Origin: Cytophagales bacterium
GTDB lineage: Bacteria; Bacteroidota; Bacteroidia; Cytophagales; UBA9547
Assembly: GCA_044349205.1 (NCBI GenBank)
Contig: JBIKRJ010000002.1
Coordinates: 1 to 40,716, forward strand
DNA: 40,716 nt
Reading direction: 5' to 3'
The position numbers were made by a program, and so were the translations under genes. Positions 1 to 40,716 of the stretch are shown here, one piece after another. The notes beneath the pieces were generated by a model. The model worked only from the letters and a program-made list of their open reading frames with translations. It was not told the DNA's origin and did not search any database. The first letter of the stretch is position 1. Each line of letters opens with the position of its first letter.

Positions 1-7
1 CAAAAAG

Positions 8-90
8 ATCACTGAGTGCATCGAAGTGACCCCGCCAAAAAAGGTCACTGAGCTTGTCGAAGTAGCGGTCACTGAGCCTGTCGAAGTGCC
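8..90. repeat. Three copies of a ~23-24 nt REP-like unit (consensus GGTCACTGAGCnTGTCGAAGTGcC). Copies lie at 8-30, 43-66 and 67-90. The array may continue upstream of the window.
   Basis: Direct reading: atcactgagtgcatcgaagtgac / ggtcactgagcttgtcgaagtagc / ggtcactgagcctgtcgaagtgcc. Each unit holds a short inverted repeat (CACT...AGTG). The last two copies are tandem and the first is separated by a 12 nt spacer. No ORF covers the region. Confidence 0.6.
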
Positions 91-191
91 CTTTATTCCA
101 ACCTCGTCGACATATTCCCAATCTTTTTATGCAGCTCCCACTGACCATTCCAAAACTTTAAAATTCACTGGCAAAATATGAATCCTATTTC

Positions 192-224
192 AAGGATGAC
201 TTCGCTTCAAGCGAAGGCATCCTT
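192..224 (-). terminator. Strong interrupted hairpin about 80 nt downstream of the chitinase stop. Possible transcription terminator or RNA-stabilising stem-loop.
   Basis: AAGGATG-a-CTTCGC ttcaa GCGAAG-g-CATCCTT gives 7+6 bp arms with one mismatched position and a 5 nt loop. There is no immediate U-tract on the minus-strand transcript, so the terminator call is tentative. Confidence 0.35.
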
Positions 225-305
225 TGGTAGATTTTAGAAACATAGTCTTCAAAATAGAAGCAGATCAATTGTTCTTCGCCACCAACCTGTCACTCTTAAC
301 ACTGC

Positions 306-1667
306 TTACCTCACGACTAGGCTTTTGGTATAAATAGCGCTTTCTGAATACAGTCTAATGATGAAATAACCAGGTGATAAGTCGGAAGTATTTAACTCGA
401 TTTGGTTCGAGTGATGCATAGATACTTTTACTACTTGACCAACTGTGTTTACTAATTCAGCTTTGTCAATTTTCCTGAAATGAGTCACTTCAACCACATC
501 TTTAGCAGGGTTCGGAAAAATGGTTGTGTTTTGAGTGTCGATTTCTTGAACACTCGGTGTGTTGGTCGTTACACTAAGAGAGCAGTTGCTATAATTTTGC
601 ATCACGTTTGTGGAAGATTCATAGCATAAAGTGGAATAATCGCTCGTGTTTTCCAACGAAATCTGACTACTATTGAATCCTAAAATATTCAAATAGTATT
701 TATAGAGTTCGGAACGCAAAACCACCTTGTCAGTAAAAAGAGTAGTGGAGGTTGACCTGCATTCAAGCGCCCCATTGATGATGTTATTTGTATGGGCAAA
801 ACCCTTTTTATACATTTTACTGGAAGTGTAGCCAGCACTTGGTGTCCATAAGTCGTGCATCACTTGATGACAAGAGGGTTTTGGGCATTGCGGCATCATC
901 CAAAACCAAATGCCAGATTTGAATGCCAAAACGCCATTTCGTTGAATCGAATCGGGGTCGTTCAGAAGTACATTTTTATCGTTAAATAAGAATTTGCTCA
1001 ACTGCCCATAGTTGAAATTATATGACAATTGCATGGGGCCTCTTCCATAATAGCCTACCGAAGGATTCGCAGGAAATTCGGAACTGGCCACCGCATAAGC
1101 TCCTGCCGCATTTGTACTGTTATATCCCACTTCATACACAAAATATAAGCCCCACTTAGCGTAGTCACCACTTTGGCCACCACCCACTGGCATTGTCCAA
1201 CCGCCAGTCGATTCTTTTGAAATATTGGCCAAGAAAGCAGCCAATTCCCTTTTGTTGTTATAGTCAGAACTAGTGTTTGCAAAATCTTCAAAATCTATGG
1301 TGACAATAGTTTCTGGAATAGAACTTGAATACCACGATGCTCCAACATCGGAATAATTATAGGTGGTGTTAGTAGATTTCCTTGTAATGGTAATCAATTG
1401 GCTAGATAGACCATTTTTCACTCTAATCTTGACTAGATAATCCGACATTTCGGCAGCGGCTTGTTTTAGATTATTAAAAGAATAAAAATCTGTTTTATAG
1501 CCTTGTGGATGCCCTCCTGCTATACCCGCACGTTTTGGGAATAGCGCATTCCATTGGTTTGCGTTCAGTAAACTATCAAGATTGGTGTTTTGCGAATAGC
1601 CGTTAAGGGCATAAAGCATGGCGATTATCGTAAGTATTATGCTGATTTTAGGTTGCTGTTTGTTCAT
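306..1667 (-). CDS. Secreted glycoside hydrolase family 19 (class I/II-type) chitinase with a C-terminal T9SS sorting domain
   Basis: N-terminal signal peptide (MNKQQPKISIILTIIAMLYALNGYSQ). GH19 signature blocks FLANISKESTGGW and YYGRGPMQLSYNFNYGQ. The C-terminal ~80 aa (TTIFPNPAKDVVEV...IRLYSESAIYTKSLVVR) resembles the Por/T9SS C-terminal domain. Confidence 0.85.
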   Translation of the reverse strand: MNKQQPKISIILTIIAMLYALNGYSQNTNLDSLLNANQWNALFPKRAGIAGGHPQGYKTDFYSFNNLKQAAAEMSDYLVKIRVKNGLSSQLITITRKSTNTTYNYSDVGASWYSSSIPETIVTIDFEDFANTSSDYNNKRELAAFLANISKESTGGWTMPVGGGQSGDYAKWGLYFVYEVGYNSTNAAGAYAVASSEFPANPSVGYYGRGPMQLSYNFNYGQLSKFLFNDKNVLLNDPDSIQRNGVLAFKSGIWFWMMPQCPKPSCHQVMHDLWTPSAGYTSSKMYKKGFAHTNNIINGALECRSTSTTLFTDKVVLRSELYKYYLNILGFNSSQISLENTSDYSTLCYESSTNVMQNYSNCSLSVTTNTPSVQEIDTQNTTIFPNPAKDVVEVTHFRKIDKAELVNTVGQVVKVSMHHSNQIELNTSDLSPGYFIIRLYSESAIYTKSLVVR

Positions 1668-1720
1668 GTTCTAATTTTTTGATAAGTGGTAATTGTTGTT
1701 TCGTTTTATATTCTGAAGTT

Positions 1721-2236
1721 TTACTCCTGAAACCACGAGGCATACATCACATAGTTATTTGCGATTCGCTCATTGATGTCTTTGAAATGTTCTGGACTTA
1801 ATTCTTTCACTTTTTTTGCAGGAATACCAGCATAAATAGTACCACTTTCAATACGTGTGTTTTCTAAAACAACTGCACCAGCTGCTATTAGGCTATTTTT
1901 TTCAACATATACATTGTCCATCAAAATAGCACCCATTCCAATCAGGACATTATCTTCAACTGTACAACCATGTACAATCGCTCGATGACCAATAGAAACA
2001 TTATTACCAATATTCAAAGGGTGTTTCAGATAAGTACAATGTAAAATAGCTCCATCTTGAACATTTACATTATTTCCAATTTTAATATAATGAACATCGC
2101 CTCGCACAACACTTTGAAACCAAAATGTACAATTATCGCCAGCTTGCACATCACCTAAAATGGTAGCATTCTCTGCAAAAAAACAATTTTCACCAAATCG
2201 GGGGTGAATGCCTTTTACTGGTTTGATTAATGCCAT
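1721..2236 (-). CDS. Gamma-class carbonic anhydrase-like / left-handed beta-helix (hexapeptide repeat) protein of the YrdA/PaaY-like family
   Basis: 171 aa. Hexapeptide-repeat pattern throughout (ATILGDV, NVNVQDGAILH, IGNNVSIGHRAIVHG, VLIGMGAILMD). Typical N-terminus: IHPRFGENCFFAENATILGDV. The start lies 4 nt after the stop of the upstream CHAT gene. Confidence 0.85.
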   Translation of the reverse strand: MALIKPVKGIHPRFGENCFFAENATILGDVQAGDNCTFWFQSVVRGDVHYIKIGNNVNVQDGAILHCTYLKHPLNIGNNVSIGHRAIVHGCTVEDNVLIGMGAILMDNVYVEKNSLIAAGAVVLENTRIESGTIYAGIPAKKVKELSPEHFKDINERIANNYVMYASWFQE

Positions 2237-2240
2237 GTTT

Positions 2241-3135
2241 CTAATTCACTCCAATCATAATAAAAGAACCCCAATAGACTGACTCGGGAAAATCGGCTTT
2301 GATTTCTTTTTTGGCTTCGATGAAAGACCTGCGCTTGTCGCCGGTACGAAGCCATTTTTCATAGAAAATGAGCATTAGTTTTTCGGTCACTTCATCATCT
2401 ACTTTGAAAAGGCTCATTACGACATTGTCGGCACCTGCCACCAAGAACGAACGCTGCAAACCGGCCACCCCCTCGCCTATTTGTACATCGCCAAGGCCTG
2501 TTTCACAGGCACTTAAAGTCACCAGTTCGGTATTGTCCAAGTTCATGTTCATGGCTTCGTAGGCGGTAAGAATACCTGTTTGGCCGTTTACATTGCCCGC
2601 AGTAAAATGGTTATCCAAGAGTTCGCCAGCACCTGTAAGCAATATGCCCGAACGGAACAGCGGGTTTAGTTCGTTTTTCTTCAACATCGAATTTTCGTCT
2701 TGCGCCATAGAACTAGTTTGGTCGGGTTGGAAATAACCATGTGTGGCCACATGCAAAATACGAGGACCTTCCATGTTTTTCAGTTTGTCTTCGTCGGCGT
2801 GATGATCGGTTAGCAGTACATTTTGCCACTTGTTGGCAGTAAACAAATCGGCAATACCTTTGGCTTCTTGTTCGGCGCCTTGCAGCTGGGGAATGGTACG
2901 GGCAGAAACTTTTGAATTTTCCAAATAGAACTGCGGATTACCCACAAGCGAAATGTTGTTGGAAAGGTTTTTCTTGATTTTTTTCTTCTCATAAATACGA
3001 GCCAAGGCCAAATCTTTGGTATTGCTCACAAGTAAAATGTCGTATTTGTCTATCAGGTATTTATCGTTGTCGTCTTGCAGGGTTTCTACATTCAGTTGGT
3101 TATACACTCCCTCGCTAGAAAGGTAAATGGTGTGA
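2241..3135 (-). other. CHAT domain of paralog 1, approximate boundaries. Putative catalytic His codon at 2739-2741 and Cys codon at 2505-2507.
   Basis: The region runs from IYLSSEGVYNQLNVETL to the C-terminus. The His of ATHGYF and the Cys of LSACETG were mapped by hand and checked to be in frame with the 6473 start. Confidence 0.7.
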
Positions 3136-6100
3136 ATACCTTTCAGTTGCGATTCGATTGGTTTCCAAAAAACATCGTACGACAGGTGGTCTTCATTTTT
3201 GTATTTAATGGTGTTTCGGTAGTATTTGATGTATTTTTTCTCAAGCATATTACCGTTTGGCAGCAGCACAAAATCGGGGTTGCCGCTGGTTTGGTCGGTG
3301 ACTATTAGTGCAGCATATATGATGGAGTCAGTAAAACCATTGGCATAGAATCGAAAACGCACTATTTCGATGGCGGCTTCCTTTTCTTTCAAGGATTTGC
3401 GCACATCTTTCCAATGGTACACCCTGTTTTCAAAGCTTTTGGAAAATTCCTCTGAAGTGGCACTCAGTTCTTTTTCCAAATCATTTATTTCTTTTTCCAA
3501 TTTTATCGGATCTACATTGGCCACTTTTGATTGTTCTTGCGAATAGGAAATTATTTGGGTGTACAATTCTTTTTTATCGTTCCATACATTGAACTTGCCA
3601 ATGAGTTCGGGGTTGCCACTACTCAATATCCTTTGACGCACCTTGATAGAATTGCTCAAGAGCAAGGCCTTGGTAGCCAAGACATAATCGTACATTTGGC
3701 CTATCAAATCGGGGTGATTGTCTTTCATTTTCAGAGCCAACGAATTGAAAAACTCAAAGTCGCCTTTAATAGTCTCCCAGTATTTGCTCTTCTCGCCGAA
3801 ACTCAATACAGGGAAATATTTTAATATAAAATCGTGATAACCTTGCGTGGCCACGTTCAAGGTAGTCAGTGAGTTTTTGTAATCGCCTTTGGCATAATAG
3901 GTTTTGGCAATACGGCTAAGGGTTTTCACATAATCGGGGTGTTGCGAACTGAATTTGCTTTTGTATAGACTAAGCGCATCTTCGTATTTATTTAAAGCTT
4001 GCGCATATTTTCGTTGTTTTCGATACAGGTCACCCCACATAAGGTCAAGTTCGGGAGTATAGACATTGTTTTTGCCCAGTTTGGTTTCCCAATATTTTTC
4101 AGATGCTGCAATGAGGCTATCGGCAGAGGCTAGCTGGTTGGTTTCCATTTGAAAGAAGGCCAACGTTTTCAGTCCGTTGATGTAAGAGGGGTTGTCGGAA
4201 CCAAGCTGTTTTTTCAGAATGGAATTGGATTCGAAAAGCATTTTGCGCGAATCGTTGGCATCACTGCCTAGATTGTAGCGTATGATGGCCAAATCGACTA
4301 GGGCATCGGCCAAATTGATATTGTCATATCCTTGAATGCGTGTAATAATATCTATTTGTTTTTTGCACTCAGCCTCGGCTTTTTGATAATCGCCAAAGGC
4401 TGAATGAAGCTTACGAAGAGTCTTCAAACTTTCAGCATAGCGTAAAGTAGTATCGCCAGATTGTTTGATACTAAGTTTTACGGCACGATTCAACTGGGCT
4501 TCGGCTTGGCCGTAATCACCTGTGAGATAATGCTTCAAGCCCAAAAGATTGAGCGGTTTAATGAGTTCGGCGGCTTCTTTGCTTTTCAATTTTTCTTTTT
4601 CGGCAATAGATTGTTTCAAAATTCTTTCAGCTTCGCGGTATTTACCAATTTGCAAATAGTAGGCGCCCAAATCGTCGATACTTGAATTTTCGGCCATGTT
4701 ATACCCCTTCTTAGCATTATGATTCACGATTTTTTCGGCAGATCGTAAGTTCTTCAGGGACTTGTCGAAATACCCAAAAGTGCTGTAGCCTTCGGCTATA
4801 TTTTGGTAGGCAAGGGCATAGGAAGGTGAGTAATCGTCGATGTTTCCCGCATCCAACACTGATTCGGCTTGTTCAAACATTTGTTTGGCTTGCGTGTATT
4901 TACCCAATTCCAGGTACACATTCACCAAATCGCCCAATATCAAAGCATATTTGGGACTTTTGTCTGTAAAATTTATTTTGGCTTGTTTTTCAGCCATTTG
5001 CAGGTATTCAGACGATTTCACAAAGTTTTCCCACAAGGCATACAGTACTCCAATGTTGTCTAAATACTGTACATATTTTTCATGTCTTGGTGACATTTCC
5101 TTGCTTACCACTCCCATAAAACTTTGCAGGTAAATCTCTTCGGCTTTCTTTAGGTTGTTGGTTTTGCGCAAGTAGAAGTCGGCAAGGTCAAGCTTGCGGC
5201 GGTGATAGGCTGGAGTTTGATCGCCGTAAAGTTCCTTCATTACCTTAAGTATGTTCATGAGGGTGTCTTCGGCGGGCTTTAACCAACCTTCGCGCACATC
5301 CAACAACACGTGTATTTCTTGGGCTTTGATACGAGCGGATGAATACAATGGAATATACAAACCATTGCTCATCAGTTCATTAAGACGCTCTTTTACAAAA
5401 TTATGGTCAAATTTTTTGGCATTTATCCATTCTTCCAGCAATTCCTTGTTGGCAAAAAACACATTTTCTTTGTCGTAGTAAAAACTGGTTTTGCGCTCGT
5501 ATGTCGCCAAACTTTTGTGGTACATCATGGAAAAATTGTCTTTAATCGCCCTACTGTATATCATGCGATCGAAGCCCTGGAAGTAGTAAATATCCAGCCT
5601 ATTTTTCACGGCACTCAAAGCCGCTACATTGTAGGCCGTAGCAGTACGCAGGTTTCCTTTCGATTCTTCTATATTGGCAATAGACTGTAAATTCTGCATC
5701 TTGACGGGGTTGCTGCTGCCTAAGTTTTTGTCAACCCATTGATTGCTGAGCTTGTACAAGGAATCAGCTGCGCCATTAAAACCCCTTTGTAGGGCGATGT
5801 CGGCTTTGGTGCTGGTAGCCCATGCGTAGGCCTGTTTTCTTGACTTAAAATCGGACGAATTCACCTTTATATTTTTGGTTCTGCCTTTAGCATCGGTTCC
5901 TTTTTCCGATCGCACTATACGGTTTTCCAGTTTTGGCAACCAATTGGTTACGATGCTATCGGCTTTGTTCAAATAGCCCATTTGCACATCGATTCTTGCC
6001 AAAAGCAAGGATTTGGCGGGCAGAAATCCCGCATTTTGTTCCTTCGATTTGTCGTAAATGGTCTTGGCTTGATTGAGCGACTCAAGACTTTTTCGGTAAT

Positions 6101-6473
6101 GCCCGTATTGATAATAGGTTTCGGCAATGCCCAAATAGGTTTCGTAAGCCACCCTACCCGTATCGTTGTACACCCTTTTTATTACACCTGTGGCTTCTTT
6201 CAAGCTTTTTTCATATTGTATGTGCCGCCCCATGTGCAAAAGCAATTTGCCTTGGTTCAAGTAAGCAGTAGCGCCAAAGCCAAAATCTTTCTTGCCGCTT
6301 CTCAGCATTTTTCGAATGAATGCCTCGTTTTTCTTGTATGCCTTTTTGATTTTGCCTGCTTGGAACTTCCGCTCTATCTTGTCAAGTTTCCGCTGCATTT
6401 TTTTCTGGGCAAAAACAGAAAATCCTCCAACTAAAAAGAAAGTCAGAAATATGAAAAAAAATGTTCTATTCAT
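2241..6473 (-). CDS. Secreted TPR-repeat protein with a C-terminal CHAT (caspase-like) peptidase domain, paralog 1 (1410 aa)
   Basis: Signal peptide MNRTFFFIFLTFFLVGGFSVFAQ. Long run of TPR-like repeats (repeated Y..A/G...Y...G.Y.KA patterns). The C-terminus carries the CHAT His/Cys dyad motifs ILHVATHGYF and LVTLSACETGLGDVQIGEGVAGLQRSF, and ends YWGSFIMIGVN. Confidence 0.85.
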   Translation of the reverse strand: MNRTFFFIFLTFFLVGGFSVFAQKKMQRKLDKIERKFQAGKIKKAYKKNEAFIRKMLRSGKKDFGFGATAYLNQGKLLLHMGRHIQYEKSLKEATGVIKRVYNDTGRVAYETYLGIAETYYQYGHYRKSLESLNQAKTIYDKSKEQNAGFLPAKSLLLARIDVQMGYLNKADSIVTNWLPKLENRIVRSEKGTDAKGRTKNIKVNSSDFKSRKQAYAWATSTKADIALQRGFNGAADSLYKLSNQWVDKNLGSSNPVKMQNLQSIANIEESKGNLRTATAYNVAALSAVKNRLDIYYFQGFDRMIYSRAIKDNFSMMYHKSLATYERKTSFYYDKENVFFANKELLEEWINAKKFDHNFVKERLNELMSNGLYIPLYSSARIKAQEIHVLLDVREGWLKPAEDTLMNILKVMKELYGDQTPAYHRRKLDLADFYLRKTNNLKKAEEIYLQSFMGVVSKEMSPRHEKYVQYLDNIGVLYALWENFVKSSEYLQMAEKQAKINFTDKSPKYALILGDLVNVYLELGKYTQAKQMFEQAESVLDAGNIDDYSPSYALAYQNIAEGYSTFGYFDKSLKNLRSAEKIVNHNAKKGYNMAENSSIDDLGAYYLQIGKYREAERILKQSIAEKEKLKSKEAAELIKPLNLLGLKHYLTGDYGQAEAQLNRAVKLSIKQSGDTTLRYAESLKTLRKLHSAFGDYQKAEAECKKQIDIITRIQGYDNINLADALVDLAIIRYNLGSDANDSRKMLFESNSILKKQLGSDNPSYINGLKTLAFFQMETNQLASADSLIAASEKYWETKLGKNNVYTPELDLMWGDLYRKQRKYAQALNKYEDALSLYKSKFSSQHPDYVKTLSRIAKTYYAKGDYKNSLTTLNVATQGYHDFILKYFPVLSFGEKSKYWETIKGDFEFFNSLALKMKDNHPDLIGQMYDYVLATKALLLSNSIKVRQRILSSGNPELIGKFNVWNDKKELYTQIISYSQEQSKVANVDPIKLEKEINDLEKELSATSEEFSKSFENRVYHWKDVRKSLKEKEAAIEIVRFRFYANGFTDSIIYAALIVTDQTSGNPDFVLLPNGNMLEKKYIKYYRNTIKYKNEDHLSYDVFWKPIESQLKGIHTIYLSSEGVYNQLNVETLQDDNDKYLIDKYDILLVSNTKDLALARIYEKKKIKKNLSNNISLVGNPQFYLENSKVSARTIPQLQGAEQEAKGIADLFTANKWQNVLLTDHHADEDKLKNMEGPRILHVATHGYFQPDQTSSMAQDENSMLKKNELNPLFRSGILLTGAGELLDNHFTAGNVNGQTGILTAYEAMNMNLDNTELVTLSACETGLGDVQIGEGVAGLQRSFLVAGADNVVMSLFKVDDEVTEKLMLIFYEKWLRTGDKRRSFIEAKKEIKADFPESVYWGSFIMIGVN

Positions 6474-6525
6474 TTTTTAAAATGGTATTCAGATTAAAGT
6501 TCCAAGATAATGGTCGTATGGACAT

Positions 6526-6554
6526 AAAACAAAAAAGCAAGCTGTAGCCCGCTT
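6526..6554 (-). terminator. Rho-independent-type terminator or attenuator between the lipoprotein gene and CHAT paralog 1
   Basis: The minus-strand RNA AAGCGGGC uaca GCUUGCUU forms an 8 bp stem (two G-U pairs) and is followed by UUUUGUUUU. On the plus strand the same positions would be A-C mismatches, so the structure is specific to the minus strand. Confidence 0.5.
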
Positions 6555-6580
6555 TTTTGAATACATAAATTTTCTCCTAT

Positions 6581-7684
6581 TTATTGCTTGAAAAGAATAA
6601 ATATTGTCCCTACAGATTCTATATCTGCTGGATCGCTAGTATTTTCAAGCTTCATTTCCATTTGTACAATTTGTTGAAATTTTGAAACGGTTGCCCGGTA
6701 GGTCTCGGTAACAAGTTGAGGATTCAAACCTGCAGAATCAGCATCATAAGACGAGGCATAGATAAGAAACTGGTTTGAAGTACCAGCTACACTTTCAACC
6801 GCCCAGTTGCCATACGAATAACCAGGGTCTCCATAGGCAGGATTCGCACCCACACGCCACCTGCCATCGCTGCTAATGGCTAGGGTACTAGAATCCTTCT
6901 CGAATATCCAATTTCCTAAAAGTATGCTCGCACTGTTATCCAATTGTGCCTGTCCGCTGAATTTATCTTTGCTCAAATGGTAGGCGTTCCAACCCATCGT
7001 TACTTTATCTGGCTCTCTATCGTTGTTGAAATCGTATATACCACTAACCACCATTCGGGTAGAACTGGCCTTGACAATTTCCCAGATTCTGTTTGGTGTA
7101 CGAAGTGCACTACTATCAAAGTCAAAAGCAATGTACTTAGTTGAATCATCGATTCCCCAAGTACCCCAAGTCCAAATCTTGTCCTTGAACTTGTATTGCC
7201 AATAATAACCAGAGGCATCGCAGTTGAACATAATGGCTGTCTTGTAACCATTGTCGGCAATTTGCTGACTTGTGAAGGACTTCCCGTTCACAGTCATATC
7301 TGCCAAATACCAGCCAAACCATGACCTAACGGTATCTTGTTGCATTCTAAGCTGCCCTGCACCTAAGCCAAGAAGGTTGTCTAAACCGGTTGTTGAACCT
7401 CCGTTCAAACGTTGTTGCTGTTGGTTCTCAACAGTTACGGATGATCCACTCGGAGTAACGACCTGCACAGGAACAGATAAAGGAATGCCTGAGCCACTTT
7501 CTCTGTTTGTGCTAGTACGATTACTCAAATCGGGTGGGGTTGGTTTTGCTTCGCCAGAAGTACCCCCCCCGCCACTGGTTGCAGGGGTTGGATTGTCTGA
7601 ACTCTTTTTGCTACAGGTAGTAGTTAAAACCAAAAGAAAAATAGCAAAAAATGTAAATTTGAAATAGACGAAAGAATTTTTCAT
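6581..7684 (-). CDS. Lipoprotein of unknown function with lipocalin-like (G-x-W) modules. Its N-terminal module is paralogous to that of the 20964-22349 protein.
   Basis: The preferred start is MKNSF (ATG at 7684) rather than the ORF-track start at 7729. Lipoprotein signal FAIFLLVLTTTCSKKSSD followed by a Gly/Pro/Ser linker. Motifs shared with the FISUMP protein are listed in the findings. Confidence 0.6.
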   Translation of the reverse strand: MKNSFVYFKFTFFAIFLLVLTTTCSKKSSDNPTPATSGGGGTSGEAKPTPPDLSNRTSTNRESGSGIPLSVPVQVVTPSGSSVTVENQQQQRLNGGSTTGLDNLLGLGAGQLRMQQDTVRSWFGWYLADMTVNGKSFTSQQIADNGYKTAIMFNCDASGYYWQYKFKDKIWTWGTWGIDDSTKYIAFDFDSSALRTPNRIWEIVKASSTRMVVSGIYDFNNDREPDKVTMGWNAYHLSKDKFSGQAQLDNSASILLGNWIFEKDSSTLAISSDGRWRVGANPAYGDPGYSYGNWAVESVAGTSNQFLIYASSYDADSAGLNPQLVTETYRATVSKFQQIVQMEMKLENTSDPADIESVGTIFILFKQ

Positions 7685-7706
7685 AGTATTGTTTAAGGAA
7701 CTTAAA

Positions 7707-7737
7707 CAAACATAGTAAAATACTTGCAAAAATCAAA
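7707..7737 (-). promoter_or_regulatory. Candidate Bacteroidota sigma-A-type promoter (TTTG-N19-TATGTTTG) for the lipoprotein/CHAT-1 arm
   Basis: The minus strand reads TTTG (7737-7734), a 19 nt spacer, then TATGTTTG (7714-7707). This matches the TAnnTTTG -7 consensus and lies 22 nt upstream of the ATG at 7684. Chance matches are plausible in AT-rich DNA. Confidence 0.35.
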
Positions 7738-7817
7738 AACGAACAAAGTAGGCTTAATGCAAACAATTCATTAAATTGTGAATATTTTTACGCCCACTTT
7801 TTTAGCCACACTAAAGC

Positions 7818-10178
7818 ATGTCAATAGTTGATTTTTGGGGGGTTATGTCAAAAATGAGTCGCTTCATGTTGCTTATTTTGTGCGCTATTTCTTTTTTTGT
7901 TGTTCTCCCTTTTCACACCCAAGCACAAAATGCAAAGGAAGAAGCCGTGTACGAGCTCTTTGATGTATCGCTTGAAGAACTGCTTAACATTGGGATGGTA
8001 TCGGCGTCTAAAAGAAAACAGAGCCTTTCCGATGCACCTGCTACTGCGTACGTGTTTAGCCAAGAACAAATACGGGCAAGAGGATATACCAACCTTTCGG
8101 AACTATTGGAAGATGTGCCCGAAATAGAAGTACAACGCAATTCTAACCCCGAATTTCGAAACATCTTTACCTTCAGGGGCATATCGGGCAATGAGAAGTT
8201 TTTGATATTGCTGAACGGGGTACGCATTACCCCTGCTACAGGCGACAGCTACACGCTGGGTAGTAATTTTTCGTTGAACAATGCCAAAAGGGTGGAAGTA
8301 ATTTTAGGCCCAGCTTCGGCTTTGTACGGGGTCGATGCGTTTAGCGGAATCGTCAATATCATTACCCGTTCTCAAGAAACAAATGAATACCGAGAGGTGG
8401 AAACCAGCAGTTCGTATGGCATGTACAACAGCAGCAACAATTCATTTACAGCTGGAACAAAAGTAGGCAAACTGGCTTTTTCTATTTCGGGCAACATGTA
8501 CGCTTCTGACGAACCCAACTACCAAAAAACAAACCCCGAACAGTTTAAATGGTACAACAACTACACCGAAAAAAATGGCATCATCGTAGAATCGCCCTTT
8601 TACCAACGCATCAATACGTTGCAAGCCTTTCAATACAGTGCGGGTGGGAGCTACAATGGCAACCCGCTTTCGGTACAGTTTGGTATGCCCACCCGCTCGC
8701 ATTTTTTCAATGCCGATTTGAGCTATTCCAATTTCAATATTGGCTATGTACGCCATTACGAAAGCCACAGTTCGGCCTACGGTATCGACCCTCGGTTTAC
8801 CCTGTACGATGCCTCAAGTTTTGTGGGACAAACCCAAGAAGTGGTGTATGGAAAACATAGTTTTACTTCTTTCAATAAAAAATGGGGCTTGCAAAGTAGT
8901 TTTATGCAAAGCAATTATGAAACAAACCCCGAAAGTCATTTTGCCAATGCCTCTTCAAGATGGCAACGAGGCTACATCTACTCGTTTGGACAGAGCTCGC
9001 GTGTAGAGGAACAGTTCAACTATGAGTTTTCGAGCCGTGTGTCGCTAGTAGCAGGAGTTTTGTACGAAAACCTGTCGGCCTTGCCACGCACTGGCCTATC
9101 TCAAAAGCCTTTTGACAAAAACCAACCCGGACAATTACAAGAAATTTACTTCATAGGTGCAGCAGGTTACAAACCCATAGCAGTTAGCGACAAGGCTGTA
9201 TTCAACGATTCATTGGCTATAAAACAAAATTTTTACAATTTGAAGTACCAAAACTATGGCGGTTTTGCACAGTTTCAGTTTAACCCGTGGAAAATATGGG
9301 AAATAACCTTGGGTATGCGCTACGATTACAACACCCGTTTTGGTGGGAGTTTCAACCCAAGAGCTGGACTCGTTTTCTTACCCAACAAAAAGTTCAGGTT
9401 TAAAGTGTTATACGGCGAAGCCTACCTTGCTCCTTCGCCCCAAAAGGCCTACCAACAAGCGGGAGCTTTTTATTCCTACGACCCCAACAGCAGGGTGCTT
9501 GTAGCCGACTATTTTCGAGTACCCAATGCCAACCTAAAGCCCGAAAAACTGCGTGAGCTGGAAGCCAATACTTCTTACATGTTTACAAGCAACTTTTCCA
9601 TAGGCATCAATGGATTTTACACGCGTGTGGAAAACTTGATTGATTTTTTTGGCACCGCTACCAACAATTTGGCACCTTCCAACATCAAAGCATCTAAACT
9701 AGAAACCTCATTGAACAGGGGCACATCTGAAATGTACGGCGGAACTTTTAAAGCAAACTTTATGCACAAAATTTCGAACATCAACTTCAGTTGGTTTGCC
9801 TCCTACAGCTACATAGATGGAAACATAAACAATGGCCCTCTGCTACTTACCGCACAAAATACGGCCAAAGGTGGAGTAGAAATTACCACAAAACGTTGGG
9901 CAATTACACCAAAGCTGCTATACCGTGACCAATCGCTCAGCTCCCAACAAGAACCTATCAGCAATGCCTATTTTACCAACGATGCCTACACTGTTTTGCA
10001 TCTTTATGCCCACTATTTGTTAATAAACAAGGCGCAATATAAATTTCGCTTATCGGCAAAAGTAAACAACCTGACCAACACCAAGTATTACAATGTTTTT
10101 GCCGGAAACGAAGAAGGAATGGGCTTCACTCCACAAGACCCTGTAAGAGCCAGCTTGGGAATAAGCTTAGAACTTTGA
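7818..10178 (+). CDS. TonB-dependent outer-membrane receptor (plug plus 22-strand barrel type), not SusC-like
   Basis: Signal peptide (MSRFMLLILCAISFFVVLPFHTQAQ; the true start may be the ATG at 7845 or 7854). Plug-domain motifs: LEELLNIGMVSASKRKQSLSDAPATAYVFSQEQI, NLSELLEDVPEIEV, VEVILGPASALYGVDAFSGIVNIIT. The remainder is rich in beta-strand, Tyr and Gly, including YGEAYLAPSP and NLTNTKYYN. Confidence 0.8.
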   Translation: MSIVDFWGVMSKMSRFMLLILCAISFFVVLPFHTQAQNAKEEAVYELFDVSLEELLNIGMVSASKRKQSLSDAPATAYVFSQEQIRARGYTNLSELLEDVPEIEVQRNSNPEFRNIFTFRGISGNEKFLILLNGVRITPATGDSYTLGSNFSLNNAKRVEVILGPASALYGVDAFSGIVNIITRSQETNEYREVETSSSYGMYNSSNNSFTAGTKVGKLAFSISGNMYASDEPNYQKTNPEQFKWYNNYTEKNGIIVESPFYQRINTLQAFQYSAGGSYNGNPLSVQFGMPTRSHFFNADLSYSNFNIGYVRHYESHSSAYGIDPRFTLYDASSFVGQTQEVVYGKHSFTSFNKKWGLQSSFMQSNYETNPESHFANASSRWQRGYIYSFGQSSRVEEQFNYEFSSRVSLVAGVLYENLSALPRTGLSQKPFDKNQPGQLQEIYFIGAAGYKPIAVSDKAVFNDSLAIKQNFYNLKYQNYGGFAQFQFNPWKIWEITLGMRYDYNTRFGGSFNPRAGLVFLPNKKFRFKVLYGEAYLAPSPQKAYQQAGAFYSYDPNSRVLVADYFRVPNANLKPEKLRELEANTSYMFTSNFSIGINGFYTRVENLIDFFGTATNNLAPSNIKASKLETSLNRGTSEMYGGTFKANFMHKISNINFSWFASYSYIDGNINNGPLLLTAQNTAKGGVEITTKRWAITPKLLYRDQSLSSQQEPISNAYFTNDAYTVLHLYAHYLLINKAQYKFRLSAKVNNLTNTKYYNVFAGNEEGMGFTPQDPVRASLGISLEL

Positions 10179-10183
10179 AAAAT

Positions 10184-11068
10184 ATGAGCAAATACAACAA
10201 GTATATTTCAATTGTTTTGCCTATCAGTTTCGTGCTGGTCTTTTCTGCTTGCAGAAAAGAAGAGAAAATTTTGTATAAAAATGAAAAAACCACAATAGAG
10301 GGTACTTGGTATGTAGATAAAATCAAATTTTATGACCTACTAAATGGCACTTCGGAAGTCACCAATTTTTATTTTGACTCCAAACCGCTTGTCAAACAAA
10401 ATAGTTTCGATAACATGGATGCCCAATTTACCCTAAACAACGATGGGACATATTCTTCTGTAAGCCATCGATTGGGAATATATTTCGCACTGATTGGAAA
10501 CCAAAACCCTGCTACAAATCCCAATGGTAACAAGGGATTGTGGCAATTGATAGACGATGGCAAAAAAATTTACTTCGACAAAGGAATTTATGAATTTGAC
10601 GGCAACTCTCCGCGTTATTACAACATTGTGATACTAAACGAGGACTCACTACTATTCGAAACTTCTGAACCAAAAGCTGTGTACGATTGGGCCTATTTGT
10701 ATGGCACTGTAAATATGCGATTAGACTTTTACCCTCTTATTTCGAATGCATTTTGCAGTACAGGCGACGATACATACGGCGGCGCTGAATTTGCGCAGGC
10801 TTTTGGGCCTTTCCTTGGCTATAAAAATGCCACTCTCGACACGGACATCACACTCAATCCTTTTGGAATTGGACTTAGAAGAGGCCTCGTAAAAGCTTTT
10901 GAAGATATCTACAATCCTGTTGCATTGCCCAAATTCGACAGCTGCTACAAAGCTAATTTGACACCCTATTACAATTCTGGCTATGCAAATGGCCAAAATC
11001 TAAAAAACAACGTCAAATCACGCTTTTCAAAAATCACCTTCTACTTTTCACGCAAGCCAAATCCATAG
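10184..11068 (+). CDS. Lipoprotein of unknown function with a lipocalin-like domain
   Basis: Lipoprotein signal MSKYNKYISIVLPISFVLVFSAC. IEGTWYVDKIKF, NNDGTY, GLWQLIDDGKKIYF and YNIVILNEDSLLFE resemble the bacterial lipocalin-like pattern. The ATG at 10184 lies 5 nt after the TBDR stop. The ORF-track TTG at 10175 would overlap the stop as TTGA. Confidence 0.6.
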   Translation: MSKYNKYISIVLPISFVLVFSACRKEEKILYKNEKTTIEGTWYVDKIKFYDLLNGTSEVTNFYFDSKPLVKQNSFDNMDAQFTLNNDGTYSSVSHRLGIYFALIGNQNPATNPNGNKGLWQLIDDGKKIYFDKGIYEFDGNSPRYYNIVILNEDSLLFETSEPKAVYDWAYLYGTVNMRLDFYPLISNAFCSTGDDTYGGAEFAQAFGPFLGYKNATLDTDITLNPFGIGLRRGLVKAFEDIYNPVALPKFDSCYKANLTPYYNSGYANGQNLKNNVKSRFSKITFYFSRKPNP

Positions 11069-11070
11069 AC

Positions 11071-13971
11071 ATGAAATTGCGTGTAGTCATAATGCTTTGG
11101 GGAATGATAGCGAGGTGTAGTTTAGCACAAACTACTGAAGCTATACGTACTACTGCCGATTCTTTGGCTGCTACTGGGAAAAAGCATTTCCTGAAAGGAG
11201 ACTACATCAAATCGAAAGAAGATTATTTCAAGTGTTTTGCTCTGCAAAAAAAGGTTTTGAACGAAAAATCGCTTGAATACGAAGAAACCCTTTTTCTGAT
11301 TGCTGAATTGTTTCATGAAGTGGGCAATGTCACGGTGGCAGAAAAAGTTTTGCAAAACGACCTGGAGCTCATAAGCCGACATTGGGGGAAACATTCTTCA
11401 CAACATGCCCGCAGTATCGAATTGCAAGGCAGGATATGCATGGACAAAGACGAATACGAGGCTGCCGAGAACTTCCTGAAATCAGCTCACGACATTTACG
11501 AAAAGGAAAATCCAAAAAGTCTGGCGATGGCAAGCAATTTGGTGTACCAAGGGCAACTTTACTGCAACCAAGGATACTACACGGCAGCTGAAGCCTTGTT
11601 TCGCAAAGCACGATTCATTTATCACAAACATCCCGACGTGTCTTCCGAAAGTCGTTCAATGCTTTTGTTGGGTATGGGCGAATTGTACACCAAACTACAC
11701 AACTACAAAAAAGCAGTCGACATTTTCAACGAACTTATAAGCATAAACCAAAAAACCTATGGCAACGAGCACCCCTACATAGCCAAAGCCGATTTTTATT
11801 TGGGAATTATTTTCTTGGAAACTGGATATGGCCACAATGCCAAACCTCATGTTTTTGCTGCAAATGAATCATTCTCGCACTATTACGGACCACGACACCC
11901 CAAAACACTTCTAGCCAAAAGTTTGCTTGCCAAATATTACTCTTTTACGCTACAGCATGCCAAGGCCGACAGCCTGTACAAACTTGTACTCGACCAACTG
12001 GAATTTCATTCGGAAGAAAAACACATAATCAATAGTAAAATTGAAGCAGAATTGGCCATGCACCATTATCGCTTGGGAAAGTATGACGAAGCTATCGACC
12101 TACACAGAAGAAGCTTGGATGTAATCAAAGAATACTTGGAAAACTCCACCCCCTTCTACATACAAACCATCAATGACCTAAGTTTCTTGTATTGGGCTAG
12201 TGGGAAAAACTATTTGGCTGAAAACTATTTCGAAAGAAGCACGACTAATTACATTAACCAGTTCAACCGCTATTTTGCTTTTTTGAGCGAACAAGAAAAA
12301 AGCTTTTTCTATCACGACATTCGGTTGTTTTTCGACAAATACAATTCATACATCATTTCGCACTTGAAAGACAACCCCAACCTGACAAAAAACATGTACA
12401 ACAACCAATTGGCCACAAAAGCATTGCTTTTTCATACTAGCCAGGGAATACGGAAACAAGTGATGCAAACAAACGACCATAAACTGCTTGGAAAGCACAA
12501 AAATTGGGTGCGCTTGAAAGAACATTTATCTAAGTTGTACAAATTGGTTGAGGAAGATGAATCGGAAGAAAACGAACAATTGTTAGACTCACTTGAAGAA
12601 AAAGCCAATTCGCTTGAAAAAGAAATCTCTTTGCGCATTGAACTGAACAAGACAAAAGGAGTAAATGCATTGCAGGAATACAAATGGGACGACATCCAAA
12701 AATCGCTGGCAGCCGACGAGGCAAGCGTGGAAATCATAAGGGTGCAAGAATTTGAACCCGATTCAGGAGGCAAATTCAATCACGATATTTATTATGCCGC
12801 CCTTATCATAACCAAAAACACCAAAAAAAGGCCTGCCCTAGTGGTGCTAAAAAACGGGAAAGATTTAGAAGGGAAATTGCTACGCTATTACCGAAATGCT
12901 ATTCAGCACAATATGCCCGACGAATTGTCTTATCTGCATTTTTGGGAACCCATTAAGGCTTCGAAACACCTACAAAACATCAACAAAATATACATTTCCT
13001 GCGATGGGGTTTTCAACCAAATCAACATCAACACCCTCATACATCCCGAAACCCATAAAACTGTTTTTGAGGAACAAGACATTCATTTACTAAGCAATAC
13101 CAAAGACATACTGCGTCTGAAAACGAATACTGAAAAAACAAATGGGAAAACTATCCTAATGGGCTATCCCGATTATTACCATTCGCAAAAAACAGGTCTT
13201 ACAGCCCAAAAAAGCAAAGATGCCGAAACCCACCACGTGCTGCACAGAACAAGGGGGCATCACGATTTTCAAGACATCATGCGTGGCGGAAAAATTGTGG
13301 ACTTGCCCGGCACCAAAATTGAAATAGAAGAAGTTTCCAAAATATTTTCTGCCAACAACGAGCCACACGATGTTTTCATGGGAAAAGAGGCCGACGAAGC
13401 CAATTTGAAAACAATTGAAAACCCTTCCATCTTGCATATAGCCACCCACGGCTATTTTATGCCCGATACCGAAGAGGAAGACGATAGCTTGCTTTCGGAT
13501 ACCATGGTGTTTGAATCTTTCAAAGAAAATCCACTCATGCGTAGCGGTATTATGCTGATGGGCGCCGGAAATGCATACACCGATGAAACATTGGAACAAG
13601 AATTGAGTGCCGTTAAAAACTCTGAAAAATTTGAGGACGGCATTCTAACGGCTTACGAAGCCTTAAACATTAACCTTTCGGGCACAGACCTTGTCATACT
13701 TTCGGCCTGCGAAACCGGCTTGGGCGAAGTGAAAAATGGTGAAGGCGTATATGGCTTGCAAAGAGCCCTGCAAACGGCTGGCGCCAAATCTGTTATCATG
13801 AGTTTGTGGAAAGTAAGTGACCAAGCCACCAAAGAACTGATGGTAAACTTTTACAGTGAATGGGTAAAAAGTCACGACAAACGTAAGGCTTTTCGTGAAG
13901 CCCAAGCCAAACTAAAAATCGATTTTCCCGAACCTATCTATTGGGGCGCATTTGTAATGATAGGTGAATAA
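11071..13971 (+). CDS. Secreted TPR-repeat protein with a C-terminal CHAT (caspase-like) peptidase domain, paralog 2 (966 aa)
   Basis: Signal peptide MKLRVVIMLWGMIARCSLAQ. TPR-like repeats follow. The central module is shared with paralog 1 (ATKALLF, WDDIQKSLAADEASVEIIRV, YYAALIIT, LRYYRNAIQH, IYISCDGVFNQININTL). CHAT dyad motifs ILHIATHGYF and LVILSACETGLGEVKNGEGVYGLQRAL; the protein ends YWGAFVMIGE. Confidence 0.85.
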   Translation: MKLRVVIMLWGMIARCSLAQTTEAIRTTADSLAATGKKHFLKGDYIKSKEDYFKCFALQKKVLNEKSLEYEETLFLIAELFHEVGNVTVAEKVLQNDLELISRHWGKHSSQHARSIELQGRICMDKDEYEAAENFLKSAHDIYEKENPKSLAMASNLVYQGQLYCNQGYYTAAEALFRKARFIYHKHPDVSSESRSMLLLGMGELYTKLHNYKKAVDIFNELISINQKTYGNEHPYIAKADFYLGIIFLETGYGHNAKPHVFAANESFSHYYGPRHPKTLLAKSLLAKYYSFTLQHAKADSLYKLVLDQLEFHSEEKHIINSKIEAELAMHHYRLGKYDEAIDLHRRSLDVIKEYLENSTPFYIQTINDLSFLYWASGKNYLAENYFERSTTNYINQFNRYFAFLSEQEKSFFYHDIRLFFDKYNSYIISHLKDNPNLTKNMYNNQLATKALLFHTSQGIRKQVMQTNDHKLLGKHKNWVRLKEHLSKLYKLVEEDESEENEQLLDSLEEKANSLEKEISLRIELNKTKGVNALQEYKWDDIQKSLAADEASVEIIRVQEFEPDSGGKFNHDIYYAALIITKNTKKRPALVVLKNGKDLEGKLLRYYRNAIQHNMPDELSYLHFWEPIKASKHLQNINKIYISCDGVFNQININTLIHPETHKTVFEEQDIHLLSNTKDILRLKTNTEKTNGKTILMGYPDYYHSQKTGLTAQKSKDAETHHVLHRTRGHHDFQDIMRGGKIVDLPGTKIEIEEVSKIFSANNEPHDVFMGKEADEANLKTIENPSILHIATHGYFMPDTEEEDDSLLSDTMVFESFKENPLMRSGIMLMGAGNAYTDETLEQELSAVKNSEKFEDGILTAYEALNINLSGTDLVILSACETGLGEVKNGEGVYGLQRALQTAGAKSVIMSLWKVSDQATKELMVNFYSEWVKSHDKRKAFREAQAKLKIDFPEPIYWGAFVMIGE
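12985..13968 (+). other. CHAT domain of paralog 2, approximate boundaries. Putative catalytic His codon at 13447-13449 and Cys codon at 13708-13710.
   Basis: Codons were mapped by hand and are in frame with the 11071 start. An acidic stretch, PDTEEEDDSLLSD, follows the His motif directly. Confidence 0.7.
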
Positions 13972-13977
13972 AACCCT

Positions 13978-14469
13978 TTGAATAACATCCCGTTGAACCC
14001 AATCAAAATCATCATCGTGTCTTTGTTCCTTTTATCGGGAATACTTAGTTATTTGTTGTATCAGCAAAAATCGGACAGAATTTCGTCCCAAACAGGTAAA
14101 AAAGAGATGGGCTGGAATGCTGTAGCGGTCAAAAAAATGTGGGTAATAGCTCAGGGCGACACCCTAATTTTTTCAAAAAAAGACGGTATTTGGAAGCGAA
14201 ACACACAGTTCGACGGAATGGGAGAGGCCATCCAAATCTTGAATTATCTTTCAACCATGCAGTTGGAAAATGTACAGTTCCCCAATTTCAATTCCGAAAT
14301 CGAACTTCACACCTTTGACAAAGCAGGCAATCTGGTGAACAAAATAGAAATTGGACAAGGATCAAAAGCAGGAAATTGCTATGCCAGAATTAACAACGGT
14401 CAAGTTGTGGGCCTATCCAACCTACAAAACAAGACCTCATTGCGAAACTTGCTGAAAATTTCTCTTTGA
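13978..14469 (+). CDS. Small N-terminally membrane-anchored protein of unknown function, tightly coupled to CHAT paralog 2
   Basis: A TTG start lies 6 nt after the CHAT-2 stop. The N-terminus encodes one hydrophobic helix (IKIIIVSLFLLSGILSYLLY), which supports the non-ATG start. The remainder is soluble and loosely DUF4340-like (KKDGIWKR...AIQILNYLSTMQLENV); that resemblance is a tentative recollection only. Confidence 0.5.
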   Translation: MNNIPLNPIKIIIVSLFLLSGILSYLLYQQKSDRISSQTGKKEMGWNAVAVKKMWVIAQGDTLIFSKKDGIWKRNTQFDGMGEAIQILNYLSTMQLENVQFPNFNSEIELHTFDKAGNLVNKIEIGQGSKAGNCYARINNGQVVGLSNLQNKTSLRNLLKISL

Positions 14470-14527
14470 GGCTTCTATACAAGTCCAATCACTCGTTTAT
14501 TTGAGTAGGATATTTTTTTTTATTGCA

Positions 14528-14535
14528 TAACTTTG
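14528..14535 (+). promoter_or_regulatory. Candidate -7 promoter box (TAACTTTG) upstream of dnaN
   Basis: Matches TAnnTTTG 38 nt upstream of the dnaN ATG. The nearest upstream TTTG (14500-14503) gives a 24 nt spacer, which is longer than the ideal. Confidence 0.3.
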
Positions 14536-14573
14536 TCAGTCAATCTATACACCAAAAAAAACAATAAAATCCG

Positions 14574-15698
14574 ATGAGATTCATCATATCTTCTTCCTCA
14601 CTTTTAAAACAGCTCTCCAGCATAAGTGGCGTTATCGCTTCAAACCCCATTGTCCCCATTCTGGAGAATTTTTTGTTTGAAGTAAAAGAATCGACACTCA
14701 CGATTACGGCTTCCGATATGCAAACCTCCATGATTACAGAAATGGAAGTAGAATCTAAAAAATCGGGTAGCATCTGCGTGCCAGCCAAAATACTCATCGA
14801 CACATTAAAAAACCTTCCTGAACAACCGCTTACCTTTACAATCGACGAAGAAACATACAGTATTGAAATAAGTTCTGACAGAGGTAAATACAAACTTTCG
14901 GGCGAAAACGCCACCGACTTTCCAAAAGCACCCGTGATTAGCGGCGGCGATGCCTTGGAAATTCCTTCGGATATTTTGTTGAGGGCTATCAATATGACCC
15001 TTTTCGCAGCAAGCAACGACGAATTGCGCCCTGCCATGACTGGTGTTTACATTAGCATGAACGACACCAACGTAACTTTCGTGGCTACCGATGGCCATCG
15101 CCTTGTACGTTATCGCCGTGTTGACATTGCTTCAGATGCCAACACTTCAATATTAATTCCAAAAAAGGCACTCACTTTACTGAAATCATCCCTGACGTCT
15201 GACAACACTTTAGTAGTGTTGGAATTCAACACTTCAAATGCCTATTTCAGTTTTGGCAATACCAAAATGATATGCAGACTTTTGGACGAACGTTTCCCCG
15301 ATTACGAAAACGCTATTCCGGTCAACAACCCAAACAAACTAAACATAAACCGAAACGAATTTTTGAACTCATTGAAAATCACTTCGATATATGCCAACAA
15401 AACCACTCACCAAGTACGCTTGAAAATGGCAGGAAGTGAACTACATATTTCGGCCGAAGATATCGATTTTAGCAACGAAGCTAACGAAAGGCTTGCTTGC
15501 GATTTTGTAGGCGAAGACATGGAAATTGGGTTCAACGCTAAGTTTTTGTTGGAAGTGCTCAATACGATGGATGCCCACGATGTGACGGTAAACCTTTCTG
15601 CGCCCAACCGCGCGGGAGTTATTACTCCAACCACACAAAATACCAACGAAGATTTGCTAATGCTTGTGATGCCTGTAATGCTAAACAGCTATTCGTAA
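14574..15698 (+). CDS. dnaN: DNA polymerase III beta subunit (sliding clamp)
   Basis: 374 aa. Typical N-terminus MRFIISSSSLLKQL. Also RPAMTGVY, ATDGHRLV, FPDYENAIP, NAKFLLEVL and MLVMPVML. Confidence 0.95.
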   Translation: MRFIISSSSLLKQLSSISGVIASNPIVPILENFLFEVKESTLTITASDMQTSMITEMEVESKKSGSICVPAKILIDTLKNLPEQPLTFTIDEETYSIEISSDRGKYKLSGENATDFPKAPVISGGDALEIPSDILLRAINMTLFAASNDELRPAMTGVYISMNDTNVTFVATDGHRLVRYRRVDIASDANTSILIPKKALTLLKSSLTSDNTLVVLEFNTSNAYFSFGNTKMICRLLDERFPDYENAIPVNNPNKLNINRNEFLNSLKITSIYANKTTHQVRLKMAGSELHISAEDIDFSNEANERLACDFVGEDMEIGFNAKFLLEVLNTMDAHDVTVNLSAPNRAGVITPTTQNTNEDLLMLVMPVMLNSYS

Positions 15699-15720
15699 TT
15701 AATTCCCGAAAGCATAAAAA

Positions 15721-15750
15721 AAGGGCTTGAATGAGAATTTTCAAGCCCTT
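15721..15750. terminator. Bidirectional intrinsic terminator between the convergent genes dnaN and GT2
   Basis: Perfect 11 bp stem AAGGGCTTGAA / TTCAAGCCCTT with the 8 nt loop tgagaatt. It is flanked by an A-tract (15715-15720) and a T-rich tract (15751-15759). The right arm contains the GT2 stop codon (15741-15743). Confidence 0.65.
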
Positions 15751-16511
15751 TTTCTTTTCAATCCCTTGAAAATTTCAAATTGGGCGATGCCCAATACTTG
15801 AAGTCGGTAACTGATAGAAACTCGCAACACGCCAAGCCCATATTTCACGCTTCGCTTGAAATTGATGCTGCTGGCATCGGGAAAATATTTGGTAGGGCAA
15901 GAAACCTCGCCCATATTGAAACCTACAAAACTGATTTGCCCCAACATTTCGTTGTCAAAAACAAAATCGTCGTTATTTTGATGCAAAGGCAGCGTCTCCA
16001 AAACTTTTTTAGAAAAAGCTCTGTAACCTGTATGGTACTCTGACAGTTTCTGAGACATGAGTACATTTTGAAAAAAGGTCAGGAAACGGTTCGAAATGTA
16101 CTTGTACATAGGCATGCCTCCAGAAAGCGCCCCTTTGCCCAAAATGCGCGAACCCAACATCACATCGTACAAACCCCTGGCAATGGGGTACACCATTGCC
16201 TCTATCAACAATGGCGTGTACTGATAATCTGGATGTAGCATAACGACTATGTCGGCGCCATTTTCAAGTGCTGCTTTGTAACAGGTTTTTTGATTGCCGC
16301 CGTAGCCAGTATTGGCTGCGTGACGTATCACAGTGTTTATTCCCAATTCTTTCGCTTTTTGAAATGTATGGTCGCGCGAAAAATCATCGACCAGAATAAC
16401 CTCGTCTACAATGTCGAAAGGAATTTCTCGGTATGTGCGTTCTAGCGTCGATTCGGCATTGTAAGCCGGCATCACTATCACTATCTTTTTTCCACTTATC
16501 ATGAACTTCAA
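15741..16511 (-). CDS. Family 2 glycosyltransferase (polyprenol-phosphate sugar transferase-like)
   Basis: IVIVMPAYNAESTLERTYREIP and VILVDDFSRDHT form a typical GT2 N-terminal Rossmann region with the DxD-type motif. Confidence 0.85.
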   Translation of the reverse strand: MKFMISGKKIVIVMPAYNAESTLERTYREIPFDIVDEVILVDDFSRDHTFQKAKELGINTVIRHAANTGYGGNQKTCYKAALENGADIVVMLHPDYQYTPLLIEAMVYPIARGLYDVMLGSRILGKGALSGGMPMYKYISNRFLTFFQNVLMSQKLSEYHTGYRAFSKKVLETLPLHQNNDDFVFDNEMLGQISFVGFNMGEVSCPTKYFPDASSINFKRSVKYGLGVLRVSISYRLQVLGIAQFEIFKGLKRKRA

Positions 16512-16643
16512 TTAAAATCAACGGGCAAATGTAAAGACTGCTTTTAAATTTCTTTGAAAAAATTGAAGCAGATGACTAGATTTTCGCCTTTCAAATTTTC
16601 AATTTCTTTCTATATTTCTGAAATTTTATTCCTTGAACACAAA

Positions 16644-17384
16644 ATGAAGAAAGTAAAACGATTTGGAGCATTTGGTTTATTGGCGCTAGTACTGTTGGGC
16701 TGTGAAAAAAAATCTAATCTTTTGTTGAAGGTTCATTTCAACAAAATAAATATTTCTTGGAACGGAAAAGAAAGGATAAGTGGTGGTGAGCCCTTACTAG
16801 AAAACACACTTTTGAAATACCATGAAACTAGAGAAATTAAAACCGACTCGAACTATGTTTTTGAGTTTTTACACAATTTCAAAGACCATGTGGAAATCAC
16901 GGCCAAAGTATCGGAAAAGGGCAACAGCATTCTTTTTTATTTGAGCCCAAATAATTTTCATACCCAAAAAGCAAAAGATTTTGTGGGGATTTTTTTCGAC
17001 AGTATTCCCCAATTCCAAAAAGCAAATGTGTTTTACAAGTACAATGTGGGAGCCACTTGGGCTAACTCACAAACTTATTCATCCATTCACCAAATAAAAC
17101 CCCTAAATAACGAACTTATCATTTGGAAATATACCGATGGAACCTTTGCAGCTTGTTTGCCTTTATTTGGTAAGGGATACAAAACTTCCATTGGAAATTA
17201 TAAAAACCACTTTGGGCTAAAGGCTTACCATTCTATAAATGGGCACAACGAAAACGACATTCCCATTATGGCATTGGCTTTTGGAAAAAATATGGCAGAA
17301 GTATTAAAAACCATTCACAAATCAGCACAAGGAAAAAGTGTGGATTTGGACTCTCTTCTACAAATAAAAGAGTTTAAAGAATAA
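16644..17384 (+). CDS. Putative lipoprotein of unknown function
   Basis: The preferred start is the ATG at 16644 (MKKVKRFGAFGLLALVLLGCEKK, a lipobox). The ORF-track start at 16554 is a TTG with a non-signal-like extension. No domain was recognised by eye. Confidence 0.55.
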   Translation: MKKVKRFGAFGLLALVLLGCEKKSNLLLKVHFNKINISWNGKERISGGEPLLENTLLKYHETREIKTDSNYVFEFLHNFKDHVEITAKVSEKGNSILFYLSPNNFHTQKAKDFVGIFFDSIPQFQKANVFYKYNVGATWANSQTYSSIHQIKPLNNELIIWKYTDGTFAACLPLFGKGYKTSIGNYKNHFGLKAYHSINGHNENDIPIMALAFGKNMAEVLKTIHKSAQGKSVDLDSLLQIKEFKE

Positions 17385-17387
17385 AAG

Positions 17388-17888
17388 CTAAGATCTGAAC
17401 CTGTTGGCCGAACGAACGGCATCTTCGTCGCGCTTGATAAAAAAATTAGCAAAAATATTGAAGAACAAGGCAATTATAGGGAGGAAAAATCCCAGTTTAT
17501 AGTCGCCATAAGTAGGATGCGGCAATATCTTGTCGGCTTGGTCAATGTGAAAATAGAGCAAAAGCAAAAGAATCACCAAAAAAACCGCATTTAGAAATCC
17601 GTATTTCATTTGACGAACCCTCTTTTTGAAAGTAAATAGAGAAAGGATAGCCAAAAAACATACTATGCCCGACAAAATAACAATGTAAACGGTGCTAGTT
17701 TCGCTTACATTGATGTTGGCTAGCTGGTTAGCTGATTTTGAAGCTTTAATAACCGTTAAGGAAATAGGAGAAAAAACGATTTCATCATCTGTTTCCTCAT
17801 TTACCTTCACCCAAATATCGGTAAAGCAAAAACTTACCATCGTTACTACGACTCCCAACAGAAAAAGAGATTGAATGCGCTGTATCAT
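17388..17888 (-). CDS. Multi-pass membrane protein, DUF4293-like
   Basis: The N-terminus MIQRIQSLFLLGVVV and four or five hydrophobic segments fit my recollection of the Bacteroidota DUF4293 family. Confidence 0.6.
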   Translation of the reverse strand: MIQRIQSLFLLGVVVTMVSFCFTDIWVKVNEETDDEIVFSPISLTVIKASKSANQLANINVSETSTVYIVILSGIVCFLAILSLFTFKKRVRQMKYGFLNAVFLVILLLLLYFHIDQADKILPHPTYGDYKLGFFLPIIALFFNIFANFFIKRDEDAVRSANRFRS

Positions 17889-17965
17889 GGTATCAAATAT
17901 GGGTGCAAAAATAGTATTTTATGTTTTTTAGGCATTACAAAATTTCAAGACAGCCACAATCAAAA

Positions 17966-18424
17966 TCAGATTTCTACCAAACTTTCGGGCCAAGGATCTT
18001 TTTTCAAAACAGGTTGCTGAAGGGCTGCCACTGCCAATCTATCGCATCTTTCGTTTTCAGGATGTCCAGCGTGTCCCTTTAGCCAAACAAATTTAACCTT
18101 GTTTCTTCTAAACAAGGGAATAAAACGCTTCCATAAATCTACGTTTTTTTTGTCTTTGAAACCACTTTTCTCCCATTTCCAAAGCCAACCTTTCGAAACT
18201 GCATCCACCACGTATTTGGAATCGGAATATATCGTAATCTCAAGATTTATCTTTTTTAATGCCTCCAATCCGGCAATTACTGCCCACAATTCCATTCGGT
18301 TATTGGTGGTGTGGTCGTAACCTTCCGAAATTTCCTTGCGCAAACCATTGAATTCCAATATAACACCATAACCTCCTCTTCCGGGATTGCCACTGCAAGC
18401 GCCATCTGTAAAGATTTTTACCAT
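17966..18424 (-). CDS. rnhA: Ribonuclease HI
   Basis: IFTDGACSGNPGRGGYGVIL, TNNRMEL, IYSDSKYV and WLKGHAGHPENERCDRLA. The preferred start is MVKIF (ATG at 18424-18422), which overlaps the purD stop in the sequence ATGGTAA. The ORF-track start at 18475 would overlap purD by 58 nt. Confidence 0.9.
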   Translation of the reverse strand: MVKIFTDGACSGNPGRGGYGVILEFNGLRKEISEGYDHTTNNRMELWAVIAGLEALKKINLEITIYSDSKYVVDAVSKGWLWKWEKSGFKDKKNVDLWKRFIPLFRRNKVKFVWLKGHAGHPENERCDRLAVAALQQPVLKKDPWPESLVEI

Positions 18425-19701
18425 TTCTTCAGCAAATCCAAGCCTATATCTTTCCTGTAGTTTTTTTTCTGCCATTGAATCGTTTCGGCGGCGAAATTAG
18501 CTTTGGCAAGCGCCTCCTCAATGTGTGAACCAAAGGCAGTTAAAGCAATAACACGACCACCCGTATTGACGAGTACTCCATCTTTTTTTGAAGTACCCGC
18601 ATGGAAAACCAACACATCTTTGGTATTTTCTATGCCTGAAATCGGAAAACCTTTTTCATAGTCTTCGGGGTACCCACCCGACACAAGCACCACGGTAGTG
18701 GTGGTGCGTGGGTCTATTTCAAGTTTAGTCTTATGAAGTGTTTTGGAACCAACTGCTTCAAAAATCTCGACCAAATCGCTCTTTATTCTTGGAATGACAG
18801 CCTCCGTTTCGGGGTCGCCCATACGTGCGTTGTATTCAATGGTAAATGGTTCTTCGCCCACTTTTATCAACCCAAAAAAGATAAAACCCGCGTAATCGAT
18901 TCCTTCTTTTTTCAATCCGGCTACGGTGGGTTTTACAATCCGCTCTTCTACTTTTTGCATGAATTTTTCATCAGCAAAAGATACAGGCGACACCGCTCCC
19001 ATTCCCCCTGTGTTTAGCCCGGTATCGCCTTCGCCAATACGCTTGTAGTCTTTCGCTTCGGGCAAAAGAAGGTAATTTTCCCCATCGCAAAGGGCAAAAA
19101 CAGAGAGCTCAATTCCTGTCAAAAATTGTTCAACAACTACTTTTGTACTTGAATCGCCAAATTTCTTTTCTTGAATCATTTCTTTGAGGGTAGCTACCGC
19201 CTCCTTGTTGCTTTGGGCAATGATTACCCCTTTGCCGGCGGCCAGTCCATCGGCTTTCAGCACTACAGGCAAAGAATGGCTAGAAACATAGTCAATTCCC
19301 TCTTGCAAGTTAGCTTGAGTAAAGGTGCGAGACGAGGCCGTGGGTATGCCATATTTCTGCATGAATTGCTTAGAAAAATCTTTACTACCTTCTAGCTGTG
19401 CCCCCAATTTGTCTGGGCCTACAATGTTTAGACCGCCCAAAGCAGGATTTGTCAAAAGATGATCTTTGATGCCCATAACCAAAGGTACTTCAGGGCCCAC
19501 TACCACCATGCCAATCTTTTCCTTCAGCACAAGATTTTCTATAGCAGAAAAATCTTCTACACCAATACCCGTATTTATCCCGAGATTTTCTGTTCCTGGA
19601 TTACCAGGAGCCAAAAACAATTTGTGGCATTTTGGGCTTTGAACCAATTTCCACGCCAAAGCATGTTCGCGCCCCCCTGAACCTATCAAAAGTATATTCA
19701 T
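18418..19701 (-). CDS. purD: Phosphoribosylamine-glycine ligase (GAR synthetase)
   Basis: MNILLIGSGGREHALAWKL, VVGPEVPL, ADGLAAGKGV, EYNARMGDPE and VFHAGT. Confidence 0.95.
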   Translation of the reverse strand: MNILLIGSGGREHALAWKLVQSPKCHKLFLAPGNPGTENLGINTGIGVEDFSAIENLVLKEKIGMVVVGPEVPLVMGIKDHLLTNPALGGLNIVGPDKLGAQLEGSKDFSKQFMQKYGIPTASSRTFTQANLQEGIDYVSSHSLPVVLKADGLAAGKGVIIAQSNKEAVATLKEMIQEKKFGDSSTKVVVEQFLTGIELSVFALCDGENYLLLPEAKDYKRIGEGDTGLNTGGMGAVSPVSFADEKFMQKVEERIVKPTVAGLKKEGIDYAGFIFFGLIKVGEEPFTIEYNARMGDPETEAVIPRIKSDLVEIFEAVGSKTLHKTKLEIDPRTTTTVVLVSGGYPEDYEKGFPISGIENTKDVLVFHAGTSKKDGVLVNTGGRVIALTAFGSHIEEALAKANFAAETIQWQKKNYRKDIGLDLLKKW

Positions 19702-19710
19702 GACAAAACG

Positions 19711-20775
19711 TTAGATACGGGACAAAACTTCCTCGCCCATGGCATCGGTACCAAGAAGTTTATTGCCCAATGTAGAAGCATCGGCGATGTCTTTAGTACG
19801 GAAACCAGCTTTCAAAGTAGCGGCCACAGCATCTACAATCGCATTGGCTTCAGATTTTAATCCAAAAGAAATTTCAAACATCAAAGCTGCCGAAAGGATA
19901 GAGGCAAGCGGATTTGCCAGCCCTTTTCCAGCTATATCATGAGCAGAACCGTGAATAGGTTCATAAAGTCCCACTTTGTCGCCTACCGAAGCCGAGGCCA
20001 ACATGCCCATACTTCCTGCAATTTGTGAAGCCTCGTCGGTGAGTATGTCGCCAAACAAATTGGCAGTAAGCACCACGTCGAAACGTTTAGGGTCTTTGAT
20101 TAACTGCATGGCCGCATTGTCTATAAACATATGCTCAGTCTCTACGTCAGGGTAGTGTTTAGCCACTTCCTGTACCGTTTCGCGCCACAAACGACTGCTT
20201 TCCAACACATTGGCCTTATCAACAGAACACAGTCTTTTGCTACGAGCCTGCGCGGCTTTAAATGCCTTTTCGGCAATACGCTCTACTTCGTAACGGCTGT
20301 AAATCATCAAATCGGAGGCCGTATTGCCATCGCTGCTGCGTTTCTTCTCTCCAAAGTACACATCGCCGGTCAGTTCGCGGAAAAAAAGTATATCGGAACC
20401 ACGAAGCACTTCAGGCTTCAGACTGGAAGCGCCCAACAACTCGTCAAACAATTTGATGGGACGCAGATTGGCATACAAGCCCAGCTCTTTTCTAATTTTC
20501 AAAAGCCCTTGTTCGGGACGTACTTTGGCACTTGGGTCGTTGTCGTATTTGATGTGACCTATAGCACCGAAAAGAATTGCGTCCGAATTATTCGCTTTTG
20601 AAAGGGTTTCATCTGGTAATGGATTGCCTGTGGCTTCAATGGCCATATGACCCATCAAACCTTCTTCAAACGAAACGGCATGACCATATTTTTGGGCTAT
20701 TTTTTCTATTATTTTTTTGCCCCATGTGGTTACTTCTTGTCCTATTCCATCGCCGGGAATTACTAATATCTTCAT
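19711..20775 (-). CDS. leuB: 3-isopropylmalate dehydrogenase
   Basis: MKILVIPGDGIGQEV, LFGAIG, NLRP, VDKANVL, NLFGDILTDEASQIAGSMGMLASAS and EPIHGSAHDIAGKGLANP. Confidence 0.9.
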   Translation of the reverse strand: MKILVIPGDGIGQEVTTWGKKIIEKIAQKYGHAVSFEEGLMGHMAIEATGNPLPDETLSKANNSDAILFGAIGHIKYDNDPSAKVRPEQGLLKIRKELGLYANLRPIKLFDELLGASSLKPEVLRGSDILFFRELTGDVYFGEKKRSSDGNTASDLMIYSRYEVERIAEKAFKAAQARSKRLCSVDKANVLESSRLWRETVQEVAKHYPDVETEHMFIDNAAMQLIKDPKRFDVVLTANLFGDILTDEASQIAGSMGMLASASVGDKVGLYEPIHGSAHDIAGKGLANPLASILSAALMFEISFGLKSEANAIVDAVAATLKAGFRTKDIADASTLGNKLLGTDAMGEEVLSRI

Positions 20776-20963
20776 GCCTAAGTTATTTTTCTAAGTAGAA
20801 TGGCAAAAGTAACAGAAATGGCAGAAAAATTGAATTGCAAAATGAGTATAAATTATAAATATGTTTTCATATATTAGTTCTATCCAAGCCACTTTGGCTC
20901 CAAGATTGCCATCTAAATTGGCTGAACAATAGTTAGGTTTTAGAAGATTATAATAGTTGGAAA

Positions 20964-22349
20964 TCAGTCTTTCACACAACGAACAGAAAAACCACTACCA
21001 ATTACACCAGAAGTTCTTGCATCTGTGTCCACAACTCTGTAATCCAAACTGCGAGACCATGAGTTTAAAAACGGGGTATTAATAGTGGCACTCCACCAAT
21101 AACCAACTGTGCCAGAACCTCCGAAAGTTCCATTTCCACTTCTACTACCTCCAGGAAGGGCGCTAAATCCTGTTTTGTTTCTTGAATTTGGATAATCAGT
21201 ATTTCCAATGGCACCAAGCGATGTTGAAAGACTCCAACCCGAATCGCTAGCCAATGCTTTCCCGAATTTGCGATCTGTTGGTCGAATATCAAGTGTAGAA
21301 GAGGTTCCATCGAAATTGTAACCATTTTTGGCGAGGTAAATTTCAAGTGTAGACCATTCGTTATCGGTGGGTACATGCCAACCCGTAGGGCATATTTTAC
21401 CGGTTTTCACTACATAAAAATTATAAAGTGCTCCATGCTTTTTCCCTACTGCAATTGCACTATCATTATTGTACCAACACATCATTGGCAAAGTATCGTT
21501 GTTGTACACAACTTTATACCAATCAACATCAGATGTAACTTTTGGTATCGTAGTCCCATTGTTGTATTTGGTGGTACGCAAGTTTTCAGCCATCCATTCC
21601 TGTGTCCCTATTGTGACCGTGGGATAGGTATATCCATCTACATCGGTTACCGTGTTGCCTGTAACAGGCTTGGCTGTGCCTGGAAATTTATTCAGTCGGG
21701 TAGAATCGTAAGCATAAAATGTTATAACTGCTGAAGTATCTATTTTTCTATCTTTATTACTGTCACCTATCAGTTTCACATCTAGTCTTGTGCTGTCAAC
21801 TTTTTGCACATTAAAAACAAAAGCACAATCATCAAATTTGTCAAAGTTAAATGCTACTATAGAGGCCGTTTTGTTTATGGCCCATGTACCCCAATTCCAT
21901 TTCTTTGTAGAAATATTGTAGCGGTAATACACCCCATTCCTTTCAGGACTAAAATAATAGATACTTGCAGTGTCTGAAGAGGATTGCTTCCAACCCAATG
22001 TCGATTTTTTAAACTCCGAAATTCGCAATTGACCAGTTCCACTACCCAACAAGTTATTTAAATTCGTTGTAGAAGAAGCGTCCATCCCGTTACGAGCATT
22101 TTCAGGTGAAGAAACTTTTTCCCCTGTTGAAGTTCCCAACAAATTAATATCGGTAGGATTGGTACGCACGATACCATCTCCACCCTCAGCAGGCTGCTTA
22201 AAAGAAAGCCCAGAAGGCAAAACAGGAGGTGTCGTAGGATTTGAATCTTGGTTGGCAGGAACAGGATCACTCGATTTTTTGCTGCACTGAAAAAAAACTA
22301 TAAAGACAGAAAAAAATAAAAATTTAGATAAGCAAAGTCGCTTTTTCAT
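20964..22349 (-). CDS. Lipoprotein with an N-terminal module paralogous to 6581-7684 and a C-terminal Fibrobacter succinogenes major paralogous (FISUMP) domain
   Basis: The preferred start is MKKRLCL (ATG at 22349); the ORF-track start is a TTG. Lipobox FIVFFQCSKKSSD. The C-terminal ~215 aa (about 20964-21620) show the FISUMP pattern: VTIGTQEWMAENL, GALYNF, CPTGWHVPTDNEW, GYWWSAT and SVRCVKD. Confidence 0.8.
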   Translation of the reverse strand: MKKRLCLSKFLFFSVFIVFFQCSKKSSDPVPANQDSNPTTPPVLPSGLSFKQPAEGGDGIVRTNPTDINLLGTSTGEKVSSPENARNGMDASSTTNLNNLLGSGTGQLRISEFKKSTLGWKQSSSDTASIYYFSPERNGVYYRYNISTKKWNWGTWAINKTASIVAFNFDKFDDCAFVFNVQKVDSTRLDVKLIGDSNKDRKIDTSAVITFYAYDSTRLNKFPGTAKPVTGNTVTDVDGYTYPTVTIGTQEWMAENLRTTKYNNGTTIPKVTSDVDWYKVVYNNDTLPMMCWYNNDSAIAVGKKHGALYNFYVVKTGKICPTGWHVPTDNEWSTLEIYLAKNGYNFDGTSSTLDIRPTDRKFGKALASDSGWSLSTSLGAIGNTDYPNSRNKTGFSALPGGSRSGNGTFGGSGTVGYWWSATINTPFLNSWSRSLDYRVVDTDARTSGVIGSGFSVRCVKD

Positions 22350-22602
22350 AAATAATGAGGTTATATATTTTGAGTTGTTTATAAAGACTAAAACTTCCTC
22401 TTCAATAAGCAAAAATAATTATTCGACATCGTAAGTCAAAGAGGGCGATAGGTAGAGCATAGATATATCTTCAACCTAAATTTATGTCAAGATTACTTTT
22501 TTATTTTCAACCAATATCAAAATTTAATTTAAAACAAAGAAGATAGTCTATTAGTACATATACATGGCTTAAGTTTCTCCGCTAATTCCTAACACAATTT
22601 CT

Positions 22603-22610
22603 TACCTTTG
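22603..22610 (+). promoter_or_regulatory. Candidate -7 promoter box (TACCTTTG) upstream of thiL
   Basis: Matches TAnnTTTG 16 nt upstream of the thiL ATG. No good TTTG -33 element occurs at 19-21 nt. Confidence 0.3.
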
Positions 22611-22626
22611 AAAGCTTATACCTCTT

Positions 22627-23655
22627 ATGAACCATAGAACTGAATTGAAAGAATTGGGTGAGTTTGGTCTTATCGACCATCTTGCCAAAGACATACAACT
22701 CTCTCAAAAAGAAACTATTACAGGTATTGGAGACGATGCTGCTGTTATAGAACAAAATAACGGTTTGGTGACGCTTGTGAGCAAAGACATGCTTTTGGAA
22801 GGCATTCATTTCGACTTGCATTATACCCCTTTAAAACATTTGGGCTACAAAGCTATTGCTGTCAATGTCTCGGACATTGCGGCCATGTTTGGCACTCCAA
22901 AACAAGTGCTGATAGGACTGGGAGTTAGCAATGTATTTAAAGTGGAAGACATTGAGGCCCTTTATGAGGGAATGAAGATAGCCTGTGAAGATTTTAATAT
23001 CGATTTGATTGGCGGAGATACCACTTCTTCCAAAATTGGATTAGTGATTTCAGTCACTATATTGGGTACTGCCAAAAAAGAAGAGGTGGTGTATAGAAAA
23101 GGGGCATCGGTCAATGATATTATTTGTGTGACGGGCGACTTGGGAGGTGCGTATGCCGGATTGCAAATTTTGGAACGGGAAAAACAAGTTTTTCTAGAAA
23201 ATCCCGATATGCAACCCGAACTAGAACAATATGATTATGTGGTGGAAAGGCTGCTAAGACCTAAAGCTCGTGTGGACTTAGTACATGAACTGAAAGAAAT
23301 CGGGTTGCACCCTACCTCTATGATTGATATTTCGGATGGTTTAGCCTCGGAAATTTTTCATTTGTGTAAAGCTGCGGGAACGGGTTGTGCCATTTTCGAA
23401 GACAAAATTCCTATCGATTCGCGCACGGAACAGACCTTGGCCGAATTGCAATTAGACCCCACAATGGCTGCATTAAACGGAGGTGAAGACTATGAACTTT
23501 TGTTCACCATTTCTCAGCCCGACTACGAAAAAATCAAAAACCATCCCGAAATTTCCACCATTGGTTACATGTCTAATATCGAAAACGGTAAAAAGCTAGT
23601 GACTAGAAGTGGCAACATAGTGGATTTGAAAGCACAAGGCTGGGTGCACATGTAA
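22627..23655 (+). CDS. thiL: Thiamine-monophosphate kinase
   Basis: GIGDDAAVI, typical AIR-synthase-like N- and C-domains (GGDTTSS, DISDGLASE), 342 aa. Confidence 0.9.
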   Translation: MNHRTELKELGEFGLIDHLAKDIQLSQKETITGIGDDAAVIEQNNGLVTLVSKDMLLEGIHFDLHYTPLKHLGYKAIAVNVSDIAAMFGTPKQVLIGLGVSNVFKVEDIEALYEGMKIACEDFNIDLIGGDTTSSKIGLVISVTILGTAKKEEVVYRKGASVNDIICVTGDLGGAYAGLQILEREKQVFLENPDMQPELEQYDYVVERLLRPKARVDLVHELKEIGLHPTSMIDISDGLASEIFHLCKAAGTGCAIFEDKIPIDSRTEQTLAELQLDPTMAALNGGEDYELLFTISQPDYEKIKNHPEISTIGYMSNIENGKKLVTRSGNIVDLKAQGWVHM

Positions 23656-23657
23656 CA

Positions 23658-24017
23658 TCACACTCCTCCAAAAAAATAAAGCATGAGTGTGCGCGAGTAG
23701 CGGAAAATGGCTGGCAGCAACAGCAAAATGACCGGAAATATACTTGCAAAATAGTACCACAAAGGTGGATTGTTCCCCACTACAAATACCGTGAGCCCAA
23801 TTCCAAGTATGATGGCGACATTGAAAAAATAACTGAAATACATGGCTCCAGTAAAAAAAGCTGGCTCCCGCTCAAATCTAAATCCACAGTTCGGACAATG
23901 GATATTTGTCTCGTGATAGCGAAAAATGTTGTAAGCCTGATACCTAAATATTTTGCCCTCCTTGCATTGTGGACATCTTTCTCCTAATAATGCGCTGAAT
24001 CTCGTTCTTTCTTTCAC
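23658..24017 (-). CDS. DUF983-family small membrane protein with an N-terminal zinc-ribbon
   Basis: CPQCKEG...CPNCG zinc-ribbon followed by two hydrophobic helices. It is the last gene of the cox-associated string and converges on thiL with a 2 nt gap. Confidence 0.7.
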   Translation of the reverse strand: MKERTRFSALLGERCPQCKEGKIFRYQAYNIFRYHETNIHCPNCGFRFEREPAFFTGAMYFSYFFNVAIILGIGLTVFVVGNNPPLWYYFASIFPVILLLLPAIFRYSRTLMLYFFGGV

Positions 24018-24261
24018 GTTCTTTTTTGCTGCTTTTATACCAAAGAAACCCTATCAAACCTGCTAACAAATAGGGTACTACCATCATGTAAAGAATGCCG
24101 TTGTTTAGACCCCTAGCTCTTTGTTGCAACGAGGCCTTGGGGGTCTCCCCTTTTTCGACGGTTGCTTTGCACATGGCACATTGCGCATACACTACATTGG
24201 TTGATAAGGTAATTGAAAAGAATGCGATTAGGAATACTATATACCTAAGATTCATGGTCAT
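23944..24261 (-). CDS. Small secreted, membrane-anchored protein with a CxxC motif, associated with the cox cluster
   Basis: Signal peptide ending VVYAQ. A CAMCK motif follows immediately after the predicted cleavage site. One C-terminal TM helix (ILYMMVVPYLLAGLIGFLWY) and a basic tail. The start overlaps the DUF420 stop by 4 nt. The 3' end overlaps the DUF983 start by 74 nt. Confidence 0.45.
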   Translation of the reverse strand: MTMNLRYIVFLIAFFSITLSTNVVYAQCAMCKATVEKGETPKASLQQRARGLNNGILYMMVVPYLLAGLIGFLWYKSSKKERERKNEIQRIIRRKMSTMQGGQNI

Positions 24262-24809
24262 AAAGTTTGGTAATAAGGTTTAATCATCCAATATACTACA
24301 ACTCCTGATATTGCTACATATAGCCAAATGGGGAAAGTCCATTTAACCAATTTTTTATGTTTGTCAATTTGCAGCGAAATAGCAAAGTAGATACTTAGCA
24401 ACACAAAAGGCACCACTACTGCCGCCAAAATGATGTGGGTAATCAAAATAAAGAAATACACAGATCTAATGAACCCATGTCCGCCAAAGGAGGTATGAGG
24501 CGCCTGGTAATGGTATATGACATAAGAAACCAGAAACAATGAAGACAATCCGACAGCCGAAGACATAGAGGCTCTGTGGTATTGTATTTGACCATTTTTT
24601 ACAAAATACAATCCTAGTATGAGTGCTAAAGCGGTGGCAGAATTTAGCACTGCATTTAAATGAGGTAAAAAAGAAACATCCAAATCGCCCAATTTGCCTG
24701 TTTGAGGAAGAAAAAGAAGAATAGCCACCACTACAGGAATTGCTACCGAAAGCGCCGCAATTATTCCCAAATACACATTCTGTTTTTCTTGCAAAGTGTT
24801 ACTTTCCAT
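24258..24809 (-). CDS. DUF420-family membrane protein (cytochrome oxidase-associated, CtaM-like)
   Basis: Four or five TM helices, with PHLNAVLNSATALALILGLYFV...HRASM and IHIILAAVVVPFVL typical of DUF420. Located directly downstream of SCO1 in the cox string. Confidence 0.75.
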   Translation of the reverse strand: MESNTLQEKQNVYLGIIAALSVAIPVVVAILLFLPQTGKLGDLDVSFLPHLNAVLNSATALALILGLYFVKNGQIQYHRASMSSAVGLSSLFLVSYVIYHYQAPHTSFGGHGFIRSVYFFILITHIILAAVVVPFVLLSIYFAISLQIDKHKKLVKWTFPIWLYVAISGVVVYWMIKPYYQTL

Positions 24810-24813
24810 TGTT

Positions 24814-25482
24814 TTATTGTTCTTGTAATAAGACGTCTATTTCCAAAATCAACCTATCCACTTCTTTGGGGTCGGTACCATTATAATAGCCGCGAATGTG
24901 TTTTTGTTTGTCAACCAAGATAAATTTATCGCTATGTATAAAACGATCGGCATCATTTGAGGTACTATCTTCCAAGGCAGAAATGAAATACCCCTTCTGT
25001 GCAAGATCAAATATTTTGTTTTTTTCGCCAGTCAAGAAATACCATTTTCGATTTATTGCCTTGTGTTTTTCGGCATACGCTTTTAAAACACTTATTGAAT
25101 CGTTTTCTGGATCTACTGAATGTGACAATATTAGCACCTCAGGATTGTCAAGGATGGATTCTTGGACCCTTTTTAGCTGAGATGACATTTGTTTGCATAT
25201 ACCGGGGCAACTCGTGAAAAAAAAGTCGGCTATATATATCTTGCCTTCGGTTGTTTTACTAGAAATGGTGTCTCCGTTACTAGATGGAAATGCAAAAAAA
25301 GGAACTTTGTGAAAAACAGTATCGTAACTCAGTTGACCATCAGATTCACTTTCAATTATATCGCGCGGAAAAAAAGTGGGTAGTTTGTAATGGTTATTCC
25401 CAAAAAATTTCAAGAATAGATAAACAAAAACGGGGACGGCAAGCAAAAGCAGCAACATCCCCGTTCTTTTTGACATACCCAT
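24814..25482 (-). CDS. SCO1/SenC family copper chaperone (thioredoxin fold)
   Basis: N-terminal anchor helix. The CxxxC copper motif FFFTSCPGICKQM, and a downstream H in FIHSDKFILVD. Confidence 0.9.
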   Translation of the reverse strand: MGMSKRTGMLLLLLAVPVFVYLFLKFFGNNHYKLPTFFPRDIIESESDGQLSYDTVFHKVPFFAFPSSNGDTISSKTTEGKIYIADFFFTSCPGICKQMSSQLKRVQESILDNPEVLILSHSVDPENDSISVLKAYAEKHKAINRKWYFLTGEKNKIFDLAQKGYFISALEDSTSNDADRFIHSDKFILVDKQKHIRGYYNGTDPKEVDRLILEIDVLLQEQ

Positions 25483-25486
25483 TTTT

Positions 25487-25828
25487 TTATCTAACCATCA
25501 ATACTGCATTACCTTCGTACAGCATAGAAATGATAAACCACAAAATAAAAATCACTGGAAGAGCGATAGCTAAAATAAGCATTTTTACTTCGTGACGGAG
25601 GTGCATAAACTCCGCTACAATGTAAAAGGCTTTTAATAGTGTAAGCGAGATAAACACAATTACTACAAACAAATGATTGATGTGGAAAGGACCTTTGGCA
25701 AAAGCAAGAATAAACTCTAAAACGGTAATGCCAAACATTACCCAAAATGTCCTCCAAATTGCTCCTCTTTGCTTAACTGATTCCGGTGATGTTTCAGGTA
25801 CAAACTGACCTACAGAACTAGACGCCAT
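25487..25828 (-). CDS. Cytochrome c oxidase subunit IV-like small membrane protein
   Basis: 113 aa with three TM helices, positioned directly after the subunit III genes as in caa3/aa3 operons. Confidence 0.65.
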   Translation of the reverse strand: MASSSVGQFVPETSPESVKQRGAIWRTFWVMFGITVLEFILAFAKGPFHINHLFVVIVFISLTLLKAFYIVAEFMHLRHEVKMLILAIALPVIFILWFIISMLYEGNAVLMVR

Positions 25829-25855
25829 CTCTAATAATTTTATAGTTGTTTTTTA

Positions 25856-26614
25856 TTATACTAAATAGAAGAAAGTGAAAACAAATACCCAAACCAAATC
25901 TACAAAGTGCCAATATAAACCTACTTTTTCTACCATTTCGTAATGTCCTCGCTTTTCATAGAGTCCGTTTGCCACATTAAAAAAAATGATAATGTTCAAC
26001 ACCACACCACTAAATACGTGAGTACCGTGGAAACCTGTGATGAAGAAAAACAAATCGGCGAATGCAGGTGGACCATATTCGTTACGCATCAAATTAGCTC
26101 CAAACACCTTCGTGCCGTCGGCTAAAGTCAAGCCATTTTCGGAACCTCCAATAAAGATTGACCACTCCCATGCTTGGCAGCTTACAAAGGCAATACCGCC
26201 AAGTATAGTCCATAACATCCATTTTTGAACAGCAAGTTTGTCCATACGGTGACCAGCTTCCACGGCAAGAACCATCGTAACGCTACTCATGATGAGGATG
26301 AATGTCATTAAACCCACAAAAACAAGCGGCAAATGCGCGTGAGTAAGTGGAAAGTGAGTGAAAACGTGCTCGGGCACTGGCCAATACTCAGTTGAGAAGA
26401 TAAACTTTTCATGTCCATCTACCATTACCCTTGAAGCTTCGGGAGCTCCATGATGCGCAAAGCGAATCATTCCGTAGGTTATGAGCAGAGCAGAAAAAGT
26501 AAAAGTATCTGACAAGAGGAAAAACCACATCATCAATTTGCCATAACTTGCCTTTAGTGGTTCTATTCCACCTTTCCAAAGAGATTTGTCATCCAATGCA
26601 ACTGCTTGTGCCAT
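25856..26614 (-). CDS. ctaE: Cytochrome c oxidase subunit III
   Basis: FFITGFHGTHVFSGV and YWHFVDLVWVFVFTFFYLV, the subunit III C-terminal signature. Confidence 0.85.
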   Translation of the reverse strand: MAQAVALDDKSLWKGGIEPLKASYGKLMMWFFLLSDTFTFSALLITYGMIRFAHHGAPEASRVMVDGHEKFIFSTEYWPVPEHVFTHFPLTHAHLPLVFVGLMTFILIMSSVTMVLAVEAGHRMDKLAVQKWMLWTILGGIAFVSCQAWEWSIFIGGSENGLTLADGTKVFGANLMRNEYGPPAFADLFFFITGFHGTHVFSGVVLNIIIFFNVANGLYEKRGHYEMVEKVGLYWHFVDLVWVFVFTFFYLV

Positions 26615-26620
26615 AGAAAA

Positions 26621-27211
26621 TTATCTATTTATCATTAAGAAAATATACAAATACAACCAAAGTCCGTCCAAAAAATGCCAATACGTCGCACACATTTCAT
26701 ATTGCGCAAGATTTTTGGCATGAATGTTCTGTTTAAAGGCCGAAATTAATACAATTATTATAAAAATTAAACCCGAAATAAGGTGAAATGCGTGCAAACC
26801 TGTCAGCACATACAAAAAGGCCTCTGAAGGATTTGAAAATGAAAAGAATATCTTGTTGCTAACCAATTCTTTCCAACCTTCTATTTGCATCCACAAAAAC
26901 AAAATTCCCAAGAACAAGGAAGCCCCAATTGCAATCTTGAGTTTTTGTAATTCGTCATTTTTTGCATTTACATACCCCCAATGCACAGTAGCGCTACTCA
27001 GTAACAGCACAAAGGTACTATAAAGAAATATGGAGGGAAGTTCGAATATTTTCCAATTTCCTTCGGCTTGACGCACTATATAAGCGCTTGTAAGCGAAAC
27101 GAAAATCATCACTATGCTCACTATGAATAGCCAAAGAATAAACTTCTTGGGATTCATAGACAAAGAAACCCCGTTGTCCTCAACTGATTCTATTTCATCT
27201 CTCTTGCTCAT
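26621..27211 (-). CDS. Second cytochrome oxidase subunit III-family protein
   Basis: LTGLHAFHLISGLIF and ATYWHFLDGLWLYLYIFL. 196 aa with five TM helices. Confidence 0.8.
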   Translation of the reverse strand: MSKRDEIESVEDNGVSLSMNPKKFILWLFIVSIVMIFVSLTSAYIVRQAEGNWKIFELPSIFLYSTFVLLLSSATVHWGYVNAKNDELQKLKIAIGASLFLGILFLWMQIEGWKELVSNKIFFSFSNPSEAFLYVLTGLHAFHLISGLIFIIIVLISAFKQNIHAKNLAQYEMCATYWHFLDGLWLYLYIFLMINR

Positions 27212-28092
27212 ACTCTATCAATCATAAATACAATTTGAATCACCAGCAAATAGATAAAAGAACCAAACATAATTTGTTTGGCAGCTTTATCGTTAGAACA
27301 ATCTTTCATCAAATGGAATGTTTGAGCCAAAAACAACACCCCGGCACAAGTGGTAACTACTGCTGAATTTATTCCAGTAAGGCCGAAATAAGTAGGCAAC
27401 AATCCAAGAGGAATCAAAAAAAGAGTGTAAACCATGATTTGGAAAGCGGTGTTAAGGTTTTTACCTCCATCTGAAGGCAACAATCTAAAGCCTGCTTTTT
27501 TATAATCCTCGTCCAACACCCAAGCAATCGCCCAAAAATGAGGGAACTGCCACACAAATTGAATAGCAAAAAGAATTAGTGCAAATAAATTTATCGAATT
27601 AGTGGCAGCAACCCAACCAATTAATGGTGGTAAGGCCCCCGGAATCGCACCAACAAAAACGGCGATTGGCCCTACCCTTTTTAATGGTGTGTACACGAAT
27701 GCATATAAAAACAAAGAGGTGGCAGAGAGAATGCATGTATATAAGTTCACCTTGAACATAAGAATGAAACTGCCAATCAAAAACGCAACTATGGCAAAAA
27801 TACCCGCTTGCACTCCGTTTAGTCTTCCACTAGGCAATGGGCGCGACATGGTGCGCTTCATTTTGACGTCGTACTCTTCTTCCAATAGCTGATTGATGGC
27901 ATTTGCGGAACCTGTCACTAAGAAAGACCCCAATGCAAACCACAGCAACACATGAAAATCAAAATCTAAAGTGGCCAAACTAAACCCTACAACTCCCGAA
28001 AAAACGACAAAAAACGACAAGCGAAATTTCATTAAATCGCTGAAGCTTCTTATGTCTTGAAGTAGGTTAGTATTTGAGGAAATCGACAACAT
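27208..28092 (-). CDS. cyoE: Protoheme IX farnesyltransferase (heme O synthase)
   Basis: UbiA-family motifs NQLLEEEYDVKMKRTMSRPLPSGR and WQFPHFWAIAW. There is a 4 nt overlap with the downstream gene. Confidence 0.9.
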   Translation of the reverse strand: MLSISSNTNLLQDIRSFSDLMKFRLSFFVVFSGVVGFSLATLDFDFHVLLWFALGSFLVTGSANAINQLLEEEYDVKMKRTMSRPLPSGRLNGVQAGIFAIVAFLIGSFILMFKVNLYTCILSATSLFLYAFVYTPLKRVGPIAVFVGAIPGALPPLIGWVAATNSINLFALILFAIQFVWQFPHFWAIAWVLDEDYKKAGFRLLPSDGGKNLNTAFQIMVYTLFLIPLGLLPTYFGLTGINSAVVTTCAGVLFLAQTFHLMKDCSNDKAAKQIMFGSFIYLLVIQIVFMIDRV

Positions 28093-28093
28093 T

Positions 28094-29089
28094 TTAAACT
28101 ACAACTGCCATTTGATGAGACGATGCACGAGAAGGAAATTTTACTAATAGCCATGTATAGAACTGAATTCCAAATACAAGCGTCGCGAGAAATAGATGAA
28201 ATGGTTGTGTGTAGAATGGAATTGAAAACCAAACCATCGAAACTCCAAATGCATATTCCATGACTAACAAAAACATTACTACAGTGTACAGCTTTGCAAT
28301 TTGGTGTGCCAACCCGTATGTCCTGAATAGTTTGTAAAATAGTAAAGCATTAAACACAATGATAGAAATGGCTAAAATCCGATGAAGCATAAATACATTT
28401 CCCAGTTCTCCTATCCAGTTCTCTCTATTCAATTCATTGTATTTCAATGCAATGGTATCAATCTCTTGCCTTACTTGTGTGCCCATCAAAATTTGAACAA
28501 AAGTCAAAACCGAAAACAATAAAAGCAGATAACTGTACTTTCTTTCCAACTTTAATTGGGATAATGTTTGAACTGACCTGAAAAGGAACAAAGTAAGCGA
28601 AACAATCAACAAAGCAATCAGCATGTGTATTGTAATCATGTATTTGGAGAGATTGGTTGCGACAACTTTAGCCCCTATCCAACCTTGAAAACATGTGAGT
28701 ATAAAAATCAAAAAGGAAAAAAGAAAGAAAAATCGCTGTTTGGTAACGAAACGAAACGAATAAACTAAAGTGCCAAAAATAGAGAACCCTACCAAAACAC
28801 CCAACAATCTATTTATATATTCAATCCATGTTTTGAACACATTAAAATCGGCTATGTGATGGGTTCCCACTTTAAATATTTCTTTATAGTTGGATGGAAG
28901 TTGGTTTACTTCTGTCGGTGGTACCCATTGTCCAAAACATTTAGGCCAATCGGGACAACCCATTCCAGAACCTGTACTTCTTACAATAGCTCCGGCCAAA
29001 ATAACTAAGTACAGAAGTACAAGCGAGAGCAGAACAAGCTTTCTAAAACGCTTTACCGTATTAGTGGGCATTTGAAGAGGCAATGTCAT
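28094..29089 (-). CDS. ctaA: Heme A synthase (COX15/CtaA family)
   Basis: RSTGSGMGCPDWPKCFG, multiple TM helices and conserved His (IHMLIAL, LHRILAI). The start may be the internal MPTNT. Either start overlaps the coxI 3' end. Confidence 0.8.
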   Translation of the reverse strand: MTLPLQMPTNTVKRFRKLVLLSLVLLYLVILAGAIVRSTGSGMGCPDWPKCFGQWVPPTEVNQLPSNYKEIFKVGTHHIADFNVFKTWIEYINRLLGVLVGFSIFGTLVYSFRFVTKQRFFFLFSFLIFILTCFQGWIGAKVVATNLSKYMITIHMLIALLIVSLTLFLFRSVQTLSQLKLERKYSYLLLLFSVLTFVQILMGTQVRQEIDTIALKYNELNRENWIGELGNVFMLHRILAISIIVFNALLFYKLFRTYGLAHQIAKLYTVVMFLLVMEYAFGVSMVWFSIPFYTQPFHLFLATLVFGIQFYTWLLVKFPSRASSHQMAVVV

Positions 29090-30923
29090 TCTGCTCCTCT
29101 TTCAACAACTCCTTTTCATGTTCTAGATTGGAGTTGAGCGTAGCAGACAAAGGAACATTCTGAGGGATAAAATCGTCATCTGCACCATCTTTGCTGTAAT
29201 CGTAAGGCCAACGGTAAACACTTGGAATTTCGCCAGGCCAATTACCATGTCCAGGATTAACTGGTGTAGTCCATTCTAGCGTATTAGAATGCCATGGGTT
29301 TTCGCTTGCCTTTCTCCCTTTGAAGATACTATATATAAAGTTGAAAAGGAATAAAAACTGTGCACCAAAGGTTAAGAAAGCTGCTACACTTATAAATTGA
29401 TTCAAATCTGTAAAGGTGCTGAAAGAATCAAAACCAGTATGTGAATAGTATCTTCTTGGAAATCCTGCAATACCAATGTAGTGCATTGGGAAGAATACTA
29501 GATAGGCACCTATGAAGGTTACCCAAAAATGTATGTAACCTAAACTTGCATCCATCATTCTGCCAAACATTTTTGGGAACCAGTGATAAATACCTGCCAC
29601 CATTCCAAAGAATGAGGCAGTACCCATTACCAAGTGAAAGTGTGCAACTACAAAATAGGTGTCATGCAACTGAATATCCAAGGCGGCATTTCCCAAAATC
29701 AAACCAGTCAACCCACCCGAAATAAAGTAAGATACCAAACCTATAGAAAACAACATAGCAGGTGTGAATACAATGTTACCACGCCACAGAGTCGCAATAT
29801 AATTAAATGCTTTAACAGCCGAAGGAACTGCAATTACTAATGTAAGCAACATGAATATGGAGCCCAAGAAAGGGTTCATTCCTGTTACAAACATGTGGTG
29901 TGCCCAAACAATGAAAGAGAGAAAAGCTATGCCTAGGATAGAACCAATCATAGCCTTGTAACCAAAAATAGGTTTTCTAGAATTGGTGGCTATTATCTCG
30001 GAAGTGATCCCTAAGGCAGGAAGCAACACAATGTATACTTCAGGGTGTCCCAAAAACCAAAACAAGTGTTGAAATAATATGGGACTACCACCCATGTTGT
30101 GCAACGCTTCACCAGCTACATAGATTTCAGACAAATAGAAACTAGTGCCAAAACTCCTGTCAAAAATCAAGAGCAAAGCAGCTGAAAACAAAACTGGAAA
30201 TGAAAGTACACCAATGATAGCCGTTATCAGGAATGCCCAAACTGTTAAAGGGAGTCTTAAGAATGACATACCCTTAGTTCTTAGGTTGATAACAGTTGTA
30301 ATATAATTTATGCTTCCTAATAGGCTTGACACAATAAATAGGGACATACTACACAGCCAAAGAGTCATACCCAAGCCAGAACCAGACATAGCTTGTGGTA
30401 ACGCACTAAGGGGAGGATAGATAACCCAACCACCACTTGCAGGCCCTGTTTCGATGAAAATGGAAACAAACATGATAACACTTGATGCAAAGAAGAACCA
30501 GTATGAAAGCATGTTCAAAAATCCTGATGCCATGTCTCTAGCACCAATTTGAAGCGGTATTAAAAAGTTACTGAATGTACCACTCAAACCCGCAGTCAGT
30601 ACAAAGAATACCATGATAGTACCATGCATGGTGACCAATGCAAGATAAAACTCTGGATTCATTTTGCCATTTTCAATCCACTCACCTAAGAGGGGCTTCA
30701 ACCAATCTAAATTTGCATCGGGGAAACCTAACTGCAATCTAAACAGCATAGACATGCCACCACCCAAAATAGCCCAAAACATTCCAGAAATTAAGAACTG
30801 TTTTGCTATTACCTTGTGATCTTCTGAAAAGATATAATTTCTGATGAAACTCTGTTCATGGTGTTCATGCTCGTCGTGTGCATGAACGTCGTGAGAATGA
30901 ACTTTTAGGTCAACAGTTGCCAT
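29061..30923 (-). CDS. ctaD: Cytochrome c oxidase subunit I (heme-copper oxidase, A-type)
   Basis: GHPEVYIVLLPALG, WAHHMF, HDTYFVVAHFHLVM. 620 aa with about 12-14 TM helices. Confidence 0.95.
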   Translation of the reverse strand: MATVDLKVHSHDVHAHDEHEHHEQSFIRNYIFSEDHKVIAKQFLISGMFWAILGGGMSMLFRLQLGFPDANLDWLKPLLGEWIENGKMNPEFYLALVTMHGTIMVFFVLTAGLSGTFSNFLIPLQIGARDMASGFLNMLSYWFFFASSVIMFVSIFIETGPASGGWVIYPPLSALPQAMSGSGLGMTLWLCSMSLFIVSSLLGSINYITTVINLRTKGMSFLRLPLTVWAFLITAIIGVLSFPVLFSAALLLIFDRSFGTSFYLSEIYVAGEALHNMGGSPILFQHLFWFLGHPEVYIVLLPALGITSEIIATNSRKPIFGYKAMIGSILGIAFLSFIVWAHHMFVTGMNPFLGSIFMLLTLVIAVPSAVKAFNYIATLWRGNIVFTPAMLFSIGLVSYFISGGLTGLILGNAALDIQLHDTYFVVAHFHLVMGTASFFGMVAGIYHWFPKMFGRMMDASLGYIHFWVTFIGAYLVFFPMHYIGIAGFPRRYYSHTGFDSFSTFTDLNQFISVAAFLTFGAQFLFLFNFIYSIFKGRKASENPWHSNTLEWTTPVNPGHGNWPGEIPSVYRWPYDYSKDGADDDFIPQNVPLSATLNSNLEHEKELLKEEQNDIASSNAH

Positions 30924-30934
30924 AATCTAACTAT

Positions 30935-31987
30935 TTATAATGAGGAAAGTTCTTTGTTCTGATTTGTTGTTTCAGTTTTAGCACTTGGCGAATACTTTTT
31001 CAGCGATTCAGCAAAATAATCTTCATTTTGCGATTTCCATGATTTTTGAGAAGCTAACCATTTCACATATTCTTCAGGCTCGTCCACCACAACGATGAAA
31101 CGCATTGCGAAATGGCCTCTTCCACATACTTCTGTACAAGCTAATTCGTAATTAAATTCAGCATTACCCGTTTTTTCGCGCATTTCGGATGTAGAAATAG
31201 TAGGAGTAAACCAAAAACTTGTAGGCATTCCAGGAACTGCATCCATCTTAACTCTGAAGTGTGGCAAAAAGACACTATGAATCACATCTCTAGCGCGTAT
31301 TTTCAAAAGAACTGGTTTACCTTTTTGAAAATGCAATTCTCTGGGAATAAAATCATCTTGACTGTTTTTGTCTTCCACTTTTATTCCAAATTCGTTATTT
31401 GCATCAATACGTTTGAAGCTCTGTTGACCAAGTTTGCCATCAACACCAGGATATCTTACTTGCCAGGCAAACTGTTTGCCCATTACTTCTACAACATTGG
31501 AATTAGAAGGGGCTTCTTGTGTAATATTTGTCCAAATTTTTAAACCCGAAAATAGAAGAACCACTAGCACTATGGCGGGAATGATTGTCCAAACTCTTTC
31601 AAGAGTGTGGTTGTCTGGATAAAAATAAGCCTTTCTGTCTTCTCTGTAATGATATTTCAGAGGGAAAACAAAGAGTAAAACGTTGGTAAGAAAAAATGCA
31701 ATCAAAATAATCACCATAGATATCCAAAACAAATTATCTGTTTCAACACCATGAATAGAAGCGGGTTCTGGTAAGTAATACTTCTTAGCCACTTCATGAT
31801 ATGCAAACATCCCAACAAACATGAAAATCATAAATGCCACAAACAAGTAACCGTGTACTTTATTAGACTTATCAACACGTTGATTATAGGAACCTTTTAA
31901 TACGTTAATTAGTACTTGGGTTCTAAATAGCATGAAAAGGATTGCTAGTAATAGCAGAACTCCTGTAATTATAAGAAAGGTGGTCAT
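30935..31987 (-). CDS. ctaC: Cytochrome c oxidase subunit II (CuA subunit, no fused cytochrome c domain)
   Basis: N-terminal TM helices. DVIHSVFLPHFRVKMDAVPG and the CuA ligand block CTEVCGRGHFAM. No CxxCH motif anywhere in the 350 aa. Confidence 0.9.
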   Translation of the reverse strand: MTTFLIITGVLLLLAILFMLFRTQVLINVLKGSYNQRVDKSNKVHGYLFVAFMIFMFVGMFAYHEVAKKYYLPEPASIHGVETDNLFWISMVIILIAFFLTNVLLFVFPLKYHYREDRKAYFYPDNHTLERVWTIIPAIVLVVLLFSGLKIWTNITQEAPSNSNVVEVMGKQFAWQVRYPGVDGKLGQQSFKRIDANNEFGIKVEDKNSQDDFIPRELHFQKGKPVLLKIRARDVIHSVFLPHFRVKMDAVPGMPTSFWFTPTISTSEMREKTGNAEFNYELACTEVCGRGHFAMRFIVVVDEPEEYVKWLASQKSWKSQNEDYFAESLKKYSPSAKTETTNQNKELSSL

Positions 31988-32006
31988 AGGTAGATTATTT
32001 TCTTAA

Positions 32007-33329
32007 TTAAATATCGTGTTGAATACTCTCCTCAAGCATTGGATGATTCTTAGGTATTAACAAGGCTTTTGATAAAAAGTTTGCTACTACGTAGCCAAAA
32101 ATTCCAAGATATATAAGGATAGAGCCAATTTCAAGTGCACCAAAACCACTATTTCCTTTTGTAGTACCTGGCATCACCATCAGATAAAAATCTAACCAAT
32201 GGCCAAACAACAATCCTATACAAACAATTTTCAAGAAAATTGTTAATCTCTTCGATTCTCTCGTCATTAAACCAATGAATGGGAATACGAAGTTGATAAA
32301 TATGTTCACAAAGAAAAGACCATAGTATGCACCGCCAAAACGGCTCAAACGATCGATGAAATAGTTGGTTTCCTCTGGAATATTCGCATAAAAAATTAAG
32401 AGAAACTGCGCAAACCAAACGTATGTCCAAAATATACTGAACGCAAACATAAATTTACCCAAATCGTGCAAATGGCTGTCATTAACAATTTTCAAATAGC
32501 CATTTTCTTTCAACAGCAATACCACAAGCGTGATTGCGGCTAAACCACTTACATGCCAGCTAGCCAATACATACCAACCAAACATTGTACTAAACCAATG
32601 CGGGTCGATTGACATCACCCAATCCCAAGCAGATGTTGAAGAAGTAACTCCAAAAATTAATAGAAATGTAGCTCCCAACACAATGCTTTTGTTGTAATGT
32701 TCCGTACCACCATTCAAATCCTCTTTCAGAGATTGATTTCGCATGGCTTTGAACAATACAAACCAAAGAATGAAATAAGCTGCCATTCTTCCAAAATAAA
32801 AAGGAAGATTTAAATATCCCGCCTTCCCAGCTAAAATCTTGTCATAGCTTGGATTTAATGTCTTTCCATCTTCCAAAAACTTGTTTGTCAATCCTTCGTG
32901 AGTCCAATGAAACAAATCGTGGTGACCGAAAATAAAAACACCAAACATCATAACAGCGGCAACAGGAAGAAAATAGCCAAAAGATTGTGGAATTCTAATG
33001 ATGGCAGAAGACCAGCCTGCATAGGCAACATAGTTGTAAGCACAAAAGAAAACACTTATAACAGCTATGCCAGTAAAAAAGAGATTGTTAACCCACAAAG
33101 TGGCAAACAATCTTTGTGTCCAATGAAAAACGTGTTCGCCACCGTGAACAGCAGCACCGGCTTCATGATGACCTTCTGCTGCATGTCCTTGACCGTTCAA
33201 AAGCAATACTATGCCTAAACCGAAAAGCAATACACCGCTCAAAATAATGAGTAGTAAGTTCTTTTTTAGTTTAGGTGAAAAAACAAATTTTTCTTCTAAA
33301 TCTACATGATGTTCAACGTGAACTCCCAT
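32007..33329 (-). CDS. actF: Alternative complex III subunit ActF (NrfD-like membrane subunit 2)
   Basis: 440 aa polytopic membrane protein located after ActE in the canonical actABCDEF order. Confidence 0.75.
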   Translation of the reverse strand: MGVHVEHHVDLEEKFVFSPKLKKNLLLIILSGVLLFGLGIVLLLNGQGHAAEGHHEAGAAVHGGEHVFHWTQRLFATLWVNNLFFTGIAVISVFFCAYNYVAYAGWSSAIIRIPQSFGYFLPVAAVMMFGVFIFGHHDLFHWTHEGLTNKFLEDGKTLNPSYDKILAGKAGYLNLPFYFGRMAAYFILWFVLFKAMRNQSLKEDLNGGTEHYNKSIVLGATFLLIFGVTSSTSAWDWVMSIDPHWFSTMFGWYVLASWHVSGLAAITLVVLLLKENGYLKIVNDSHLHDLGKFMFAFSIFWTYVWFAQFLLIFYANIPEETNYFIDRLSRFGGAYYGLFFVNIFINFVFPFIGLMTRESKRLTIFLKIVCIGLLFGHWLDFYLMVMPGTTKGNSGFGALEIGSILIYLGIFGYVVANFLSKALLIPKNHPMLEESIQHDI

Positions 33330-33355
33330 TTTGTTACCTTTTTATTAGAATAAAA

Positions 33356-33964
33356 CTATTGATTTTGAAGTGTTTGTACATAATGTACTACTTTCCAACG
33401 TTCCTCCACACTAAGTTGAGAAGCGTGTGGCCACATTCTATTTCTGCCAAAAGTGATGGTATGGAAAATATGACCAGGTTTGTCTTCTTTCACCCTACCT
33501 TTAGAATAAGATGGAACACCTTTGTAAAGCTGACCTACAGGGCCATCTCCTTGGCCAGTTTCTCCATGACAATGTTGGCAATATCTTGTATACAATACTT
33601 TTCCTTCTTCCAAAACCTGAGCAGAGGAATCAATAGGATTGAGTAAAACTCTACCTGCCAATTCAAAACTGTCTTTGTGAAAGTGATATAATGACGGTTG
33701 CTCATCAATTAAATCTTTGTTGGGATTGTAAGCATCTCTTTTGATTGTGTTTTTTGCTGGAACCCTCATGTTCATACCATGTGGGTTGTGAGGATTGGAG
33801 CTATAATCATCTCCGTACTTTCTGTCAACCACTTGTGTAAGTGGTTCATATGCATCGGAAACATACATTTGAGAAGCATATTCCCTACCTGTATCTTGAG
33901 TGCCCCTTTTGCAAGAAAAAAAAGTTACAGCACAAATAGTGAAGAATAAGACTATGTTTTTCAT
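33356..33964 (-). CDS. actE: Alternative complex III subunit ActE (lipoprotein monoheme cytochrome c)
   Basis: A single CQHCHG heme motif. The preferred ATG at 33964 gives the lipoprotein signal MKNIVLFFTICAVTFFSC. The ORF-track start at 33979 is GTG. Confidence 0.8.
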   Translation of the reverse strand: MKNIVLFFTICAVTFFSCKRGTQDTGREYASQMYVSDAYEPLTQVVDRKYGDDYSSNPHNPHGMNMRVPAKNTIKRDAYNPNKDLIDEQPSLYHFHKDSFELAGRVLLNPIDSSAQVLEEGKVLYTRYCQHCHGETGQGDGPVGQLYKGVPSYSKGRVKEDKPGHIFHTITFGRNRMWPHASQLSVEERWKVVHYVQTLQNQ

Positions 33965-33981
33965 TTTACAAGAAATCACTT

Positions 33982-34506
33982 TTATAACTCTTTTTCAAAA
34001 ACTTCGGAAGCTCCATTATCTTTCAGGATTTTATTGATTTTTTCCTGCGAATGATGGTTTTTACCCAAATCGATTGCTACCACAAACTTATCGTCAGTAC
34101 TTCTTGGGTCAAACATTTTGGGTGTAAAACCAGGTATCAATTTGGCGATGACAAAAAATGTAAGTGTCATGCCATAAGCCGTGAGTAAAACTGTACATTC
34201 AAAAGTCACCGGTATGAAAATAGGAGGTGCAGCATTTGGCTTACCACCAATGTTCATAGGCCAATCTACCGCCATCATCGAATAAATCATGGTGACACCC
34301 AAACAAAAGCCAAGTGTTCCAAACAAAAAGGCCACAATGTCGATTCGGCTTCTTTCATAACCTAAAGCCCTGTCCAATCCGTGTATAGGAAACGGTGAAA
34401 AAACTTCATGAATCTTTACACCTTCATGACGAATATGCTCTACTGAATGAACCAGCACATCTTCATCGTCAAATATGCCTACTATGTATTTGTTTTGTCC
34501 TGACAT
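33982..34506 (-). CDS. actD: Alternative complex III subunit ActD (DUF3341 family)
   Basis: 174 aa. N-terminal soluble domain (IVGIFDDEDVLVHSVEHIR) and two TM helices. Positioned between ActC and ActE. Confidence 0.8.
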   Translation of the reverse strand: MSGQNKYIVGIFDDEDVLVHSVEHIRHEGVKIHEVFSPFPIHGLDRALGYERSRIDIVAFLFGTLGFCLGVTMIYSMMAVDWPMNIGGKPNAAPPIFIPVTFECTVLLTAYGMTLTFFVIAKLIPGFTPKMFDPRSTDDKFVVAIDLGKNHHSQEKINKILKDNGASEVFEKEL

Positions 34507-34521
34507 AACGCGACTAGTAAT

Positions 34522-35877
34522 TTACTTTTTAGCAGATGATGATTTAAGTACCGACTTCACTTCAGCCATGTTTATCACTGGTAAAAACTTGGCAAATAAG
34601 AAGAAGAAGGTAAAGAACAGACCAAATGAGAAAATGTAATCACCGATGTCGTACATAGTCGGATAAAACATTGTCCAACTTGAAGGAAGGTAGTCTCTAT
34701 GTAAAGAACTTACGATAATTACAAACCTTTCAAACCACATTCCAATATTTACAATAATACTGATGACAAAGGTAGCGGCTATATTTCGACGTATTTTCCT
34801 AATCCAAAACAACTGTGGGGAAATCACATTACATGTCATCATAGACCAATAAGCCCACCAATAAGGTCCAGTCGCACGATTGATAAAACAATAACCTTCG
34901 TATTCAACACCCGAATACCACGCAATAAAGAATTCTGTGATGTAAGCAACACCCACAATTGATCCAGTCAAAGTGATGATTTTGTTCATTGACTCGATGT
35001 GGGTTATGGTCACATAATCTTCCAATTTAAACACCTTCCTTGTGACCAACATCAAGGTAAGTACCATTGCAAAACCAGAAAAAATAGCACCTGCAACAAA
35101 ATAAGGTGGGAATATAGTAGTGTGCCAACCCGGAATAACAGAGGTTGCAAAGTCCATACTTACTATTGTGTGAACCGACAATACAAGAGGAGTGGAAACA
35201 CCTGCCAAAATCAAACTCACTTGTTCGTAGCGTTGCCAATCTTTGGCCCCACCACTCCAATTGAAACTAAGGATACCATATACTTTGCGCGAAATACCCG
35301 TAGCTCTTTCGCGAATGGTGGCAAGGTCGGGGATAAGTCCAACATACCAAAACAGAATTGAAACAGACAAATAAGTACTAATCGCAAAAACGTCCCATAC
35401 CAGAGGAGAATTGAAGTTTACCCACAAAGAGCCATAGGTATTTGGCAAAGGAAGAGCCCAATTGGCCAACCAAGTTCTGCCCATATGCATCAAAATGAAG
35501 CTACCTGCACAAAACACCGCAAAAATCGTCATCGCCTCTGCAGCACGGTTAATTGAAGTCCTCCATTTCTGACGGAAAAGCAACAAAACTGCTGAAATTA
35601 GGGTTCCTGCATGACCAATACCTACCCACCACACAAAGTTGGTAATATCCCATGCCCAGCCTACCGTTCTATTCAATCCCCAAACCCCTAAACCAACAGT
35701 CCAAGTTTTGTAAAGACAGTAACTACCATAGCCTAATGCCAAAACGGAAATACCAAAAGCAAAATACCATAGGTTGGTAGGCTTTCCTTCTACTTGCTTG
35801 CATATATCATTTGTAACATCGTGTAGTTTCTTACCGCCTGTTACCAATGGTGCTCTTACGTGAGATGTAACTTGCAT
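34522..35877 (-). CDS. actC: Alternative complex III subunit ActC (NrfD/PsrC-like quinol-interacting membrane subunit)
   Basis: 451 aa with about 10 TM helices and NrfD-like sequence character. Immediately follows the Fe-S subunit. Confidence 0.85.
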
Positions 35878-35895
35878 CCTTCTAAAATATTATAA

Positions 35896-38800
35896 TTAAG
35901 CTTCTGTATTTCTAATTTTAGTCAAATAGGAAACGTTGGGGCGTACGTTGATTTCCTCCAAAACATGGTACATACGCTTGTTATACTCTTGTTCCATTAA
36001 TTGATAAATTTTACTGTCTTTGTCATTCATATCTCCAAAAACTATCGCTTCTGAAGGACATGATTGCGAACAAGCAGTTTCAATTTCGCCGTCAACAGGT
36101 CTTCTATTATTCTTTTTAGCATTCAATTTTCCTTCCTGGATTCTTTGAACACACAAAGAACATTTCTCCATCACTCCACGCGCGCGCACAGTTACGTCAG
36201 GATTAAGAACCATTTTACCCAAATCCAAATCTTCATTGAAATTGAAGAGTTCGTTTTCGGCATATCTAAACCAATTGAACCTACGAACTTTGTAAGGGCA
36301 GTTGTTGGCACAATACCTAGTGCCAATACAACGGTTGTACGTCATTTGATTTAAGCCTTCGCTACTATGGGTAGTGGCAGCAACAGGACATACAGTTTCG
36401 CAAGGAGCATTATTGCAATGCTGGCACATCATAGGCTGGAACACCACTTTCGGATTTTCCGAAGGATCTTCCATGTCCCTGTACATGTCAATAGCGCCAA
36501 TCTTGTTCTCTTCTGCTTTTTCGTGAGTCATGTCACTGGTATAATATCTATCGATACGAATCCAATGCATTTCACGGCTATTCAATATTTCTTGCTTACC
36601 TACAACAGGAACATTGTTTTCTGCTTGACAGCTCAGAACACAATTTCCACAACCAGTACAAGCATTCAAATCGATGACCATACCCCATGAATGGTTAGTA
36701 CGCTCACGCATTTTCCACATAGACAAGTCTGTGGCAGACACTAGGCCATCGGCCGTGGCAACCTTAGGAAAATATCTTCCGGCAGCAGGGTTTTTCTTGT
36801 ATTCAGCTAATGTTGATTCTTGTACTATATCCCTACCCATTATAGTTTGATGGGATTGGGTTTGTGCTATCTTATAATTCTCGCCTGTTGATAAAACTTC
36901 TACACCACTAGTAACAGAATAATTACTGAAACCATTTGCAACTGCAATCAAAGGATAAGCGCTTACGCCTAGTCCGTTACCAGCTTTACCCACTTTTTCC
37001 CTGCCAAATCCCACAGCAATACCAACAGTATCAGGTGCTTGACCAGGCTGAACCAATACAGGAATAGTCAAGGAAACGCCATTGGCTTTTAGAGTTACTC
37101 GTTGCGTATTACCAAACTCCATTTTTATGTTGAGTTTTTTGGCAAGAGAAATAGGTATGGTAAGATAGTTTTCCCAAGTAGCCTTTGTGATAGGATCTGG
37201 AAACTCCAAAATCCAAGGGTTGTTGGCAAGACCATTTGAACCATGCCCCATACCTACTTTTTCATACACCACTAGTTCAAGTCCTTCCGATTTGGCTTTG
37301 TAGCGTTTTGAAACAGCACTTGCAGCCGAGGATACATCGCCAGAAAAAGACAAATTTGACGAACTCGCAGGCAATTCAAATACACCATCATACAATGACT
37401 TGTCCCAAAAGGCTTGGAAAGAAGTATATTTTGATTGCTTGGGGAATAAATTAGTTTTCCAAAAACTGGTAAGGTAGGTATAGGAATCTACTGGAGAACC
37501 TGTCCAAGCCGTAAAACTTTCAACAGCAGCCCTTGTTTTGAACAAAGGCGTAATTGTAGGTTGAATCAAACTGTAAGAACCTGTTTTAGGTTCGGCATCT
37601 GACCAAGATTCCAAATAGTGGTGATCGGGAGTAATAAAGTCACACAAAGAGGATGTTTCGTCGATTCTATCAGAAAACGATACTTTCATCGCAACTTTTG
37701 AAAGACTAGAAGCCAATTCTTTTCCGAAAGCACTGGCATACACAGGATTGGAATTGTAGAATAAAACGGCGCCTACACTACCACCTTTTACCTTCGATAC
37801 AAAATCGGCGAAAGCAGCGTCATTACCCAATTTTACATTAGACTTTCTTGATGTATCAATCGTGCTACCGTAGCTAGCCAACAAATTGTTGATAGCATTC
37901 ACCAAAATTTGAACGGCAGGATCATTTGAACCAGAAACTACTAGTGATAAACCTTTAGTTTTAACGAGCTCTTCGGCGGCTAATTTCAAATTACTCAAGT
38001 CGGAAAGCTGTGTAGTGCTAATCGAGGCCGCACCAAGTTTACCCGCTACCAAATTGTATAAATTGGCTACTACCAAACCTTCCTGTGAGGGTTTAATCAT
38101 CGTCCTGTAATCGGCATTTGCTCCAGTAAGAGACATGATTGACTCAAACTGGAAGTGCTTTGACATTGCAGGGTTTTTCTCAGAAATTTTTCTTGTCTTG
38201 GAATACTGTTTGGCATACTCGGAAGAAGACAACCATGTACCCAAGAAATCTGCTCCTATACTTACGATTGTTTTGGCTTTGCTGAAATCATAAGATGGAA
38301 TAAAAGCTGAACCAAAGCTAATTTCGTTTGCTTTTGAGATTCCATAAGCGGAAACGGGATCAACCGCAACCACTTTAGCCGAGTATTTCGCAGCAAATGC
38401 TGAAATAGCCGCATTCAATGAAGGGCTAGAAACGGTAGAAGTCACTACATACACTGCTTTGCCAGCGGCTACCACCTCTTGTAATTTCGATATTATTTTC
38501 TTGTCGGCAGCTTCAAATGATATTTCGGCTCCTTTTTCTTGGAATGAGCGTAATCTTGCACCGTCGTACAATCCCAAAACTGAAGCTTGAGCCCTTACGC
38601 TCGTGGCGCCAGCCGAAACAGCAGATTTTTTGTTTCCTTCGATTTTAATGGGGCGACCTTCGCGCGTTTTTACCACCACGCTAGCGTAATCGCCACCATC
38701 TACATAGCTTGAAGCGTACCAATTGGCATTGGTAGGATCCACATCCTCTGGCTTTATCAAGTATGGAATAGCCTTTTTTACAGGAGTTTCGCAAGCGGCT

Positions 38801-38997
38801 AGCGATGCAGCAGCAACGCTAAAACCGAGAAACTTTAAAAAATCACGACGGTTGCTACCTTCTTCGGCAATCGAGTCGCTATTGACATTTAACTCTTTAG
38901 AAGAAAACTCTGGAAATTCTTTAATCGAATTCTTAATGAACTCCGGATGGTTGTTCAATTCTTCAAGACCTTTCCAATAGGTTTTAGTGCTTTCCAT
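35896..38997 (-). CDS. actB: Alternative complex III subunit ActB (Tat-exported molybdopterin-oxidoreductase-like domain fused to a 4Fe-4S ferredoxin domain)
   Basis: The preferred start is MESTKTYWKGLEEL (ATG at 38997). Twin-arginine motif SNRRDFLKFLGFSVAAASLAAC. Cys clusters CTGCGNCVLSC, CQHCNNAPCETVCP, CIGTRYCANNCPYKVRRFN, CSLCVQR and CSQSCP. Confidence 0.9.
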   Translation of the reverse strand: MESTKTYWKGLEELNNHPEFIKNSIKEFPEFSSKELNVNSDSIAEEGSNRRDFLKFLGFSVAAASLAACETPVKKAIPYLIKPEDVDPTNANWYASSYVDGGDYASVVVKTREGRPIKIEGNKKSAVSAGATSVRAQASVLGLYDGARLRSFQEKGAEISFEAADKKIISKLQEVVAAGKAVYVVTSTVSSPSLNAAISAFAAKYSAKVVAVDPVSAYGISKANEISFGSAFIPSYDFSKAKTIVSIGADFLGTWLSSSEYAKQYSKTRKISEKNPAMSKHFQFESIMSLTGANADYRTMIKPSQEGLVVANLYNLVAGKLGAASISTTQLSDLSNLKLAAEELVKTKGLSLVVSGSNDPAVQILVNAINNLLASYGSTIDTSRKSNVKLGNDAAFADFVSKVKGGSVGAVLFYNSNPVYASAFGKELASSLSKVAMKVSFSDRIDETSSLCDFITPDHHYLESWSDAEPKTGSYSLIQPTITPLFKTRAAVESFTAWTGSPVDSYTYLTSFWKTNLFPKQSKYTSFQAFWDKSLYDGVFELPASSSNLSFSGDVSSAASAVSKRYKAKSEGLELVVYEKVGMGHGSNGLANNPWILEFPDPITKATWENYLTIPISLAKKLNIKMEFGNTQRVTLKANGVSLTIPVLVQPGQAPDTVGIAVGFGREKVGKAGNGLGVSAYPLIAVANGFSNYSVTSGVEVLSTGENYKIAQTQSHQTIMGRDIVQESTLAEYKKNPAAGRYFPKVATADGLVSATDLSMWKMRERTNHSWGMVIDLNACTGCGNCVLSCQAENNVPVVGKQEILNSREMHWIRIDRYYTSDMTHEKAEENKIGAIDMYRDMEDPSENPKVVFQPMMCQHCNNAPCETVCPVAATTHSSEGLNQMTYNRCIGTRYCANNCPYKVRRFNWFRYAENELFNFNEDLDLGKMVLNPDVTVRARGVMEKCSLCVQRIQEGKLNAKKNNRRPVDGEIETACSQSCPSEAIVFGDMNDKDSKIYQLMEQEYNKRMYHVLEEINVRPNVSYLTKIRNTEA

Positions 38998-39028
38998 AGG
39001 TGCTTCGGTACAGAAACTGAATCTTATA

Positions 39029-40267
39029 TTAATAATGACATTTTGAACACTCAAGACCTCCAATATCTTTTACCTTCAAGGGGTCTTTGGAAGTCTGTTT
39101 GTGCAAAACAACCAATTTATCGTAGTATCCATTGCCTTCTGTGTTAACAGGAGTCTCTCTGTGGCAATTGATACACCAACCCATGGTAAGTGGGGAATAT
39201 TGTTGTACCACTTCCATCTCTTCGATAGGGCCGTGGCACGTTTTACATTCCAAGCCACCCACTTTCACGTGTTGAGCATGGTTAAAATAAGCCAAATCGG
39301 GAAGATTGTGTACTCGTACCCATTCAATAGGCTTATTGTTTCTAACTGCCTCAAAGAGTCCCCTTAGCTTGGGCGAATCTGTTTTGATGGCATTGTGACA
39401 ATTCATACAAATATTGGCAGAAGGAATATTAGCAGATTTGCTTCTATTTACTCCAGTATGGCAATAGTTACAATCTATCTTGTATTTACCAGCGTGTACT
39501 TTGTGCGAAAATGGAATGGGCTGTTTGGGCGCATATCCTTGTTGCATTCCCAAATCCATCAAACCATCCAAACCTGCTTTACCTATGAAGCAGACAAAGA
39601 AAAATCCAACAAAAAACTTAAATGCCTTGCTTGTAATAACTGCCTGAATATCAAATTTCTGTTCAATCAAATATTTATCCTCTTCAGTAAGTCTATCTTT
39701 TTGGTTAATTATTTTAGTCAAAACAGACATTATCAAAACCAATACTATGACAATAAGTGCAAGCAATGCAATAAATACCATTAGAAGAATATTTAAGAAA
39801 CCAGCATCTTCTTTTGGTTTCGCTTCTTCTGTTGTAGAGCCATCGGCGGGGGCTGCAGCGGTAGCTTTTGCAGGTGCGGTCTTGATATATTCTAAAATCG
39901 ACAAAACTTCATCGTCAGAAAAAGCAAAGCTTGGCATAGCCTGTTTGGCATATTGCTCATATATAGCCACCGCTTGTTTGTCGCCTGAAGCAACCAAGGC
40001 TTGTGAATTTTTTATCCATTTCAACAACCAAGCCTGGTTGTGTTTGGTATGTACATTGCGAAGGGCTGGGCCAACCACTACCTCATCCATAGCATGGCAC
40101 GAGGCACAGTTGTTATCAAACAAAGCCTGACCTTTTGCCGCCATTTCGGCATTTCCTGCTGCAGCAGGCGCATCTTGACAGAATACTTGCAGGGAGAAAA
40201 GGAGGGAGAAAATGGCTACTAATATCGGCCTAAAAACCTTGAAGATAGAAGTGAAGCTATAATTCAT
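39029..40267 (-). CDS. actA: Alternative complex III subunit ActA: pentaheme cytochrome c domain preceded by an extra N-terminal monoheme class-I cytochrome c domain and a TM helix
   Basis: Signal peptide, then six CxxCH motifs: CASCH (N-terminal domain), CNYCH, CMNCH, CKTCH, CINCH and CSKCH. A hydrophobic helix FLNILLMVFIALLALIVIVLVLIMSVL separates the two parts. Confidence 0.85.
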   Translation of the reverse strand: MNYSFTSIFKVFRPILVAIFSLLFSLQVFCQDAPAAAGNAEMAAKGQALFDNNCASCHAMDEVVVGPALRNVHTKHNQAWLLKWIKNSQALVASGDKQAVAIYEQYAKQAMPSFAFSDDEVLSILEYIKTAPAKATAAAPADGSTTEEAKPKEDAGFLNILLMVFIALLALIVIVLVLIMSVLTKIINQKDRLTEEDKYLIEQKFDIQAVITSKAFKFFVGFFFVCFIGKAGLDGLMDLGMQQGYAPKQPIPFSHKVHAGKYKIDCNYCHTGVNRSKSANIPSANICMNCHNAIKTDSPKLRGLFEAVRNNKPIEWVRVHNLPDLAYFNHAQHVKVGGLECKTCHGPIEEMEVVQQYSPLTMGWCINCHRETPVNTEGNGYYDKLVVLHKQTSKDPLKVKDIGGLECSKCHY

Positions 40268-40316
40268 AAACTGTTATAAAAAGCCCTTAATTGTATGACC
40301 CGATTTTTACCACATG

Positions 40317-40347
40317 CAAATCTAACATGGGATTCTAACTAAACAAA
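40317..40347 (-). promoter_or_regulatory. Candidate Bacteroidota sigma-A-type promoter (TTTG-N19-TAGATTTG) for the act-cox gene string
   Basis: The minus strand reads TTTG (40347-40344), a 19 nt spacer, then TAGATTTG (40324-40317). This lies 49 nt upstream of the actA ATG, within a 233 nt intergenic region. Confidence 0.4.
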
Positions 40348-40500
40348 CACAAATAATTCGCCCAAAACTGCTCCTACATACTCTCACAGCTCATCTGTGT
40401 GCTAAAACACTCAATTTCAAAGAAAATGAGTAGAAAGAACTATTTATTTAGAATGATTTTAAATTAGACTCAAAAGGTGGAAAACCCTAGTCTATGTGAA

Positions 40501-40716
40501 CTAATTTTTGACCGATAATTCCTCTGCTCTCAGTTTGGCATTCCTAATCCCTTTTTCTATTGAAGAAGCCACATGCTCTGTTTCAAAGATTCGAAGAGCC
40601 GCTTCAGTTGTGCCACCTTTCGATGCTACCGCTTTTATCAACTCGTCGAATTCTACTTGACTATCCGTTGCCAAATGATAAGCGCCCAGCATGGTTTCAC
40701 AAGCTAGCTCCTTTGC
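40501..40716 (-). CDS. proC: Pyrroline-5-carboxylate reductase, C-terminal part. The gene continues beyond the window end.
   Basis: The C-terminal dimerisation-domain motif VASKGGTTEAALRIFE...IRNAKLRAEELS is characteristic of P5C reductase. The reading frame stays open to the window edge. Confidence 0.7.
   Translation of the reverse strand, partial: AKELACETMLGAYHLATDSQVEFDELIKAVASKGGTTEAALRIFETEHVASSIEKGIRNAKLRAEELSVKN

Follow-up and report, generated by a model that had tools for sequence, protein, structure and literature searches.

A predicted transporter–lipoprotein–TPR-CHAT protease operon conserved in Cytophagales

Gene content of the locus

The window, i.e. the whole stretch of 40,716 nucleotides that was analysed, originates from a freshwater Cytophagales bacterium and carries, near one end, two gene strings that diverge from a short intergenic region (Table 1). 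All six open reading frames of the first-pass annotation were recovered with the same boundaries, as were the junctions of the right arm, i.e. 5 nt between TBDR and LipoR, 2 nt between LipoR and CHAT_R and 6 nt between CHAT_R and the 163-aa protein. The first of these turns into a 4-nt overlap if LipoR starts at TTG 10175 and not at the alternative ATG 10184, and the start of the 163-aa protein is ambiguous between TTG 13978 and TTG 13993. The intergenic region is presumed to be the promoter region of the cassette described below; the promoter scan was of the sigma-70 type, a consensus that is uninformative for Bacteroidota. Export signals were assigned from a hydrophobicity heuristic combined with conservation: all six proteins possess an N-terminal hydrophobic segment unmatched by any internal stretch of the same protein, and the signal peptide of the CHAT protein is kept in six orthologues (L007, L009, L010, L012, L090 and L173), in agreement with the earlier prediction of export. 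The surroundings consist of housekeeping genes with no defence island, no PADLOC model matched and no cas genes were found, so the earlier remark on the lack of defence genes holds.

Table 1. Features of the locus and their positions in the window
Feature	Position	Strand	Description
CHAT_L	2241..6473	-	long-form TPR-CHAT protein, 1410 aa, predicted exported
Terminator-like hairpin	6530..6559	-	stem of 13 pairs, then a T-run; separates LipoL from CHAT_L
LipoL	6581..7684	-	lipoprotein, 367 aa; Cys after the h-region
Divergent intergenic region	7685..7817	.	133 nt between LipoL and TBDR; from sequence
TBDR	7818..10178	+	TonB-dependent transporter, 786 aa; cassette gene 1
LipoR	10175..11068	+	lipoprotein, 294-297 aa; cassette gene 2
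CHAT_R	11071..13971	+	TPR-CHAT protein, 966 aa, predicted Sec-exported, soluble; cassette gene 3
Small anchored protein	13978..14469	+	163 aa; N-terminal TM anchor or uncleaved signal

The Pfam analysis confidently identified TPR and CHAT (PF12770) domains in both proteins annotated as TPR-CHAT (CHAT_L, with seven TPR_12 repeats: E=1e-53, 182.7 bits; CHAT_R: E=2e-59, 202.2 bits; cut-off 24 in both cases). The description of the locus as mirror-like, with the left arm as a copy of the right, has to be abandoned: CHAT_L and CHAT_R are only 33% identical and belong to different subfamilies, and the hairpin that precedes CHAT_L and splits it from LipoL is the top-ranked terminator-like site in positions 1500-15500. 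The best relatives of CHAT_L are proteins of ~1400 aa from loci without a TBDR (L148, L107, L151 and L117); they form a separate subfamily, whose members occur elsewhere as solitary genes. At least 18 of these long relatives rank above CHAT_R as matches to CHAT_L. The gene is syntenic only in L014 and is missing in a relative with 72% identity; CHAT_L is probably an independent transcription unit adjoining the cassette.

Nor do the two lipoproteins represent a repeated element, as had been suggested, since no similarity between LipoL and LipoR was detectable by BLASTP or hhalign. Their designation as lipocalin-like found no support either: neither LipoL nor LipoR matches any Pfam or NCBIfam family, lipocalins included, even at E<=5, and the AF2 model of LipoR (pLDDT 35) is unusable for fold judgement. 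One LipoR orthologue shows a faint Lipocalin_8 match (E=0.054), which covers the signal-peptide region. LipoL is built of a ~100-aa linker rich in G, S, T and P, followed by a Trp-rich domain; its homologues were found only in L007 and L014 (a k-mer search returned only LipoL itself), and it is divergent to TBDR only in close relatives, the 72%-identity relative having a protein of LipoL-like size at the same position. The 163-aa protein has no match in Pfam and a homologue only in L007 (5e-82), the closest relative, and is missing downstream of CHAT in L009, L010, L012, L090 and L173. This distribution places LipoL, CHAT_L and the 163-aa protein outside the core, as neighbours specific to the lineage, the last being a candidate accessory.

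The conserved cassette

Of the six-gene module proposed originally, the right arm without its last gene stands; the left arm and the 163-aa protein are not conserved. TBDR, LipoR and CHAT_R (7818-13971) are the only conserved unit and constitute a predicted functional three-gene operon, a previously undescribed arrangement whose function we predict from sequence. The cassette was found in 8 Cytophagales lineages, namely the window, L007, the 72%-identity relative, L009, L010, L012, L090 (Reichenbachiella ulvae) and L173. It is headed by TBDR in the orthologues, with 45-91% identity of this protein among the lineages, and is kept despite the identity of CHAT falling to 33% and that of LipoR to 14-24%; in the seven loci with DNA all junctions are overlapping or <=7 nt. 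In the CHAT tree the TBDR-linked proteins (7/7) form one clade, all CHAT-linked TBDRs likewise form one clade in their own tree, and the branching of the two trees matches. The adjacency of the three genes is therefore not due to chance, as it recurs in an operon-tight form with co-divergence of the partners in 8 lineages. An orphan CHAT (L091) nests within the TBDR-linked CHAT clade, and in some lineages of the linked TBDR clade the partners have been swapped for a PLD+TPR protein devoid of a signal peptide or for an ECF sigma factor. In the PLD variant, a gene for a bacteriocin-like peptide with a GG leader adjoins TBDR. No TonB/ExbBD, inner-membrane importer, substrate or regulator is encoded within the cassette, and no TonB homologue or ABC transporter was found in positions 1-16000 or in the orthologous cassettes.

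The first protein of the cassette is a canonical TonB-dependent outer-membrane transporter, as annotated initially. It has a signal peptide, Plug (6e-21) and TonB_dep_Rec barrel (2e-26) domains in Pfam, and an AF2 model (pLDDT 86.8) that resembles the 22-strand transporters in the PDB. Foldseek matched it to BtuB, Cir, PhuR and PqqU with E about 1e-34, and the closest structural matches, BtuB, Cir and PhuR, share 12-18% identity with it. A TonB-box-like motif, LEELLNIGMVSASK, is present at the N-terminus; the TonB-box-like GMVSASK follows a conserved LEELLNI, is kept family-wide and falls into the disordered N-terminal segment of the model. Plug and barrel were the only Pfam domains, with no STN signalling domain found, and the window contains no sigma or anti-sigma gene, ECF sigma included; a FecA-type transducer can be ruled out on these two grounds.

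LipoR is predicted from its lipobox (VFSA-C) to be an outer-membrane lipoprotein. It belongs to a small, fast-evolving family (a search of 1.84 billion representative proteins gave only 13 matches at E<=1e-3), in which the lipobox Cys is followed by a GxW motif in every orthologue. Its mature N-terminus, CRKEEK, resembles the LES surface-export motif of Bacteroidota lipoproteins, K-(D/E)2 or Q-A-(D/E)2 (PMC5080379). In roughly every second orthologue, the lipid-modified Cys is followed by an LES-like K-(D/E)2 sequence: CKKEEK, CKREEK and CNKEEG match this short motif like LipoR itself, CNKNEK, CKKDKKD, CETDEPP, CSDPLPE and CEKQDF are partial, and the CSKKSSD of LipoL is not LES-like. From this one short motif we infer that LipoR may be exposed on the surface.

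CHAT_R is a predicted protease, a soluble Sec-exported TPR-CHAT protein with an apparently intact His/Cys dyad of the caspase type. H793 (in ATHG) and C880 (in LSACETG) are invariant in 6 sequences and align to H585 and C627 of the craspase TPR-CHAT (7x8a_D), which constitute its catalytic dyad (PMC9729208); both CHAT proteins keep the dyad, as assigned at the outset, and the HMM similarity of CHAT_R to PDB chains is marginal (E about 0.07). The N-termini of the TPR-CHAT proteins are predicted to be short cleavable signal peptides, and no T9SS C-terminal domain, TM helix or lipobox was found in CHAT_R, which should therefore reside in the periplasm. A GH19 chitinase neighbouring the locus, unlike CHAT_R, does have a T9SS C-terminal domain. 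Among the orthologues the CHAT domain retains 40-53% identity, whereas the N-terminal TPR region is barely alignable and diverges much faster. Export of such proteins had been regarded as unusual, but signal peptides are present in 57 of 61 sampled TPR-CHAT relatives. A TBDR was nearby in none of 80 sampled loci; exported TPR-CHAT proteins, as predicted from sequence, are a large family of mostly stand-alone genes without an adjacent TBDR.

Relation to known systems

The closest analogues of the cassette are the Fus system (FusA transporter and FusC protease of the M16 family) and YddB/PqqL of E. coli, in which a TonB-dependent transporter is likewise clustered with a Sec-exported soluble periplasmic protease and for which the logic of import followed by cleavage has been proposed (PMC6793856, PMC6071955, PMC6042079). 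Unlike in Fus, the protease is a predicted TPR-CHAT cysteine protease of clan CD and not an M16 metalloprotease (no FusC/PqqL-type match in the locus), the fold search shows no specific resemblance of TBDR to FusA/YddB, a dedicated TonB homologue (FusB) and an ABC exporter/importer (FusD) are missing, a lipoprotein is added, and the phylum is Bacteroidota instead of Proteobacteria. In its first two genes the cassette resembles the pairs of transporter and surface lipoprotein known from Bacteroidota, e.g. BtuB-BtuG (PMC6143338): a classic non-SusC transporter directly precedes a lipoprotein, here one with a K-(D/E)2-like sequence at its mature N-terminus (LES motif: PMC5080379). LipoR itself could not be related by sequence to BtuG, nor to a family in Pfam.

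The view that all characterised CHAT proteases are cytoplasmic is contradicted by DdvA, a transmembrane anti-sigma factor of M. xanthus that controls a CBASS/CRISPR island and has a periplasmic TPR-CHAT domain resolved by cryo-EM (PMC11506125); CHAT domains thus do function outside the cytoplasm. DdvA shares with the proteins of our locus the periplasmic (here predicted) TPR-CHAT and the conserved His/Cys dyad, but it has a TM helix, a cytoplasmic zinc-binding anti-sigma domain and a partner ECF sigma factor, DdvS, whereas the CHAT proteins studied here are soluble, with only a cleavable signal peptide and no sigma partner, and CHAT_R lies behind a transporter and a lipoprotein. Sequence searches revealed no link to any DdvA chain, and a DdvA-type anti-sigma factor can be dismissed in view of the short signal-peptide N-termini and the lack of an ECF sigma gene in the window. 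The TPR-CHAT of type III-E craspase (Csx29) and separase share the TPR and CHAT combination and the aligned catalytic residues (PMC9729208); both are cytoplasmic, unlike CHAT_R, and craspase is in addition RNA-activated and complexed with gRAMP/Cas7-11. With signal peptides present, no cas genes, no PADLOC match and only the marginal similarity to PDB chains mentioned above, a type III-E craspase is ruled out.

Possible functions

Substrate processing coupled to TonB-dependent transport and an envelope protease switch are the two leading hypotheses. By analogy with FusA/FusC, we tentatively favour the former, i.e. an import system in which a ligand would be taken up and then bound and cleaved by a periplasmic protease. 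LipoR, at the surface beside the transporter, would help to catch a peptide or a protein-borne ligand, TBDR would carry it into the periplasm on TonB energy, the TPR array of CHAT_R would bind it, and the CHAT domain would cleave it, with release or processing of the cargo as the result. As in the Fus precedent, a transporter and a predicted periplasmic protease share one cluster, here in 8 lineages. Several observations speak against the import reading: TPR-CHAT relatives mostly lack an adjacent TBDR, the linked TBDR clade holds partner swaps and there is the orphan CHAT, the TBDR model is not specifically FusA-like, and the cassette encodes no substrate, TonB/ExbBD or inner-membrane importer. 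Furthermore, the characterised CHAT-type proteases in the cited literature, i.e. separase, craspase and HetF as well as, by proposal, DdvA, are tightly regulated switches of narrow specificity (PMC9729208, PMC11506125) and not nutrient-processing enzymes.

The main alternative, only slightly less probable, is a signalling or surveillance switch, in which binding or transport of a ligand at TBDR would alter the periplasmic face of the transporter or deliver a signal molecule. The TPR array would sense this and activate CHAT, and CHAT would then cut an endogenous envelope target, e.g. the lipoprotein, the plug or TonB-box region, the anchored 163-aa product or a regulator, with a change of envelope state or gene expression. 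DdvA, the only characterised periplasmic TPR-CHAT, is a sensor module with a proposed signal-triggered autoproteolysis (PMC11506125), the CHATs of craspase and separase are switch-like (PMC9729208), and the faster divergence of the TPR region is as expected for a sensor. Many phyla have distant members of the TBDR family (25-35% identity); of ~70 such loci, 29 carry a YfiR/HmsC-like DUF4154 gene immediately next to the TBDR gene and 24 a neighbouring sensor histidine kinase, and the switch gains some support because of these triads, as it does from the ECF sigma factor that precedes one orthologue in the linked TBDR clade. However, YfiR or kinase neighbours are missing in those TBDR clades that lie closest to the CHAT-linked one, the cassette has no conserved gene for an output partner in the inner membrane or the cytoplasm, the CHAT-linked loci have neither a sigma/anti-sigma pair nor a kinase, the 163-aa protein is not conserved, and TBDR has no STN domain.

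TonB-dependent transporters are also entry ports for bacteriocins and phages, and CHAT_R might either cut foreign proteins that enter through TBDR or respond to the intrusion with self-destruction of the envelope. This seems rather improbable: conflict systems often contain CHAT and TPR modules (PMC10907252, PMC9729208), the TPR region diverges fast relative to the CHAT domain and the PLD variant has its bacteriocin-like neighbour, but the PADLOC models gave no match, the surroundings are of the housekeeping type, no toxin or immunity-like genes are present, and the inheritance of the cassette is vertical, not mobile. PopC of Myxococcus is a subtilisin-like protease. Its secretion needs the transporter Oar (PMC6434023), which resembles the cassette, by description, in that a transporter is functionally tied (here putatively) to a protease acting outside the cytoplasm, and CHAT_R or the lipoprotein could by this precedent require TBDR for crossing the outer membrane. 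We find this highly improbable, as a plugged 22-strand barrel would hardly admit a TPR solenoid of ~105 kDa, the 80 sampled exported relatives have no TBDR nearby, and Oar/PopC is the single experimental precedent for such export in the cited literature. Least probable is the absence of any functional coupling, with the genes being neighbours only by shared history and two unrelated CHAT genes forming the six-gene "mirror" by chance, which is largely true for the left arm (another subfamily, upstream hairpin, lineage-specific arrangement) and agrees with the mostly stand-alone nature of the CHAT family, but for the right arm conflicts with the congruent trees and with gene order and overlapping junctions kept in 8 lineages at 14-45% protein identity.

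A combined version, in which a caspase-like protease in the periplasm guards the gate or acts as an envelope switch and is wired to one specific transporter, also appears unlikely. The TPR array would monitor transporter traffic or parasites, including bacteriocins, phage proteins and signal peptides, and CHAT would respond by cutting either the intruder or a target in the envelope. If this were true, the orphan exported TPR-CHAT proteins of Bacteroidota would represent a protease-based surveillance layer of the periplasm, and the wider TBDR family, with its YfiR-like and kinase triads, would serve generally to feed inputs at the outer membrane into periplasmic signalling.

Gene map of the locus and its setting

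The first-pass annotation had described a mirror-like envelope locus with two exported TPR-CHAT proteins, a TonB-dependent transporter (TBDT, here TBDR) and two lipocalin-like lipoproteins. All six of its ORFs were found at their positions (see Table), and the Pfam searches bore out the identities of the TBDR and of both TPR-CHAT proteins. LipoL, LipoR and the 163-aa protein gave no match to any Pfam or NCBIfam family, even at E≤5. Along the right arm, from the TBDR to the 163-aa ORF, the first two genes lie 5 nt apart (or overlap by 4 nt), and the next junctions measure 2 nt and 6 nt. The host is a freshwater Cytophagales bacterium of roughly 40% GC, and the setting is a chromosomal housekeeping region (dnaN, purD, a caa3 oxidase operon, alternative complex III). 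PADLOC returned nothing for any of the six proteins, and a defence-system identity was rejected; this result and the housekeeping surroundings agree with the reported absence of defence genes. A sigma-70 promoter scan gave sites not above the count in shuffled sequence, the sigma-70 model being ill-suited to Bacteroidota.

Table. Features of the window and of homologous loci (L numbers)
Feature	Position	Strand	Remarks
GH19 chitinase	306-1667	-	T9SS C-terminal sorting domain
CHAT_L, 1410 aa	2241-6473	-	Pfam TPR + CHAT, E=1e-53
Hairpin	6530-6559	-	13 pairs, flanking A- and T-runs
LipoL, 367 aa	6581-7684	-	Cys after N-terminal hydrophobic segment
TBDR, 786 aa	7818-10178	+	Pfam Plug + barrel
LipoR	10184-11068, or from 10175 with TTG start	+	Cys after N-terminal hydrophobic segment
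CHAT_R, 966 aa	11071-13971	+	Pfam TPR + CHAT, E=2e-59
163-aa ORF	13978-14469	+	N-terminal hydrophobic segment
276-aa ORF	16554-17384	+	no Pfam family; conserved in close relative L007
Respiratory block	24258-40267	-	SCO1/SenC, DUF420, caa3-type cytochrome oxidase subunits, CtaA/CtaB
Alternative complex III	within 24258-40267	-	ActD, NrfD-like, Fe-S, multihaem subunits
440-aa ORF	32007-33329	-	no Pfam family
TPR-CHAT of Reichenbachiella ulvae	L090:13118-16247		two overlapping ORFs (507 aa TPR, 563 aa CHAT)
Lipoprotein downstream of CHAT	L173:8127-9125
PLDc_2 + acidic linker + TPR protein	L088:12342-13796; L171:9337-10878		downstream of TBDR
47-48-aa GG-leader-like ORF	L088:9725-9868; L171:6723-6869	-	divergent, upstream of TBDR
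DUF4154-TBDR-kinase triads (examples)	L030:9411-13912; L032:9752-15046; L035:9327-13835

Conservation of the TBDR-lipoprotein-TPR-CHAT cassette

TBDR homologues were gathered, one genome per species was scanned and the flanks were screened, both collection scans being samples rather than censuses (600 stretches each). Among the matches listed, a CHAT gene adjoins the TBDR only where the latter shares about 45% identity or more with that of the window; these loci (L007, L009, L010, L012 and L014) are all from Cytophagales, and no such neighbor occurs in about 70 listed loci whose TBDR is more distant. Context look-ups added cassettes from R. ulvae (L090), from a 103-kb metagenomic contig (L173) and from a 72%-identity relative, known from its gene table alone, without DNA. 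In 7/7 cassettes with DNA the TBDR is followed by a 260–300-aa lipoprotein and an exported TPR-CHAT, with all junctions overlapping or ≤7 nt, and this order is kept despite LipoR identity down to 14–24% and CHAT identity down to 33%. In neighbor-joining trees, calculated without bootstrap, the seven CHATs linked to a TBDR group as one clade among the 88 CHAT C-terminal regions compared, with the orphan L091 nested inside; the linked TBDRs likewise fall into one clade, whose branching matches the CHAT tree. The operon-tight order across Cytophagales lineages and the matching trees thus confirm that the adjacency is not due to chance, and together they argue for vertical co-inheritance of a three-gene operon, which is good evidence for functional coupling.

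Among the matches listed, only the closest relative has a homolog of the 163-aa protein, LipoL does not extend beyond the close relatives L007 and L014 and, probably, the 72%-identity relative, and CHAT_L is syntenic only in L014; in the 72%-identity relative, where CHAT_L is absent, RuvB follows the LipoL-sized gene. The nearest relatives of CHAT_L are long forms (~1400 aa) that stand alone in other genomes, at least 18 of which rank above CHAT_R. LipoL is separated from CHAT_L by a hairpin, the top terminator-like site of the region and possibly a bidirectional terminator. No similarity between LipoL and LipoR was detected by BLASTP or hhalign, and a k-mer search with LipoL returned only the window's own cluster. 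The lineage-specific left-arm genes, the separate relatives of CHAT_L and the intervening hairpin all indicate that the "mirror" is a lineage-specific juxtaposition. Thus, of the neighborhood proposed initially, TBDR-LipoR-CHAT_R is conserved, while LipoL, CHAT_L and the 163-aa protein recur in close relatives only, and the actual finding is both narrower and firmer: an undescribed operon of a TBDR, a lipoprotein and a predicted periplasmic TPR-CHAT, conserved in Cytophagales and, as sampled, specific to them.

The term "lipocalin-like" found no HMM support for either lipoprotein, and the AF2 model of LipoR, built from a 4-sequence alignment, is unusable (pLDDT 35). The LipoR family is very small (13 matches among 1.84 billion representative proteins); LipoR and about half of its orthologs carry a K-E-E motif resembling the surface-export signal of Bacteroidota lipoproteins (PMC5080379). 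In LipoL, the lipid-modified Cys is followed by a ~90-aa low-complexity linker rich in G/S/T/P/Q (residues ~25–110) and then by a Trp-rich domain. L173 encodes, downstream of its CHAT, a lipoprotein that matches LipoL marginally (E=0.007 over 54 aa) and has a similar layout of a linker and a Trp-rich domain.

The exported TPR-CHAT proteins and the transporter

An alignment of six family members shows H793 and C880 of CHAT_R to be invariant, and the CHAT-domain profile pairs them with H585 and C627, the catalytic dyad of the Sb-craspase TPR-CHAT (7x8a_D; PMC9729208), in accord with the dyad noted originally. This match is weak (E ~0.07), therefore the assignment to the CHAT family is based on the strong Pfam match. 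A PDB search with full-length CHAT_R returned kinesin-light-chain TPR matches only, and the profile search, which found the craspase chains, did not reach DdvA, an anti-sigma factor of M. xanthus. An N-terminal hydrophobic segment, unmatched by any internal stretch of the same protein, is present in 6/6 proteins of the locus, and the CHAT signal peptides predicted earlier held up, being kept in orthologs at just 33–45% identity (e.g. MRYLTIILCTLLTLKTGYS-Q, MKNIFVISLVILSVTFGNA-Q and MHIRTLVILLLNFTMAFG-N). The CHAT domain forms the C-terminal end of CHAT_R, without the T9SS sorting domain that the GH19 chitinase carries; a lipobox and a TM helix are likewise absent. This combination with a signal peptide supports a soluble periplasmic location. 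The tail of the chitinase indicates that the host uses T9SS; the CHAT proteins do not carry it.

Predicted export is not unusual for TPR-CHATs as a sequence family: among 80 sampled metagenomic relatives (31–50% identity in the CHAT domain, GC 26–64%), a typical signal peptide is predicted at the start of 57 of the 61 full-length genes. No TBDR or LipoR homolog occurs in any of the 80 loci, and all-vs-all clustering of flanking ORFs revealed no family in more than 9 of them. Four metagenomic loci (L103, L107, L114 and L155) contain tandem arrays of two or three genes for exported TPR-CHATs, therefore local paralog clusters are common in this family. In R. ulvae, the cassette TPR-CHAT is split at a poly-Tyr stretch, which may reflect a frameshift, a pseudogene, a misassembly or a true division of the gene. 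Among the caspase-like CHAT proteases, separase, craspase and HetF are known cytoplasmic switches. The premise that every characterized CHAT is cytoplasmic no longer holds, as the cryo-EM structure of the DdvA sensor domain provides a periplasmic TPR-CHAT (PMC11506125). A full-text literature search found no CHAT domain linked to a TonB-dependent receptor.

The confident AF2 model of the TBDR (pLDDT 86.8) is a standard plugged 22-strand TBDT, to which BtuB, Cir, PhuR, PqqU, FrpB and others are about equally similar (12–18% identity), hence the fold gives no clue to the substrate. Heme uptake was rejected, since the heme-receptor NCBIfam score (134 bits) falls far under the cut-off (317 bits). 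The STN signaling domain is absent. In Thermoflexibacter ruber (L088) and the metagenomic relative L171, whose TBDRs belong to the linked clade and to the same orthogroup as that of the window, the lipoprotein and CHAT are replaced by a PLDc_2 + TPR protein that lacks a signal peptide and has weak DrmC/SACK1-like matches. The small divergent ORF of these two loci encodes a Lys-rich leader ending in KLKGG and the core EDEEG(G)SNGGMPIRFP, and resembles the precursor of a GG-leader bacteriocin or RiPP; such a peptide was also sought upstream of the TBDR in the CHAT-linked loci, and was found only in the PLD variant. Elsewhere in the linked clade, the TBDR of L172 is preceded by an ECF sigma factor, and L174 has none of these other partners. 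Distant TBDR relatives (25–35% identity) occur in Bacteroidota, several classes of Proteobacteria, Acidobacteriota, Calditrichota and Nitrospinota; among L024–L087, they are adjoined by a YfiR/HmsC-like DUF4154 gene in at least 29 loci and by a sensor histidine kinase (HAMP/CHASE8/HisKA) in at least 24. A literature search found no description of a triad of DUF4154 with a TonB-dependent receptor.

Possible function of the cassette

The comparisons demonstrate the co-inheritance, as an operon, of a predicted outer-membrane TBDT, a putative outer-membrane lipoprotein and a predicted periplasmic protease with an intact dyad. Every component comes from a known family, and precedents exist for both candidate mechanisms. 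Our best reading, offered tentatively, is import and cleavage: LipoR, with its surface-export-like motif, would help the TBDT to capture a peptide or protein-borne ligand, which would be imported by the TBDT, then bound and cleaved by the TPR-CHAT. The pairing of a TBDT with a periplasmic protease is known from FusA/FusC and YddB/PqqL (PMC6793856, PMC6071955), but the cassette differs from these in the protease clan, in the added lipoprotein and in having no dedicated TonB. The main rival, only a little less probable, is a periplasmic protease switch that the TBDT would gate: the characterized CHAT proteases are regulated, DdvA provides a precedent and signaling neighborhoods occur in the wider TBDR family, but a conserved output partner is missing from the cassette. 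It is unlikely that the cassette guards against bacteriocins or phages using the TBDT, and export of the protease via the TBDT, as for Oar/PopC (PMC6434023), is quite improbable. A right arm without any coupling is very hard to credit; for the left arm, the lack of coupling is largely true.

If import and cleavage is the true function, protease-associated import would extend past Proteobacteria and M16 proteases, and if the TBDT gates a switch, the cassette would represent a new kind of outer-membrane-to-periplasm signaling. In the sampled Cytophagales lineages, a whole clade of predicted soluble exported TPR-CHATs is inherited with a dedicated outer-membrane transporter and a lipoprotein, and the locus provides a concrete, genetically tractable entry to the targets of periplasmic CHAT proteases.
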